Counted from the stretch's first letter, positions 1 through 52,686 are shown. The stretch is 52,686 bases of DNA from Vicinamibacteria bacterium (GCA_041484265.1 JBGPHH010000002.1:1-52686), one strand, 5' to 3'. Numbers and translations: made by a program. Notes: generated by a model not told the origin, from the sequence alone.

Positions 1-1259
1 GGGTTCTCGATCATCCACCGGCAGGCGGCCACGACAGAGATGGCCACTTGCATGGTGGTGGCGTTCTGATGGGGCACCAGGCGCTTGGACTCCTCAATAT
101 CGAGGTCTGATCCGCACCACCACGACTGGTAGGGGTGGCCCATGACGAGCGCGCCCAGAATGTCCGCTCCGCTCGTAATCTCGTCGTCGGTCAGAATGCG
201 GATGCGGGGCTGCAGGTTGTAGTCGCGGCCGCGCAGCTCGTACAGCGAGGCGATAGCCACGTCGGCCGGACAATACGCATAGTGCACCGTCGGCCGGTAG
301 ACGGCCTTTCCATCGCGCCAGACGGTCAGCTTCTCGGTAATCGTAAAGGCTTCGCCGTGGCGGACGATCATGCCGATGATGTGGTGGTCCGGCGGCACCC
401 AGCTCGCGACAAAGGTATTGATGCCCATCCGCGCGAGACAAATCTGGCTGCGGGGGCCGTCGGCGTGCTCGAAGGCGAGAGCGGGCAGCTCTTTTTCATG
501 CGTGCCCCAGCCCATTTCGGCTGTCGTGGTGCCTTCCTCGCGGAAGCCCTCGACGCTCCAGGTGTTGACGAACTCGTTCACTTCTTTGGGACGATCGGTA
601 ATCTGCGTGTCGCGCTCGCTGCAGTGAATGACTTTGACGCCCAGCTGATGGGCCAGGTGGTTGAACTCCAGCGCCTTGGCGTGATGGCCGATCGTCTCGG
701 CCTGCGCGCCGGCGAACTTCCGGTCTGCCAGAGCCCGTTCCGCGATATCGAGGAGCGCCTGCTTTGTAAAATGACTGATCAGGCCCGGATTGGCACCGTG
801 CTCGATGACGGCGGTCGGCCCAGGCTCTTTCCACGACGCGGTGAGCGCCCGCAGCTTCATGTGGCGCCAGTACAGCGTTCGCTCCGTCGGGTGCTTGTTG
901 TCCGCCCCGGCGTACGGATCCCAGAGCTCCACGGACGTGTTCACATACAGCACGCCGTGGTCGTGACACCACTGCACGATCGCGCCGCAGTCAATATTCC
1001 AGGCCAGATCGATGAGGAGGTCGCCGGCCGAAAGATACTTGCCCAGGAGCGCGCCGAGGTTGTCTTCAGTCACCTTATCCTTGACGAAGGTCATGCCGCG
1101 CTCGATCCAGGGCCGCAGCGCCGCCTCGTCGGGATTGAACTCCATGATGGTGATGCGCTTCGGGTCGACGTCGATGTGGCGCAGCAAGATCGGCAGCGTG
1201 CACCGCGCGACGGCTCCAAAGCCGACGAACACGATTCGACGAGGGAAAGTCGGCGTCAT
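1..1259 (-). CDS. homospermidine synthase-like paralog (saccharopine-dehydrogenase fold); the 3' end runs off the window
   Basis: Absent from the ORF track because it has no stop codon inside the window. Manual minus-strand translation from ATG 1259-1257 gives MTPTFPRRIVFVGFGAVARCTLPILLRHIDVDPKRITIMEF...IEHGANPGLISHFTK...VIHCSERDTQI...QNATTMQVAISVVAACRWMIENP. This is collinear with the 2540-4057 protein. The start overlaps the argA stop (ATGA at 1256-1259). Confidence 0.8.
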   Translation of the reverse strand, partial: MTPTFPRRIVFVGFGAVARCTLPILLRHIDVDPKRITIMEFNPDEAALRPWIERGMTFVKDKVTEDNLGALLGKYLSAGDLLIDLAWNIDCGAIVQWCHDHGVLYVNTSVELWDPYAGADNKHPTERTLYWRHMKLRALTASWKEPGPTAVIEHGANPGLISHFTKQALLDIAERALADRKFAGAQAETIGHHAKALEFNHLAHQLGVKVIHCSERDTQITDRPKEVNEFVNTWSVEGFREEGTTTAEMGWGTHEKELPALAFEHADGPRSQICLARMGINTFVASWVPPDHHIIGMIVRHGEAFTITEKLTVWRDGKAVYRPTVHYAYCPADVAIASLYELRGRDYNLQPRIRILTDDEITSGADILGALVMGHPYQSWWCGSDLDIEESKRLVPHQNATTMQVAISVVAACRWMIEN

Positions 1260-2536
1260 AAGAGTTTCTTCACCAGCACCTTCGAGTTGCGGCCGCTTTG
1301 TTCGTACTTCTCCCGGCGCGCGGACGGCAAGTCTTCGGGAGTGCCTTCTACAAAGCCTCCTTTGGACCGAAAGTACGTGAAGGCCTGCGTCGAGAGCGCG
1401 AGCAGTTCCTTCAAGCCCATTTCGCGCGCCTTGGCTTCGACAAACTGGATGAGCTTGCGGCCAATCCCCTGATTCTCATGCGAGGAGGCGACGTACAGAC
1501 ACGCCAACTCGCCCTGATTCTCCTCGGGGTACACGTGAAGGGCGACGCATGCCACGGGGTTCTTGTCGATTTCGAAAATATAGTAGTCGCCGAGACTCTT
1601 CTCGATCACCGCCCTGGTGCGCTTCACCAGCTCTTCGGCCTCGACGGCCTGCTTGGTCAGCAGCTGGATGGCTCGGACGTCCTTCTTCTTTGCCGGCCGA
1701 ATGTGCTCGTACTCGTTCGCGTAAATCAACGTCCCGAGACCATGGTTGGAGAACACTTCCCCCAACAGGCCTTCGTCCAGGGTGCCGTTGATCACGTGGA
1801 CGCGCGGTACGCCGGCCTGGCACGCCGCCGCGGCGTGTTGCGCCTTGGAGAGCATGTCGGTGGCAAAGCCCGCGCTGTCATTTTGAATGAGCTTGGCCAG
1901 TTCCGCCACGAGCATCTGGCGAATCAATTCCCCGCGGTAGATCAGGCCGTCGTGAGACGTGACGAAGATCAGCTTGGTGGCCTTCAGCTGTTCGGCCACC
2001 GCCAGGGCGACGCCGTCGGAATTCACGCGATAGGTCTTGCCGTCGCCGTCGAAGCCGAGCGGTGGGATCACCGGCACAACCCCTTGCGTGAGCAGCGACT
2101 GCAGCAGATCGGCATCGACGCGTTCGACTTTGCCGGTGAAGAGCTGGTCCACGCCCTGGATGATGCCGACCGGATGCGCGATGATCACGTTCGTGCTGGC
2201 GGCCCGAAGGTCGTTTGCCGACAGCCCTTCGAGAATCTCATGGGTCAGCCGGTTCGCGGCGGTCAGCGCCAGGTCGAGGGTGGCGGCATCGGTCACGCCC
2301 GTGCCGTCGAAGTCCGAGGCCTTGATGTGGTGCTCTTCGGCGAGCGTCCGGATCTGCGCAGACGCCCCGTGAACGAGCACGACCCGGATGTTCAGCGACC
2401 ACAAGAGGGCCACGTCCAAGAGCAGGGTGGCGAAGTTGTCGTCCGTGACGATCGCACCGTCAATCGCCAGGATGAACGTCTTTTCGCGGAATTGCGGAAT
2501 GTACTGCAGGATGCCCCGCAGATCGGTCAGCTTCAC
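1256..2536 (-). CDS. argA: N-acetylglutamate synthase (amino-acid kinase domain plus C-terminal GNAT acetyltransferase)
   Basis: 426-aa ORF. It has AAK-type motifs (FILAIDGAIV, RVVLVHGASAQI, GFDGDGKTYRVNSDGVA) and a GNAT motif (LYVASSHENQGIGRKLIQF). There is a 3-nt gap to the upstream hss and a 4-nt overlap with the downstream paralog. Confidence 0.85.
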   Translation of the reverse strand: MKLTDLRGILQYIPQFREKTFILAIDGAIVTDDNFATLLLDVALLWSLNIRVVLVHGASAQIRTLAEEHHIKASDFDGTGVTDAATLDLALTAANRLTHEILEGLSANDLRAASTNVIIAHPVGIIQGVDQLFTGKVERVDADLLQSLLTQGVVPVIPPLGFDGDGKTYRVNSDGVALAVAEQLKATKLIFVTSHDGLIYRGELIRQMLVAELAKLIQNDSAGFATDMLSKAQHAAAACQAGVPRVHVINGTLDEGLLGEVFSNHGLGTLIYANEYEHIRPAKKKDVRAIQLLTKQAVEAEELVKRTRAVIEKSLGDYYIFEIDKNPVACVALHVYPEENQGELACLYVASSHENQGIGRKLIQFVEAKAREMGLKELLALSTQAFTYFRSKGGFVEGTPEDLPSARREKYEQSGRNSKVLVKKLL

Positions 2537-2539
2537 GTG

Positions 2540-4057
2540 TCAAGGTTCCAAGGCGAAACTGGCAAACTGCCAGAGGTCTGCCTCGTCCACCGGCGGAGCA
2601 CCCCACTTGGCAAACAGCTGGGATCGGCTCTCGAGCGGCGTCCAGTTGGTCTGAACCGATGGGCAGGGACCGAGGTATGCGCCCGCGACGGCAAGAATCT
2701 CGCGGTAGGGCAGCTCGTCGGGCACGAGGATGCCCTCGTGCGGGTGGCCCATCATGAAGACCAGTCCGCCGATCACGGATGCGGCGACCTGAAGCGTCGT
2801 CGCGTTCTGGCCCGGCACGAGCCGGCGTGTCTCGTGGATATCCAGCTGCGAGCCGGTCCACCAGCCCGTGAGGCCGTGGCCCATGAGGAGGACGCCCAGT
2901 TCGTCGATCCCGCCGGTAATCTCGTCCGACATGATCCTCAGCTTCGGCTGCAGCTGAAAGTTGCGCATGGTCAGCTCGTAGAGACTGAGGATGGCGTTGT
3001 CACAGGGCATGTAGGCATAGTGCACCGTTGGGCGATAGGTGGCCATGCGCCCCTCGGGCGTGTCGTCCCAGACGGTCAGGTAGTCACTGATCGTGAAGGA
3101 CTCGGCGTGGCGCACCACCATCCCGATAATCGGCCCGCCGGCAGGGACCCACGAGTGGACGAACGTCCGAATCCCCGGTTGCGCGAGAAAGATCTGGTTG
3201 CCGGGACCGCCGATCGGCGTGTGCGCGTACATCGGGAGGCGGCGCTCGTGCGTACCCCAGCCGAGCTCGGCGGGCGCCGTGCCCTCCTCGAAGAAGCCCT
3301 CGATCGACCACGTGTTGACGAACTCGTTGGTCGCCTTGGGTCGGGACGAGACTTGCGTGTCGCGTTCCGAGATATGAATGACCTTGGTACCAGTGGCCTG
3401 GCTGAGTCGAGCAAACGACCCCTCGCCCTGGCTCTCAGCATTGGCCACAAGCTTCTCGAACGCCCCTTTGTTGACGCCGGTTGCCGCGGGGAGCCCCTTT
3501 TCGAGCATGGTGGCCCCGATTTCGACCAGGGCACGCTTGGTGAAATGGCTGACCAAGCCAGGGTTCGCGCCGTGATCCATGATGGCGGTCGCGGTGGGCT
3601 TGGAGCGCGATTTGAGGCGGTCCTTCAGCCCTCGGATGCGCATCTGACGGGAATACAGGCTGCGTTCATACGGCGACTTGTTCGCGATGTCGCCGTACGG
3701 ATCCCACTCTTCAAGGGAGGTATTGATGTAGCGGACGTCGTGGTCGGCGCACCAGGCCAGCAGGTCGAACGTCTCGACGTTCCAGGAGAGATCGATGATG
3801 ATGTCGCCCGGGCCGACGAGTTCTCCGAGCAGGGTCGTATAGTTGCTTTGCGTCAGGCGCGCCTGCTTGAAGACCACGCCGGCCTTGAGCGACTCTTCGA
3901 TCTTCGCGCGCACATCCTCGAAATCCATCACCGTGATGCGCTCGGCCGGTATGTCGATATGCCGGCGCACCAGTGGCAGGGTGCACTGGCCAACCGATCC
4001 GCAGCCCAGCATGAGCATGCGGCCGCTAAAGGGGGTGCGCTTCGTGTTTGTCGTCAT
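2540..4057 (-). CDS. hss: homospermidine synthase
   Basis: The ORF 2540-4072 is collinear with my recalled bacterial Hss sequence: GCGSVGQCTLPLV Rossmann motif, HGANPGLVSHF, ISERDTQ, NTWSIEGF, RPTVHYAY, IDELGVLLMGH, QNATTLQV, WTPL. I prefer ATG 4057 (GGAG 3 nt upstream) over the TTG at 4072. Confidence 0.85.
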   Translation of the reverse strand: MTTNTKRTPFSGRMLMLGCGSVGQCTLPLVRRHIDIPAERITVMDFEDVRAKIEESLKAGVVFKQARLTQSNYTTLLGELVGPGDIIIDLSWNVETFDLLAWCADHDVRYINTSLEEWDPYGDIANKSPYERSLYSRQMRIRGLKDRLKSRSKPTATAIMDHGANPGLVSHFTKRALVEIGATMLEKGLPAATGVNKGAFEKLVANAESQGEGSFARLSQATGTKVIHISERDTQVSSRPKATNEFVNTWSIEGFFEEGTAPAELGWGTHERRLPMYAHTPIGGPGNQIFLAQPGIRTFVHSWVPAGGPIIGMVVRHAESFTISDYLTVWDDTPEGRMATYRPTVHYAYMPCDNAILSLYELTMRNFQLQPKLRIMSDEITGGIDELGVLLMGHGLTGWWTGSQLDIHETRRLVPGQNATTLQVAASVIGGLVFMMGHPHEGILVPDELPYREILAVAGAYLGPCPSVQTNWTPLESRSQLFAKWGAPPVDEADLWQFASFALEP

Positions 4058-4175
4058 GTTCTCCACGTCCAACTGGTCTCGGCGCCGAAGGGGCGGCTCA
4101 AGATGCTACACCGATCCGTTGACAGAATTCCGCTGGATCCAGACGAAGGATTCTACTTCGGCTCGGCGCCTGCCC

Positions 4176-4988
4176 TCAGGCCGGACGCGCGCCTGGAGGC
4201 TCGATGGACGGGAGGCGGGCAGCGATGTGCGAAAGCTGGGCCTCGAGCTCGGTCGCGCGGGCGGCCATCGCCGCCATGCGCTCGGCAAACGCCTCGAGAT
4301 CCTGGTGATCGTGGGTGAGTCCGGCGATCTGCCCCGAGGTCTTCTTCGCCAGCGCGTCGACCTGGGCCACCTTGTCATGGAGGGCGCGCAGGCGCTCGGC
4401 GAACGTGTCGAGTTTCGTTTTGATCAAGAGCTCGCCGAACGTGTTGAGGGTGTCGAGCGGTTGCTCCTTCGTCGGGCCGGGCTCCTGGAGCTGCGCCAAC
4501 GCAAGCCTCTCCTCGATGTCCTTCACGCTCGAGCGGACTTGGTCCAACTCGCTTCGAAGCGCGGCGGCCTGCTCTTCAAGGTCTCTGATGCGGTCGCCGG
4601 GCGCGGGTGGCTGCTCGGTCGAGGGCTCGGCCTGAACTTGAGCCGCGGCGCCCTCACAGAGGCTCTCCTCGACCACCCGGTGGCGCCGAATTTCCGCCCA
4701 GACTTCGTCTCCGCCTCGCGCGACCACGACGGTGAAATGCTCGCGCGGAAGGCCGGCCTGGGGCGGCAAATCGTACTGAACCGATCCACACTCGTCGAGC
4801 GCACGCTCCAATTCGGCCGGCAGCAGTTGCGCGATGATGCCGCTGACGACATCGAGCGCCAGGGCGCTATTGGCCAGCTCGATCTGCCCAACCGGCGCGA
4901 CGATATAGGGCTTGTCGCCGGCGTGCATCACCAGCGCCTCGCCGCTGACGCGGACAATCGCCTGGAGGAGGGATGGAACGAGGCTCAC
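4176..4988 (-). CDS. hypothetical protein with a long C-terminal coiled-coil
   Basis: Lies in ORF 4176-5174. I prefer GTG 4988, preceded by AGGAAG. There is a globular N-terminus (VSLVPSLLQAIVRVSGEALVMHAGDKPYIV...) followed by heptad-rich E/L/A/Q sequence. No family was recognised and the start is uncertain (alternative ATG 5051). Confidence 0.45.
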   Translation of the reverse strand: MSLVPSLLQAIVRVSGEALVMHAGDKPYIVAPVGQIELANSALALDVVSGIIAQLLPAELERALDECGSVQYDLPPQAGLPREHFTVVVARGGDEVWAEIRRHRVVEESLCEGAAAQVQAEPSTEQPPAPGDRIRDLEEQAAALRSELDQVRSSVKDIEERLALAQLQEPGPTKEQPLDTLNTFGELLIKTKLDTFAERLRALHDKVAQVDALAKKTSGQIAGLTHDHQDLEAFAERMAAMAARATELEAQLSHIAARLPSIEPPGARPA

Positions 4989-5199
4989 GTGCTTCCTAAT
5001 GTTGCACAGAATTTTCACGGCGCGGCGGCCAATCCACGCTGCTCGGCGCATCGCCGTGCAGCACGTCAGGCCCGGTCGTCGGTCGACGTCATCACGGCGA
5101 ACGGTCGCACCGTTCGTCCGTCGAGGCCAGATAGCGGCGGGCATGCTCACGCTCGTTCTCGATTTCAGGATCACGTAAGTACCTGTAGCCCGGCAGGTT

Positions 5200-5236
5200 C
5201 GCCCGTGCTAATGTGGGCCTCGGTCGAGCACGGGCG
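5200..5236 (+). promoter_or_regulatory. perfect 10-bp inverted repeat (CGCCCGTGCT ... AGCACGGGCG, 17-nt loop) 25 nt upstream of the TlpA-like start
   Basis: Arms at 5200-5209 and 5227-5236 are exact reverse complements. The element sits in the divergent intergenic region. Its function is unknown. Confidence 0.3.
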
Positions 5237-5260
5237 TGCCGCTGGGCCTCTAAGGAAGTG

Positions 5261-6208
5261 ATGATCACACGCGTAGTGTCGATACTCGTCCTCGCGACCG
5301 TGCTGGTTGGTGGTTGCAGCAAAGCGGCTCAGCCGCCGGCGTCCGACCCTGGCGTGATTGCGTCCGTGCGGTCCGCCATTGCCGCCCACGACCTTCCTCG
5401 GGGCGCGGCGATCCTGAGCGACTTCCGATCGGCTCATGGGACCACGACGGACGCCATCGAGGCGTTATCGTGGCTCGCGCGCGGGGCGCTCGCGGCCAAG
5501 GAGCTCGACGTGGCCGATCGCGACGCGTCGGAAACATATACGCTGGCCGTCGCCGCGCTCAAACGGGTCAAGCTCGAGGCGGACGCGCACTTGCAAACGG
5601 CGCTTGGCGCGGCCATCGAAACCGCCGCGCTCGTCGGGGTGGCGCGAGGGGAGCGGACAGAGGCCGTGTCCCTTCTGCGCAAGGAGCTCGAGACGTATCG
5701 CGATACGCCGATCCACAAGCGCCTGGCGAAGAACCTGAATCTGCTGAGTCTTGAAGGTCAGCCCGCGCCGCCGCTCGAAACCGCGGAGTACCTCAATCAC
5801 CCCGCGCCCACCTTCGCGCAACTCAAAGGAAGAGTGGTCTTACTGTTCTTCTGGGCCCACTGGTGCCCGGACTGCAAGATCGAAGGGCCCATTATCGCGA
5901 GGCTGCTCGAGAAGTACCGCTCGCAAGGGTTGGCGATTGTCGCACCCACGCAGCGATACGGATACGTGACGGAGGGCCGGCCGGCGCCGCCGCATGAGGA
6001 ACTGGCCCATATCATTCAAGTCCGCGACACCTATTACGCTTTCCTTCGCGACGAGCCCGTTCCCGTGAGCGAGGCGAACCATAAGGTATATGGCGTCGCC
6101 TCCACGCCGACCGTTGTGCTGCTCGATCGAGGCGGCCTCGTGCGTCTCTATCATCCGGGACGACTGACAGAAGAGGAGCTTGATGCAGCCATTCGGAGGC
6201 TGCTCTAG
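5261..6208 (+). CDS. TlpA-family thiol:disulfide oxidoreductase lipoprotein (helical N-domain plus thioredoxin fold)
   Basis: ATG 5261 is preceded by AAGGAAG. It has a signal peptide with a lipobox (LVGGCS) and the thioredoxin-fold motif FFWAHWCPDCK. Confidence 0.8.
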   Translation: MITRVVSILVLATVLVGGCSKAAQPPASDPGVIASVRSAIAAHDLPRGAAILSDFRSAHGTTTDAIEALSWLARGALAAKELDVADRDASETYTLAVAALKRVKLEADAHLQTALGAAIETAALVGVARGERTEAVSLLRKELETYRDTPIHKRLAKNLNLLSLEGQPAPPLETAEYLNHPAPTFAQLKGRVVLLFFWAHWCPDCKIEGPIIARLLEKYRSQGLAIVAPTQRYGYVTEGRPAPPHEELAHIIQVRDTYYAFLRDEPVPVSEANHKVYGVASTPTVVLLDRGGLVRLYHPGRLTEEELDAAIRRLL

Positions 6209-6215
6209 AGAGCGT

Positions 6216-7364
6216 TCATTTCCGAAGGGCAAAGAAGCCGGCCTTAGAGGCAGCGACGTAGATGCGGTCACCGAACACCAGGGGGGGCCACGGGAATTGA
6301 GTGTTGGCGTCCCCGACCCGCCAGCGTTCTTCGCCATTCGCGAGGCTCAGTGCCACCAGGCGGCCACCGACGTACGGCACGTAGACAGCGTCTCGGTCGC
6401 TCGCGATCGCAAACGCCGTTGAGCCGCTATTCGGAGTCGCGTGTCGCCAAAGTTCGCGCCTCGTTTCGATGTCGTACGCGACCACGGAGCCGCTGAGCGA
6501 TCCAGCAACCAGTGCAGCGCCGGCACGCGTCAGCGGACGAAAATCCTGCGCCAATGTGTCGGTCCCAGAGGAGCCGCCCAATTTCGGGATTGACCAGCGG
6601 ACGGATCCGTCGCTGCTGCTAAAGCCGTAGATCGTTCCGTCGCTGCTCGCTGCAACGACGACATCATCGATGAAGAGTGGACCACCGGCCCACCCGCTTC
6701 CGAGACCGGAATTCGAGGCACGCGAAAAGGTCGTGCGCCATCGCACGCGCCCCGTTGCGGCGTCGATACAGATCACGCCTCCGGCATTCGGCGCGCTGAA
6801 GGTCGTGTAGCCGGCTGCCACAATACCGCCCCGCACGACAGGCTGGAACACGGTGGTCTTTCCGTCCGTGGAGACGACCGTCGTCCACCGCTCTAGGCCG
6901 GTCACCTCGTCAACGGCATAGAGGCGTCCGGCGGGCGAACCGGCGAACACCCGCCCGTCAGCGGCGGCTCCCAAGTAGATGCCTGGACCGTAACCCTCGG
7001 TCGGCGCAAACCGCCACCGAATCACGCCGCGCGACCGATCAAAGGCGACGAGGTTGTAGTCTCCCGCGACGACGACAGGCCCGGCGATGACGAGGGCAGA
7101 GCCAAACGTCGTGTCGCCGGGCTCACCCGTCGACTGCCTCCACCGAAGCGCGCCATTGTCGGCATTGATGGCAAGCACTTCATGCTGGGCCGAGAGGAAG
7201 TACGCCGTCGAGGCTTCAGCGGCTGGGAGTCCCCGTCCGTCACCAGCAACGTGCCAGATATTCGGTGGCAGGCGCGCCACGTCGGCACCGCGACCGTTCA
7301 CCTGGGCCGCTGCGATCGCTCCTGAGACCACGCAGGCCATGACCACCGCAGCGAGTCTACACAT
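6216..7364 (-). CDS. secreted PQQ-like/BamB-like beta-propeller repeat protein
   Basis: Signal peptide MCRLAAVVMACVVSGAIAAAQ. Repeated G-x-L/V-x-A-x-D-x-x-T/G-G-x-x-R/L-W-R motifs (ALRWRQ, VIRWRF, LERWTT, RVRWRT, SVRWSI, ELWRH, EERWRV). I prefer ATG 7364 over GTG 7373. Confidence 0.75.
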   Translation of the reverse strand: MCRLAAVVMACVVSGAIAAAQVNGRGADVARLPPNIWHVAGDGRGLPAAEASTAYFLSAQHEVLAINADNGALRWRQSTGEPGDTTFGSALVIAGPVVVAGDYNLVAFDRSRGVIRWRFAPTEGYGPGIYLGAAADGRVFAGSPAGRLYAVDEVTGLERWTTVVSTDGKTTVFQPVVRGGIVAAGYTTFSAPNAGGVICIDAATGRVRWRTTFSRASNSGLGSGWAGGPLFIDDVVVAASSDGTIYGFSSSDGSVRWSIPKLGGSSGTDTLAQDFRPLTRAGAALVAGSLSGSVVAYDIETRRELWRHATPNSGSTAFAIASDRDAVYVPYVGGRLVALSLANGEERWRVGDANTQFPWPPLVFGDRIYVAASKAGFFALRK

Positions 7365-7470
7365 GTGAATCACTCACCATCTCGTAGGACGGACAACCAC
7401 ATTGTTGGCCGCTCTGTCAGCCGATCACTCACAGCTTGCACACTTCTCGAGCGTCCCGCCATTATTTTTC

Positions 7471-7499
7471 TTGAATGGCGTGGACCCGATCCCTACACT
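7471..7499 (+). promoter_or_regulatory. sigma70-like promoter (TTGAAT, 17-nt spacer, TACACT) for the hydrolase operon
   Basis: -35 at 7471-7476 and -10 at 7494-7499. An A/T-rich stretch (ATTATTTTTC) lies immediately upstream, and GGAG at 7511 precedes ATG 7525. Confidence 0.45.
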
Positions 7500-7524
7500 C
7501 TGCCGCAAATGGAGTGAAAAAAAC

Positions 7525-8436
7525 ATGCGCACACGACACCTTAGGTCCGCGGCTCTTGTGTTGGCTCTCGTTTCGGGCGCGCTCATCGTCGGAGGCATGA
7601 CGTATCTCAGTGCAGCCACTCAGGTGTCCAAGCGTGCGATCCCACCAGACGAAACCGGCGCGACGCCGGATGACTGGGACACGTTTAGCGCCGACATCAC
7701 GGTTCGACACAGCCGAGTACAAGCTGACGGCACGCCGTTCGACGCGGCCGCGTCGCCCACGCAGTATCACTGGGAACGATCGCGAACGGCCAACGGCTGG
7801 AAGACGACGGTGACGACGTCAACTGCGGCACGAGTCACGCTCAATGCGAGCGACGGCGCCGTGATTCAGGACAACCGGTTCTCGGTCGCGCGGATCGAGG
7901 ATGACGAGGATGGTTCGCCGGTCCGCCTCTACAACCAGCGCGGCGAGCAGGTTCCAGTCCCGCCGCCCGTCCGCAGCGCGGCCCCTCGGTCCGATGCGAA
8001 GGGGCTCCCCGAATTCCGGCGGCCTTCACTGCGGACCGGCGACGCTCCACAACGACCTGCCGTCGACGGCGGTCGGGCTTGGCTTGAAGGGATCATCGCA
8101 AGCTCATCGGCAAAGGCCACTCGACGACAAGGGCTCGAACGGCAACTCGGGAGTCCGACCAGTCGCGTCCGCGGCGCCGACCGTTTCGTCGTCACGCGCG
8201 GTGAGACGACGCAAGAGGTGCTGGCCGATCCGGAATCCGCCGTCCCAGTTGAGATGAATGTCGTCCGCAGCGGCCGACTGGTGACGCACAGCACATTCGG
8301 CTATGTGCCAGGCGCCGGCGGATCGCTCGTCAGGCACACCATTCATACCGAGCAGCTCGCCTCCAACAAGGGCGACCGTCTCGTGACCGACATTGAGTAC
8401 ACCAACATTCGGACAGAGCGAAGGGGGTCGCGATGA
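7525..8436 (+). CDS. hypothetical exported or membrane-anchored protein, first gene of the hydrolase operon
   Basis: ATG 7525 has a GGAG RBS. The N-terminus (MRTRHLRSAALVLALVSGALIVGG) is a hydrophobic anchor or signal. The stop overlaps the next start (ATGA at 8433-8436). No family was recognised. Confidence 0.6.
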   Translation: MRTRHLRSAALVLALVSGALIVGGMTYLSAATQVSKRAIPPDETGATPDDWDTFSADITVRHSRVQADGTPFDAAASPTQYHWERSRTANGWKTTVTTSTAARVTLNASDGAVIQDNRFSVARIEDDEDGSPVRLYNQRGEQVPVPPPVRSAAPRSDAKGLPEFRRPSLRTGDAPQRPAVDGGRAWLEGIIASSSAKATRRQGLERQLGSPTSRVRGADRFVVTRGETTQEVLADPESAVPVEMNVVRSGRLVTHSTFGYVPGAGGSLVRHTIHTEQLASNKGDRLVTDIEYTNIRTERRGSR

Positions 8437-10619
8437 GCCGCCACCTCCTACGCATCGTCAGTCTGGCCGGGCTCGCCGTGCTCCTCCACGGTGCTCCAGC
8501 GAGCGCCGACGACCGGCCCGTCGTGTTCGTCCATGGATTCCTGGGAAACGCAGGGACCTGGCAGGATGCCGCTGGCCGCCTGCAAGGGTTGCTCTTGATC
8601 GATCCTCACAGGCCGGAAACCTCTTGGACGAATCACTTCGACGCCCAGGCCGACCAGCTCCAGTCCCAGCTCTCGACGCTCCCGAGTACGACGATCGCGG
8701 TCGGCCACAGTTTCGGCGGACTTGTCGCGCGCCAATGGAACAGGACGCATCCGCTTGCAGGCATTGTCACCGTCGGTACGCCGCATCTCGGCGCGCCGCT
8801 CGCGTACTACGGCAACCTTGGCGCCTGGCTGAGCTTCAACTTTTCGGCAGCTGACCTGTTCAACGCGGTCTCCGACGCTCTCAGCGATTCAGAAGAGTGG
8901 CAATGGGTGTCTTCCTACGTGTTGCCCTATCTCGACTGGGCGTTCTACAGCTTCGCCGACCCCGTCTTCAGCGGCATCGCCGGGACACTCGGCTTCCAAG
9001 TCGGTCTTCCCGTTCTTGGCGATTCCTATCCGTATGCGCCTTACATGCTGGACCTGAATAGTGCGACGAACTTGAGTCGAGAAGCGGCGGCGATTCCCAG
9101 CCGCGTGGGCATTGTGAGCTGGGACCCCAACAACTATTATGCCGGTCCGGCCCACGCTCTCAGTCCCGACAACGCGAACACGATTGCGGGTCTCCTGTAT
9201 GGCGGCGCTGCTGCGCTCGAGTATTGGGCGGACTACGTCTTTTTCAGCGATCCTGGCAATCCAGACTCGGTCCATCTGGCAAACACGTTGTACGGAGTGG
9301 TGGACTGGATCTTGGATGTCGACCCGATCTGGTGCAAAGCGATCTCATCGACATCGTTCAACTCGTGTTGGGTCAGCGACGGGGTCATACCTCAATACAG
9401 TCAGGTGTACCAGGGCGGGAATTTCCAAATCAACTGGCCCGGCGGGCCCGCGCATCTGCAGGAAGCCAAGCAGAGTGACTACGCAATATACCTGGCCCTC
9501 ACCAACCTCATGAACGTACCTCCGCGGCCAGGCAGCGTGCCCCCTTCCGGCGTCGTCGTCTCCTGGTGCGATCCGACGCACCTCAGGTTCGGCGACTACA
9601 ACGGCGACGGCAAGCTCGACTTGAGCTGTCACAACGACGCGGGGCAGCACCTTGTGGCGTTCTCGAATGGCGACGGCACCTTCCTATCGTCGCCCTCGTG
9701 GACCGACGCCTGGTGCGATCCGACGCACCTCAGGTCCGGCGACTATAACGGCGACGGCAAGCTCGACTTGAGCTGCCACAACGACGCGGGGCAACACGTC
9801 ATTGCGTTCTCGAATGGCGACGGCACCTTCACCTCGACGAGCTGGACCGCCCCCTGGTGCGATCCGACCCACCTCAAGTTCGGCGACTACAACGGAGACG
9901 GCAAGCTCGACTTGAGCTGCCACGACGACTACGGACACCACATCATCAATTTCTCGAATGGCGACGGCACGTTCTCCTCGCCGGGTTGGTGGAACTTGAA
10001 CGCCCCGTGGTGCGATCCGACGCATCTCAAATTCGGCGACTACAACGGCGACCACAAGCTCGACTTGAGCTGCCACGACGACGACGGGCACCACATCATC
10101 GCGTTCTCGAATGGCGACGGCACGTTCACGTCGCCGGGCTGGTGGAACCTGAACGCCCCCTGGTGCGATCCGACGCACCTCAAGTTCGGCGACTACAACG
10201 GCGATGGCAAAACCGACCTGAGCTGCCATCACCCAGATGGCTACCACATCATCGCCTTCTCGAATGGCGACGGCACGTTCACCTCGCCGGGCTGGTGGAA
10301 CTGGGGCGCGCCGTGGTGCGATCCCTCACACTTGAAGTTCGGCGACTATAACGGCGACGGAAAGCTCGACCTGAGCTGCCACGACGACTCGGGGCATCAC
10401 ATCATCGCGTTCTCGAATGGCAACGGCACGTTCACCTCGCCGGGCTGGTGGAACTTGAACGCCCCGTGGTGCGATCCGACGCACCTCCAGTTCGGTGATT
10501 ACAACGGCGACGGCAAGCTCGATATGTCATGCCACCACCCGTACGGCATCCACGCCGTGGCCTTCTCCAACGGTGACGGCACGTTCAGCCCGAAGAACTG
10601 GTGGCCCTGGCCCTACTGA
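8433..10619 (+). CDS. secreted alpha/beta-hydrolase (lipase/esterase-like) fused to a 7-unit FG-GAP/VCBS-type repeat module
   Basis: Signal peptide ending ASADD. Lipase-like motifs PVVFVHGFLGN and the nucleophile elbow GHSFGG. The C-terminus has 7 tandem units of about 48-51 aa starting with WCDP. Confidence 0.8.
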   Translation: MSRHLLRIVSLAGLAVLLHGAPASADDRPVVFVHGFLGNAGTWQDAAGRLQGLLLIDPHRPETSWTNHFDAQADQLQSQLSTLPSTTIAVGHSFGGLVARQWNRTHPLAGIVTVGTPHLGAPLAYYGNLGAWLSFNFSAADLFNAVSDALSDSEEWQWVSSYVLPYLDWAFYSFADPVFSGIAGTLGFQVGLPVLGDSYPYAPYMLDLNSATNLSREAAAIPSRVGIVSWDPNNYYAGPAHALSPDNANTIAGLLYGGAAALEYWADYVFFSDPGNPDSVHLANTLYGVVDWILDVDPIWCKAISSTSFNSCWVSDGVIPQYSQVYQGGNFQINWPGGPAHLQEAKQSDYAIYLALTNLMNVPPRPGSVPPSGVVVSWCDPTHLRFGDYNGDGKLDLSCHNDAGQHLVAFSNGDGTFLSSPSWTDAWCDPTHLRSGDYNGDGKLDLSCHNDAGQHVIAFSNGDGTFTSTSWTAPWCDPTHLKFGDYNGDGKLDLSCHDDYGHHIINFSNGDGTFSSPGWWNLNAPWCDPTHLKFGDYNGDHKLDLSCHDDDGHHIIAFSNGDGTFTSPGWWNLNAPWCDPTHLKFGDYNGDGKTDLSCHHPDGYHIIAFSNGDGTFTSPGWWNWGAPWCDPSHLKFGDYNGDGKLDLSCHDDSGHHIIAFSNGNGTFTSPGWWNLNAPWCDPTHLQFGDYNGDGKLDMSCHHPYGIHAVAFSNGDGTFSPKNWWPWPY
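9564..10616 (+). repeat. in-frame tandem coding repeat, 7 units of 144-153 bp (FG-GAP/VCBS-like blades)
   Basis: WCDPxHLxFGDYNGDGKLDLSCHxDxGxHxxxFSNGDGTF recurs 7 times, with long near-identical nucleotide stretches between units. Confidence 0.9.
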
Positions 10620-10633
10620 GACTAGAGGAATTT

Positions 10634-12805
10634 ATGAGTGCATACCGCGTCGCCGACACGCCGAGAAAGTGGTTGGTGCTGGTCGCGCTTGGGCTTGGGG
10701 GCTTCAGCGCGCTTCCGGCCGCCAGCATGCTCCAGGAACGCGGACTCACCGTGGCGCAGCCTGGGCCTCAGGTGAAGTTTCGTCGGAGTCAACGACGTGT
10801 TCCCAATCAGTACCTCGTCCGACTGGATGACGATACGCTTCGCCGGTCCGCGGCTGCCAGACCCGGGAGCACCATGGCGCTCGAGGTGGATTTCAAGACG
10901 ACTGAACTGGTGCGACGCTACGGCGGCCGGCTGAGAAGCGTGTTCCGGTGGGCCGGCAGAGGCTTCTCCGTAGAGATGAACGAAGCGCAAGCGACGGCCC
11001 TCAGCGGCGCTCCTGATGTGGCGTTTGTCGAAGAGGACGGAGTCGTGTCCCCCACGTTCACGCAAAGCAATGCCCCGTGGGGACTTGATCGCATCGATCA
11101 GCGCAACCGGCCGACCGACGGCCTCTACAACTACGAGATGACGGGACAGGGCGTCCACGTCTATGTCATCGATTCAGGCATTCGCGCCACGCATCAGGAC
11201 TTTGGTGGCCGTGCCACATTGGATGCGGACTTCATTGGTGATGGTCAAGGGGGTAACGACTGCTTTGGCCACGGCACACACGTGGCGGGCATCATCGGCG
11301 GGACTACCTATGGTGTTGCCAAGAGTGTGCGACTTCACGCGGTCAGAGTCTTCAATTGCGTTGGGGCCGGTGGAACCTTTGAGACCGTCACCAACGCCGT
11401 CAACTGGGTCACGGCCAACCACCTCAGTCCGGCGGTCGCCAATATGAGCCTCGGTGGACCAGCCAATTCGATGCTTGACGACGCGATCCGGGACTCCATC
11501 TCGAGTGGCGTGACCTACGTCGTCGCTGCGGGGAACGACGGTGTTGATGCCAGCAATACTTCGCCAGCGCGCGTCGCCGAGGCTATCACTGTTGGTGCGG
11601 TGGACAGCGTTGACAACAAAGCTGGGTTTTCAAACTTTGGCGCGGTGGTGGATGTGTTTGCGCCGGGTGTCAGTATCCTTTCTGCGTACATTGGTAGTGA
11701 TACCTCAACCGCCACGCTTTCAGGCACGTCGATGGCGACACCGCACGTGGCTGGCGTTGCCGCACTCAACCTACAAGCGTTCCCGACCGCCAAGCCAAGC
11801 GACATCCAGCAGATCATTACCGTGACTGCAACGGCCGGGCTCGTCGGGAATTCAGGATCCGGGTCGCCCAACAGGCTGCTATATTTTCTGCATCCGACGC
11901 TCGTCGCCTGGTGCGATCCCGCGCACCTCACGTTCGGCGACTACAATGGCGACGGCAAGCTCGACTTGAGCTGCCACGACGACTCAGGGCGCCACATCAT
12001 CGCGTTCTCGAATGGCGACGGCACCTTTGCCTCGTCGGACTGGACCTCCTCCTGGTGCGATCCGTCGCACCTCAGGTTCGGCGACTACAACGGCGACGGG
12101 AGGCTCGACTTGAGCTGCCACAACGACTCGGGGCAGCACATCATCAATTTCTCGAATGGCAACGGCACCTTCACCTCGACGAGCTGGACCGCCCCGTGGT
12201 GCGATCCGGCGCACCTCAAGTTCGGCCACTACAACGGCGACGCCAAGCTCGACTTGAGTTGCCACAGCGACACCGGATACCACATCGTGAATTTCTCGAA
12301 CGGCGACGGCACGTTCTCGTCGCCGGGCTGGTGGGGCGCGCAGTGGTGCGACCCCTTACATCTGCAGTTCGGCGACTATAACGGCGACGGCAAGACCGAC
12401 TTAAGCTGCCATCACCCAGATGGCTACCACATCGTGGCCTTCTCGAACGGCGACGGTACGTTCTCCTCGCCCGGCTGGTGGAACTGGGGCTCGCCGTGGT
12501 GCGATCCGTCGCACCTCAGGTTCGGCGACTACAACGGCGACGGGAAGCTCGACTTGAGCTGCCACGACGACTCGGGGCATCACATCATCGCGTTCTCGAA
12601 TGGCGACGGGACGTTCACGTCGCCAGGCTGGTGGAACTTGAACGCCCCGTGGTGCGATCCGACGCACCTCAGGTCCGGCGACTTCAACGGCGACGGGAAG
12701 CTCGACTTGAGCTGCCACGACGACTACGGGCACCACATCATCGCGTTCTCGAACGGCGACGGCACGTTCGGCTCGACGGCGTGGTGGCCCTGGCCGCCCA
12801 ACTGA
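10634..12805 (+). CDS. secreted S8 (subtilisin/proteinase K-like) serine peptidase with a propeptide, fused to a 6-unit FG-GAP/VCBS-type repeat module
   Basis: ATG 10634 follows GAGGAA. It has a signal or anchor sequence and an I9-like propeptide (YLVRLDDD...FSVEMNEAQATAL). Catalytic triad motifs are VYVIDSGI (Asp), HGTHVAGIIGG (His) and SGTSMATPHVAG (Ser). Six WCDP units follow. Confidence 0.85.
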   Translation: MSAYRVADTPRKWLVLVALGLGGFSALPAASMLQERGLTVAQPGPQVKFRRSQRRVPNQYLVRLDDDTLRRSAAARPGSTMALEVDFKTTELVRRYGGRLRSVFRWAGRGFSVEMNEAQATALSGAPDVAFVEEDGVVSPTFTQSNAPWGLDRIDQRNRPTDGLYNYEMTGQGVHVYVIDSGIRATHQDFGGRATLDADFIGDGQGGNDCFGHGTHVAGIIGGTTYGVAKSVRLHAVRVFNCVGAGGTFETVTNAVNWVTANHLSPAVANMSLGGPANSMLDDAIRDSISSGVTYVVAAGNDGVDASNTSPARVAEAITVGAVDSVDNKAGFSNFGAVVDVFAPGVSILSAYIGSDTSTATLSGTSMATPHVAGVAALNLQAFPTAKPSDIQQIITVTATAGLVGNSGSGSPNRLLYFLHPTLVAWCDPAHLTFGDYNGDGKLDLSCHDDSGRHIIAFSNGDGTFASSDWTSSWCDPSHLRFGDYNGDGRLDLSCHNDSGQHIINFSNGNGTFTSTSWTAPWCDPAHLKFGHYNGDAKLDLSCHSDTGYHIVNFSNGDGTFSSPGWWGAQWCDPLHLQFGDYNGDGKTDLSCHHPDGYHIVAFSNGDGTFSSPGWWNWGSPWCDPSHLRFGDYNGDGKLDLSCHDDSGHHIIAFSNGDGTFTSPGWWNLNAPWCDPTHLRSGDFNGDGKLDLSCHDDYGHHIIAFSNGDGTFGSTAWWPWPPN
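11909..12802 (+). repeat. in-frame tandem coding repeat, 6 units of 144-153 bp, homologous to 9564-10616
   Basis: Same unit consensus as the upstream gene. A 49-nt run is perfectly identical between 10373-10421 and 12556-12604. Confidence 0.9.
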
Positions 12806-12828
12806 AGGTCGAGCTCCGGCGGGATCTC

Positions 12829-12958
12829 CGTGGCGTCACGCGTCGCGAGAGGCACCCTTGGCAAGTGTCTTTATCATCCGGGACGACTGACAGAGGAAGA
12901 GCTCGAGGCCGCCATTCGAACGTTGCTGGCCGGCTCTTTGGGTCGATCCGGTGTCTAA
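12829..12958 (+). pseudogene. orphan 3' fragment of a TlpA-family gene (paralog of 5261-6208)
   Basis: It translates to ...LYHPGRLTEEELEAAIRTLLAGSLGRSGV*, versus ...LYHPGRLTEEELDAAIRRLL* at the end of 5261-6208. A 23-nt block is identical (12872-12894 = 6149-6171), and the differences after it are mostly synonymous. No upstream thioredoxin-fold coding sequence is present. Confidence 0.6.
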
Positions 12959-13001
12959 ACGCTGAAGTCCGTCCCCGGGTCCGGCGGCGCACGGTTCACG
13001 C

Positions 13002-13029
13002 TTGACAGTCCCTCGGCGGTCCCCATAAT
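13002..13029 (+). promoter_or_regulatory. sigma70-like promoter (TTGACA, 16-nt spacer, CATAAT) for the adaptor/MacB operon
   Basis: -35 at 13002-13007 is a perfect consensus. -10 is at 13024-13029. The first possible start (GTG 13046) lies 17 nt downstream of the -10. Confidence 0.45.
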
Positions 13030-13045
13030 CAGGCAGGAACGCTCA

Positions 13046-14116
13046 GTGTCCGCGACAGACCGCTTATCCGCGGTAGCCGGCATGGCGCTATTGGCCGGCA
13101 CACTCGCCTGCGGAGGCTCGCCGCGCGGCGCCCAGCCCGCCCCGGCGAAATCGATGGATCGAGAGGCCGGAGCGGGAATCCTTCGGCTCACAGGCACGGT
13201 CGAGGCGGTTCAGGTCCGCACCGTCTCCGTGCCGAGGCTCCTTGGTCCGCAGACGCCACTCCTCATCATCGGCCTCGTGCCCGCGGGCAGCCGCGTCAAG
13301 CCGGGCGAGCTCGTGGTTGAGTTCGATCCGCAGCAGCAGGAGCGCAATGCCTTCGACCGTCGCGCCGAGGCCGTGAACCTCGACGGCCAGATCGACAAGA
13401 AGCGCGCCGGACAGACCGCAGACGAAGCCAAGGACAAGACCGAGCTCACGGCGGCCGAGAACGACGTGGAGCGCGCCGGCCTCGAAATGCGCAAGAACGG
13501 GCTTCTTCCCCGAAACGACGCCGAGAAAAATACGCTGGCGCTCCAGCAGGCCACGGCCCGCTTCGACCAGCTGAAGATCACGTACGATCTCAAGCGCAAG
13601 GCGGCGGCGGCCGAAATTCGCATCCTCGAAATTCAGCGCGAACGGGCCGATCGCGCGCTCCGCTACGCGCAGCAGAATGCCGCCCTCATGCAGACCAAGG
13701 CGCCCTTCAGCGGGCTGGTCGTCATCAAGCGCAACTACCGGAATGGTGCCTTCGTCGAGATCGCCGAAGGCGACGAAGTCCGTCCCAACACCCCGATCCT
13801 CGACCTCGTGGATACGTCCGTGATGCGCGTCCGCGTCCGGCTGAACCAGGCCGACGCGCGGCTGGTCCACGCGGGGCAGCGCGCCAAGATTGGTCTCGAT
13901 GGCTTTCCGGATCTGAAGTTCGACGGCCAGGTCACGACGGTGACGCCGCTCGCGTCGCCGAGTCAGCTCTCGCGAACGGTGCGATCGTTTGCGGCCATTG
14001 TGTCCATCGAAGGCTCCCATCCCCAGCTTCTGCCCGATCTGACGGCCTCGGTGGACATCGTCCCCGACCGCGTCCCGGTCGTACCCGTTCAGGCGGCGCT
14101 CGAGGGAGGACGCTGA
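13046..14116 (+). CDS. HlyD/MacA-family periplasmic adaptor, paralog 1 (possible lipoprotein)
   Basis: The N-terminal signal contains Cys (LLAGTLACGG). A beta-strand/lipoyl-like segment (PGELVVEFD) is followed by a long coiled-coil hairpin, then APFSGLVV and barrel segments. Alternative start: ATG 13082. Confidence 0.75.
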   Translation: MSATDRLSAVAGMALLAGTLACGGSPRGAQPAPAKSMDREAGAGILRLTGTVEAVQVRTVSVPRLLGPQTPLLIIGLVPAGSRVKPGELVVEFDPQQQERNAFDRRAEAVNLDGQIDKKRAGQTADEAKDKTELTAAENDVERAGLEMRKNGLLPRNDAEKNTLALQQATARFDQLKITYDLKRKAAAAEIRILEIQRERADRALRYAQQNAALMQTKAPFSGLVVIKRNYRNGAFVEIAEGDEVRPNTPILDLVDTSVMRVRVRLNQADARLVHAGQRAKIGLDGFPDLKFDGQVTTVTPLASPSQLSRTVRSFAAIVSIEGSHPQLLPDLTASVDIVPDRVPVVPVQAALEGGR

Positions 14117-14117
14117 C

Positions 14118-15344
14118 GTGCGCAGTTTCGTCGTCGCCGGCGTCCTCATCGCGGCGGGCGCAGGCGCGTACACGTTCTACAGAGGCAGCGTCGCTGGCAG
14201 TACCGACACCATTGCCGTCACGCGCGGCGAGTATTCGGACATCGTCGAGATCCGCGGTCAGATTCAGCCGGTGAAGTCCACCTACGTGACGGCCCCACTG
14301 AGCGCGGGCGAGCTACAGATTTTGACGATGGCCGCCAATGGCACCACGGTGAAGGCCGGCGACGTCGTGGCGGAGTTCGACGCGGTGGCGCTCAGACGCA
14401 CCATTCAGGAGAAGCAGGTGGAGCTCAGGAGCGTGACGGCTGAGCTTGGACAGGGCCAGGCCCAATCGGCCATCGCGACGGAAGCGCGGCAGGCGGCGGT
14501 GAAGAAGGCCGAGTTCGATGTGCTCAAGGCCAAGCTGGGGCTCGGCGACATTGCCTTCGTCGCGGCCATCGACGCCGAGAAAGCCAAGCTGGCGGTGGCG
14601 GATGCCGAACAGCGGCTCCGCGAAGCGCAGGCGTCAGTCGAGTCGGCCAAAGCCGACGCGCGGGCCGATCGCGAGATCCGCGAACGGAAGATCGCCAAGA
14701 CCCAAGGGGACCTCGAGCTGGCCCAACGGCAAGTCGCGGCCTTGCGCGTGACGGCGCCGACCGACGGCACGGTGAGCATCCAGCCCAACTACAGGTCGAC
14801 GACGCCGATGGGCACGCCGCAGGAGTACCGCGCCGGCGACCGCGCGTTTCCGGGCGCCAATATTCTCGAATTGCCGGACCTCTCGTCTGTGTACCTCACG
14901 GCGCGGATAGACGAAGCCGACCGCGGCAAGCTGACGACGGCCCAGACCGCGGTGATTCGGGTGGATGCGATCGCCGATCGCGACTACAAGGCCGACGTCA
15001 GCGACATCTCGGTGCTCGCGCGGACTGATTTCACGAGCGGCTGGCCGCCGCCCAAGCAGTTCGACTTGAAGTTGACGATCCAGGATCCGGACGCGCGCCT
15101 GCGGCCGGGGATGAGCGCAGCGGCGCGCATTACCGTCGGACGGATCCCGAACGTCTTGCTCGTGCCGTCAGGATCCGTTTTCTACGAAGAAGGTCGAACG
15201 GTGGTCTATCGGCTGGCGCGGCAGGGATTCGAGGCGGCGCCCATTGCGGTGGTCCGCCGGGGCCGCGATCAGGCTGCCGTCTCCGGCGGGATCAAAGAAG
15301 GCGATCGCATCGCTCGCACGCGCCCCGTTGAAACCCAGAAGTAG
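14118..15344 (+). CDS. HlyD/MacA-family periplasmic adaptor, paralog 2 (N-terminal TM anchor)
   Basis: GTG 14118 lies 1 nt after the previous stop and is preceded by GAGGGAGGA. Same architecture as paralog 1: AGDVVAEFD, long coiled coil, APTDGTVS. Confidence 0.75.
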   Translation: MRSFVVAGVLIAAGAGAYTFYRGSVAGSTDTIAVTRGEYSDIVEIRGQIQPVKSTYVTAPLSAGELQILTMAANGTTVKAGDVVAEFDAVALRRTIQEKQVELRSVTAELGQGQAQSAIATEARQAAVKKAEFDVLKAKLGLGDIAFVAAIDAEKAKLAVADAEQRLREAQASVESAKADARADREIRERKIAKTQGDLELAQRQVAALRVTAPTDGTVSIQPNYRSTTPMGTPQEYRAGDRAFPGANILELPDLSSVYLTARIDEADRGKLTTAQTAVIRVDAIADRDYKADVSDISVLARTDFTSGWPPPKQFDLKLTIQDPDARLRPGMSAAARITVGRIPNVLLVPSGSVFYEEGRTVVYRLARQGFEAAPIAVVRRGRDQAAVSGGIKEGDRIARTRPVETQK

Positions 15345-15345
15345 T

Positions 15346-15393
15346 GTCCGCCTTGAGGCGGACCGTGACTGAAGACTTCAGGCGGACCGTGAG
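15346..15393 (+). promoter_or_regulatory. structured intercistronic spacer: GTCCGCC-TTGA-GGCGGAC hairpin, TGAAGACTTCA palindrome, and a second GGCGGACCGTGA copy abutting the next start
   Basis: Stem arms at 15346-15352 and 15357-15363. The direct repeat AGGCGGACCGTGA occurs at 15356-15368 and 15380-15392. ATG is at 15394. Confidence 0.35.
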
Positions 15394-16716
15394 ATGAAGA
15401 CACGTCGCGTCATTGTGATCTCGGCAGTCGTCGTCATCGCCGCCCTCGCGGCGGCCGGCGTCGTCGTCGCGCGCTCGACCATCACGAAGGCCGCAGACAA
15501 CGCGTCGCCCACCGTGCCGACGACCCGCGTCGCGCGCGGATCGCTCGAGCTGACCGTCCACATGGACGGCGAGCTTCGGGCGTCGCATCAGCAGCAGATC
15601 CTGGCGCCCACGGTCGGCGGTGCGCTCCGCCTCCTGTCATTGGTCGACACCGGCGCCGAAGTCAAAAACGGCGACACCGTCGTCGAGTTCGATCCCGCTG
15701 ACCAGCAGTTTGCGCTCGAGCAGGCCGAGTCCGAGCTGCTCGAGGCTGAGCAGGAGATCATCAAGAGCAAGGCAGACACCAACGTCCAGGCGGCGGGGGA
15801 CAAGGTGAAGCTGCTCACGGCTCAGTTCGACGTCCGTCGCGCGGAGCTCGATGCTCTGGTCAAGGAAGACCTCGTGTCGGCCAACGACTTCAAGATCCGT
15901 CTGGCCTCCCTCGACGAGGCGCGGCGCACGCTGGCGCAGACCGAGCGGGATGTGGCGAGCCAGGCAGCGCTCAACAACGCCGGTTTGTCGGTGCTCGAAG
16001 AGAAGCGCGCGAAGGCGAAGCTCTCGGCCGATCGGGCGCGCCAGAATATTGAGAGCCTGGTCATCAAGGCGCCGATGGACGGTGTCGTCTCCGTGCGTGA
16101 GAATCAGGATGCCGCCGGCGGGTTCTTCTTTGGCGGGATGACGCTGCCGGTCTATCGCGTCGGCGACAGCGCCAATCCCGGCCGCGTCATCCAGGACATC
16201 TTCGACCTCTCCACATTGGAGATCCGCGCGACAGTGAACGAGCAGGACCGCGCGAATCTCTCGCCGGGCCAGACCGTTCAAGTGACGTCGAGCGCCATAC
16301 CCGGTCAGACGCTGTCGGCGACGATCAAGAGCATTTCCGGTCTCGGCCGATCCGATCGACAGGCCGGCCCGCTGCGCCTGTTCGACGTCACGCTGGTCCT
16401 TAATAAGGTGGACCGCGAGCTGCGGCCAGGGACCGCGGTGACGCTCGTCGCGCAGGGCCAGAAGATCGACAACGTGCTGGTGCTGCCCCGACAGGCGGTC
16501 TTCGAGGTTGACGGCAAGCCGGTCGTCTACGAACGGACGCAGACGGGATTCACGCCCCGCTCGGTCAAGGTCGTCCAACGCACCGAAAGCCGGGTGGCCA
16601 TCGACGGCGTGCCGCAAGGCACCGATGTCGCGCTCGTCAATCCCGACATCGCCGCTACGGGCGCGAGCGGGGCCAAGCCCACGGCGTCCGCGCCGGTCCC
16701 TGGGGCCGGACGATGA
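15394..16716 (+). CDS. HlyD/MacA-family periplasmic adaptor, paralog 3 (N-terminal TM anchor)
   Basis: TM anchor VIVISAVVVIAALAAAGVVV. Motifs NGDTVVEFD, long coiled coil, APMDGVVS. The stop overlaps the permease start (ATGA at 16713-16716). Confidence 0.8.
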   Translation: MKTRRVIVISAVVVIAALAAAGVVVARSTITKAADNASPTVPTTRVARGSLELTVHMDGELRASHQQQILAPTVGGALRLLSLVDTGAEVKNGDTVVEFDPADQQFALEQAESELLEAEQEIIKSKADTNVQAAGDKVKLLTAQFDVRRAELDALVKEDLVSANDFKIRLASLDEARRTLAQTERDVASQAALNNAGLSVLEEKRAKAKLSADRARQNIESLVIKAPMDGVVSVRENQDAAGGFFFGGMTLPVYRVGDSANPGRVIQDIFDLSTLEIRATVNEQDRANLSPGQTVQVTSSAIPGQTLSATIKSISGLGRSDRQAGPLRLFDVTLVLNKVDRELRPGTAVTLVAQGQKIDNVLVLPRQAVFEVDGKPVVYERTQTGFTPRSVKVVQRTESRVAIDGVPQGTDVALVNPDIAATGASGAKPTASAPVPGAGR

Positions 16717-18020
16717 GCGAGCCGTCACCATCCCCAACACCCGCTTTCGGAACGGCTCGAGTCCGTCGCCGGCTCGATTTCGTGCCCGAGCTCAAGCAGG
16801 GCTTCGACAACCTGCGTGCGCACAAACTGCGGTCGATCCTGACGATGTTCGGGATGATCTTCGGTGTGGCGGCGGTCATTGCGATGCTCTCGATTGGCGC
16901 GGGCGCGCAACAGCAGGTGGTGGCCTTCATCGAGCAGCTCGGCGTCCGGAACATCATCGTCGAAGCGAGAGAGTCGGCGGACAACCAGACGTGGCAGCGC
17001 GTGCGGGCGATGTCGGCCGGTCTCTCGTTTCGCGACCTGCGTGCGATTGAGGCGAGCCTGCCCGGTGTCAAGGCGATGTCGGCGAGAAAGCGATTCGTCC
17101 CGCGGAAGGTCCTGCCCAAGCCTCAAGGCGATACGCCGACCGTATTCGGCGTCGGGTCCGTGTACTTGAGGGACATCGGCGGGCTTCGTCTCTCACGTGG
17201 GCGTTTCTTTGGCGACGCCGAGGATCAAGCGGCCGCGGCGGTGGCCGTGCTGGGCCAGTCGGCGGCGACGGGCCTGTTCGGCGCCGACGATCCCGTCGGG
17301 CGGTTCGTGAAATTGAACGAAGAATGGTTCGAGGTCGTGGGCGTCGTCACGCCGAGGCTGGCCGTGCAGGGCGACGTCGGAGGTCTTCCGGCCCAGGACA
17401 GCAACAACATCATCTACGTGCCCATCCAGGCCGCCATCCTGCGCATCGAGGACGCGCAGTCCTACTTGAAAGACGAGATCGACGCGATCTATCTGAACCT
17501 TGCCGTCGAGGATCAGATTACGACGGCAGGCGTACTCGTGCGGGGGCTGCTCAAGACGACGCACCGCGAAGCCGACGACTTCACGGTGATTGTGCCGGCA
17601 GAGCTTCTGGCGCAGCAGCAGCAGACGCGGCGGCTCTTTCTCTATGTCATGGTAGCCATCGCGTCTATTTCACTGCTGGTTGGCGGCATTGGCATCATGA
17701 ACATCATGCTGGCGAGCGTGATGGAACGGACGCGCGAGATTGGCGTGCGCCGTGCGATTGGCGCCACCCGCAGGGACATCATCCGGCAGTTCCTGGTCGA
17801 GACGACGCTCATCACGGTGAGCGGCGGAGTGGCGGGAGTGGTCGTCGGGATCGCGCTGTCTCGGCTGGTGGCGTATCTGGCCGGTTGGTCCACCGTCGTC
17901 ACCGTCACGTCCGTCGTCGTGGCCTGCGCGGTGTCGGTGACGGTCGGCATTGTTTTCGGTTTGTACCCCGCCGCCCGCGCCGCCCGGCTCGATCCGGTGT
18001 ACGCGCTGCATTACGAATAG
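16713..18020 (+). CDS. MacB/FtsX-type ABC transporter permease (periplasmic domain plus FtsX 4-TM core), with no fused or adjacent ATPase
   Basis: LRAHKLRSILTMFGMIFGVAAVIAMLSIG at TM1, a large periplasmic insert, and the FtsX signature ERTREIGVRRAIGATRRDIIRQFLVE followed by TM helices. No Walker motifs are present in this ORF. Confidence 0.8.
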   Translation: MSEPSPSPTPAFGTARVRRRLDFVPELKQGFDNLRAHKLRSILTMFGMIFGVAAVIAMLSIGAGAQQQVVAFIEQLGVRNIIVEARESADNQTWQRVRAMSAGLSFRDLRAIEASLPGVKAMSARKRFVPRKVLPKPQGDTPTVFGVGSVYLRDIGGLRLSRGRFFGDAEDQAAAAVAVLGQSAATGLFGADDPVGRFVKLNEEWFEVVGVVTPRLAVQGDVGGLPAQDSNNIIYVPIQAAILRIEDAQSYLKDEIDAIYLNLAVEDQITTAGVLVRGLLKTTHREADDFTVIVPAELLAQQQQTRRLFLYVMVAIASISLLVGGIGIMNIMLASVMERTREIGVRRAIGATRRDIIRQFLVETTLITVSGGVAGVVVGIALSRLVAYLAGWSTVVTVTSVVVACAVSVTVGIVFGLYPAARAARLDPVYALHYE

Positions 18021-18022
18021 CG

Positions 18023-19198
18023 TCAAACGGACGCCGATCCCCTGTGTCGAAGTCTGCTCACGATGTAGATGCCCCAACAGAGCATGCCGCCCATCCAGAC
18101 CAGCGCGGCGTATGCCAGATGCGCGAAATATGTGGTGACGGCGAATGGCGCGCCGATTCTGGCCAGCATGGCCGTCAGGCCCATCGTCAGGCCGATCCGA
18201 AGCGGCCACGAACGGCGCTCCTGCACGAGGTCGTGCCCACCGTGTGAGAGCGTCACACGCGTGCCGACGGCAAGGATCAGGAGGGAGAATCCGCCGATGA
18301 ACAAGACGTGGAGAAAATCCACGCGATAGCGAGGGGCCCAGGCGACGAGCCACACCGCCGTCATGATCAGCCAGTGCGCCACCCAGACGCACCATGAGAG
18401 CGTGGTTCGAACCATGGGCAAGCGCCAGGGCTGGATTGTGCCGAAAATCACCGCCGAGACGACGATCGCGCGCACAACGGCCATCCATTCGACATCAAAG
18501 CCGTATTCGGCCACGAGCGAGAACAGAATGGCCGCGCCGGCCACGGCCCACAGCAGCTCGACGCGACCGATGGGACTCGCCGGCCGCGACGGCCGTGCCG
18601 CTGGCACGAGTGGGACGGCGAACCTCGGCAGTTCGGCGAAGCCGAGCAATCTGGGGCCGAGAAATCCACCGACGCCCAGGACAAGGAGCAGCACCATGCC
18701 TTCGGTCAGCAACCGCTTGCCGAGCATGTCCCAGAACGCCGGGATGAGCTCCCAGGCGACCGCGCCATTGATGAGCGCGCCCAGCAACCCGCCGAGCAGC
18801 CCGAGTCCGACCAGGACGAACGTCGGCGGCGGATTCTGCTGTCTGCGCGTGAACCGGCGCGCGACGAGCGAAAGCAGCGTGAGGTGGGCCACGACGAACG
18901 CAGCCGTGCCGACCGCGAACGCCTGGAACTCTGAGGCCGCGGCCGACACGACGAGCGTGGCGGCAAGGAAATACTGAGCGACACGCGAGGGCGTCTCGGT
19001 GCCCGTGAAGCGCGGAACGGCGGTGAGCAGAAACCCCGCGATGAATGCGTACAGGAAACCATTCGTTTGCACGAGTGCATGTGCGCGTCCGGAGAAGCCG
19101 GCCGTCACGCCGAAATAGTACAGAGGCCAGATGGACACGCCGGCAAGGCCCAACGAGATGCCGAGCGGGAAGAAGAGGCGGTAAGGATCGGGCTTCAC
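18023..19198 (-). CDS. nnrS: NnrS-family integral membrane protein
   Basis: Polytopic membrane protein with an NnrS-like N-terminal signature (PYRLFFPLG...HALVQTNGFLYAFIAGFLLTAVPRFTG). The GTG start overlaps the upstream regulator stop (19195-19198). Confidence 0.65.
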   Translation of the reverse strand: MKPDPYRLFFPLGISLGLAGVSIWPLYYFGVTAGFSGRAHALVQTNGFLYAFIAGFLLTAVPRFTGTETPSRVAQYFLAATLVVSAAASEFQAFAVGTAAFVVAHLTLLSLVARRFTRRQQNPPPTFVLVGLGLLGGLLGALINGAVAWELIPAFWDMLGKRLLTEGMVLLLVLGVGGFLGPRLLGFAELPRFAVPLVPAARPSRPASPIGRVELLWAVAGAAILFSLVAEYGFDVEWMAVVRAIVVSAVIFGTIQPWRLPMVRTTLSWCVWVAHWLIMTAVWLVAWAPRYRVDFLHVLFIGGFSLLILAVGTRVTLSHGGHDLVQERRSWPLRIGLTMGLTAMLARIGAPFAVTTYFAHLAYAALVWMGGMLCWGIYIVSRLRHRGSASV

Positions 19199-20580
19199 CT
19201 CGCGGCGGGGCCCCTGGTCAGCCTGTGGCGGCGCATGATCTTCAGCAGGCTCGAGTGATCCGCGAGGCCCAGCGCCTCGGCGGTCTCGGTGATGCGCCAG
19301 TCGTGTTTGTCGAGGGCGGTGAGCACGATCTGCCGTTCGGCTTGGGCCTTCAGCGCCCTAAATGTCCCGGGCGGCGCCGTCGGATCGGAGCCGTCGCCCT
19401 CGGCTTCATTTCCAAGGCCTCGAATCTCCGGCGGCGCGTCCGCAGCGCCGATTATCTCGGCGTCGGACGCAATCATCATCCGCTCCAGGCAGTTTCTGAG
19501 CTCGCGGACATTGTTCTTCCGCCAGTCGTAGGCGGCCAGCAATTCGACCGCGTCGGGCGCGATCGTCTTCGGCCGCACACGGAGATGCGAGGCGATCGTC
19601 CGAAGCAGACTCTCGACGAGAGCGGGGAGGTCCGATAACCGCTCCCGCAGCGGCGGAACCCGCAGTACGTGGACGTTGAGGCGATAGTAGAGGTCCTGCC
19701 GAAAGCGACCCGCGGCGACCTCGCGCTCGAGGTCGCGGTTGGTGGCCGCGACCACGCGCGCCGCGATCGGAACCGCGCGGCTTCCCCCGACGCGCATCAC
19801 CTGGTGCTCCTCGAGCACGCGGAGCAGCTTGGCCTGTGCCGCAAGCGGGAGCTCGCCGATCTCGTCGAGGAACAATGTGCCGCTGCCGGCATTCTCGAAG
19901 GCGCCGGTGCGCAGGCGGTCGGCGCCGGTAAAGGCGCCGCGCTCGTGGCCGAAGAGCTCGCTCTCGACCAGCTGTTCCGGGAGCGCCGCGCTGTTCACGG
20001 CGACGAGCGGCGTCTTGGAGCCGGGTCCGAGCCGGTGGAGCTCGCGCGCCACGAGCTCCTTGCCCGACCCGCTCTCTCCGACGATCAGCACGCTGCTCTT
20101 AATCGGCGCGACGCGCGCGATCGCCTCACGGAGATCCCGCATGGGCTTGCTGTCGCCGATGAGCGACGTGTCACCGTCGAACCGCGACCGCAGCGACCGC
20201 AGTTCCGTCGCCATGCGCCCGCGCGAGACGGCGCTCTCGATCTCGTGCACGACTCGCTCGACCGGCTCGGCCTTGTCGATGAATCCGTACGCGCCGAGGC
20301 GCACGGCCTGAATGCAGCGGTCGTAGCTGCCGGTGCCGGTGTACACGATGACGGGTGTCTCGATCCCGCGCTGTTTCAGGAGGCGCAGCACCTCGAAGCC
20401 GTCGGTCCCCGGCATCTCGAGATCGAGGACGACGCAGTCGATCAGCTCACGGCCCAGGATGTCGAGCGCCTCGTCTCCACCGGCGGCCACGATCGTGTCG
20501 TATTTTCCGACCCGCTTCAGGTCGTACGCGTACTGCTCGGCCATTGCCGCGACGTCGTCCACCACAAGCACGTGTGTCAT
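19195..20580 (-). CDS. sigma54-dependent response regulator (REC + AAA+ + HTH; NtrC/PilR-like)
   Basis: REC domain ([18 protein letters not shown]). Walker [15 protein letters not shown] sigma54-contact motif. C-terminal Fis-type HTH. Confidence 0.9.
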
Positions 20581-22316
20581 CGGTTGCGCTTTGGAAGGCC
20601 GGCTGGCATGTCGACGATCATGCGCGTCCCCGCGCCAGGTTCGCTCTCGACGTGGAGCGTACCGTGGAGGTCCATCACGAGTCGCCGCACGATGGAGAGC
20701 CCGAGCCCGGTGCCGCCCGCCTTCGTCGTATAGAAGTCGTTGAAGATCTTGCTCGCTTCTTCCTTGGACATCCCGCAGCCCGTATCAGCAACCGTCAGCC
20801 GGATTGCCGGCGGCTCGCCGTCCTGTGCGGTCAGTTCGGTCGAGACCGTGATGCGGCCAGGCTTCCCCTGCAGGCTATCCACGGCGTTTGCCGTGAGGTT
20901 TTCGAGGATGCGCCGCAAGGCGACCGGATCGCCCACGACACGTGGAAGAGTTGCCGCGAGCTCGGTCCGCAGTTCGATGTGATCGTGCCCGCTGCGGACT
21001 GCCTCCGAGATCAGCGCATTCAGATCACAATCACGTCGGTCTGGCGTCGGCGACAGCCGCTCGTAGTTGGTGGCCAGCGTCTCGAGGTACGCGATGCTCG
21101 AATCGACGGTCTGGCGTCGCTCGGCCAGGACCGTTGGGAGTGCGCCGGGGTCCTCGCGCCCGACCTGCGCCAGATGGCGCATGACGTTCCTGAGCGGGAT
21201 GAGGCCATTCTTGATGTCGTGATTGATCTGACGGGCGAGGTCGCCGACCGTCGCCCGCCGTTCGGCCTCCCGCACGCGGGCGGTGCTCGTCCGCAGGCGA
21301 GCGGCAAGGTCGCCGAGGAGCCGCGACAGCGTGCCAACCTCATCGGTCCGGCCTTCGTCAAAGTCAACGTCGAGCCGATCGAGATCGAGGACGGCCGTCT
21401 TTTCCGCCAGGGCGGTCAGAGGTTGGCTGATGCGGGACGACACCCACACCGCCAGCAGCAGCGCGGTGACCCCAGTGACCGCGGCGACTGCCACGAACCA
21501 CGCGTCTGTGTCGCTGAGGAGTGTCCTCAGCGGCGTCAGCGGTTGAGTGACCCGCAGCGTGGCCTGAACAACCTCGATCGGTGCTCCCGCGGCGGTCTTG
21601 ATCAGGGGAATCTGCAGCTCGCCGATGAAGGCATCGCCGGGGTTCGCGAGGTTCACAGGGTTCAGGGGGTTCCCAAGGTTCTCAGACGACAGGGCACCTC
21701 CTGGATAGATGAGCGACACGCTGATCGCGCGATCGCGGGTCAGCCGCCTGAGGAACAGTTCGTCAACGGCGACGCCGCCGACCAGGGTGAACGGCCGGTC
21801 GCCGATGCGGAGCGACTCGCCGCGCGCCAGCGCGAGAAAATCATGTTCGGCCCCGTGCGCCGTCACGAGCGCGACTCCCGCCTTCGCTCTTCGCGCTTCG
21901 GCGAGGGCCGCGGCGAGCGCGGGCTCGACACCGCCATGCTCGTTCCTGAAGTGACCCGAGCTGATGATTCGGCCGTCGCCATCCTGGACTTGCAGCATCG
22001 AGAGACCGGTCAGCCGCATGGCGGTACCGGCATAGTCGAGGAGATACCCCCGTTCCAGCTCGACGCCGGCAACCGCCGCTAGACGGAAACGGTTATCGTT
22101 GAGGAGCGCGCTCTTGAGAGACGTGAGCCGCTCGTCGATCGCGGCGCTGTCGAGCTTGAGATCTTCGTCGATCACCTCGACCACCGCGTCGAGCCGCTGC
22201 TGGTAATCGCCCGACAGACGGTTCGTCATCTCCCGTCGGAGGCCGAACGCCAACAGGGCGATCGGGATGAAGACAACTGCGGCAAAGGCCAGGAGGAGGC
22301 GGGTGCGCAGACTCAT
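20577..22316 (-). CDS. sensor histidine kinase (periplasmic sensor, HAMP, HisKA, HATPase_c)
   Basis: Two TM segments flank a periplasmic domain of about 250 aa. H-box INHDIKNGL, plus N/G boxes (ENLTANAVDS, DTGCGM, GGTGLGLSIV). ATGA overlaps at both ends. Confidence 0.85.
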   Translation of the reverse strand: MSLRTRLLLAFAAVVFIPIALLAFGLRREMTNRLSGDYQQRLDAVVEVIDEDLKLDSAAIDERLTSLKSALLNDNRFRLAAVAGVELERGYLLDYAGTAMRLTGLSMLQVQDGDGRIISSGHFRNEHGGVEPALAAALAEARRAKAGVALVTAHGAEHDFLALARGESLRIGDRPFTLVGGVAVDELFLRRLTRDRAISVSLIYPGGALSSENLGNPLNPVNLANPGDAFIGELQIPLIKTAAGAPIEVVQATLRVTQPLTPLRTLLSDTDAWFVAVAAVTGVTALLLAVWVSSRISQPLTALAEKTAVLDLDRLDVDFDEGRTDEVGTLSRLLGDLAARLRTSTARVREAERRATVGDLARQINHDIKNGLIPLRNVMRHLAQVGREDPGALPTVLAERRQTVDSSIAYLETLATNYERLSPTPDRRDCDLNALISEAVRSGHDHIELRTELAATLPRVVGDPVALRRILENLTANAVDSLQGKPGRITVSTELTAQDGEPPAIRLTVADTGCGMSKEEASKIFNDFYTTKAGGTGLGLSIVRRLVMDLHGTLHVESEPGAGTRMIVDMPAGLPKRNR

Positions 22317-23758
22317 CTAATGACCAGCCCCCCGTCCCATTCGGCCGTCACGCCAGAACGCCCGCGCCGCACGATCGCCCGCAGCCGCGTGTCAACCAGT
22401 GGAACGATGGTCTCCGCGCCCAACCATTTGAGGCGATCGACCACGGCCCGCAATTCTTGGCACGGGTCGGGCGGACGGCGGTCGAACGACATGATGTAGC
22501 CGGCCTCGGTCCCACGCGCCTGTGCCAACGCGAGCGCGTCACCAGTCAATCCGATCGACCGCTGAAAGGTCCCGAGACCGACGAAGCGCTCGGCCAGATC
22601 CCGCGCCGCTTCGTCGCCCCGCTCGTACACGATTCGCCGCGTCGCGGGCGCCGGCTGGTTTGGCGGTTGCGGAGCGGTGACCTCGCAGGTCGGCAACGCC
22701 TGCCACCAGAACGGACCCTCGGCGCCTCGCGCCTCTCCTCGCACGGCTTCGTCGGCAAGAGTCTGGCGGGCCTCGGCCGACAGCGGGCTTACGTATCGGG
22801 CGCCCCAGGGGGAGAGGAGCACGAACGTCTTCTGCCACGCCAGCGGCACCAAGAGAAACTGGGGAAGCGTGGTCGCGTAGTCGAGCGCCGCGGGCTCCCT
22901 CGTGATCAGGAGATCGACGCCTTCGTCCAGGAAGTCCCGCGCGTCGCGACCGGGAGCGACGAGGAACCGCACCGACCACGCGCTGTCGCTGGTAAGAGTA
23001 ATGACAGAACGACCGCCGGAGCCCGGCGACTCCTGATCCGGCGCGATTCGAGCAGGGCGCGTGCCGAGCGGCCAAAGCGAACCGGGTACGCGTCTCGCAA
23101 TGGCGAGCTCGGTGTCGGCGAGCACCAACGGCGGGTCCCGATTGTCGCCGCGCAACGTGATCGCGAGCCCCCGATCGTCAACGGCAGCGATCGACTGGAC
23201 GTAACGGCTCACCTCCGGCCGCAGTTCTCCAGCGCCGCTGCCGGCCCAGCTCGACACCACGTCCGCCGTCGTCACCGGCGTGCCGTCCGAGAACCGGGCG
23301 TTCTCTCGCAGGGTGACGATCCAGGTGCGCGTGCGTGTGTCGAGCCGCCACGAGGCGGCCAGCCCGGGACGCACGCGTCCTTCGCAGTCAACTCGGACGA
23401 GCGTCTCGAACAGCTGACGGAACAGGAGTCGCTCGCTGTCGTTTGTCGAATGAGGCGCGTTCGCCGGATCGACCTTTTCGCCGAGCGCGACGGTTGCAAT
23501 CCGTTCGCCGGGATCTGCAACGAGGCCGCAATCTGCAGCGTCGCTATCGGGAGGCCGCGCCGTGACAACCGCCGGCGGCGAGAGCGGCTCAGGCGCGCGA
23601 GGCGGTGAGATCGGGGCTGCGGACGGATCGGCTGCCCGGGGCGCGAGCACTTGCGGGGGCAGGGCCCGCGAGGCGCATCCGCCTGCGAGCGCTGCGAAGC
23701 AGGCGATGAACCCGAGGCCGGCGAAGCTGTGCGACATCGTTCCCCGCACACTCATCAT
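22313..23758 (-). CDS. family-5 (peptide/nickel-type) solute-binding-protein-like lipoprotein
   Basis: Lipoprotein signal FIACFAALAGGCAS. SBP_bac_5-like core (LLFRQLFETLVRVDCEGRVRPGLAASWRL...WIVTLRENARFSDGTPVTTADV). I prefer ATG 23758 (GGAG upstream) over the longer track ORF. Confidence 0.65.
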   Translation of the reverse strand: MMSVRGTMSHSFAGLGFIACFAALAGGCASRALPPQVLAPRAADPSAAPISPPRAPEPLSPPAVVTARPPDSDAADCGLVADPGERIATVALGEKVDPANAPHSTNDSERLLFRQLFETLVRVDCEGRVRPGLAASWRLDTRTRTWIVTLRENARFSDGTPVTTADVVSSWAGSGAGELRPEVSRYVQSIAAVDDRGLAITLRGDNRDPPLVLADTELAIARRVPGSLWPLGTRPARIAPDQESPGSGGRSVITLTSDSAWSVRFLVAPGRDARDFLDEGVDLLITREPAALDYATTLPQFLLVPLAWQKTFVLLSPWGARYVSPLSAEARQTLADEAVRGEARGAEGPFWWQALPTCEVTAPQPPNQPAPATRRIVYERGDEAARDLAERFVGLGTFQRSIGLTGDALALAQARGTEAGYIMSFDRRPPDPCQELRAVVDRLKWLGAETIVPLVDTRLRAIVRRGRSGVTAEWDGGLVIR

Positions 23759-23774
23759 AGCCGCGCTCCACGCC

Positions 23775-24521
23775 CTACGCCTGGATCTTCGAGAAGGAGT
23801 CGGCCCCCAACAGGAGAAAGCATGACGCGACCACACCGAGCACGGCGAGGTCGGTCACGACGCCGAACTGCGACAGGTCGATAAAGGCCGTGCGCAGGCC
23901 GTCGATCCCGTACGACAACGGGTCGAGCCGGGTGGCGACCGCGAGGACTGCCGGGAGATTCGACAGCGGGAAGAGCGCGCCTGATAAGAAGAAGATCGGC
24001 ATCACCAGAAAGTTCATGATCAGCTGGAACCCTTGCATGTCGCGCAATGTCGAACCAATCACCGTGCCGAGGGCACCAAACACAATCGCAATCAACGCCA
24101 TGAAGACGAGCGCCAGCGGCAGACTGCTGAGGTGCTGCGGGCGAAATCCGGCGATGAGGCACACGGTCAGCACGAGCGTGCCCTGGATGAGGGCAATCGA
24201 GGCGCCGCCAAGCGTGCGGCCGGCCATGATCTGCAGGCGCGGGACTGGCGCGACGAGCGTTTCCTTCAGGAACCCGAACTGCCGATCCCAGAGCAGACCG
24301 ATCCCGGAAAAAATGGACGTGAAGAGAATGCCCATACCGATCACGCCTGGCGCCACAAACTGCAGGTAGCTGCCTCGCCCGGCCTGCTGGAACACGGGCC
24401 CGAGACCGAAGCCGAGCACCACCAGGTAGAGCAGGGGTTGCCCGAGTGACGCGATGATCTGCGCCCGCGATCGCGAGTACCGCTTCAGCTCTCTCAGCCA
24501 CAGGATGTAGACAACCCCCAC
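23775..24521 (-). CDS. ABC-2-type transporter permease
   Basis: GTG 24521 lies 5 nt after the ATPase stop, with GGAGG upstream. Six-TM ABC-2 pattern (YILWLRELKRYSRSRAQIIASLGQPLLYLVVLGFG...). Confidence 0.8.
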   Translation of the reverse strand: MGVVYILWLRELKRYSRSRAQIIASLGQPLLYLVVLGFGLGPVFQQAGRGSYLQFVAPGVIGMGILFTSIFSGIGLLWDRQFGFLKETLVAPVPRLQIMAGRTLGGASIALIQGTLVLTVCLIAGFRPQHLSSLPLALVFMALIAIVFGALGTVIGSTLRDMQGFQLIMNFLVMPIFFLSGALFPLSNLPAVLAVATRLDPLSYGIDGLRTAFIDLSQFGVVTDLAVLGVVASCFLLLGADSFSKIQA

Positions 24522-24525
24522 GGCG

Positions 24526-25311
24526 TCATCGCCTCCACATGCGCGCCATCTGGCGCAGCTGATCGCCGCCCGCGTCGGCTCGTTCGTCACGGATCGTGTT
24601 ACCGGTGAGCGCGAGAAACGCCGCTTCGAGCGAATCGGTCTTCGTCTGTTGCTTGAGCTCCTGCGGCGAACCCTGCGCGACAATGCGGCCGTGGTCGATG
24701 ACCGCGATGCGCGTGGCGACGCGCTCGGCCTCGTCCATGTAGTGGGTCGTCAGGAACACCGTCACCCCTTCGGTGTCGTTCAAATTTTTCACTTGCGTCC
24801 ACATCTGATTGCGGCTTTGAGGGTCGAGCCCCAGCGTCGGCTCGTCGAGGAAGAGAATCTTCGGCGTGTGCAGCAGGCCCCGGGCAATCTCGAGCCGCCG
24901 TTTCATCCCGCCCGAGAACTGCTTGACCGGCGTGTCACGCCGGTCCCACAGCTCGAACAGCTTGAGCAGCATCTCGATGCGATCGGTGCGCACGCGGCGC
25001 GGCACGTGGTAGAGCACGCCATGCAGGTCCAGATTCTCGGAGCCGGTCAGCTCGTTGTCCAGGCTGGGATCCTGAAAGACGATGCCGAACCGAGAGCGCA
25101 CGTCGTAGGGCCTCGCCACCGGGTCCAGACCGTCGACACGGATACTGCCGCTCGTCGGCTGGAGCAGCGTCGTCAGCATCTGGATCGTGGTGGTCTTGCC
25201 GGCGCCGTTTGGGCCAAGGAAGGCGAAGATCTCGCCGGCCCGGACGTCGAACGTGATGCCGTCGACGGCCGCAACGTCACCGAAGCGCTTGACGAGCTCC
25301 CGCGCCTCGAT
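24526..25311 (-). CDS. ABC transporter ATP-binding protein (ABC-2/DrrA-like); the 5' end is unresolved
   Basis: IEARELVKRFGDVAAVDGITFDV, Walker A GPNGAGKTTT, Q-loop, signature FSGGMKRRL, and Walker B ILFLDEPT. There is no ATG/GTG/TTG in frame upstream of Walker A, and the nearest ATG (25345) is in another frame (see findings). Confidence 0.75.
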   Translation of the reverse strand: MEARELVKRFGDVAAVDGITFDVRAGEIFAFLGPNGAGKTTTIQMLTTLLQPTSGSIRVDGLDPVARPYDVRSRFGIVFQDPSLDNELTGSENLDLHGVLYHVPRRVRTDRIEMLLKLFELWDRRDTPVKQFSGGMKRRLEIARGLLHTPKILFLDEPTLGLDPQSRNQMWTQVKNLNDTEGVTVFLTTHYMDEAERVATRIAVIDHGRIVAQGSPQELKQQTKTDSLEAAFLALTGNTIRDERADAGGDQLRQMARMWRR

Positions 25312-25369
25312 GACTCGGTTGCTCCGTGTCGTCGCACGCGGCCATCTTACCCCGGGGCCAACCCACGAA

Positions 25370-25585
25370 CTACACGGCTTCCCAGGAGACGCCGGCGTCG
25401 GTCAAGACTCTTCGGGCCATCGCGTGGCCCGCCGTGACTTCCCGGCTGCGGGCATAGGCGATGAGGCGCTGGACGAGCTGCTCGTCAGCCGATCGTGCTT
25501 CGATCTGCTGCGTAAGGGCCTTGACGTAGCTCGGGTCCTCGACGAGGGCCCGAACCGTCTCGGCAAAGGAATCCGGCTCGCGCAT
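25370..25585 (-). CDS. hypothetical small protein (71 aa)
   Basis: GC3-rich ORF between the pilin-like gene and the ABC ATPase. No SD-like sequence and no recognisable family. Confidence 0.4.
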   Translation of the reverse strand: MREPDSFAETVRALVEDPSYVKALTQQIEARSADEQLVQRLIAYARSREVTAGHAMARRVLTDAGVSWEAV

Positions 25586-25602
25586 CAATCGCTGACCGGC
25601 GC

Positions 25603-26139
25603 TTACCGGACGGGCACCGTCGTGGCCGACGCCACGATCGGATTCGCGATCGCCGCCGTCGAATCCTGGAAGATCGCGCTGCGCGTATCGGTCGCGAAAA
25701 ATCGAGAGCCAGTGCTTCCGAAGCTGACCGGATCGGCTTTCCCAAAATAGGCACTGGCCGGATCGTTGGCCGAGGCGTTACACGTTGACGCCGCCGTGCC
25801 GAGGTCGTTGGTCGATGGCGACTGGTCTTTCGCGATCGCCAGGGCGTAGCCGCTCTTCACGACGCCATTGATGTTGAGGTCGGGGCCGATGAACGGGAGC
25901 CCGCTCCCGGGCGGCTTCGCCAGGTCGTCCAGCGAGATGGCAAATCCACCTTGCGCGCAGGAGGCCGAGTAGGCCACCTCGCTGCTGTTGATGGCGCGCA
26001 GCGTCGCTATGGCCGCCGCCTCGTTGCCAGCCATCCGCGCGCGCTGGACGCCGGCGATGGACATCGCCGCCAACGTGGCCACGAGCGCCACTACCACGAG
26101 CAACTCGACCAACGTAAAGCCGTTGTCAGATCGCACCAC
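25603..26139 (-). CDS. prepilin-type N-terminal cleavage/methylation domain protein (type IV pilin or pseudopilin-like)
   Basis: N-terminus MVRSDNGFTLVELLVVVALVATLAAMSI matches the G/FTLxE class III signal. The variable C-terminus contains 2 Cys. Confidence 0.85.
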   Translation of the reverse strand: MVRSDNGFTLVELLVVVALVATLAAMSIAGVQRARMAGNEAAAIATLRAINSSEVAYSASCAQGGFAISLDDLAKPPGSGLPFIGPDLNINGVVKSGYALAIAKDQSPSTNDLGTAASTCNASANDPASAYFGKADPVSFGSTGSRFFATDTRSAIFQDSTAAIANPIVASATTVPVR

Positions 26140-26291
26140 CGGACCTTATCAGAAAGGCGGGGCCCGCCGGTGGGAATCGATGGCCGGGCGACCCACCTCA
26201 CGACTGCACGCCGTTGCGCATTAGCCGCGGGCAATCGACCCAGGCGGGCAAAGTGTCGCGCATGCGTGCCGATAGATTGGGCGGAGCAGAG

Positions 26292-26549
26292 ATGCCGACC
26301 AAACGAATCTCCCACATGCATCGTTTTCGCAGCCGTCCCGCAGCATTTGAAGAGACCCGCTCCGGGTTCGACGCCTGGCAACGACAGCCGACGGGCGCCG
26401 GCGTGCTGCTGCTGACCGGCACCTCTGGGGCGCCCGGAGACACGGCCACCCGGGCAAGGTCCCTCGTCATCCCTCTGTTCAGCGACACCGATCTTGACGG
26501 CCTGATCGAGGTTCTCTCTGAGCCGACGGAGGAGTCCGACCGCCCATGA
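26292..26549 (+). CDS. hypothetical small protein (85 aa), possibly translationally coupled to the downstream lipoprotein
   Basis: ATG 26292 is preceded by GGAGCAGAG. The stop overlaps the next start (ATGA at 26546-26549). No family was recognised, so this could be non-coding. Confidence 0.3.
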   Translation: MPTKRISHMHRFRSRPAAFEETRSGFDAWQRQPTGAGVLLLTGTSGAPGDTATRARSLVIPLFSDTDLDGLIEVLSEPTEESDRP

Positions 26550-27235
26550 GAACGCTCACGCTGTCCGGCTGTGCGCTCGCGTTGATGCTCGTCCTGACCG
26601 GGTGCGCTCCCGTCTATTACGTACCCAACGTCCAAAACGTGCCGATGCTTCAGGGTAAGGGCGATGGCACATTCGCTGTACATGCGGCCAACCTCGGGGG
26701 CGACATTCAGGGTGCCTACGCGGTCGCCGAGCACGTCGGTGTCATGGTGAACGCCGCCGTCTGGCACCCGAAGGACGACAAAGACGGTGACGGCGCAAGC
26801 GGCGGGCTGTTTGAAGTCGGCGTCGGCTATCACCGCAACCTCACCGGAAACCTGGCGTGGGAGAACTATCTTTTGATTGGCGGCGGAAGTCTGGAGAATC
26901 ATTTTCCGTCAACCGTTGCGCAGTACCCCACCACGACGGGCAAGCTCGACGCAAAATTCACGAGGTACGGCGTTCAACCCTCGCTGAGCCTCCACTCACG
27001 CGTGTTCGACTCGGCCGTGTCGCTCCGACTCATGGGGCTGCACTACTCCGACGTCTCAGGCAATCTGACGTACTTGAATCAGGACCAAGTGGCCTATCTC
27101 AACGGTCTGAGCAGCCAATTTCTGGTTGAGCCGGCGTTTACGTTCAAGGCCGGCTGGGATCCGATCAAGCTGCAACTGCAGTTGGGTTTCAGTAAGAACG
27201 TAACCACGCAGGATTTCCGCATGCGGAACGGCTAG
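26546..27235 (+). CDS. hypothetical lipoprotein, probably a beta-rich outer-membrane-associated protein
   Basis: Signal peptide with lipobox (LMLVLTGCA). Alternating hydrophobic beta-strand-like pattern with an aromatic-rich C-terminus. GC content looks slightly lower than in neighbouring genes. Confidence 0.65.
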   Translation: MRTLTLSGCALALMLVLTGCAPVYYVPNVQNVPMLQGKGDGTFAVHAANLGGDIQGAYAVAEHVGVMVNAAVWHPKDDKDGDGASGGLFEVGVGYHRNLTGNLAWENYLLIGGGSLENHFPSTVAQYPTTTGKLDAKFTRYGVQPSLSLHSRVFDSAVSLRLMGLHYSDVSGNLTYLNQDQVAYLNGLSSQFLVEPAFTFKAGWDPIKLQLQLGFSKNVTTQDFRMRNG

Positions 27236-27293
27236 GTGTCGCTGGGGTTGGTCTACGACCTGAGACGCGATCACTCTCCAGGCGGAGTGAAGA

Positions 27294-27761
27294 CTAAGTA
27301 GCCGGACACACCTGGTTGACGAAGGCTTCGATATCGGCGGCCGGGCGCGCGCCGGTCGTTCGCGACACTTCCTTGCCGCCCGCGAACACCGACATCGTGG
27401 GAATCGATCGGATGCCGAAGCGGTCCCCGAGCTCGGGCAGCGCGTCGGTGTTGATCTTCACGACGATCAGCCGGCCCGCCTGACGCGCCGCGACCTTGGC
27501 GATCTCAGGCGCGACCATCCGGCAGGGCCCGCACCACGGCGCCCAGAAATCGACGACAACCGGCAGCGACGCGTTGGCGACGAGCCGATCGAAATCAGCC
27601 GCGCTCGCGACTTCCAGGGGCGCAGTGAGCGAGGGCAGGTCCTGCTTGCAGCGGCCGCAGCGCTGCACCACGTCCAGATGGCCGTACGCGAGCCTGTTCT
27701 TCTGCCCACACGCCGCACAGGGTGCGAGGATTCCGCGATCGTCGGTTTCGAGTGCTGACAT
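27294..27761 (-). CDS. trxC: thioredoxin 2-type protein (N-terminal zinc-finger CxxC...CxxC plus thioredoxin WCGPC)
   Basis: CAACGQ...CGRCKQ zinc-finger motif followed by VVVDFWAPWCGPCRMVAP. I prefer ATG 27761 (GAGGAA 3 nt upstream) over ATG 27773. Confidence 0.85.
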   Translation of the reverse strand: MSALETDDRGILAPCAACGQKNRLAYGHLDVVQRCGRCKQDLPSLTAPLEVASAADFDRLVANASLPVVVDFWAPWCGPCRMVAPEIAKVAARQAGRLIVVKINTDALPELGDRFGIRSIPTMSVFAGGKEVSRTTGARPAADIEAFVNQVCPAT

Positions 27762-27798
27762 ATTCCTCGTCATTGTACGCCGCTATGCCAGTCGTAGT

Positions 27799-27816
27799 GT
27801 CCGGCTTCAGCCGGAC
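27799..27816. promoter_or_regulatory. GTCCGGC-TTCA-GCCGGAC hairpin, related to the 15346 hairpin
   Basis: Perfect 7-bp stem with a 4-nt loop, in the trxC/ferredoxin divergent spacer. Confidence 0.35.
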
Positions 27817-27817
27817 C

Positions 27818-27844
27818 TGACCTTGAGCCCTGAGCCTTGAGCCC
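27818..27844. repeat. heptamer tandem array (TGAGCCY)
   Basis: tgacct tgagccc tgagcct tgagccc, read directly from the sequence. Confidence 0.8.
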
Positions 27845-27846
27845 TA

Positions 27847-27852
27847 TATAAT
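27847..27852 (+). promoter_or_regulatory. TATAAT box 8 nt upstream of the ferredoxin ATG (possible leaderless transcript)
   Basis: Sequence cctaTATAATtcacaaccATG. It shares TATAATTC with the 50360 and 52060 boxes. Confidence 0.35.
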
Positions 27853-27860
27853 TCACAACC

Positions 27861-28205
27861 ATGTGGACCAAGATGATGGGCGGGGCGCGGAAGAAGGCCC
27901 CGAAAACGATTGCGGTCATTGATCCCGATCGCTGCTTTGGCGCGTTTGCGTGCTCGATCTGTCAGGCTGCCTGCCCGGTCGCCAACTGCATCGTCGAGGA
28001 GCCGGATCGCGACGGCCGGATGGTCTGCGCGGTGCGCGCGGATTTGTGCATCGGCTGCGGTTTGTGCGTGACGCTTGGCAACCCGACCGCGCCTCAGCAG
28101 CGCGAGTTCGGCTGCCCGCCCGACTACGACGCGATCAACATGATGCCGTTCGAAGAAGTGGTCAAGATCCTGAAGGAAAGTGAAAAGGTAGAAGTTAGAA
28201 CTTAA
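27861..28205 (+). CDS. 2x[4Fe-4S] ferredoxin-like protein
   Basis: Cys motifs CFGAFACSICQAACP and CAVRADLCIGCGLC. Confidence 0.7.
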   Translation: MWTKMMGGARKKAPKTIAVIDPDRCFGAFACSICQAACPVANCIVEEPDRDGRMVCAVRADLCIGCGLCVTLGNPTAPQQREFGCPPDYDAINMMPFEEVVKILKESEKVEVRT

Positions 28206-28238
28206 AAGGAGACCCCTTCTTCTCACTACTTTTACCTT

Positions 28239-29156
28239 CTAAGTTTTAAGTTTTAACTTTAGCTTCCGCGTCCCGGCCTCGGCTTGCGCGAAGCGGGAGG
28301 GCAGCGGCCGGTCCAGCCGCGAGCCGATGAACGCCGACGCCTCGCTCAGGGTCGGCAGCGACACGCCGGTTTCAATTCCCAGCCCATTCAGCATGTAGAT
28401 CAGATCGTCGGTGGCGAGATTGCCAGCGGCGCCAGGCGCGTACGGGCAGCCGCCGAGTCCGCCGGCCGAGGCGTCGAAGGTCGTCACGCCGAAATGCAAT
28501 GCCGTGAGGACGTTGGCGAGAGCCGTGCCTCGCGTGTCGTGAAAATGAAGCGCAATGTGCTCGATCGGGGCGTATTCGAGGACGGCCTCGAGCACCTGTG
28601 GGACCTGGCCGGGGTGCGCGACGCCAATCGTGTCGCTGATCGCCACCTCGAAGACCCCAAGCTCGAAGAGACGCGCCGCTACCTCGGCCACCTGCGTGGG
28701 CGAGACCTCGCCTTCGTATGGGCAGCCAAACGCCGTGGACAGATAGCCGCGCACGCGCATACCGGCCTCTCGCGCGCGGTCGCACACCTCTTTATATGTG
28801 GCCAACGACTCGTCGATGCTCTGATTGATGTTCTTCCTGCTGAACGTTTCGGTTGATGCGGCAAAGATCGCGATGTCGGTGACGCCCGATCTGGCCGCCC
28901 GGTCGAGGCCTGCGAGATTTGGCACGAGCGCAGCGTAGCGAGTGCCCGGCCGACGCGTGATGCCGGCGAACACCTCGGCCGCGTCCGCCATCTGCGGCAC
29001 CCATTTCGGACTGACGAAGGCCGAAACTTCGATGACCGGCAGGTTGGCGGCGCTCAGGCGGTTGACGAACTCGATCTTGTCGGCGGTCGACACGAGCGCC
29101 TGTTCATTCTGCAGCCCGTCCCGCGGTCCGACCTCGACGATGGTTACGTGTGCCAT
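28239..29156 (-). CDS. liuE: hydroxymethylglutaryl-CoA lyase
   Basis: From ATG 29156: MAHVTIVEVGPRDGLQNE..., HFHDTRGTALAN, GGLGGCPYAPGAAGN. The longer track ORF (to 29723) would overlap liuC and is rejected. Confidence 0.9.
   Translation of the reverse strand: MAHVTIVEVGPRDGLQNEQALVSTADKIEFVNRLSAANLPVIEVSAFVSPKWVPQMADAAEVFAGITRRPGTRYAALVPNLAGLDRAARSGVTDIAIFAASTETFSRKNINQSIDESLATYKEVCDRAREAGMRVRGYLSTAFGCPYEGEVSPTQVAEVAARLFELGVFEVAISDTIGVAHPGQVPQVLEAVLEYAPIEHIALHFHDTRGTALANVLTALHFGVTTFDASAGGLGGCPYAPGAAGNLATDDLIYMLNGLGIETGVSLPTLSEASAFIGSRLDRPLPSRFAQAEAGTRKLKLKLKT
28240..28260. repeat. heptamer tandem array (TAAGTTT, TAAGTTT, TAACTTT) in an A/T-rich patch
   Basis: Read directly from the sequence. 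It overlaps the last codons of the HMG-CoA lyase gene. Confidence 0.8.
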
Positions 29157-29953
29157 GAGGGCTTCCGCTTTTCCAGGAACGCCTTGAGTCCCTCCTGGCC
29201 CTCGGGTGACACGCGTCGCGCGGAGATCGTGCGCGCGGTCACTTCCGTCACGTCCTCGACCGGGCGGCCCGCGACATCGCGAATGAGCGCCTTGACGGCA
29301 GCAATGGCTTGCGGCCCCGCAGCCAGGATTTCGCTCACGTAGCGCGCGACCGTCGCGTCGAGGGCAGACGCCGAGGCGACTGCGTGGACAAGGCCAATCT
29401 CTCGGGCACGCGCGGCCGAAAAACGCGCGCCGGTCACGAACAGTTCGCGCGCCGCCGATCGGCCGATCTTGGCCAGCACGAACGGCGAGATGACGGCCGG
29501 CACAATGCCGAGCTTCACCTCGGTAAAGCCGAACTGCGTCTGATCGTCGGCGATCGCGACGTCGCAGACGGCGACCAGACCGGCGCCGCCTCCAAGCGCT
29601 GCGCCATGGATCCGGCCAACAAGGGCGACAGGCAGAGCGTCGAGCGCGCCGAACATCTTCGACGCCGCGGTCGCATCGCGCAGATTCTCTGCCTCCGTGT
29701 AGCGCACCGTCTTGGCCATCCACGCCGCGTCGGCGCCGGCCGAGAATGCTTTGCCCGCGCCGGCCAGGACCACGACGCGTACGGCATTGTTCCCTGCGCG
29801 CGCGGCGTCTTCGCCAGCCCGTGCCGCCCAGTCGGTGAGTTCGGCGACGACCTCCTCATTGAAGGCGTTGCGGACGTTGGGACGATTGAGGGTGAGGTAT
29901 TCGACCGGGCCGTCTCGCTTTGTCGCCAGAAACTGATACATGCTCTTCATCAC
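29144..29953 (-). CDS. liuC: enoyl-CoA hydratase/crotonase family protein (probable methylglutaconyl-CoA hydratase)
   Basis: Crotonase motifs (VVVLAGAGKAFSAGAD, GAALGGGAGLVAVCD). Located between liuB and liuE. The start is ambiguous (GTG 29953, ATG 29950 or ATG 29941). Confidence 0.8.
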   Translation of the reverse strand: MMKSMYQFLATKRDGPVEYLTLNRPNVRNAFNEEVVAELTDWAARAGEDAARAGNNAVRVVVLAGAGKAFSAGADAAWMAKTVRYTEAENLRDATAASKMFGALDALPVALVGRIHGAALGGGAGLVAVCDVAIADDQTQFGFTEVKLGIVPAVISPFVLAKIGRSAARELFVTGARFSAARAREIGLVHAVASASALDATVARYVSEILAAGPQAIAAVKALIRDVAGRPVEDVTEVTARTISARRVSPEGQEGLKAFLEKRKPSWHT

Positions 29954-30005
29954 GAAGACACGAAGACACGAAAACCTAAGAGTTGAACTTCGTGCCTTCG
30001 TGATG
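29948..30005 (-). promoter_or_regulatory. 18-nt imperfect inverted repeat (one mismatch) spanning the liuB-liuC spacer and the first liuC start codons; includes a CACGAAGA x3 octamer array (29951-29974)
   Basis: Arms are 29948-29965 (catcacgaagacacgaag) and 29988-30005 (cttcgtgccttcgtgatg), separated by a 22-nt loop. Confidence 0.4.
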
Positions 30006-30013
30006 GCATTTCA

Positions 30014-31621
30014 TTACATGCGAAAAATGCCGAATTTCGGTTCCTGGATGGGTGCGTTTCGCGCGGCCGAGAGCCCGAGCGCGAGCGCCTGGCGCGTCTT
30101 TGCCGGATCGAGAATCCCGTCGTCCCACAATCGGGCCGTCGAGTAGTACGGCGACCCTTCGTGCTCGTACTTGTCGAGGATGGGCTGGCGAATCGCGTCC
30201 TCTTCCTTGGGTGTCAACGACTTGCCTTCGCGGATGAGCTGTTCGCGCTTGACCGTGGCGAGCACGCCGGCCGCCTGCGGGCCGCCCATCACGGAGATGC
30301 GCGCGTTCGGCCACATCCAGAGCAGACGCGGGTCATACGCCCGCCCGCACATGCCGTAGTTACCCGCGCCGAACGAGCCGCCGATGACCACCGTAAACCT
30401 TGGCACGACGGAGTTGGCCACCGCATGCACCATCTTGGCGCCGTCTTTGGCGATGCCGCCCCGCTCGTACTGACGGCCGACCATGAAGCCGGTGATGTTC
30501 TGCAGGAAGAGGAGCGGGATGCCGCGCAGGTTGCACAGCTCGATGAAGTGCGTCGCCTTGAGCGCAGACTCAGAAAACAGGACGCCATTGCTCGCGACGA
30601 TGCCGACGAGGTACCCCTCGAGGCGCGCAAAGCCGGTGACGAGCGTCGTACCGTAGCGTGCCTTGAACGCGTCGAAACGCGATCCGTCAACCAGGCGCGC
30701 GATGATCTCGTGGACATCGTACGGCTTTCGGATGTCAGCGTTGACGATGCCGTAGATTTCGGCCGGGTCGTACTTGGGGTCCTCCGGCGTAATTCTGTCG
30801 GCAGGCGCAGGCTTGACGGTATTGAGCGTCGATACCACCGTGCGACAGAGCGCCAGCGCGTGCTCGTCGCTGTCCGCGAGATAGTCGGCCACGCCAGAGA
30901 AACGGGTGTGGACGTCGGCGCCGCCGAGATCTTCGGCCGTCACTTCTTCGCCGGTCGCGGCCTTGACGAGCGGGGGGCCGGCGAGAAAGATGGTGCCGGT
31001 GCCCTTGACGATGATCGTCTCGTCGGACATCGCGGGCACGTAGGCGCCGCCGGCAGTGCAGGAGCCCATCACGACCGCGATCTGCGGGATCCGCTCGGCT
31101 GACATCCGCGCTTGATTGAAGAAGATGCGGCCGAAGTGCTCGCGATCCGGGAACACGTCGGCCTGGAGCGGGAGAAACGCGCCGCCCGAATCCACGAGGT
31201 AGATGCACGGCAGGCGATTCTCGAGCGCGACCTGCTGGGCGCGCAGGTGCTTCTTTACCGTCATCGGGTAGTAAGTGCCGCCCTTGACGGTCGCGTCGTT
31301 GGCGACGATGACGACGTCCTGATCGGCGACGCGGGCGATGCCGGTGACGAGACCAGCCGCCGGCGGGCCATCATCGTACATGCCGAAGGCGGCGAGCGGC
31401 GACAGCTCGAGAAAGGATGATCCGGCATCGCGCAGTCGATCGATCCGATCGCGGACCGGCAGCTTGCCTTGCTCGCGGTGGCGTTGAAGGTATTTGGGGC
31501 CTCCGCCTTCGCGCGCGCGGCTGACGTGCCCGTTGAGCTCGGTGACGAGCTGCTGCATGCGGTCGCGATTGGCGATGAACGTCGCGTCGGTGGTGCTGAT
31601 GCCGGACTCAAGAACTTCCAT
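30014..31621 (-). CDS. liuB: methylcrotonyl-CoA carboxylase beta (carboxyltransferase) subunit
   Basis: 535-aa acyl-CoA carboxyltransferase. Typical N-terminus ([40 protein letters not shown]) and two crotonase-like halves. Confidence 0.85.
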
Positions 31622-31629
31622 GGTTTATC

Positions 31630-31664
31630 GACTGGGGACTGGTGACTGGGGACTGAGGACTACC
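31630..31664. repeat. heptamer tandem array (GACTGGG-type, 5 units)
   Basis: gactggg gactggt gactggg gactgag gactacc. Lies between the liuB start and the end of the zinc-ribbon ORF. Confidence 0.8.
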
Positions 31665-31854
31665 ATCCGCAGCAGTCGGTTTTGAAACCGCAGGCCGAGC
31701 AGCGCCACACGGCGTGCATGCGGTACATTTCGGCGCCGCAGCGCTCGCACGACATCTTGTCGTCGCTCGTCGACGGCGACCCGGGACCGGGAGCAATAGT
31801 CTTGAGCGGCGTGATGGGGCGAATGCCAGGACCAGGCGGGTTCGGATCCGACAT
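31660..31854 (-). CDS. small Cys-rich zinc-ribbon protein (64 aa, or 31 aa from the internal Met)
   Basis: The C-terminal half is MSCERCGAEMYRMHAVWRCSACGFKTDCCGW (CxxC-x12-CxxC plus a CC pair). The N-terminal half is Pro/Gly-rich. Confidence 0.45.
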   Translation of the reverse strand: MSDPNPPGPGIRPITPLKTIAPGPGSPSTSDDKMSCERCGAEMYRMHAVWRCSACGFKTDCCGW

Positions 31855-31871
31855 GCGTGCGATTATCGCAT

Positions 31872-32777
31872 ATGGCCAATCTTGAGCGACCAGGCCCGGT
31901 CGGCGGCGGGGCGACGGACATCGCGCGACGGACCGGCCTGTCCGCGTGGCGCGGCCTGGTCGGGTTCTATGAGAGCGACAATCTGACGCACGCGGCCGCG
32001 ATCGCGTACTACGCGCTGCTGTCGCTCTTTCCGTTCTTCCTGCTGGTGTTCTCGTTCTTCGGCTGGGCGGCGGCCGATGTGGATAACCGCAACGCCGTCC
32101 TCTCGTTCGCGCTCCAGTATTTCCCCGCCCAATTCGCGTTCATCACCACGCAACTCGACAGCCTCCGCAGCAGCCGGCTGACGATGAGCGCGGCCGGGAC
32201 GCTCGCGCTCGTCTGGGGCGCGCTCGGCGTGTTCGGCGCCATCAGCACGGCCGTCGATCATGCGTGGGGCGTCCGCGTGCAGCGCAGCTTCTGGGGGCAC
32301 AAGCTGTTTTCGTTCTTCATGCTGCTCGTGGCCGGCCTTCTTGTGCTGGCGGCGCTGCTGCTCGTTAGCGCGTCGCACGTGGTGGGCACGACCTGGTTCG
32401 CGGACGTCCTCATGCGGTTTCCGGGTCTGGCCGTTCTTCGCAGCTTCACGCTTCGGAACCTGACGACGGCCCTCTTCGTCGTGGGCGTCGGCTTCATCTA
32501 TTACTTCGTGCCGAACACCAAGGTGCGCTTCCGGGACGTGTGGATGGGCGCCTTGGTCACGGGGCTGCTGTGGAAAGGCGCGTTCGAGCTCTTTTCCTGG
32601 TACATCAGCGACATGACGCGCCTCAGGCAGGTCAACGGGTCGATTGCCGCGGTCGTCGTCTTTCTCGTGTGGGTGTACGTGCAGGCCGCGATTCTGCTCT
32701 ACGGCGTCGAGTTCACGGCCGCCTACGCGCGGCTCCGGCGTGGGGCTACACCTGCACGCGGCAGAGCGCCCGGATAA
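31872..32777 (+). CDS. YihY/BrkB-family membrane protein
   Basis: AAAIAYYALLSLFPFFLLV motif, six predicted TM segments, and IAAVVVFLVWVYVQAAILLYG near the C-terminus. Alternative start: GTG 31857. Confidence 0.75.
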   Translation: MANLERPGPVGGGATDIARRTGLSAWRGLVGFYESDNLTHAAAIAYYALLSLFPFFLLVFSFFGWAAADVDNRNAVLSFALQYFPAQFAFITTQLDSLRSSRLTMSAAGTLALVWGALGVFGAISTAVDHAWGVRVQRSFWGHKLFSFFMLLVAGLLVLAALLLVSASHVVGTTWFADVLMRFPGLAVLRSFTLRNLTTALFVVGVGFIYYFVPNTKVRFRDVWMGALVTGLLWKGAFELFSWYISDMTRLRQVNGSIAAVVVFLVWVYVQAAILLYGVEFTAAYARLRRGATPARGRAPG

Positions 32778-33282
32778 TCGCCTCGCAAAAGACCGGCACA
32801 TCGTCCGGCTTGCGGGAGGTGATGAGGTTGCCGTCCTCGACGACGGGCTTGTCGACGTAGAGGCCTCCGGCGTTCTTGACGTCGATGGCGATCGAGGGCC
32901 AGCACGTGAGTGTCCGTCCGCGAAGCGCGTTGGCCGAGATGAGGAGCTGCGGGCCGTGGCAGATCGACGCGACGGTCTTACTGGCCTCCATCGCGTCGCG
33001 CGCGAAATCGACCATCGCATGGCGCATCCGCATCTTGTCGGGCGCGTAGCCGCCCGGGATGACGAGCGCGTCGAAATCCTTCATGCGCGCGGCGCTCGCA
33101 GCGAGCCCGGCTGTGACGATGGCCTGGCCGTGCTTGCCGCGGTACTCGCGACCCTCCACCGGGCCTACGAGCACGACCGTCGCACCAGCGGCCGCAAGGA
33201 CCTCGAGCGGGCCCGTCAGCTCTCGATCCTCGAACTCATCCTCGACGAGGATCGCCACACGTTTACCGGACAGGTCGATCAT
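32746..33282 (-). CDS. DJ-1/PfpI-family protein (class I glutamine amidotransferase-like)
   Basis: KRVAILVEDEFED, ALVIPGGYAP, and the nucleophile elbow ASICHGPQLL. Its 3' end overlaps the convergent yihY-like gene by 32 nt. Confidence 0.85.
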   Translation of the reverse strand: MIDLSGKRVAILVEDEFEDRELTGPLEVLAAAGATVVLVGPVEGREYRGKHGQAIVTAGLAASAARMKDFDALVIPGGYAPDKMRMRHAMVDFARDAMEASKTVASICHGPQLLISANALRGRTLTCWPSIAIDVKNAGGLYVDKPVVEDGNLITSRKPDDVPVFCEAIIRALCRVQV

Positions 33283-33300
33283 GGAGGCGATTCTATATGC

Positions 33301-33333
33301 ATTTCAGATTGTAGATTTCAGATTTCAGATTGG
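33301..33333. repeat. heptamer tandem array (ATTTCAG-type; core CAGATT)
   Basis: atttcag attgtag atttcag atttcag attgg, immediately downstream of the four-helix-bundle gene. Confidence 0.8.
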
Positions 33334-33362
33334 AAGACAGCACCGCTGCTCAGAAGACCCCA

Positions 33363-33734
33363 CTATTGCTGCTGCGGTCGCCGCGCTGTTATGGACGACG
33401 CGGCGAGAATCGCGCTCAGCTCGTTGGCCTCTATCAGCAATCGTGTCACCTCCCGACCCCGGCTGATGCCTGCGTCGATCAATAACTCGAGCCACAGGCC
33501 GGATTCATCCGCCTCCTCAAGAGCCACGCCGATTCGAGGGGCGAACTCGGGCCGCGACCGCGAACGGCACGCAGCGCGGTAGTTGGATGCCACACCCGAA
33601 CAAGATCGGAGAAGCTGCCGTCCAACCGTCTTCGCCTCGTCTGTCGCCGGTAGCGTCCGGAGCAGAGCGATGACATCTAACGCAAATTGCTTTGTTCGAC
33701 GCTTCAGTTCGTCTGCCTGTTCACTCACGCGCAA
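33363..33734 (-). CDS. four-helix-bundle protein (23S rRNA intervening-sequence protein family)
   Basis: About 120 aa and all-helical. Family-like pattern: FALDVIALLRTLPATDEAKTVGRQLLRSCSGVASNYRAACRSRSRPEF...ALEEADESGLWLELL. The TTG/GTG start is uncertain. Confidence 0.7.
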   Translation of the reverse strand: MRVSEQADELKRRTKQFALDVIALLRTLPATDEAKTVGRQLLRSCSGVASNYRAACRSRSRPEFAPRIGVALEEADESGLWLELLIDAGISRGREVTRLLIEANELSAILAASSITARRPQQQ

Positions 33735-33813
33735 GTGCGGTGCATGTACCGATCCTTGCTCTCGCCATCAGAAATATTGGCCTATCCGCATGCCGAAGTT
33801 GGCTGTGAGGCAG

Positions 33814-33880
33814 AATCTTCAATCGTCAATCTGCAATCCAATCTGAATTCTGCAATCTGCAATCTGCAATCTGCAATGCG
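33814..33880. repeat. heptamer tandem array (AATCTGC-type, about 10 units, 3 perfect), inverted relative to 33301-33333
   Basis: aatcttc aatcgtc aatctgc aatcca atctga attctgc aatctgc aatctgc aatctgc aatgcg. The reverse complement has the core GCAGATT. Confidence 0.8.
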
Positions 33881-33892
33881 ATAATCACGTCC

Positions 33893-36030
<2,138 letters not shown>

Positions 36031-36034
<4 letters not shown>

Positions 36035-36384
36035 AGTTTCCCGTCGACATCTGGCTGAGAGGCACCGACGTGGCCACCACGTCCACGATAGACAGGGTCG
36101 AACGCGAGCCGAGCGCGTGGACCGAGTCCGACGTTCGTCTGGTGCTCGAAGGGATGCTCCGCGCCATGGATCGGCGCACCCGCCCGGACGGCAAGGATCG
36201 GCCGGTCGCGCTCCGAGGCCTGAGCTGGATCGTGAATCCGTACGAAGAAGGCGGCGTCGTGATCGCCATTGAGATTACATTGGGCGCCGCCGTGGCCGGT
36301 CCGTTCGACATCGACAAACGCGCGCTCGAGCGGATGATTGCCCGGGTGCTGGCGGAGCCCCCGACCTCGATGAGCGTGCATTAG
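36031..36384 (+). CDS. hypothetical protein (117 aa)
   Basis: ATGA overlap with the upstream gene and a 1-nt gap to the downstream receiver gene. No family was recognised. Confidence 0.55.
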
Positions 36385-36385
36385 A

Positions 36386-36784
36386 ATGGCCGGTATCAAG
36401 ACTATCCTGATCGTGGACGACGACAGTACGGTGCTGGATGTGTTGACGAGGGCCTTGGAGGGTTATCGGGTCTGGGCCGCGCGCGATCCTGACGAAGGGC
36501 TGAGGATGGCGAGGGGACTGACGTCGATCGACCTGCTCATCACCGATTTCATGATGCCGGAAATGACGGGCGACGAGCTGCTCGCGCGGGTGCGGGCGCT
36601 CAGGCCGAGTGTGAAGGTGATGATTCTCACCGGACACAGCGATCTGCTCGATACGGAAGGCCCGTCGTGGTGGACGAGCGAGGCCCATCTGGCCAAGCCC
36701 GTCGAGCTCCGGGCCGTGCGGACGATGGTCGCAAACCTGATTGGGCCGCCGGCTGTCCCTGATGAAAAATATCCTGATCGTTGA
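36386..36784 (+). CDS. single-domain response regulator (receiver only), paralog 1
   Basis: ILIVDDD, DLLITDFMMPEMTGDEL (phospho-acceptor Asp), ILTGHS, LAKPV. Confidence 0.85.
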   Translation: MAGIKTILIVDDDSTVLDVLTRALEGYRVWAARDPDEGLRMARGLTSIDLLITDFMMPEMTGDELLARVRALRPSVKVMILTGHSDLLDTEGPSWWTSEAHLAKPVELRAVRTMVANLIGPPAVPDEKYPDR

Positions 36785-37130
36785 CGACGATCGTGCGGTG
36801 CTCGAGGTGCTCGGTCGAGCACTGGTCGGCTACCGGGTCCGGCTCGCGTTCGATCCCGAAGAAGCGCTGCGGATAGCCGTCGGCCTGGTATCCCTCGACC
36901 TGCTGATCACCGATTTCATGATGCCGGAGATGATGGGTGACGAACTGTCGGGCCGGTTGCGAGCTGTCCGACCGAACCTCAAAGTGCTGATTCTCACCGG
37001 GCACAGCGACCTGCTCGAGCGCGAGAAACCGCCGTGGTGGACGACCGAGCCGCACCTGGCCAAACCCGTCGAACTCGGCCGCCTGCAGGCCGTCGTCGCT
37101 GAATTGATTGGGCCGCCAGAGGAGGCATGA
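36762..37130 (+). CDS. single-domain response regulator (receiver only), paralog 2
   Basis: MKNILIVDDD, DLLITDFMMPEMMGDEL, ILTGHS, LAKPV. Its 5' end overlaps paralog 1 by 23 nt, and its stop overlaps the tatC start (ATGA). Confidence 0.8.
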   Translation: MKNILIVDDDRAVLEVLGRALVGYRVRLAFDPEEALRIAVGLVSLDLLITDFMMPEMMGDELSGRLRAVRPNLKVLILTGHSDLLEREKPPWWTTEPHLAKPVELGRLQAVVAELIGPPEEA

Positions 37131-37984
37131 TGAATCCACGCCCGCACCGCGTTCCGCCGGAAGAACCGGAGAACGATCCTGGACCAGGCCAGATGGGATT
37201 CCTGGAGCATCTGGACGAGCTGCGGAAGCGCATCGTCCGATCGTGCATCGCCATCGGCGTCGGGATGCTGGTGGCGTTCGCGTTCGTCGACCCGCTTTCC
37301 GACTTCGTCCTCGCGCCGACCTTCCGCGCGCTGCCTCCCGGGACCCAGCTGATCTTCATCAGGCCTGGTGAAGCGTTCTCCTTCTACATGGATATCGCGC
37401 TCATCGGCGGCGTCGTGCTCGCCGCGCCGCTTGTGATGTATCAGGTCTGGCGCTTCGTCGCGCCGGCTCTGTATGCGAAGGAGAAGCGATTCGTCGTGCC
37501 GTTCGTCGTCCTGACGACAATCGGGACCATCATGGGAGCCCTCTTCAGCCATTACGTCTTGTTTCCCGCGACAATCAGCTTTTTCGGAACCTTCCACTCG
37601 TCGAAGTTGAAATTCATGCCGAGCGTCGAGTACACGTTCGAGCTCTACAAGAACCTGTTGCTCGGGATGGTCGTCGTCTTTCAGCTGCCGACGCTGGTGT
37701 TCTTCCTGGCGAAGATGCGCCTCGTGACCGCACGATTCCTCTGGCGCAACTTCAAGTACGCGATCCTCGGTATCTTCATCGTGGCGGCCGTCCTCACGCC
37801 ATCACCCGATCCCTGGGACCAGACGATCTTTGCGTTGCCCATGATCGGTCTGTACCTGATCAGTATCCTCATCGCCTGGATTGTGGGACCGAAGCGCGAT
37901 CAGGAGACCGCCGCTCAGGTAGACACGAAGCTTCGCCTCGTCATCGGGGCCATGGTGCTCGATCAGGCTCGACGACGAACGTAA
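37127..37984 (+). CDS. tatC: twin-arginine translocase subunit TatC
   Basis: FLEHLDELRKRIV, six TM segments, LAAPLVMYQVWRFVAPALYAKEKR, VLTPSPDPWDQ. Confidence 0.9.
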   Translation: MMNPRPHRVPPEEPENDPGPGQMGFLEHLDELRKRIVRSCIAIGVGMLVAFAFVDPLSDFVLAPTFRALPPGTQLIFIRPGEAFSFYMDIALIGGVVLAAPLVMYQVWRFVAPALYAKEKRFVVPFVVLTTIGTIMGALFSHYVLFPATISFFGTFHSSKLKFMPSVEYTFELYKNLLLGMVVVFQLPTLVFFLAKMRLVTARFLWRNFKYAILGIFIVAAVLTPSPDPWDQTIFALPMIGLYLISILIAWIVGPKRDQETAAQVDTKLRLVIGAMVLDQARRRT

Positions 37985-37995
37985 GGTCCGCCGGG

Positions 37996-38736
37996 ATGGG
38001 ACTCATCGGTCTTTTCTATCCGTGGGGATTCATCCTGCAGGCGGCGGCCTTGCTCCATTTCGTCCGGCGCCGGCCCGACACCTACTGGCTCTGGATCATT
38101 CTCATCGGCGGCGGGCTCGGGGCGCTGGTCTACATGGCGGCGGAAGTCGTGCCCGATGTGGAGTTCCTGCGTGGTTCGCTGAACACGTTTGCTCGTCGTC
38201 GAAGAGTCCGCGAACTGGAAACGATCATTCTCGACAATCCGTCAATCGGCAACCGCGAGGAGCTCGCCGATCTTTATCTCGAGGAGGGCGAATTCGCTCG
38301 CGCACGCGAGCTCTACAATCAGATTCTCGCTAAGCGAACCGACTCGCTCGATCCGTTCTATCGACGTGGACTCGCGGCCCTGGAGATGGGCGATATGACG
38401 TCCGCGCTCGCGGATCTCGAACGGGTCGTCTCGAAGGATCCGAAGTACGATTTCTATCGGGCGATTGGGCTGCTCGGAGAGGTCTACGGCCGGACCGATC
38501 AGCCCGAGAAGGCGGAGGCCGCGTTCAAGAGCGCCACCGATATTTCCACGCTGTCGGAGACGTACTACAACTACGCATCGTTTCTCGCAGCCCACCAGCG
38601 CACGGCCGAGGCCAGGGAGTGGGCCGAACGGATTCTGGCCAAGAAACCGACCATGCCGCGGTATCTCCGCAGGCGTGAGCGGCCGTGGTTTTGGAAGGCT
38701 AGCGCGCTGCTGAAACGACTTCCCGCGCGCGTATAA
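37996..38736 (+). CDS. membrane-anchored TPR-repeat protein
   Basis: Two N-terminal TM helices followed by TPR-like helical repeats (LADLYLEEGEFARARELYNQIL, RRGLAALEMGDMTSALADLERVV). Confidence 0.7.
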   Translation: MGLIGLFYPWGFILQAAALLHFVRRRPDTYWLWIILIGGGLGALVYMAAEVVPDVEFLRGSLNTFARRRRVRELETIILDNPSIGNREELADLYLEEGEFARARELYNQILAKRTDSLDPFYRRGLAALEMGDMTSALADLERVVSKDPKYDFYRAIGLLGEVYGRTDQPEKAEAAFKSATDISTLSETYYNYASFLAAHQRTAEAREWAERILAKKPTMPRYLRRRERPWFWKASALLKRLPARV

Positions 38737-38737
38737 T
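38725..38737 (+). promoter_or_regulatory. GCGCGCGTATAAT box overlapping the stop of the TPR gene, 21 nt upstream of the next ATG
   Basis: The same 13-mer recurs at 50355-50367 and 52055-52067. GGAGGAAG RBS lies between the box and ATG 38759. Confidence 0.4.
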
Positions 38738-38758
38738 CCAGCCGGAGGAAGTGAATAT

Positions 38759-39607
38759 ATGAGGCGCATGCTGTGGCGTTCGGTTTCGTTGACCCTGGCG
38801 GCGGCGGCGTGCCTCGCGGCGAGCCCGCCGGCCATGCCGTTTCAGCAGGCCCCGGCGCCGGCGGGGCCCTCGGCGCCGGTCAGTTCCAAAGTCTGGATTG
38901 GTCGCAACGCGGAGTACGAGGCGTTTCTCCGGACCGTAGAGATTACACGGACGGAAGGCTTCAAGAAGGGTGTGACCGGGAAGACCAAGCATGCCTTCTT
39001 CAAGCCCGGCGGGCTGGCCGCCGAAGGGGCGCTCAGAACGGCGCGTCCGGGTTTCTACGACGGCTTCTTCGAAAGCCACCAGTCCGAGCCTGCCGCGTAC
39101 CGGCTCGATCGGTTGCTCGAGCTCGACATGGTGCCACCGGCCGTGGAGCGTCAGTACAACGGTGAGGCGGTGTCGCTGCAGATCTTCATCGGGAATACGA
39201 GGGATCTGAGAGATATCACCGTCCAGAAGTTGCACGCCCCAGATCCTACCAGATGGAACTATGAGCTCCATCGCGCGTACATGTTCGATGACCTCGTGGC
39301 GAATATCGACGATAACGCGACCAACCTGATGTTCGATCCGCAGTGGAATCTGATCAAGATCGATTGCTCGCGCTGCTTCACGAACATGCTGGTGCAGCCG
39401 TTCGAGATCGGCACGAAGCTCAGTCAAATCGATCGACCGTTCTTCGATCGCGTGAAGGCGCTCGACAAGGCCACGGTCGCGCGTGAAATCGGCGATTTGG
39501 TCGAAGGGGGCGCGGTCGATGCGCTCTTTGCGCGGCGTAACGCCATCATCAAAGCCTTCGAGAAGTTGGCGATGCAGAAGGGCGCGAGCCAGGTCTTTGT
39601 TCCCTGA
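38759..39607 (+). CDS. secreted hypothetical protein with atypical-kinase-like (PI3/4-kinase or HipA-like) loop motifs
   Basis: Signal peptide (SVSLTLAAAACLAA). EPAAYRLDRLLELDMVPP and FDDLVANIDDNATNLMF...LIKIDCSRCF resemble catalytic and activation-loop patterns of atypical kinases. The functional call is tentative. Confidence 0.55.
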   Translation: MRRMLWRSVSLTLAAAACLAASPPAMPFQQAPAPAGPSAPVSSKVWIGRNAEYEAFLRTVEITRTEGFKKGVTGKTKHAFFKPGGLAAEGALRTARPGFYDGFFESHQSEPAAYRLDRLLELDMVPPAVERQYNGEAVSLQIFIGNTRDLRDITVQKLHAPDPTRWNYELHRAYMFDDLVANIDDNATNLMFDPQWNLIKIDCSRCFTNMLVQPFEIGTKLSQIDRPFFDRVKALDKATVAREIGDLVEGGAVDALFARRNAIIKAFEKLAMQKGASQVFVP

Positions 39608-39665
39608 TCTCCGACGTCAGACCCCGGACCCCGCTCTGCAGCAGGTCGTCGACCGGTTCTATCCG

Positions 39666-40502
39666 ATGGAGCGGCTGCACCCGACGAACGACGGGGAGCG
39701 CTATGCCTGCTACCAGGTGCTTCGCACCACTCCGACCAACGAGCCCGCGCTGGTGATCGCGGCGTATACGGACCGATCGGCGGGGGCCATCCGCGTGCTG
39801 AGGCGGACCGACAGCGGCACGTTCGAGGTCGCCGACGACAGCCCCGACAGCTGGGCGTTCTCCGGCACCGACTGTCGAATCCGCATCCAGGACCTGGACT
39901 TCGACGGCCAGCCGGAAGCGATCGTCTACTTCGTGGGGGTAAGGGCCTCTCCCGGATGGGTTCTCCGATGGGACGGCACGAAACTCCTGAACCTCACGCC
40001 GACCAAGATTGACCGCGGCCGCGAGTCGTCGCTCCTGCTGAGTCCGGCGGTGTATGACCTCGAGCACACGGGATCGTTGCGCATCATCGCGGCCAGAGAG
40101 ATCGAGCCGCCTGGTTCAGGGCTGTCTCGCAGCCCGGCGTTCGTGTACCGCCTGGGGCCGGCACGATACGAGATGGAGAAAGGGATCCTGGCTGTCATGG
40201 GATTCCGGGCCGACGTCGACCCGCGCGGCAACGTTCGCGTCTTCGGGCTCGTTCAGGACTCAGTCCCGCCGTGGAGGCTGCGGATCATCAACGGCGATCG
40301 ATCGGGCAGGAACCGCGTGACCGGCGCTACCATCCGCATCAACGACCAGGAGGTGACCGGACCGTGGATTGTGAACGAGCGAACCGAGTTCACGACCACA
40401 ACGATCCCGTCGCTGACCACCGTGAATCATCTGACGGCGACACTGACCGGACCGGATGAGGCGTTCATCACCGTGCTCGTCGAGGACAGCACGCAGCGCT
40501 AG
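39666..40502 (+). CDS. hypothetical protein
   Basis: Lies in ORF 39483-40502. ATG 39666 is the first Met after the upstream stop (alternative TTG 39597). There is no signal peptide and no recognised family. Confidence 0.45.
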   Translation: MERLHPTNDGERYACYQVLRTTPTNEPALVIAAYTDRSAGAIRVLRRTDSGTFEVADDSPDSWAFSGTDCRIRIQDLDFDGQPEAIVYFVGVRASPGWVLRWDGTKLLNLTPTKIDRGRESSLLLSPAVYDLEHTGSLRIIAAREIEPPGSGLSRSPAFVYRLGPARYEMEKGILAVMGFRADVDPRGNVRVFGLVQDSVPPWRLRIINGDRSGRNRVTGATIRINDQEVTGPWIVNERTEFTTTTIPSLTTVNHLTATLTGPDEAFITVLVEDSTQR

Positions 40503-40509
40503 CGCCGCC

Positions 40510-43500
40510 TTAGGCGACTGCCGGCTCGGTGATGCGCCGGCGCGAGCGGAGCGCCTTGAACGAGGCCATGTAGGTGTAGACGACGGGCGTCAGATAGAGC
40601 GTGATGAGCTGCGAGACCACGAGCCCGCCAATCACGGCGAGACCCAGCGGACGCCGCGCTTCGCCGCCGGCCCCGAGGCCCAGAGCGATCGGCAGCGCCC
40701 CGAAGAGTGCGGCGGCGGTCGTCATCATGATCGGCCGGAAGCGAATCAAGCAGCCTTCGAGAATCGCCTCGGCCGGCGTGCAGCCGCGCTGACGCTCCGC
40801 CTCGAGCGCGAAGTCCACCTGCATAATCGCGTTCTTCTTGACGAGTCCGATGAGCATGATCAGGCCGACGAACGAGTAGATATTCAACTCGTTGCCGAAG
40901 AGCCAGAGGGTGACGAGCGCGCCCAATCCGGCCGACGGCAGCCCGGAGAGAATGGTGAGCGGCTGCGTGTAGCTTTCGTACAACATGCCCAAAACGATGT
41001 AGACGACGCCGATCGCGATGAAGAGCAATAACCCCATGTTCTCCATCGCGGCTTCGAACACTTTGGCTGAGCCCTGGAACTGGGTCGTGACGGTCGGCGG
41101 CAAGACCTGTTTGGCAACGGTCTTAATGGCGTCGGTGGCGGTGCCGAGCGCCACGCCGGGCCGCAGCCCGAACGAGATGCTGACCGCGGGAAGCTGACCG
41201 GAGTGGTTCACCGCCTGCGGTCCAACGGTCTCCTGGAAATGCACGACCGACTCGAGCGGCACGAGCGCGCCCTTCGTCGTCTTGAACGCGATTCTCTGCA
41301 GCGAGTCGGCGTACTCCTGATACTTGGGATCGATCTCGAGCAGCACACGATATTGCGTCTTCGCGCCGTAGATGGTCGAGGACCATTTGGGGCCCAGGCC
41401 GTCGTTGAGCGCCGTGGAGACTTCCGTGGCGTTCAAACCGATAGAGGCGGCTTTGTCGCGGTCGATCACCAGATTGACGCGCGGACTCTTGATCTCCATG
41501 TCGTCGGAGACATCCTGTAATTGCGGCAGCTCGGCGATCGCCTTCTCGAGCCGTGGCGCCCACGCATAGAGTTCGTCGGTGTTCGCGCTCTGCACCGTCA
41601 GAGTGTAGCTGCTGTTGCTCGTCCTCGCGCCGATGTTGAGGGCGGCGGGGACCGTGACGGACGTGCGGAATCCGGGGAAGCGCGCGAGCGCCGGCCGCAG
41701 CTGCGCCGCAATCTGCGTGGAGGTCAGCGTCCGCGCCTGACGCGGCGTCAAGACCACGGCGATATTCGCGGTATTCCCGCCGCCAATGTTCAAGAAGAAG
41801 TTACTGACGTTGGGATTCTGGATGACGACGTCGGCGACTTTTCTCGCCGAGGTGACCATCTCCTGGAACGCCGTGCCCTGCGCGGCTCGCACCGACACGC
41901 TGATCTGGTCGTTGTCCTGCTCGGGGATGAAACCCTTGGGCACGATGCCGAACATCTCGACCGTCGCGACGAGTACCGCCACAAACACGACGAGCATCGC
42001 CATTCGGTGTCGTAAGACCAGGCCGAGGCTCCACTTGTAGGCGCCAAACATCCCGTCGAAGAGCCGTTCCATCAAACCGGCGAGCCCGCGCTTCGAATGC
42101 AGATTCGCCACCCGCAGGAACCGGCTGCACAACATCGGCGTCAGCGTGACGGACACGACGCCGGAGATGATGATCGCCGTCATGATCGTGACGGCGAACT
42201 CGCGGAAGAGCCGGCCCAGGATGCCGCTCATGAACAGAATCGGGATGAACACGGCGGCGAGCGATGTCGTCATCGTGACGATCGTGAAGAGGATCTCCTT
42301 GGAGCCTTTCAGTGCCGCCTGGAGCGGCGGCTCGCCGTTCTCCATATGCCGCACGATGTTCTCGAGCATCACGATCGCATCGTCCACGATGAAGCCGATC
42401 GAGAGGATGAGCGCCATCATCGAGAGGTTGTTGAGGCTGAAGTGCAGCAGCTCCATGACGGCGAACGTGCCCAGGATGGTAAACGGCAGCGCGAGGGCGG
42501 GAATCAGCGTCGCCGATCCGTTCCTGAGAAACACGAAGATGACGCCGACCACGAGGACGAACGTGACGAGCATCGTCAGCCGGATATCCGAGAACGCCTT
42601 GCGGATGTTCTGGGAATAGTCGCGGGTGATGAGCAGATGCGCCGCCGGCGGCAGTTCCGCGTCGAACACGGGCAGCACGCGACGAATCGCGTCGGTCACC
42701 TCGATGGTATTGGTGCCGGGCTGCTTGGTGACTTGCACGAACACTTCGCGCTTCGGCTCGAGGTTCTTCCTGTACATCCACGCGGCTGTCCTGGTGTTCT
42801 CCACGCTGTCGATGACGGTCGCCAGGTCGCCGAGCCGCACGGGCGCGCCATGCCGGTACGCGACGACGAGCGGCCGAAAGGCGTCGGCGCTGCCAAGTTG
42901 ACCGCCCACTCTGATGGTGTGAGTGGCCGTCGGGCCAAACAGCTGGCCGGTCGGGAGGTTGACGTTCCCGGCCTGCAGCGCCTGGTCGATTTCGTTGAGA
43001 CCGATCTGCTGGGCCTTGAGCTTGTCGGGATCGACCTGCACGCGCACGGCGTACTTCTGCTGGCCGCCGACCGTCACTAGGCCGACGCCGCTGACCATCG
43101 AGATGCGCGGCACGATCAGGGTTTCGAGGTAATCGTTGAGCACCGAGAGCGGCATCGTGCTCGAGAGCAGCCCGATGGTCATAATCGACGAATCCGCCGG
43201 ATTCGTTTTCCTGAACGAGGGCGGCGACGTCATGCCGGTCGGCAGAAGGGGCATCGCGGCGGCGATCTGCGTCTGAACATCAACCGAGGCGCCTTCGATG
43301 TTCCGGTCCAGCGCGAACTGCAGGGTGACGTTCGAGTTGCCGGAGGTACTAGCGGAGGTCATGTCCTCGAGACCGGCAATCGAGGTGAACTGCCGCTCGA
43401 GCGGGCTAGCGACGGTCGAGGCCATCGCGCCGGGGTCGCTCCCCGGCAGGCCGGCGCTGACGCTGATGGTGGGATAGTCGACGTTCGGCAGATCGCTGAC

Positions 43501-43599
43501 CGGGAGCGCCCGGTAGGCCACCGCGCCGAAGAGCGCAATGCCCAGCATGAGGAGGCTCGTCGCGATAGGCCGCCGGATGAACGTCTCGGAGATGTTCAC
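40510..43599 (-). CDS. RND (HAE1, MdtB/MdtC-like) efflux permease, paralog 1
   Basis: From GTG 43599: VNISETFIRRPIATSLLMLGIALFG..., 12-TM AcrB-like architecture, 1029 aa. The start was chosen by homology with paralog 2. The track ORF extension to 44079 overlaps the kinase gene and is rejected. Confidence 0.85.
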   Translation of the reverse strand: MNISETFIRRPIATSLLMLGIALFGAVAYRALPVSDLPNVDYPTISVSAGLPGSDPGAMASTVASPLERQFTSIAGLEDMTSASTSGNSNVTLQFALDRNIEGASVDVQTQIAAAMPLLPTGMTSPPSFRKTNPADSSIMTIGLLSSTMPLSVLNDYLETLIVPRISMVSGVGLVTVGGQQKYAVRVQVDPDKLKAQQIGLNEIDQALQAGNVNLPTGQLFGPTATHTIRVGGQLGSADAFRPLVVAYRHGAPVRLGDLATVIDSVENTRTAAWMYRKNLEPKREVFVQVTKQPGTNTIEVTDAIRRVLPVFDAELPPAAHLLITRDYSQNIRKAFSDIRLTMLVTFVLVVGVIFVFLRNGSATLIPALALPFTILGTFAVMELLHFSLNNLSMMALILSIGFIVDDAIVMLENIVRHMENGEPPLQAALKGSKEILFTIVTMTTSLAAVFIPILFMSGILGRLFREFAVTIMTAIIISGVVSVTLTPMLCSRFLRVANLHSKRGLAGLMERLFDGMFGAYKWSLGLVLRHRMAMLVVFVAVLVATVEMFGIVPKGFIPEQDNDQISVSVRAAQGTAFQEMVTSARKVADVVIQNPNVSNFFLNIGGGNTANIAVVLTPRQARTLTSTQIAAQLRPALARFPGFRTSVTVPAALNIGARTSNSSYTLTVQSANTDELYAWAPRLEKAIAELPQLQDVSDDMEIKSPRVNLVIDRDKAASIGLNATEVSTALNDGLGPKWSSTIYGAKTQYRVLLEIDPKYQEYADSLQRIAFKTTKGALVPLESVVHFQETVGPQAVNHSGQLPAVSISFGLRPGVALGTATDAIKTVAKQVLPPTVTTQFQGSAKVFEAAMENMGLLLFIAIGVVYIVLGMLYESYTQPLTILSGLPSAGLGALVTLWLFGNELNIYSFVGLIMLIGLVKKNAIMQVDFALEAERQRGCTPAEAILEGCLIRFRPIMMTTAAALFGALPIALGLGAGGEARRPLGLAVIGGLVVSQLITLYLTPVVYTYMASFKALRSRRRITEPAVA

Positions 43600-43631
43600 T
43601 GCTTTCACCCCCCCCGTTGCCTGACCGATTC

Positions 43632-43672
43632 CGGCATTGTAGGGGTTTCGCCCGGCCAATGCGAGGTGAATC
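43632..43672 (-). promoter_or_regulatory. conserved 41-nt upstream block with TACAAT (sense strand), copy 1
   Basis: cggcattgtaggggtttcgcccggccaatgcgaggtgaatc, versus copy 2 at 49630-49670. The first 16 nt and about 17 of the last 19 nt are identical. Confidence 0.4.
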
Positions 43673-43700
43673 AGGCGACCGCCGGCGTGCGCGTTTGCGG

Positions 43701-46304
43701 TCAGTGCAGGGGGATCCGGAATAGATTGCGTTGCATGTCTGTCTTGGTGAACACGTATGTCGAAGGGTCGGGCCCGGTCGACAGAGAAGCGTGTTCGATC
43801 ACCCGGGCGCCGGGGAGTTGAGCCCCCGTCGCCACGTCGATTCCAGAAGCGGGCAAGTCCGGCAACGATTTGCCGGCCGGCACGGGAATCGCGAGCGCCT
43901 TCCCCGGAGAGGTCGCCGACGTAGTCAGATCCATCGCGACATAGAAGAATGTTCCGTCGGAAGACCACCCTGCCAGGCAGCCTGGGGCACAGATTGTCTT
44001 GGGCGCGCCGCCGTGGATGGGTACGGCGAGCGCCGCACCAGTGCCCACGCCAGCCCCAGGTGAGAGCACGACCACCCACTCGCCGTCGGGCGACACACCG
44101 AGCTTGTCCAGAACCGACGCGGACGTGATTCGTTCTCGTCCCGTTCCGTCCTTCTTGATTCGGACCAGCGCGTTGTTCTCCGCCGGCGATCGGAAGACCA
44201 GCGCTCCGTCGCCGCCGAAGGACACCTGATCGCCGTCGGCGATCTCACGAGGAGGTGAGCGCCGGTCGAGGGGCGCCAGCCAGACATGCGATTCTCCGCC
44301 GCTGCTCGTTGTCGCGAAGGCCACTTCCTTGTCGTCACGCGAAATGTCGAAATCGGTGACTGAGACACCCGACAGCACACTGTCGCTCTTCCCGGAAGCG
44401 AGGTCCAACGAGCGCAATTCGGCAGACGCGGCCACCCAGCCGAACCGCGATAACCACCAATCCCGGACAAGGAGATAGAACACGTGTGTGCCGTCCCGGG
44501 AAAGGCGCGGAGCCGCGGCGTAACCTTCCGACGAGATCGCCCGCTCGCCGGTCGCGTCGTGCATCCAGATCGCACTCCGGCGCGTCCCGACCGAGGTCAC
44601 CAACGACCGGCCGTCCGGCGCCAGCGCAACGCCTTCCTCTTCGAGCGGGCCGAAGGTGACCTGCTCCGGTACTCCGTTAGGAAACTTCTGGCGCCAGAGG
44701 TGCGAGCTGCCTCTAACCGTCGCGCCAAAGTACATCCACCGTCCGTCCGGCGACCAGGCGGTTGAGGTGCACGTGCCCGGAGGTCCAACCTGCCGGCCCG
44801 CAGAGCTCCCGTCGAACGGCACCAGCCGGCACGGTTGAGTGAACGCGTGGGCGCTGGTCATTTCGACCACGAGCATCCACTGACGGTCCGGTGACGCATA
44901 GGAGTAGTGCGCCATCGCGTGCTCGTCGGGCTGAATATAGATCTCCCGCGCGTCCGCCCGGCCTTCCGTCGCGGTCACAATCCCCATGTGGAGGCCGGTC
45001 TTGATCTCGGAAAACAGCACCCGATGATCGGTGATCCAGGTGAGTCCGGAGGCGTTGGGCAGGAGCAGCGTCGGCTGGCCTCCGAGCACCGGAACAGTCC
45101 ACGTGTCCCAGTGACCGGTCGTCCACTGCGTGAACGTGATACGTGAGCCGTCTGGGGTAAAGACCGGTCCGAACTTGGAAATTGCGGAGTTGGTGAGCGG
45201 TACCGATTCGCCATTCGGGAGCAGCTTGACGTAGATCTGACCGCTGCTCAAGAAAGCGTCATTGCCGCGCTTGAATGTCAGCATTCGTCCATCCGGCGAC
45301 AAGCTGGGCGCCGTCGCCGAATCAGTGAAGTTCGTCAGCTGCGTGTACTCGGATGGTGAGGTCACGGGTCGTGAAGATTTCGCCACATAGAACAAGCCCG
45401 CACCGGCGGCGACCGCGAGCGGCAGCACCACGAGCCCGACCGCACGGTACATCGGACGTCGAGCTGCGGGCCGAGGCGTGACGATCGCAACCTCGCTGCT
45501 GTCTCGCTCCGCCCGCTTCAGGTCGGCGCGCACATCGGCGGCCGACTGGTAGCGCGTCTCTCGGTCCTTTTCAAGTAGCCGGCCGATGATCCGCTCCAGC
45601 GCCGGCGAGATCTTCGGATTCCGCTCGCGCACCGGCACCGGGGCCTTCCCAAGGAGCGCCTCAAAGGTGACCGCGGACGTCGAGCCGTCAAACGGTCGCA
45701 CGCCCGTCGCCATCTCATAGAGGACGACACCGAACGACCAGAGGTCAGTGCGGGCGTCCGCGGTTTCCCCGCGGGCTTGCTCGGGCGACATGTAGGCGAC
45801 CGTCCCCATGGTGGTGCCCGGATCCGTGACGGCTTCGGTCCGCTGGTCAATGGTGGCTTCCATGGCTCCACGGATGATCATGGCGAGGCCGAAGTCGAGG
45901 ATCTTCACCTGGTCGTTGCGGGTGACGAGGATGTTGCCAGGTTTCAAGTCGCGATGGACGATGCCCGCGGCGTGCGCGGCCGTCAGGCCGTCGGCGATTT
46001 GCCCCGCTAACTCGAGGAGCCGCTGAGGGCTGTCCGTGGGCCGAATGGGCACGCCGTCCACAAATTCCATGACCAGGTAGTTCGGCCCGATATCGTACAG
46101 CTGGCAGACGTGCGGATGGTTGAGCGCGGCCACAGCCCGAGCTTCACGCTCGAAGCGATCGGAGAACTGCTCCTTGGAGACTTTGATCGCGACGAGGCGG
46201 TCCAGCCGCGTGTCGCGTGCCTTATAGACGTCGCCCATGCCGCCCGCGCCAAGCGGGGCCAGAATCTCGTACGGTCCGAGGCGGGTGCCGGCAGTGAGGC
46301 TCAT
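43701..46304 (-). CDS. Ser/Thr protein kinase with TM segment and C-terminal TolB-like (PD40/WD40-like) beta-propeller region
   Basis: GxGxxG (LGAGGMGDV), AIK, HRDLKPGNIL, DFGLA, and SPEQ, followed by a TM segment (VGLVVLPLAVAAGAGLFYV) and repeated SPDG/APDG propeller motifs. Confidence 0.9.
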   Translation of the reverse strand: MSLTAGTRLGPYEILAPLGAGGMGDVYKARDTRLDRLVAIKVSKEQFSDRFEREARAVAALNHPHVCQLYDIGPNYLVMEFVDGVPIRPTDSPQRLLELAGQIADGLTAAHAAGIVHRDLKPGNILVTRNDQVKILDFGLAMIIRGAMEATIDQRTEAVTDPGTTMGTVAYMSPEQARGETADARTDLWSFGVVLYEMATGVRPFDGSTSAVTFEALLGKAPVPVRERNPKISPALERIIGRLLEKDRETRYQSAADVRADLKRAERDSSEVAIVTPRPAARRPMYRAVGLVVLPLAVAAGAGLFYVAKSSRPVTSPSEYTQLTNFTDSATAPSLSPDGRMLTFKRGNDAFLSSGQIYVKLLPNGESVPLTNSAISKFGPVFTPDGSRITFTQWTTGHWDTWTVPVLGGQPTLLLPNASGLTWITDHRVLFSEIKTGLHMGIVTATEGRADAREIYIQPDEHAMAHYSYASPDRQWMLVVEMTSAHAFTQPCRLVPFDGSSAGRQVGPPGTCTSTAWSPDGRWMYFGATVRGSSHLWRQKFPNGVPEQVTFGPLEEEGVALAPDGRSLVTSVGTRRSAIWMHDATGERAISSEGYAAAPRLSRDGTHVFYLLVRDWWLSRFGWVAASAELRSLDLASGKSDSVLSGVSVTDFDISRDDKEVAFATTSSGGESHVWLAPLDRRSPPREIADGDQVSFGGDGALVFRSPAENNALVRIKKDGTGRERITSASVLDKLGVSPDGEWVVVLSPGAGVGTGAALAVPIHGGAPKTICAPGCLAGWSSDGTFFYVAMDLTTSATSPGKALAIPVPAGKSLPDLPASGIDVATGAQLPGARVIEHASLSTGPDPSTYVFTKTDMQRNLFRIPLH

Positions 46305-46508
46305 GGTGCCACCCTTCGTGAATGTCGACTGTGAGGCGCGTCACGCGCGCTCGACACGGGACCAAAGTTGGGCCGGTCGGCGCGCCCCCAACAACGGGCT
46401 TGGGGAGGGGGCGCTACTCGAACGCTGGCAGGCTCAGTTCTGGATGACGGTTTCCACTATACAGGATCGAGGTAGGCGCAGGCCGAACGTGGAAGGCTCG
46501 CGCGCTGC

Positions 46509-49500
46509 TCAGGCGACGGCGGGCTCGGTGACGCGGCGGCGCGGGCGGAGGGCATTGAAGGCCGCCATGTAGGTGTAGAGGACTGGCGTGAGGTACAGCG
46601 TAATCAGCTGCGAAACCATCGGACCACCGATGACTGCGAGACCGAGCGGCCGCCGCGCTTCGCCGCCAGCCCCGAGTCCCAAGGCGATCGGAAGCGCGCC
46701 AAAGCGCGCCGCCGCCGTGGTCATCATGATCGGCCTGAAGCGAATCAGACATCCTTCGAGAATGGCCTCGGCCGGCGTGCAGTTGCGCTGGCGCTCCGTT
46801 TCGAGGGCGAAATCTACTTGCATGATCGCGTTCTTCTTGACGAGCCCGACGAGCATGATCAGGCCGACAAACGAGTAGATGTTCAACTCGTTGCCGAAGA
46901 GCCACAGCGTGATGAGCGCACCCAGGCCGGCCGACGGGAGCCCGGACAGAATCGTCAGCGGCTGCGTGTAACTTTCGTAGAGCATGCCCAGCACGATGTA
47001 GACGACGCCGATGGCGATGAAGAGCAGCAAGCCCAGGTTCTGCATCGACGCTTCGAACACCTTGGCCGATCCCTGGAACTGCGTCGTCACCGTGGCCGGC
47101 AGCACGCGCTTCGCCAACTGGTTGATGGCGGTCGTGGCGGCGCCGAGCGACACGCGTGGACGCAAGGCGAAGGAGATCGTCACCGACGGCAGTTGTCCGG
47201 AATGATTGATGGTTTGCGGTCCGACGGTCTCTTGAAAGTGCACGACCGATTCGAGCGGTACGAGTGTGCCCTTGGCCGTCTTGAATGAAACCTGCCGGAG
47301 CGAGTCTGTGTACTCCTGATAGCGCGGATCGAGCTCGAGCAGCACGCGGTACTGCGTCTTGGCGCCGTAAATCGTGGACGACCACTTGGGACCGAGGCCT
47401 TCATTGAGAGCGCCCGCGATTTCCGACGCGTTCAGCCCGACGGCGGCGGCTTTATCGCGATCGAACACTAAGTTCACGCGCGGGCTCTTGATCTCCATGT
47501 CGTTGGTGACGTCCTGGATTTCCGGCAGCTCGGTCATCGCCTGATCGAGCTGGTTCGCCCACGAGTAGAGATCGGCCGTGTTCGCGCTCTGGACGCTCAG
47601 GTTGTAGCTGCTGTTGCTGGTCCTCGCGCCAATTTGCAGGGCGGCCGGCACGGTGACCGTCGCCCGCACGTTAGGGAAGCGCGCGAGCTGCGGCCGAAGC
47701 TGCTGTGCGATCTGCGCGGCCGTCACCGGCCGCTCCTGCCGCGGCGTCAGTCTCACGGCCAAAGACGACGAGTTCATCGCGCCGCCACCGACGTTCATGA
47801 AGAAGTCGTATACGTACGGATTCTTGATGACCACTTCGGAGACCTTCTTCGAAGAGTCCACCATCTCCTGGAACGACGTGCCCTGGGCCGCGCGGATGTT
47901 GACGTTCAGCGTGTCGTTATCCTGATCGGGAATGAAGCCCTTGGGCACGATGCCGAACATCTCGACCGTCGCGATGGGCACGGCCAGAAAGACGACGAGC
48001 ATCGCCATCCGGTGCCGCAGAACGAGCGAGAGGCTCCACTTGTAGGCGCTGAACATCCCGTCAAAGAGGCGCTCCATCAAACCGGTGAGCCCGCGCTTGC
48101 TGTGCAGACTCGCCACGCGCAGGAACCGGCTGCATAACATCGGCGTCAGCGTGACGGACACGACGCCGGAGATGACGATGGCCGTCATGATGGTGACGGC
48201 GAACTCTCGGAAGAGCCGGCCCAGGATGCCGCTCATGAAGAGAATCGGGATGAACACGGCCGCGAGCGACGTCGTCATCGTGACGATCGTGAAGAGGATC
48301 TCTTTTGATCCGCTCAGTGCTGCCTGGAGCGGCGGCTCGCCGTTCTCCATGTGGCGCACGATGTTCTCGAGCATCACGATCGCATCGTCCACGATGAAGC
48401 CGATCGAGAGGATGAGCGCCATCATCGAAAGGTTGTTGAGGCTGAAGTGCAACAGCTCCATGACGGCGAACGTGCCCAGGATGGTAAACGGCAGCGCGAG
48501 CGCGGGAATCAACGTGGCCGAACCGTTCCTGAGGAACGCGAAGATGACCAGGACCACGAGCACGAAGGTGACGAGCATCGTGAGCTGGATCTCGGAGAAC
48601 GCCTGCCGGATGTTCTTGGACGCATCGCGGCGGACCGACAGGTGCACCGACGGCGGGAGCGAGGCGTCCAGGGCCGGCAGCACCTGCCGGATGGCGTCCA
48701 TCACCTGGATGGTGTTCGTGCCGGGTTGGCGCGTCACCGTCATGAAGATCTCGCGCCGCGTTTCCTCTTTGCTGTAGAGCCAGGCGCCGGTCCTCGTGTT
48801 CTCAACGCTGTCGATAACGTTGGCGATGTTGTCGAGCCGCACGGGCGCGCCGTTGCGGTAGGCCACGACCACCGGGCGGAACGCCTCGGCATTCGGCAGC
48901 TGGCCAATCGTGCGAATGCTGAACGTTTGCGTGGGGCCGAACAACTGACCGGTGGGGATGTTGACGTTCCAGCTCTGCAGGGCCTGATCGACCTCGTTCA
49001 GCCCGATATGCAGGTTCCTCAGCTTGTTCGGATCCACCTGCACGCGCACGGCGTACTTCTGCTGGCCGTTGACCGTCACCTGCGCGACGCCGCTCACCAT
49101 GGAGATGCGCGGCGCGATCAGGTTTTCCGCGTAGTCGTCGAGCGCCGACAGCGGCACGCCATTCGACACGATGCCCAACGTGAGAATCGAGCCCTCCGCA
49201 GGATTGACTTTCTTGAACGACGGTGGCGCCGGCATGCCCGACGGCAGGAGCGGCATCGCCGCCGCAATTTGTGTTTGCACGTCAACGGCCGCGCCCTCTA
49301 TGTCGCGGCTCAGGTCGAACTGCAGCGTGACCGTGGACGTGCCGGCCGAGCTTGCGGCCGTCATGTCCTCAAGGCCGGAGATCGCGGTGAACTGCCGTTC
49401 GAGGGGACTCGCGACGGCCGAGGCCATCGTGTTCGGATCGCCGCCCGGCAACGCCGCGCTGACCGTGACCGTGGGGAAGTCGATGCTGGGCAGATCGCTG

Positions 49501-49601
49501 ACCGGGAGCGCCCGGTACGCGAGCACACCGAAGAGCGCGAGCGCCAGCATGAGGAGGCTGGTCGCGATGGGCCGCCGGATGAACGTCTCGGAGATGTTCA
49601 C
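46509..49601 (-). CDS. RND (HAE1, MdtB/MdtC-like) efflux permease, paralog 2
   Basis: 1030-aa ORF starting MNISETFIRRPIATSLLMLALALFG (GTG). Collinear with paralog 1 over its full length. Confidence 0.9.
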   Translation of the reverse strand: MNISETFIRRPIATSLLMLALALFGVLAYRALPVSDLPSIDFPTVTVSAALPGGDPNTMASAVASPLERQFTAISGLEDMTAASSAGTSTVTLQFDLSRDIEGAAVDVQTQIAAAMPLLPSGMPAPPSFKKVNPAEGSILTLGIVSNGVPLSALDDYAENLIAPRISMVSGVAQVTVNGQQKYAVRVQVDPNKLRNLHIGLNEVDQALQSWNVNIPTGQLFGPTQTFSIRTIGQLPNAEAFRPVVVAYRNGAPVRLDNIANVIDSVENTRTGAWLYSKEETRREIFMTVTRQPGTNTIQVMDAIRQVLPALDASLPPSVHLSVRRDASKNIRQAFSEIQLTMLVTFVLVVLVIFAFLRNGSATLIPALALPFTILGTFAVMELLHFSLNNLSMMALILSIGFIVDDAIVMLENIVRHMENGEPPLQAALSGSKEILFTIVTMTTSLAAVFIPILFMSGILGRLFREFAVTIMTAIVISGVVSVTLTPMLCSRFLRVASLHSKRGLTGLMERLFDGMFSAYKWSLSLVLRHRMAMLVVFLAVPIATVEMFGIVPKGFIPDQDNDTLNVNIRAAQGTSFQEMVDSSKKVSEVVIKNPYVYDFFMNVGGGAMNSSSLAVRLTPRQERPVTAAQIAQQLRPQLARFPNVRATVTVPAALQIGARTSNSSYNLSVQSANTADLYSWANQLDQAMTELPEIQDVTNDMEIKSPRVNLVFDRDKAAAVGLNASEIAGALNEGLGPKWSSTIYGAKTQYRVLLELDPRYQEYTDSLRQVSFKTAKGTLVPLESVVHFQETVGPQTINHSGQLPSVTISFALRPRVSLGAATTAINQLAKRVLPATVTTQFQGSAKVFEASMQNLGLLLFIAIGVVYIVLGMLYESYTQPLTILSGLPSAGLGALITLWLFGNELNIYSFVGLIMLVGLVKKNAIMQVDFALETERQRNCTPAEAILEGCLIRFRPIMMTTAAARFGALPIALGLGAGGEARRPLGLAVIGGPMVSQLITLYLTPVLYTYMAAFNALRPRRRVTEPAVA

Positions 49602-49629
49602 GACTTACACCCCCTCAGGAACCGACTCG

Positions 49630-49670
49630 CGGCATTGTAGGGGTTCGCTGGGGCCAATGCGAGGCGAATC
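49630..49670 (-). promoter_or_regulatory. conserved 41-nt upstream block with TACAAT (sense strand), copy 2
   Basis: cggcattgtaggggttcgctggggccaatgcgaggcgaatc, at the same distance from the RND start as copy 1. Confidence 0.4.
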
Positions 49671-49720
49671 CCCGTCGATATTGTTTCCTTACGACGGCGG
49701 GGCCAGGGCTCCGGCTGCCT

Positions 49721-50325
49721 CTAACGAGCGGGCGCCGGCGCGACCTCGGCGCCCGCGATCTTGCCGCGCTCGAGAGACGCCTTCACGAAGCCGGATCCAC
49801 GCACGTCCTCGATGGACCGGTTGATCGCGCGGCGACCGCTTCCATGCGAGCGCGGTTGGCGGCGAACACGTCGAGCCGGCCGCTGACCAGCATCTCTTCA
49901 ATTTCGGCGGAAGGCGGCGTGAGGGGCAGGACGTCCACGTGTGCCTTCTTCAGATTGGCGCTGACGTAGATCTCCTGCGATTGCCCTTTGACGGCGCCCA
50001 CCTTCGTGCCGGCGCGATCCACGTTGCCCGACGTGCGGATCGTCGAATCGGCACGGACGAGGTAGGCGTTCTGCATGAGCGCGTACGGCGCGGAGAACTC
50101 GACCTCGGTGGCGCGTGCGGCCTCGTAGGCGAGAATTCCGATGTCGGCCCGGTGCGCCTTGACGCTGTCGATCACGGCCGAGGCGTTCGGCAGGGGATCG
50201 ACCCGCCCTTGTACCGGGTTGTCGCCGAGGAACGTGGCGCGCAGGGTCCCGGTGGGCGCGAGGCTCGGCGCGGTGAGTTGCAGGGCCACGACGGCTGCCG
50301 GAAGCAGGTTCAGCACTCCGTTCAT
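49721..50325 (-). pseudogene. decayed family-3 (amino-acid-type) solute-binding protein gene
   Basis: Signal peptide MNGVLNLLPAAVVALQLTAPSLA and the SBP_bac_3-like core (LRATFLGDNPV..., ADIGILAYEAARATEVEFSAPY) lie in one frame. The family-like C-terminus (AINRSIEDVRGSGFVKASLERGKIAGAEV...*) lies in another frame from about 49828. Segments expected between these parts are missing. Confidence 0.55.
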
Positions 50326-50351
50326 GCGGCCATTATAGGAACGCGTCGCCG

Positions 50352-50369
50352 TGCGCGCGTATAATTCGC
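50352..50369 (+). promoter_or_regulatory. TGCGCGCGTATAATTCGC box upstream of the STAS gene
   Basis: 18-mer identical to 52052-52069. TATAAT at 50360-50365 lies 52 nt upstream of GTG 50418, which is preceded by AAGGAGG. Confidence 0.4.
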
Positions 50370-50417
50370 TGCCCATGAGTCGTGAACCGGAAAGCGAGCT
50401 GTCGCAAGGAGGCATGC

Positions 50418-51116
50418 GTGCCGCTGTCGTTGCAGAGCCGTCGGGTCGGTGACATCACCGTCGTGAAATGCCGCGGCCGGATCGTCGAGGGCGCCGAGTC
50501 TGCCGCACTGTCACAGCATCTGACCGATCGGCTCTCCGACGGCCCGCACATCGTCCTCGACCTGGGCGATGTGGCGTTTCTCGACAGCGCCGGCCTCGGG
50601 CTGCTCGTCTTGTGGCTCAGCCGGGTCCAGGCGGCGCGCGGACGCTTCACCCTGTGTGCGCTCCCGCCCCACATCGTTGAGGTGTTGCGGGTCACGAAGC
50701 TCCGGACCGTCCTCGAATCGTACGCGTCCGAGGAGGAGGCCATCGCCGCGTGTTATCGGTCGGGCCGGTCACCTGACGCGGTCTATCGGTTCACGACCGA
50801 CATCCTGTGCGTGGAACCTTCCGACGAGGTGTTGGCGTATGTCCGGCAGCTGTTGGGCCAGGCCGGCTACGGCGTCGTCACGGCGAGCAATCTGCCCGAC
50901 GGGCTCGTGCTCCTGATGGCCACGCAGCCGAAGGTCGTGGTGATGGGCGCCGCCCTGCGCGCGCAGCGCGGCACGCAAACCGCCGACAAATTCACCAGGC
51001 TCGCGGAGGCGCGGGCCGTGGTCGAGTTGCCCGTGGGGTTTTCGACGCGCGATGCGGGCGACGCGGGCCGACACCTGCTCGATCAGGTGCGTGCGCTGAC
51101 GGGTGGACGTTCATGA
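50418..51116 (+). CDS. STAS-domain (anti-sigma-factor-antagonist-like) protein fused to a degenerate receiver-like domain
   Basis: GTG 50418 is preceded by AAGGAGG. STAS pattern: ITVVKCRGRIVEGAESAALSQHL...IVLDLGDVAFLDSAGLGLLV...EVLRVTKL. The C-terminal half has receiver-like topology (ILCVEPSDEVLAYVRQLL...KVVVMG) but lacks the acidic pocket residues. Confidence 0.65.
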   Translation: MPLSLQSRRVGDITVVKCRGRIVEGAESAALSQHLTDRLSDGPHIVLDLGDVAFLDSAGLGLLVLWLSRVQAARGRFTLCALPPHIVEVLRVTKLRTVLESYASEEEAIAACYRSGRSPDAVYRFTTDILCVEPSDEVLAYVRQLLGQAGYGVVTASNLPDGLVLLMATQPKVVVMGAALRAQRGTQTADKFTRLAEARAVVELPVGFSTRDAGDAGRHLLDQVRALTGGRS

Positions 51117-52039
51117 CACGCACGGAGATGGCCGCGCTCGTCGCCCGCCGGGAGGACGCGTGGAATCGGCACGACATCGCAGAACTGAGTCGCTTGAACG
51201 CGCCGGATTGTCGCGTCGAGAGTCCGACGGCCGGGAGGATCGTGATAGGCCTGCAGGCCGTCGAGGACATCAACCGGGCGTGGGTGACCGGCTTCCCGGA
51301 CGTCGTGTTTGCCACGACGGATGTGTTGATTGATGGTGACGAGTTTGCGTGGATCCTCACGGCCACCGGCACCGACACGGGTGGGTTCATGGGCCTGCCG
51401 CCGACCGGCCGGTTCTTCGAGCTCCCGATGGTGATCCTGGCCACGGTGCGCGACGGCCAGATCGTGGAGGAGCGGCGCATCTACGATTTCACGGGCATGC
51501 TGCTGCAGGTCGGGATTCTCTCGGCGAAGGCGAGTCCCGCGACGGCGGCCCGCGTCCGAGCGGCGAGTCCGCCCATCGACATCGCTGCGGGGCACGTGAG
51601 CCCGGCGATTCCGTCTGTGCCGCGGGCAGAGGTCCTCACGCTCCTGGAGCAACGCCACGTGGCGTTGGCGCGCCGTGACATTCATGCGCTAGCGGCACAG
51701 CACACGGCGGACTGTGTCATGGACAGTCACGTGGCAGGACGGGTCGAAGGGCACGCGGCGATCGCGGAGGTCTACGACGCGTGGTTTCGCGCGTTTCCTG
51801 ACAACGTGCTGACTGTCGAGCGCGCCATCGTGGACGATAACCGTGTCGCCGAGATGGTCATCCAGTCCGGCACCGACACGGGCGGGTTCCTGGGCACGCC
51901 TCCCACCGGCAAGCCGTTCCGCATCCCCATGGTGTGGCTCTTAACGATCGAGAAGGGCCGCTTCAGCTACGTGCGCCCGCTCTACGACTTTACCGGCCTG
52001 CTGGTGCAGATCGGCGTGCTGAAAGCGAAGCCGGTGTAA
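51113..52039 (+). CDS. tandem SnoaL-like/ester-cyclase (NTF2-fold) two-domain protein
   Basis: ATGA overlap with the upstream gene. Two homologous halves each contain ...AWNRHD/ALARRDI...TGTDTGGFMGLPPTGR.F..PMV...G.I..ER.IYDFTG.L.Q.G.L. Confidence 0.7.
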   Translation: MTRTEMAALVARREDAWNRHDIAELSRLNAPDCRVESPTAGRIVIGLQAVEDINRAWVTGFPDVVFATTDVLIDGDEFAWILTATGTDTGGFMGLPPTGRFFELPMVILATVRDGQIVEERRIYDFTGMLLQVGILSAKASPATAARVRAASPPIDIAAGHVSPAIPSVPRAEVLTLLEQRHVALARRDIHALAAQHTADCVMDSHVAGRVEGHAAIAEVYDAWFRAFPDNVLTVERAIVDDNRVAEMVIQSGTDTGGFLGTPPTGKPFRIPMVWLLTIEKGRFSYVRPLYDFTGLLVQIGVLKAKPV

Positions 52040-52051
52040 TCAACCCGCCGC

Positions 52052-52069
52052 TGCGCGCGTATAATTCGC
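52052..52069 (+). promoter_or_regulatory. TGCGCGCGTATAATTCGC box downstream of the SnoaL-like gene and upstream of the kinase gene
   Basis: Identical to 50352-50369. About 220 nt upstream of ATG 52287. Confidence 0.35.
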
Positions 52070-52286
52070 CCATTCCCGCGCGATGGCGCCGACCATCCGG
52101 CGACACCGGCGAGCACGATTGAAGTGATGCACGAAGGACTCGTAGAGCGGACGATCTTAGAACTTGGGCGACCGCTGAGGCTGGGGCAGGTGTGCCCAGC
52201 CTCGATTCACGCGCAGCAGCTCTCGCCCCGCCGAAGTCCCGTATCAAAGCCACTCGAGGCCGTATGATCCAAGCACCCTTTTCATC

Positions 52287-52686
52287 ATGCCCTTGACGCC
52301 GGGCAGTCGCGTCGGTCCGTACGAAATCCTCTCCCTGTTGGGTCAAGGCGGGATGGGCGAAGTGTATCGCGCCCGTGACACCAAGCTCAGCCGCGATGTC
52401 GCTATCAAGTTGCTGCCTAATGAACTTGCGGATATTCCCGCGAGACGCCGCTTTCAACGAGAAGCCCAAATGGCTTCTTCGCTCAACCATCCGCACATCG
52501 TGACGGTGCACGACGCCGGCGAATTCGAGGGCCGTCAGTACTTGGTGACCGAGTTCATTGATGGTGGCACGCTGCGTGGGTGGGTGCCTGAAGCCAAGCA
52601 CTCGTGGCACGAAACGCTCGACCTGCTGACGGGCGTGGCCGATGGACTCGCGGCGGCGCACCAGGCCGGAATTCTGCATCGCGACA
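52287..52686 (+). CDS. Ser/Thr protein kinase, N-terminal part (runs off the window)
   Basis: Absent from the ORF track because it has no stop codon. Manual translation gives MPLTPGSRVGPYEILSLLGQGGMGEVYRARDTKLSRDVAIKLL...LNHPHIVTVHD...AAAHQAGILHRD, paralogous to 43701-46304. Confidence 0.85.
   Translation, partial: MPLTPGSRVGPYEILSLLGQGGMGEVYRARDTKLSRDVAIKLLPNELADIPARRRFQREAQMASSLNHPHIVTVHDAGEFEGRQYLVTEFIDGGTLRGWVPEAKHSWHETLDLLTGVADGLAAAHQAGILHRD

Follow-up and report, generated by a model that had tools for sequence, protein, structure and literature searches.

Genes 2 and 3 of a three-gene cluster (7525-12805, + strand) are predicted to encode two secreted hydrolases, a lipase-like esterase and an S8 protease, each fused at its C-terminus to one portable type of beta-propeller. 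The window analyzed is a stretch of 52,686 nucleotides from a Vicinamibacteria bacterium (GCA_041484265.1 JBGPHH010000002.1:1-52686). The explanation that accounts best for the data, and which we hold with moderate confidence, is that a portable, disulfide-stapled binding propeller was copied as a block between these two genes. Few extracellular repeat domains of bacteria are as abundant as FG-GAP/VCBS propellers, yet for most of these propellers we know of no ligand. A sharply bounded subfamily with an invariant Cys pair gives a concrete handle on their function, all the more one that has lectin-like Trp/His positions and recurs on esterases, proteases, glycosidases and Rhs/Tc toxins. The fold is well known, the Cys-paired blade variant is new, and no established knowledge is overturned.

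Organization of the locus

The three co-directional genes abut or overlap, as described in an earlier note on this DNA. Gene 1 (7525-8436, +) encodes an exported protein of 303 aa, gene 2 (8433-10619, +) the esterase with its propeller (728 aa) and gene 3 (P0207; 10634-12805, +) the protease with its propeller (723 aa as called). The stop of gene 1 overlaps the start of gene 2 by 4 bp, and an alternative GTG start at 10601 would extend the gene 3 product to 734 aa and create a 19-bp overlap with gene 2. These overlaps suggest that genes 1-3 are co-transcribed. The promoter-like site placed upstream by the earlier note is present at 7471-7499 (+; TTGAAT-N17-TACACT), but as a sigma-70-like site it is weak, with 8 of 12 matches as read from the sequence, and it fell below the threshold of the promoter scan and went unreported there.

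Leaving aside the window's own protein, gene 1 has 63 relatives, of which none contains a Pfam domain, and Pfam and PDB profile searches with its product gave no match. In five loci a gene 1-like gene immediately precedes the esterase homolog, and gene 1 is a conserved upstream partner of the esterase. On the opposite strand (6216-7373, -) lies a gene for a secreted PQQ_2/BamB-like beta-propeller (Pfam PQQ_2, E = 1e-37), whose product is 43-53% identical to that of the gene following the esterase in loci L107, L108, L109, L113 and L114. This gene accompanies the gene 1 and esterase pair as a conserved neighbour, here in inverted orientation.

Catalytic domains of the two hydrolases

The N-terminal part of gene 2 (8433-9563, +) comprises a signal peptide (aa 1-25, MSRHLLRIVSLAGLAVLLHGAPASA), an alpha/beta-hydrolase domain and a Pro-rich linker. 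The signal peptide and the nucleophile elbow GHSFGG (aa 91-96, with Ser93), both recognized before, are confirmed. The motifs SDGVIP (Asp316) and GPAHLQ (His341) are conserved across approximately 17 homologs, and a Cys301-Cys312 pair lies just ahead of the catalytic Asp. Pfam returned a weak PGAP1-like match only (E = 9e-6), and Foldseek placed the domain with the family-I lipases of Proteus mirabilis, P. aeruginosa and Burkholderia (PDB 1ex9, 4gw3, 3w9u, 7cof). With a GxSxG elbow, conserved Asp and His residues and a lipase-like predicted fold, the domain has the hallmarks of an alpha/beta-hydrolase and is, by predicted activity, a family-I-lipase-like esterase. The GHSxGG elbow is shared with P. 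aeruginosa LipA (1ex9), the Proteus mirabilis lipase and the Burkholderia cholesterol esterase, although similarity to family I lipases is too low for the Pfam lipase models. The gene 2 family is small and uncharacterised, and its members always follow a gene 1-like gene. The C-terminal domains of the about 17 relatives of the catalytic domain are variable, being of B_lectin, beta-gamma-crystallin/I36-like or DUF7910 type or consisting of Cys-rich repeats.

In gene 3 the N-terminal part (10634-11908, or from the GTG start at 10601; +) contains a signal peptide, an I9 propeptide and an S8 domain. In GTG numbering, Inhibitor_I9 covers aa 71-149 (nt 10811-11047, +; Pfam E = 1e-4) and Peptidase_S8 aa 182-413 (nt 11144-11839, +; Pfam E = 5e-42), and the triad consists of Asp191 in VIDSG, His224 in HGTHV and Ser377 in GTSMA; these Pfam matches and motif positions bear out the propeptide and triad reported previously. 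The closest PDB sequences of the S8 domain are aqualysin-1 (4dzt, E = 3e-99), a keratinase (1.5e-98) and proteinase K (1.7e-83). The triad in S8 order, the I9 propeptide and the similarity to characterised members are those of the proteinase K subfamily, and by sequence comparison the catalytic domain is an aqualysin/proteinase-K-like S8 protease. A Cys pair (210/242) at DCFGHGTH / FNCVGAGG, which corresponds to one of aqualysin's disulfides, is likewise common to gene 3 and the aqualysin-1/proteinase K subfamily. Gene 3 differs from these enzymes in its C-terminal extension, a six-bladed Cys-paired propeller. An S8 protein encoded in locus L112 is 51% identical and has a different C-terminal extension, without Cys-paired blades.

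Fold and distribution of the propeller modules

The module of gene 2 (aa 378-728; 9564-10616, +) consists of seven Cys-paired FG-GAP-type blades and that of gene 3 (aa 437-734 in GTG numbering; 11909-12802, +) of six; the unit numbers, the unit length of 48-51 aa and the consensus given in the earlier note were all correct. The match of the repeats to FG-GAP_3 is far beyond chance: PF13517 scores 144.8 bits in gene 2 (E = 1e-42) and 106.4 bits in gene 3 (E = 1e-30) against a cut-off of 26.9, and PF01839 (FG-GAP) 75 and 66 bits against 22.1. A D-Y-N-G-D-G-K-L-D loop is present in 11 of the 13 units (the exceptions are A4 with GDHK and B3 with HYNGDAK), and the Dx[DN]xDGxxD loop sits between predicted strands A and B. 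AlphaFold2 (AF2) models contain 28 strands (7x4) for the gene 2 module (mean pLDDT 84.7) and 24 (6x4) for that of gene 3 (mean pLDDT 86.7, pTM 0.82). Foldseek matched CRTAC1, ITFG2, TcB and integrin alpha propellers with probability 1.00, and also lectin propellers, the best match of the gene 3 module being the six-bladed TcdB2 propeller (TMq 0.57-0.61). The predicted strands and the Foldseek matches agree on four-stranded blades in six- and seven-bladed propellers. Thus the HMM searches and structure predictions that the note had proposed support a propeller fold for both modules, and Pfam, AF2 and Foldseek concur in predicting propellers of the FG-GAP/VCBS superfamily.

Of all solved sequences, the GlcNAc lectins PVL (2bwm), PAL (5mb4) and AAL2 (4tqj) from fungi resemble the blade profile most closely, with E values from 1e-12 to 1e-8. 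Like the modules described here they are FG-GAP/VCBS-type propellers with Ca loops, seven-bladed in their case, but they are stand-alone fungal proteins and have no Cys pair. When the whole module was searched as a single sequence, the sole PDB match (E = 3e-6) was a Streptomyces 'Secreted esterase' (8w20/8w22), which also joins a secreted esterase to a C-terminal FG-GAP-type propeller. A Trp in its D-A' loop aligns with the module Trp, but identity is low and its blades have neither the Cys pair nor the His residues. NCBIfam FusH (NF000157) gave a partial match on the module, whereas the FusH catalytic domain had no match to gene 2; 8w20/8w22 is linked to the FusH fusidic acid esterase family solely via matches on this same module. 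TcB (TcdB2) provides a precedent for a six-bladed member of the superfamily, like the gene 3 module, although its propeller is not attached to a hydrolase, and Photorhabdus TcdB2 was not detected by sequence with the Cys-paired query.

Cys-paired blades occur in 13 other proteins or 50%-identity clusters, compared to 46,058 FG-GAP-like proteins. On this sequence evidence the Cys pair, with its spacing of 20, defines a rare blade subfamily with the pattern W-C-D-P-x-H-L...C...G-x-H...NGDGTF...WW. Its other hosts are melibiase-family glycosidases, in which the blades are inserted, TcB/Rhs toxins, Kelch proteins and stand-alone lipoproteins, the module being N-terminal, internal or a stand-alone lipoprotein by itself. 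In the protein collection the lipase and S8 fusions are singletons. We found no earlier description of a Cys-pair blade in the literature searched; the survey of the WCDP...SCH variant thus revealed a rare module in diverse hosts, not a common family that is already characterised.

Copying of the module between adjacent genes

All 13 units (A1-A7 in gene 2, B1-B6 in gene 3) share 66-95% protein identity. DNA similarity of 83-85% between the two genes is confined to 9546-10612 and 11893-12795 and ends at the module borders. The nearest full-length outside relative of the modules is only 47% identical, and short fragments reach 64-68%. Both modules have the same diagnostic order of units, namely two short 'SWT' units of 48/49 aa, a CHHPDGYH unit, a CHDDSGHH unit and a WWPWP end unit. 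The position-by-position correspondence claimed earlier is therefore real but less clean than described, since two registers, A2-A7 and A1-A6 against B1-B6, give nearly equal DNA identity (84.6% and 83.2%, respectively). Units A5 and B4 are 90% identical and A6 and B5 95%, in each case closer than to their own neighbouring units. For the module copies overall dS is 0.41, dN 0.10 and dN/dS about 0.25; for A5/B4 dS is 0.76 and dN 0.06.

DNA identity restricted to the modules, together with the low dN/dS, indicates that the block moved and that both copies were kept, in agreement with the transfer proposed in the note. Judged by the nucleotide comparison, the copying of a multi-blade block between genes 2 and 3 is demonstrated. 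One blade would have been gained or lost in this event between adjacent genes, and purifying selection would have retained both copies since. The locus is a clean natural case of multi-blade copying followed by retention, and bears on the amplification and shuffling of propellers (PMC9218822).

The Cys pair and the histidines

Every Cys is paired in both proteins, as 301/312 plus seven pairs at i,i+20 in gene 2 and as 210/242 plus six pairs at i,i+20 in gene 3. Both Cys are present in 97/97 aligned blades from 18 variant protein entries of several phyla (apart from the window's own proteins, which are counted twice, these comprise 14 distinct proteins), in keeping with conservation of these positions among homologs. 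The last blade of P0226 retains the second Cys only. As had been noted, the pair is not canonical, for Cys occupies blade position 22 in only 2.5% of 2,419 generic blades. In 71 non-window blades both Cys are found in 100%, His6 in 66% and His29 in 85%, and position 23 is Asn (39%) or His (36%). Of the two Cys and two to three His per blade described previously, the Cys are thus general, but the His count is largely specific to the window. The pair survives loss of the Ca motif or of His6 (P0001-P0003), and all full-length carriers observed have signal or lipoprotein leaders. Predicted topology places Cys399 in strand B opposite Leu384, and Cys379 five residues ahead of strand A. PDB sequence and profile comparison found no solved structure with the Cys pair.

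The note had left a choice between a per-blade disulfide and a metal site. Because the Cys are invariant while the His are less conserved, the disulfide is favoured over a Cys2His2 site, and one disulfide per blade is most likely on the conservation pattern. The Cys that follows the inter-blade Trp would bond to the one close to where strand B ends. Both lie across from the Ca-binding DxNGDGxxD loops, on the opposite face, and the bond would hold the B-C turn and the D-A' connecting segment together. The competing proposal is a Zn or Cu site in each blade, formed by Cys2, His6, Cys22 and His29, to which the window's blades add His23 and His28; this would make the propeller a poly-metal-binding or redox-active domain that is not disulfide-stapled. 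No variant-specific positions are more conserved than Cys2, His6, Cys22 and His29, and the blade topology would put all four at one common end of strands A, B and C; the window modules are unusually His-rich (7.4-7.7% His, 3-4 per blade), and zinc was found in native AAL2 preparations (PMC4483166). We nevertheless regard such a site as unlikely: 34% of the variant blades outside the window have S, D, R or N in place of His6, although all of them keep both Cys, position 23 is Asn as frequently as His, and the proteins are exported, have their other Cys paired as well and contain no unpaired Cys. It is even less probable that the conserved Cys/His cluster on one face of every blade is, beyond any stapling, a functional site repeated six to seven times, whether as a metal centre or as a ligand pocket switched by thiol/disulfide redox chemistry, which would make the propeller a new poly-metallo or redox-gated binding domain controlling the place or timing of lipase and protease action.

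Possible ligands of the propeller

The modules are best read as a portable extracellular binding domain. The shared targeting or binding role suggested earlier fits both the domain swaps among the esterase relatives and the diversity of hosts. The propeller is most likely a rigid, multivalent binding or targeting domain that would direct both enzymes to one surface or polymer, possibly a glycan, although a glycan as the ligand is the least certain step. If the module does bind a glycan or surface polymer, it would represent a new family akin to carbohydrate-binding modules and would offer protein engineering a scaffold that is compact and stable.

The sugar pocket of AAL2 contains Trp112 and His117, in Trp-x4-His spacing (PMC4483166). 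Blade positions W1 and H6 match this spacing, with W1-x4-H6-L7 in 13/13 units, and in profile alignment H6 falls on the His of HLRF in PAL, PVL and AAL2, so that the pocket Trp and His of PVL and AAL2 (Trp-x4-His-Leu-Arg in the connecting segment) have counterparts. The second pocket wall of these lectins is the 2-3 loop, which comes after Cys22. In PVL and tachylectin-2 the pocket is formed by the GW of loop DA' (PMC8023676). By spacing comparison, the essential Asn/Asp eight residues before the pocket Trp and the Gly-Gly immediately ahead of that Trp have no recognisable equivalent: the window segment before W1 reads ...SPGWWNLNAP (-8 is Gly, -2/-1 are Ala-Pro), and other variants read ...WWPSxPGxGxG (-8/-7 are Ser/Glu, -1 is Gly). 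The connecting segment is also five residues shorter than in PVL and AAL2. With the key Asn/Asp unrecognisable and this segment shortened, we do not claim a GlcNAc-type site.

A ligand could also be a protein. The six-bladed TcB propeller serves in docking and gating on TcA (PMC6795518), and the modules here might likewise act in docking or anchoring and tether both hydrolases to, for example, the neighbouring PQQ-like propeller, the product of gene 1 or some protein of the outer membrane or cell surface. The same blade type docks proteins in TcB-like toxins (PMC6795518), the TcB/Rhs-like P0210 and P0267 themselves bear Cys-paired blades, the TcB propeller is the best structural match of the six-blade module, and gene 1 and the PQQ_2 propeller are conserved esterase neighbours. 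However, esterase relatives keep gene 1 and the PQQ-like gene and yet bear lectin-like C-termini; these neighbours are retained without the propeller and are thus independent of the module. Insertion into melibiase-family glycosidases also suits carbohydrate binding better, and we consider docking a possible but rather doubtful alternative to a binding domain for surfaces or polymers. That the propeller is a pro-domain for secretion or folding, cleaved after export and without a role in the mature enzymes, is brought to mind by the protease domain, which is closest to aqualysin-1; the aqualysin precursor requires a C-terminal pro-sequence for export. This appears highly improbable, as the module is N-terminal, internal or a stand-alone lipoprotein in other proteins, is also attached to the esterase, whose relatives have lectin-like domains at that place, and is under purifying selection in both copies.

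Flanking thioredoxin-fold genes

Flanking TlpA-type genes, in the plural, had been thought to fit a disulfide requirement of the modules. Only one is intact (5213-6208, +), encoding a TlpA/ResA-like thioredoxin-fold lipoprotein with a WCPDC motif (Pfam Redoxin, AhpC-TSA and Thioredoxin_8) and partial NCBIfam matches to ResA and TlpA. TlpA/ResA-type proteins are mainly reductants. With a single intact gene, and no TlpA-type gene adjoining any of the five related cassettes, the proposed fit is not upheld, and any functional link between this gene and the block is tenuous. The downstream counterpart is a remnant, a copy of the last 20 codons of this TlpA-like gene (12867-12927, +), which forms a direct repeat with 6144-6204 (LYHPGRLTEEELEAAIRTLL vs LYHPGRLTEEELDAAIRRLL; 51/61 nt identical). 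These direct repeats, 6144-6204 and 12867-12927, flank the block at 6205-12866.

A probably disulfide-stapled propeller blade in two secreted hydrolases

The repeat unit shared by genes 2 and 3 is a rare and sharply defined form of the FG-GAP/VCBS blade, probably stapled by a disulfide, and used as a portable extracellular module; this reading is testable and tidy, and overturns nothing known. When cut at WCDP, gene 2 yields seven units (A1-A7, aa 378-728) and gene 3 six (B1-B6, aa 437-734), each of 48-51 aa and all conforming to the consensus proposed in the earlier note. The modules match Pfam FG-GAP_3 (E = 1e-42 for gene 2 and 1e-30 for gene 3), and AlphaFold2 predicts four strands per unit, 28 in gene 2 and 24 in gene 3, with a mean pLDDT of 84.7 for the whole gene 2 protein and a pLDDT of 86.7 and pTM of 0.82 for the six-unit module modelled alone. 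Foldseek matches for gene 2 include CRTAC1, ITFG2, TcB, LGI1, BamB and bacterial lectin propellers, and the top match of the six-unit module is the TcdB2 propeller (TMq 0.57-0.61). Thus the suggestion that both modules are beta-propellers holds as a prediction, and TcdB2, which is six-bladed (PMC6795518), offers a precedent within the same superfamily for the difference between seven and six blades. Weak matches to Dockerin_1, lanthipeptide SCO0268 and XAC2610 were dropped and are read as low-scoring by-products of the Asp/Gly-rich repeat loops. His (7.4-7.7%), Trp (6%) and Asp (12.8%) are unusually frequent in the modules (9564-10616 and 11909-12802).

The attached catalytic domains are of the types previously assigned. 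Gene 2, a lipase-like esterase, has a typical signal peptide and a GHSFGG motif (aa 91-96) followed by SDGVIP (Asp316) and GPAHLQ (His341). Pfam gives it only a weak PGAP1-like alpha/beta-hydrolase match, and its modelled N-terminal domain resembles the family-I lipases of Proteus mirabilis, Pseudomonas aeruginosa (1ex9) and Burkholderia. In about 17 homologs the motifs with Ser, Asp and His are kept, as is a Cys pair just ahead of the catalytic Asp; one distant esterase relative is labelled Gemmatimonadaceae. Gene 3 has an S8 domain with the triad Asp191, His224 and Ser377 (numbered from the GTG start), preceded by an I9 propeptide, both of them Pfam matches. Its nearest matches are aqualysin-1 (E = 3e-99), a keratinase and proteinase K, and these were preferred over partial matches to mycosin and QhpE.

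The cysteine pair and the conserved histidines

A search with the profile of blade A2 against 1.84 billion representative proteins returned 46,058 FG-GAP-like proteins at E <= 1e-3. Within the best 150 of these, the W-C...C blade was found only in the two proteins of the window and 12 others; with P0002 and P0003, obtained in the first search, at least 14 other proteins carry it. They form at least 13 clusters, P0002 falling together with P0001, a lower bound because the profile search was read over the best 150 of the 46,058. Altogether 2,521 blades were realigned, the variant set comprising 18 protein entries (14 distinct proteins from outside the window, with the window's own counted twice). 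Both Cys are present in all 97 variant blades in which both positions are aligned, as compared with a frequency of 2.5% for Cys at position 22 among 2,419 generic blades, where His occurs at position 6 in 1.1% and at position 29 in 2.0%. By eye, the last blade of P0226 retains only the second Cys. The proposal that the pair lies outside the canonical repeat and is conserved is therefore borne out. Solved structures were searched with a TcB-like variant as well as with the module and the blade profile, and none with the Cys pair was found; no relevant description of a Cys-bearing FG-GAP blade or of this architecture was found in the literature.

The 71 variant blades from outside the window have Trp1 in 94% and both Cys in 100%, but His6 in 66%, His29 in 85% and the Ca-loop residues in 57-92%, position 23 being Asn in 39% and His in 36%. 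The pair is also retained in blades that have lost His6 or the Ca motif. On these frequencies no feature of the subfamily is conserved as strongly as the Cys pair, which surpasses the Ca loop. In the predicted topology of gene 2, strand A is HLxFG, followed by the Ca loop, strand B is D-L-S-C-H and strand C starts from the conserved His, which would place both Cys together with His6, His23 and His29 on the side away from the Ca loops. Such a grouping could in principle form a Cys2His2 metal site in each blade. This is the less likely reading because conservation of the His ligands falls short of that of the Cys, and the earlier count of two to three His per blade is weakened likewise, the extra His at positions 23, 24 and 28 being specific to the blades of the window. 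One predicted disulfide per blade is the most economical reading: all Cys of genes 2 and 3 fall into pairs, i with i+20 in each blade, with one further pair in each catalytic domain. The disulfide would join the segment connecting adjacent blades to the end of strand B.

Copying of the module between genes 2 and 3

Protein identity among all 13 units is 66-95%, and high blade-to-blade identity is a known trait of recently amplified propellers (PMC9218822). Between the two genes, DNA similarity reaches 83-85% over about 910 nt and is limited to 9546-10612 and 11893-12795, so that it begins a few codons ahead of the first WC and ends just short of the stop codon. The modules align in two registers with nearly equal scores, and both genes have the same order of units, with two short "SWT" units followed by CHHPDGYH, CHDDSGHH and a WWPWP end unit. 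A5 and B4 are 90% identical in protein with a dS of 0.76, and A6 and B5 95% identical with a dS of 0.43, as against a dS of 1.5 between the neighbours B4 and B5 inside gene 3; the collinear units overall have a dS of 0.41 and a dN of 0.10. Outside the window, the module's nearest full-length relative has 47% identity and short fragments reach 64-68%. The bounded DNA similarity, the preserved order of distinctive units, the dS/dN pattern and the distance of outside relatives show that a multi-blade block was copied from one gene to the other with one blade gained or lost, as the earlier note had supposed. Judging from the substitution rates, the copying is not a very recent event and both copies are under purifying selection.

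Carriers of the module and possible ligands

Elsewhere, four to seven Cys-paired blades occur in melibiase-family (GH27/36-like) glycosidases, within the enzyme or ahead of its N-terminal domain (P0217 in a Polyangiales MAG, locus L034; P0209 in a Nitrospirota MAG, locus L015; P0270; P0226). Other carriers are SpvB-TcdB-RHS toxins (P0210, P0267 and L075, a locus in a Burkholderiales MAG), Kelch proteins (P0216, P0013) and stand-alone lipoproteins with seven blades (P0001-P0003). In P0217 and P0209 the blades, 4 or 7 in number, are inserted behind the N-terminal domain and ahead of the catalytic barrel. A propeller cannot be closed by four blades alone, and it is possible that they fold by oligomerisation. 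In searches by codon pattern, two consecutive WCDP gave 106 loci in genome contigs, mostly chance or other repeats, with L015, L034 and L075 as the only genuine cases. None of 18 loci with a triple WCDP in metagenome contigs encoded a genuine Cys-paired blade protein, this strict pattern being too narrow for a census.

The fusions of the module to a lipase and to an S8 protease are singletons in the protein collection (gene 2 being P0206), and no relatives were found in genome contigs with full-length gene 2 as query. Relatives of the esterase domain end, after a Pro-rich linker, in bulb-lectin, beta-gamma-crystallin/I36-like, DUF7910 or Cys-rich repeat modules, and an S8 protease at locus L112, 51% identical to the catalytic domain of gene 3, has a quite different C-terminal extension. 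Since esterase and S8 relatives bear other modules at this place, the propeller takes the position of an interchangeable binding domain, and these domain swaps lend support to the idea of a binding module shared by two hydrolases. At L112 the seven-bladed lipoprotein P0003 (8001-9356) is encoded about 2 kb from the S8 protease (11409-13724).

The solved sequences closest to the blade profile are the fungal GlcNAc lectins PAL, PVL and AAL2, in which the His of HLRF aligns with His6 of the window's blades. The sugar pocket of AAL2 is formed by the connecting segment (Asn104, Gly110, Gly111, Trp112, His117) together with the following motif's 2-3 loop (PMC4483166), and its Trp-x4-His spacing is that of Trp1 and His6. 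In the window's blades Cys2 directly follows the Trp and Cys22 precedes by two residues the counterpart of the wall formed by the 2-3 loop, so that a disulfide between them would clamp both walls of a PVL-type pocket. Two points speak against a true PVL-type site: the connecting segment of PVL-type lectins is longer, and the window's blades show no recognisable counterpart of their essential Asn/Asp, located 8 residues ahead of the Trp. In TcB proteins the propeller docks on a protein (PMC6795518), so that binding of a glycan by the module, by analogy with these lectins, is no more than a reasonable guess.

Gene order and genomic surroundings

Gene 1 (7525-8436; 303 aa) overlaps gene 2 (8433-10619; 728 aa) by 4 bp, and gene 3 (10634-12805; P0207 in the protein collection, where it is called with 723 aa) has an alternative GTG start at 10601 that gives a 19-bp overlap with gene 2. 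Of the earlier description of one promoter and three abutting or overlapping genes, the overlaps and the common direction stand, but the putative promoter at 7471-7499 (TTGAAT-N17-TACACT) has 8 of 12 matches and was not listed by the consensus scan. As the site scores below the scan threshold, it is the gene overlaps that argue for an operon.

Gene 1 has no Pfam, NCBIfam or PDB-profile match. Its family counts 63 other exported proteins of about 300 aa, none with a Pfam domain, and a role as a Lif-like foldase is only a thought. At five related loci a gene-1-like gene lies directly upstream of an esterase homolog, followed by a PQQ_2/BamB-like propeller gene; gene-1-like genes are located at 8001-8885 in L107, 8001-8876 in L108, 5092-5997 in L113 and 5061-5927 in L114. 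These three genes constitute a conserved cassette, to which gene 3 is an addition found only in this window, where the PQQ_2/BamB-like gene (6216-7373) is inverted and located upstream of genes 1-3. A 61-nt direct repeat (6144-6204 and 12867-12927; 51/61 identical), corresponding to the last 20 codons of a TlpA-like gene, brackets the PQQ-like gene and genes 1-3 (6205-12866), which suggests that this block was inserted or rearranged beside the TlpA-like gene long ago.

The supposed downstream TlpA gene is therefore only a remnant, and related loci have the cassette without a TlpA-type gene, so that a connection of flanking TlpA genes with a disulfide requirement is not supported. The sole thiol-disulfide oxidoreductase seen inside the cassette, a single suggestive case, is a DsbA-like gene of L114 (in the stretch 5924-8559), where this DsbA/Thioredoxin_4 gene directly follows the esterase homolog P0125, whose C-terminus is a triple Cys-rich repeat. 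The window also encodes, about 21 kb away from genes 2 and 3, a 713-aa thioredoxin-fold protein with an N-terminal Thioredox_DsbH (DUF255) domain (33893-36034).

No Rfam match was obtained within the window, and the rest of it has ordinary chromosomal gene content. Directly downstream of the block is a strong sigma-70-like site (13002-13029; 11/12 matches), followed by three consecutive HlyD-family membrane-fusion genes and a MacB/FtsX permease gene (13046-18020).

What the first reader, a model, noticed from the sequence alone, without database searches (positions are those of the whole stretch)
40510..49670. Duplicated adaptor-less MdtB/C-like RND pumps flank a Ser/Thr kinase; the porter domains diverge while the transmembrane core is homogenised
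Seen in sequence:
- Two full-length RND permeases of 1029 and 1030 aa lie in the same orientation, separated only by a TolB-like Ser/Thr kinase gene.
- Neither has a periplasmic adaptor or outer-membrane factor gene next to it.
- The proteins differ frequently through the N-terminal periplasmic (porter) region.
- A central block of about 200 aa (roughly FLRNGSATLIPALALPF... to ...GIVPKGFIP) is almost identical. At the DNA level it includes a 74-nt perfect match (42350-42423 = 48355-48428).

Established: E. coli MdtB and MdtC, the closest family I recognise, function as a heteromeric RND trimer with the adaptor MdtA.

Inference:
- A gene-conversion tract or strong constraint homogenises the proton-relay core while the substrate-binding parts diversify.
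- This is compatible with a hetero-trimeric pump or with two specificities sharing partners.
- The kinase embedded between the pumps could be a regulator.
- The required adaptor must be encoded elsewhere. The triple-adaptor locus at 13-16.7 kb is a candidate.
Basis: partly seen in the sequence, partly recalled or inferred. Interest (0 to 1): 0.65.

Follow-up and report, generated by a model that had tools for sequence, protein, structure and literature searches.

The report
Orphan RND pump pair with conversion tract
Two related drug-pump genes in a soil/sediment Acidobacterium (Vicinamibacterales) have copied a 0.5-kb piece from one to the other and, like all their closest relatives, lack a partner gene next door; this is a well-documented but fairly ordinary case.

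Summary
Two Mdt-like HAE-1 RND permease genes flank a Ser/Thr kinase gene: A at 40510-43599 (1029 aa) and B at 46509-49601 (1030 aa), both on the minus strand. No adaptor or outer-membrane gene is nearby.

The near-identical central block is a real gene-conversion tract:
- It covers A codons about 353-525 (TM2 end to TM6, including the DD proton-relay pair).
- Synonymous difference there is 0.18, against 0.38-0.45 in seven control pairs and about 0.49 elsewhere in A-B.
- Outside the tract, A and B each group with different metagenomic orthologues (AU p=0.0003 against A+B). Inside it they are sisters. The donor was B-type.
- The second transmembrane bundle is conserved only at protein level, so the "homogenised core" is only half true.

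A and B are old paralogues in a region that two same-genus genomes lack. They are not a recent tandem duplication.

Lack of an adaptor is a clade trait. In the 24-member clade, 12 are orphan, 11 undeterminable and 1 linked. The sister clade sits in MFP-RND-RND operons.

The adaptor genes at 13-16.7 kb precede a MacB-type permease. The kinase link is not conserved in relatives.

The likely mode is an adaptor borrowed in trans, as for E. coli AcrD; this is inferred. Interest is modest.

The parts
40510..43599 (-). RND-A: Mdt-like HAE-1 RND permease, 1029 aa with a GTG start. It is the recipient of the conversion tract.
   Evidence: PF00873 scores 966 bits. NCBIfam RND_permease_2 scores 1115, MdtC 1003 and MdtB 1000, all below the curated cut-offs. 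The closest solved structure is E. coli MdtB, 9lyq. The motifs IVDDAIV (404), VKKNAIM (920) and RFRPIMMTT (953) are present.
43701..46304 (-). Hanks-type Ser/Thr kinase, 867 aa: cytoplasmic kinase domain, one TM helix (aa ~288-308) and a periplasmic PD40/TolB-like beta-propeller.
   Evidence: Pkinase 3e-42 and PD40 1e-19. TM helix. It is one of at least 38 kinase-domain loci in the MAG, and its propeller part has no close paralogue there.
46509..49601 (-). RND-B: Mdt-like HAE-1 RND permease, 1030 aa. Its lineage donated the tract.
   Evidence: PF00873 scores 985 bits. In the flanks it is sister to the metagenomic orthologue P0005 with support 100/99.
42025..42543 (-). Conversion tract in A: CDS nt 1057-1575, codons 353-525 (end of TM2, TM3-TM6 and the cytoplasmic linker; includes D406/D407).
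   Evidence: All-site max-chi2 gives 93.1% nt identity inside against 77.4% outside. Synonymous-only max-chi2 places it at codons 368-508, with 14% against 40% of synonymous-comparable codons differing and 0 of 500 permutations reaching that value.
48030..48548 (-). The same tract in B (the donor-type copy).
42350..42423 (.). 74-nt perfect identity with 48355-48428. It covers the TM4 region that encodes GFIVDDAIVMLENIV.
   Evidence: Exact string match that cannot be extended. Permutation p<1e-4.
43632..43672 (-). Conserved upstream block of A, with a CCCTACAAT -10-like element about 36 nt before the GTG.
   Evidence: Aligned with 49630-49670. CCTACAAT also sits directly upstream of the orthologues in L049 and L050.
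49630..49670 (-). Conserved upstream block of B, carrying the same element.
49783..50415 (-). Truncated SBP_bac_3-like ORF upstream of B. It occupies the position where an adaptor gene would sit in a canonical operon.
   Evidence: Only a partial, sub-threshold SBP_bac_3 match, 25.1 bits against a cut-off of 26.4.

Best explanation
A and B are two old paralogues of a Vicinamibacterales-specific clade of Mdt-like (MdtB/MdtC-related) HAE-1 RND permeases. The members of this clade are encoded without a neighbouring adaptor or outer-membrane gene.

Shown:
- After the two lineages had split, about 0.5 kb was copied non-reciprocally from the B-type gene into A. The copied piece is A codons ~353-525, running from the end of TM2 to TM6 and including the Asp-Asp proton-relay pair.
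- Since then the tract has accumulated synonymous differences (pS 0.18, against ~0.49 in the rest of the gene). It is therefore an old, single or patchy conversion event and not ongoing homogenisation.

Inferred:
- The tract most likely lies there because this is the stretch with the highest DNA identity between paralogues 6 kb apart, which is where homologous recombination can start. Selection for a uniform core is not required.
- Each gene keeps its own conserved upstream block with a TACAAT -10-like element and is probably transcribed on its own.
- Both proteins retain the full tripartite-type architecture and the proton-relay residues. They most likely work as proton-driven efflux pumps that borrow a periplasmic adaptor and an outer-membrane channel encoded elsewhere, as E. 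coli/Salmonella AcrD borrows AcrA-TolC.
- The kinase gene between them is most likely an unrelated neighbour in a variable genome segment.
For: Conversion:
- Sliding NG86 dS is 0.13-0.31 in codons 350-525, against 0.4-2.0 elsewhere.
- The TM8-12 block is 94% identical in protein but has dS of about 1.2, which serves as an internal control.
- Central pS for A-B is 0.18, against 0.38-0.45 in seven control pairs. The rest of the gene is 0.48-0.51 in all pairs.
- Three other same-genome paralogue pairs have a central/rest ratio of about 0.8, against 0.37 for A-B.
- The synonymous max-chi2 value was reached by 0 of 500 permutations.

Topology:
- In the flanks, (B,P0005) has support 100/99 and (A,(P0003,P0008)) 100/99. 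The AU test rejects A+B with p=0.0003.
- In the central block, (A,B) has support 98/91. The AU test rejects A with its flank relatives (p=0.018) but not B with P0005 (p=0.30), so B-type was the donor.

Clade-level orphan state:
- In the 98%-supported 24-member clade, 12 members are orphan, 11 are undeterminable and 1 is MFP-linked.
- In the sister clade, 26 of 28 members are MFP-linked.
- The closest metagenomic relatives P0005, P0006 and P0008 have no adjacent MFP.
- Four other Mdt-like RND genes in the same MAG (C32, C34, C138, C144) are also orphan.

Architecture and function:
- Only 3 clade-diagnostic residues and no domain-scale indels separate the orphan clade from the operon-type clade.
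- The relay motifs are present in both copies.
- Overall dN/dS is about 0.19.

Other:
- Own promoter-like blocks upstream of each gene.
- AcrD precedent (PMC8446912).
- Assembly support from four runs.
Against: - The trans-adaptor step is pure inference. No partner was identified, and the MAG is only about 72% complete.
- No expression data exist.
- The groups used in the AU tests were chosen after seeing the trees.
- The central region is somewhat less variable at synonymous sites in all pairs (0.43 against 0.50), so part of the dip is general.
- Depth peaks of foreign contigs over 42.07-42.44 and 48.31-48.67 kb show that short stretches here are conserved at DNA level across community members.
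- Two of about 8 Mdt-like RND genes in this MAG are followed directly by a Pkinase+PD40 gene (window and C34). That is more than the ~1% expected per gene, so a kinase link is not excluded.
Confidence: 0.75

Rival explanations
1. The central block is similar only because of unusually strong purifying selection, acting on protein and on codon or mRNA level, over the proton-relay bundle. No DNA was transferred.
For: This is the most conserved part of the family. pS in the block is a little lower in all pairs, 0.43 against 0.50. Short foreign contigs map there at 95% identity or more.
Against: - The drop is specific to the A-B pair: 0.18 against 0.38-0.45 in seven controls and about 0.3 in other intragenomic pairs.
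- The equally constrained TM8-12 block has saturated dS.
- The tree topology changes, with AU p=0.0003 and p=0.018.
Confidence: 0.05
2. The mosaic, or the RND-kinase-RND order, is an assembly chimera of a metagenome bin.
For: The genome is a 353-contig MAG. The two copies share 30-74-nt identical runs. A strain variant with 19 substitutions and indels exists at 43731-43835.
Against: - Logan contigs from four different runs cover all five junctions with 0 differences in most pieces.
- The tract carries 36 nt differences spread along it. A collapsed repeat would not show these.
- The identical runs are shorter than typical assembly k-mers.
Confidence: 0.04
3. A and B form a heterotrimeric pump, like MdtB2C, and selection keeps their TM2-6 bundles alike for joint proton coupling.
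For: - The closest characterised family, MdtBC, is heteromeric. In relatives the homologues sit in MFP-RND-RND operons (PMC7015380).
- The two genes carry the same upstream block, which suggests co-regulation.
Against: - A and B are both of the same operon position type ('a-type'). The canonical partner type ('z-type', ~54% identical) is on another contig, C34.
- Orthologues of A and of B occur singly in other organisms.
- Tandem a-type pairs in relatives show no such tract.
- The tract has been decaying since the event (pS 0.18).
Confidence: 0.1
4. The beta-propeller Ser/Thr kinase senses an envelope signal and regulates the flanking pumps, by phosphorylating them or through a regulator.
For: - The kinase has the same orientation as the pumps and short spacers of 101 and 204 nt.
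- A second orphan Mdt-like RND (C34) is also followed by a Pkinase+PD40 gene.
- M. tuberculosis PknD, also a propeller kinase, was reported to phosphorylate the RND-superfamily transporter MmpL7 in vitro (PMC1847690).
Against: - The arrangement is not conserved. The contexts of P0005, P0006 and P0008 and all 50+ canonical operons have no kinase.
- The MAG has at least 38 such kinases, and the C34 kinase is not this one's closest paralogue.
- Each RND gene has its own promoter-like block.
- A STAS anti-anti-sigma-type gene at 50382-51116 is a more conventional kinase target (PMC1847690).
Confidence: 0.1
5. The orphan clade works without any adaptor or outer-membrane channel. It would move substrates only from the inner membrane or cytoplasmic leaflet into the periplasm, or export an envelope lipid.
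For: The whole clade has been unlinked from adaptor genes over long divergence (branch lengths 0.3-0.5 substitutions per site) yet remains under purifying selection.
Against: - No loss or remodelling of the docking or porter subdomains relative to operon-type relatives. There are only 3 diagnostic residues and 1-2-residue indels.
- AcrD shows that unlinked RND genes can still be tripartite (PMC8446912).
Confidence: 0.1

Closest known systems
E. coli MdtABC (MdtB2C heterotrimer) and P. aeruginosa MuxABC-OpmB
   Same: - Same RND subfamily. The best NCBIfam models are RND_permease_2, MdtC and MdtB/MuxB, and the best solved structure is MdtB 9lyq.
- Relatives at 65-70% identity sit in MFP-RND-RND operons.
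   Different: - All scores are below the equivalog cut-offs.
- This locus has no MFP.
- A and B are both the first-position type. They are 80% identical, whereas MdtB and MdtC are about 50% identical.
- An unrelated gene separates them.
E. coli/Salmonella AcrD (RND permease gene without its own adaptor, served by AcrA/AcrE-TolC)
   Same: A monocistronic RND permease gene with intact tripartite-type architecture and paralogues elsewhere that do have adaptors. The proposed mode of action is the same (PMC8446912).
   Different: - It belongs to a different RND subfamily: the AcrD model scores only 449 bits.
- Here a whole clade, and at least 5-6 genes in one genome, are orphan.
- The partner has not been identified.
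Ectopic gene conversion / concerted evolution between bacterial paralogues (e.g. rRNA operons, tuf genes; survey in PMC6053082)
   Same: Paralogues in one genome are more alike than each is to its orthologue over a defined tract. Synonymous divergence is lowered and the phylogeny is incongruent.
   Different: This is a single old partial tract of about 0.5 kb in a 3.1-kb gene. It is not whole-gene or recurrent homogenisation.
M. tuberculosis PknD (receptor Ser/Thr kinase with an extracellular beta-propeller)
   Same: Same overall build of kinase domain, one TM helix and propeller. There is an NCBIfam PknD match at 1.5e-36. Reported substrates include an RND-superfamily transporter and a STAS protein (PMC1847690).
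   Different: - The propeller is of PD40/TolB type; my recollection that PknD's is NHL type was not checked here.
- The score is far below the cut-off (126 against 839 bits).
- No functional link was shown here.

Membership tests
RND superfamily, HAE-1 type (Pfam ACR_tran PF00873) | Full-length match to the 12-TM, two-periplasmic-loop ACR_tran model above the gathering score. | tested here: met
   A scores 966 bits and B 985 bits (cut-off 28), covering model positions 1-1019 of 1021.
RND superfamily, HAE-1 type | Proton-relay residues: the Asp-Asp pair in TM4, Lys in TM10, and Arg/Thr in TM11. | tested here: met
   IVDDAIV at A404/B403, VKKNAIM at A920/B921 and RFRPIMMTT at A953/B954. Equivalence to AcrB D407/D408/K940/R971/T978 is from my knowledge of the family and was not aligned here.
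NCBIfam RND_permease_2 subfamily (NF033617) | Score at or above the curated cut-off of 1250 bits. | tested here: not met
   A scores 1114.8 and B 1102.4. This is the best-scoring model but it falls below the cut-off.
MdtB/MuxB (NF007798) or MdtC (NF007905) equivalogs | Score at or above the equivalog cut-off (1584 or 1774 bits). | tested here: not met
   A scores 1000 (MdtB) and 1003 (MdtC). B scores 987 and 1001. The two models cannot be told apart.
MdtABC/MuxABC-type operon | An adaptor gene followed by two different RND permease genes in one operon. | tested here: not met
   There is no MFP or OEP near A or B. Both are the same 'a-type'. Relatives do have the operon.
MdtB2C-like heterotrimer | The two permeases assemble into one trimer. 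| not testable with these tools
   This needs co-purification or a structure.
Orphan RND served in trans (AcrD-like) | No cis adaptor gene. | tested here: met
Orphan RND served in trans (AcrD-like) | Function depends on an adaptor and OMF encoded elsewhere. | not testable with these tools
   The MAG has many MFP loci, including several with no RND beside them (C16, C58, C241, C76, C217, C60, C27). No pairing can be inferred from this.
Ectopic gene conversion | A pair-specific drop in synonymous divergence over a bounded tract. | tested here: met
Ectopic gene conversion | Phylogenetic incongruence between the tract and the flanks. | tested here: met
   (AU p=0.0003 and p=0.018).
Hanks-type Ser/Thr kinase | Pkinase domain above the gathering score. 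| tested here: met
   145 bits against a cut-off of 31.7. The catalytic HRDLKPGN and DFG motifs are visible in the translation.

The most novel reading that the evidence does not exclude
Vicinamibacterales carry whole clades of Mdt-like RND permeases that have been permanently uncoupled from adaptor genes. In this genome at least five such genes are orphan. They could form a pool of interchangeable permeases that share one or a few adaptors, or that work without any adaptor. In this species, beta-propeller receptor kinases placed directly downstream of two of them might control which permease is active.
Probability: 0.12. Interest if true: 0.6.

Novelty: new member of a known kind. Interest (0 to 1): 0.3.

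Why it matters
- **Textbook-quality example.** This is a clean case of partial ectopic gene conversion between transporter paralogues in an uncultured Acidobacterium. It has an internal control: the second TM bundle separates conversion from constraint.
- **Caution for annotation and phylogeny.** Whole-gene identity (80%) wrongly suggests a recent duplication. Outside the tract, each copy has a closer orthologue in another organism.
- **Clade-wide loss of adaptor linkage.** This is relevant for predicting efflux systems from operon structure in soil and sediment Acidobacteriota. It suggests that adaptor sharing of the AcrD type may be common there.
- **No new mechanism.** None of this points to a new mechanism.

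Tried and rejected
- **RNA evidence.** No RNA run holds the gene, so co-expression could not be examined.
- **Sigma-70 consensus scan.** It found no promoter in 40.3-50 kb. The TACAAT blocks rest on conservation only.
- **Residues or indels separating orphan from operon-type clades.** A search for signs of a changed partner surface gave only 3 residues and 1-2-residue indels, which is uninformative.
- **Informative-site mapping of A-like patches in copy B.** This looked positive at codons 651-700 and 751-800. It is unreliable, because only one B-clade relative with private changes was available, and dS there is high. I rejected it.
- **A possible second, older B-like patch in A.** Codons ~860-945 show 5 b-like against 1 a-like sites and dS of about 0.45. 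I could not establish this.
- **Species-representative genomes.** They hold no homologue closer than 71%, so the donor/recipient test rests on metagenomic contigs.
- **The 13-16.7 kb adaptors as partners.** I rejected these because they directly precede a MacB-type permease.
- **Contig contamination.** I rejected this because flanking housekeeping genes are 83-87% identical and syntenic with same-genus genomes.

Full report
**1. What is there**

The window is the whole 52,686-bp contig C2 of a 353-contig, 4.05-Mb metagenome-assembled genome, about 72% complete. Homologues are named Vicinamibacterales (Acidobacteriota), and the runs that hold the sequence are sediment metagenomes.

Three genes lie on the minus strand:
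- RND-B, 46509-49601, 1030 aa.
- A Ser/Thr kinase, 43701-46304, 867 aa. It has a Pkinase domain, one TM helix and PD40/TolB-like repeats.
- RND-A, 40510-43599, 1029 aa. It starts at the GTG that aligns with the start of B and of all relatives.

Both permeases are full-length ACR_tran proteins. Their best NCBIfam models are RND_permease_2, MdtC and MdtB/MuxB, all below the curated cut-offs. The closest solved structure is E. coli MdtB, 9lyq. Both carry the Asp-Asp, Lys and Arg/Thr relay motifs.

**2. The observation**

- A and B are 80% identical in protein and in DNA.
- The 74-nt perfect match sits exactly at the stated coordinates. It is longer than any run in 10,000 shuffles.
- Logan contigs from four runs span every junction of the flank-A-kinase-B-flank order.

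**3. Conversion or constraint?**

Sliding Nei-Gojobori estimates give dS of 0.13-0.31 for codons ~350-525, against 0.4-2.0 elsewhere. The second transmembrane bundle (codons 926-1000) is 94% identical in protein but has dS of about 1.2. Protein constraint alone therefore does not lower dS in this gene.

A two-breakpoint max-chi2 test on synonymous-comparable codons places the tract at codons 368-508. There, 14% of such codons differ, against 40% outside, and 0 of 500 permutations reach that value. On all sites the tract is codons 353-525, which is 42025-42543 in A and 48030-48548 in B. Identity is 93.1% inside and 77.4% outside.

The dip is specific to this pair:

| Comparison | Central pS | Rest pS |
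|---|---|---|
| A-B | 0.18 | 0.49 |
| Seven comparisons with the closest orthologues' DNA | 0.38-0.45 | 0.48-0.51 |

Comparisons with C32 and family-level homologues behave the same way. Three other intragenomic paralogue pairs have a central/rest ratio of about 0.8, against 0.37 for A-B.

**4. Topology**

Metagenomic proteins at 74-79% identity (P0003-P0009) resolve the history.
- Outside the tract, B is sister to P0005 (100/99) and A is sister to P0003+P0008 (100/99). The AU test rejects an A+B clade with p=0.0003.
- Inside the tract, A and B are sisters (98/91) and P0005 is the next nearest. The tract data reject A with its flank relatives (p=0.018) but not B with P0005 (p=0.30).

So A and B are old paralogues that diverged before these organisms split. 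A later received a B-type central segment. With dS of about 0.21 inside against about 0.8 outside, the event is old, and 36 nucleotide differences have accumulated since.

The tract covers the end of TM2, TM3-TM6 and the following linker, and not TM7-12. The 'homogenised core' is therefore only half the core. I infer that the tract lies there because this is where DNA identity between the copies was highest. Tandem paralogues in relatives show no recurrent homogenisation of this segment.

Porter-domain divergence has window dN/dS of about 0.26 (codons 276-325) and 0.55 (codons 601-650), and it mirrors the control pairs. It is ordinary.

**5. Adaptor-less state**

No MFP (TIGR01730) or OEP (PF02321) match lies near the pair. 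The only MFP-like matches in the contig are at 13.6-16.6 kb. These are HlyD_D23 proteins directly followed by a MacB_PCD/FtsX permease, so they form a MacB-type ABC system.

In 11 family-level genomes the closest homologues (65-70%) sit in MFP-RND(a-type)-RND(z-type, ~54%) operons, and sometimes there are two a-type copies.

I then classified 130 RND genes from 79 species-representative loci, the metagenomic contigs and this genome. I used locally built MFP and RND profiles and placed the 134 sequences retained for the tree (the high-scoring subset plus six metagenomic proteins) on a tree built without the tract columns:
- A and B fall in a 24-member clade with 98% support: 12 orphan, 11 undeterminable at contig edges, and 1 MFP-linked.
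- A second clade of 12 has 10 orphan members and 2 undeterminable.
- In the sister clade, 26 of 28 members are MFP-linked.

The contexts of P0005, P0006 and P0008 confirm this. One of them (L049) has a z-type RND, a peptidase gene on the other strand and an a-type RND, with no MFP. In this MAG, the Mdt-like genes on C32, C34, C138 and C144 are also orphan. Only the one on C55 has an adaptor.

Orphan and operon-type clades differ by three diagnostic residues and 1-2-residue indels, so the tripartite-type architecture is intact. Overall dN/dS between A and B is about 0.19. [quoted passage not shown] This step is inferred.

**6. Own control regions**

A 41-nt block with CCCTACAAT lies about 36 nt upstream of both GTG starts. 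CCTACAAT also lies just upstream of the orthologues in L049 and L050. This fits separate transcription of each permease gene.

**7. The kinase**

- The MAG has at least 38 Hanks-type kinase loci. The propeller part of this kinase has no close paralogue there.
- No kinase is adjacent to any orthologue or canonical operon examined.
- Against pure chance, the z-type orphan RND on C34 is also followed directly by a Pkinase+PD40 gene. My rough estimate for two such adjacencies among ~8 genes is p of about 0.003. However, the two kinases are not each other's closest paralogues.
- A regulatory link is possible, given the PknD-MmpL7 precedent cited in PMC1847690, but it is unsupported.

**8. Genomic setting**

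The DUF255 gene at 33.9-36.0 kb is 83-87% identical to same-genus genomes. Synteny with those genomes ends at about 38.75 kb (G002) or about 36.4 kb (G001). Neither of the two same-genus genomes has any homologue of A or B above about 32% identity. The RND-kinase-RND segment therefore lies in a variable, species-specific part of the chromosome.

**9. Verdict**

The conversion inference is confirmed and refined: an old, partial tract running from B to A. The functional inferences (heterotrimer, kinase regulator, nearby adaptors) are unsupported or contradicted. This is a new member of known kinds, namely orphan RND permeases and ectopic gene conversion.

Noticed in passing
window 38725-38737, 50353-50365, 52053-52065: The 13-mer GCGCGCGTATAAT occurs three times in the whole 4.05-Mb MAG, and all three copies are in this contig on the + strand. 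Each lies just upstream of a + strand gene. The first copy coincides with the end of synteny with a same-genus genome, and copies 1 and 2 bracket the 11.6-kb segment that holds the RND-kinase-RND unit. It could be a promoter-like element or a recombination scar.
   Followed up: partly
window 36400-52686 compared with L135 and L136: Synteny with the two same-genus genomes stops after the DUF255 gene (G001) or after tatC (G002). Those genomes have no Mdt-like homologue above ~32% identity. The segment is therefore accessory to this species, either gained here or lost in both others.
   Followed up: partly
G000 contig C34, 2982-8949 (locus L052): A second orphan Mdt-like RND, the z-type (54% identical to A), is followed about 100 nt downstream on the same strand by another Pkinase+PD40 kinase of 898 aa. 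An MFP-like gene lies 14 kb away on the same contig.
   Followed up: partly
window 43731-43835: Logan contigs of runs X1 and X2 carry a variant of the last ~45 codons of the kinase gene. It has 19 substitutions and 1-3-nt insertions within ~100 bp, while the flanks are identical. This is a strain-level hypervariable or recombinant patch next to A's upstream region.
   Followed up: no
window 13088-18020: Two intact HlyD_D23 adaptor genes (14118-15344 and 15394-16716) precede a MacB-type permease (16713-18020). A third adaptor-like frame at 13601-14185 contains an in-frame TGA. No ABC ATPase gene was checked.
   Followed up: partly
window 50382-51116 and 52179-52686: A STAS (anti-sigma-factor antagonist) gene with a weak receiver-like C-terminal half lies between the RND region and a further Ser/Thr kinase gene that runs off the contig end. 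STAS proteins are known kinase substrates (PknD-Rv0516c), so this is a more conventional target for the local kinases than the pumps.
   Followed up: no
window 43549-43599: The public gene call for RND-A (P0001, 1012 aa) starts 17 codons downstream of the conserved GTG-AAC-ATC (VNISETF) start used by B and by all homologues.
   Followed up: yes
loci L063, L052: In the Acidobacterial MFP-RND-RND operons, the first permease scores slightly higher on the MdtC model and the second on the MdtB model. This is the reverse of the E. coli mdtABC order. The margins are only 50-80 bits.
   Followed up: partly
loci L070 and L086: Contigs binned as 'Bifidobacteriaceae' and 'Betaproteobacteria' MAGs carry RND genes that nest inside the Vicinamibacterales orphan clade. 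They are probably mis-binned contigs.
   Followed up: no
window 42069-42435 and 48308-48674: Contig depth in all four sediment runs is 3-20 times higher over the TM4 region than over the rest. Short contigs of other community members match this stretch at 95% or more.
   Followed up: no
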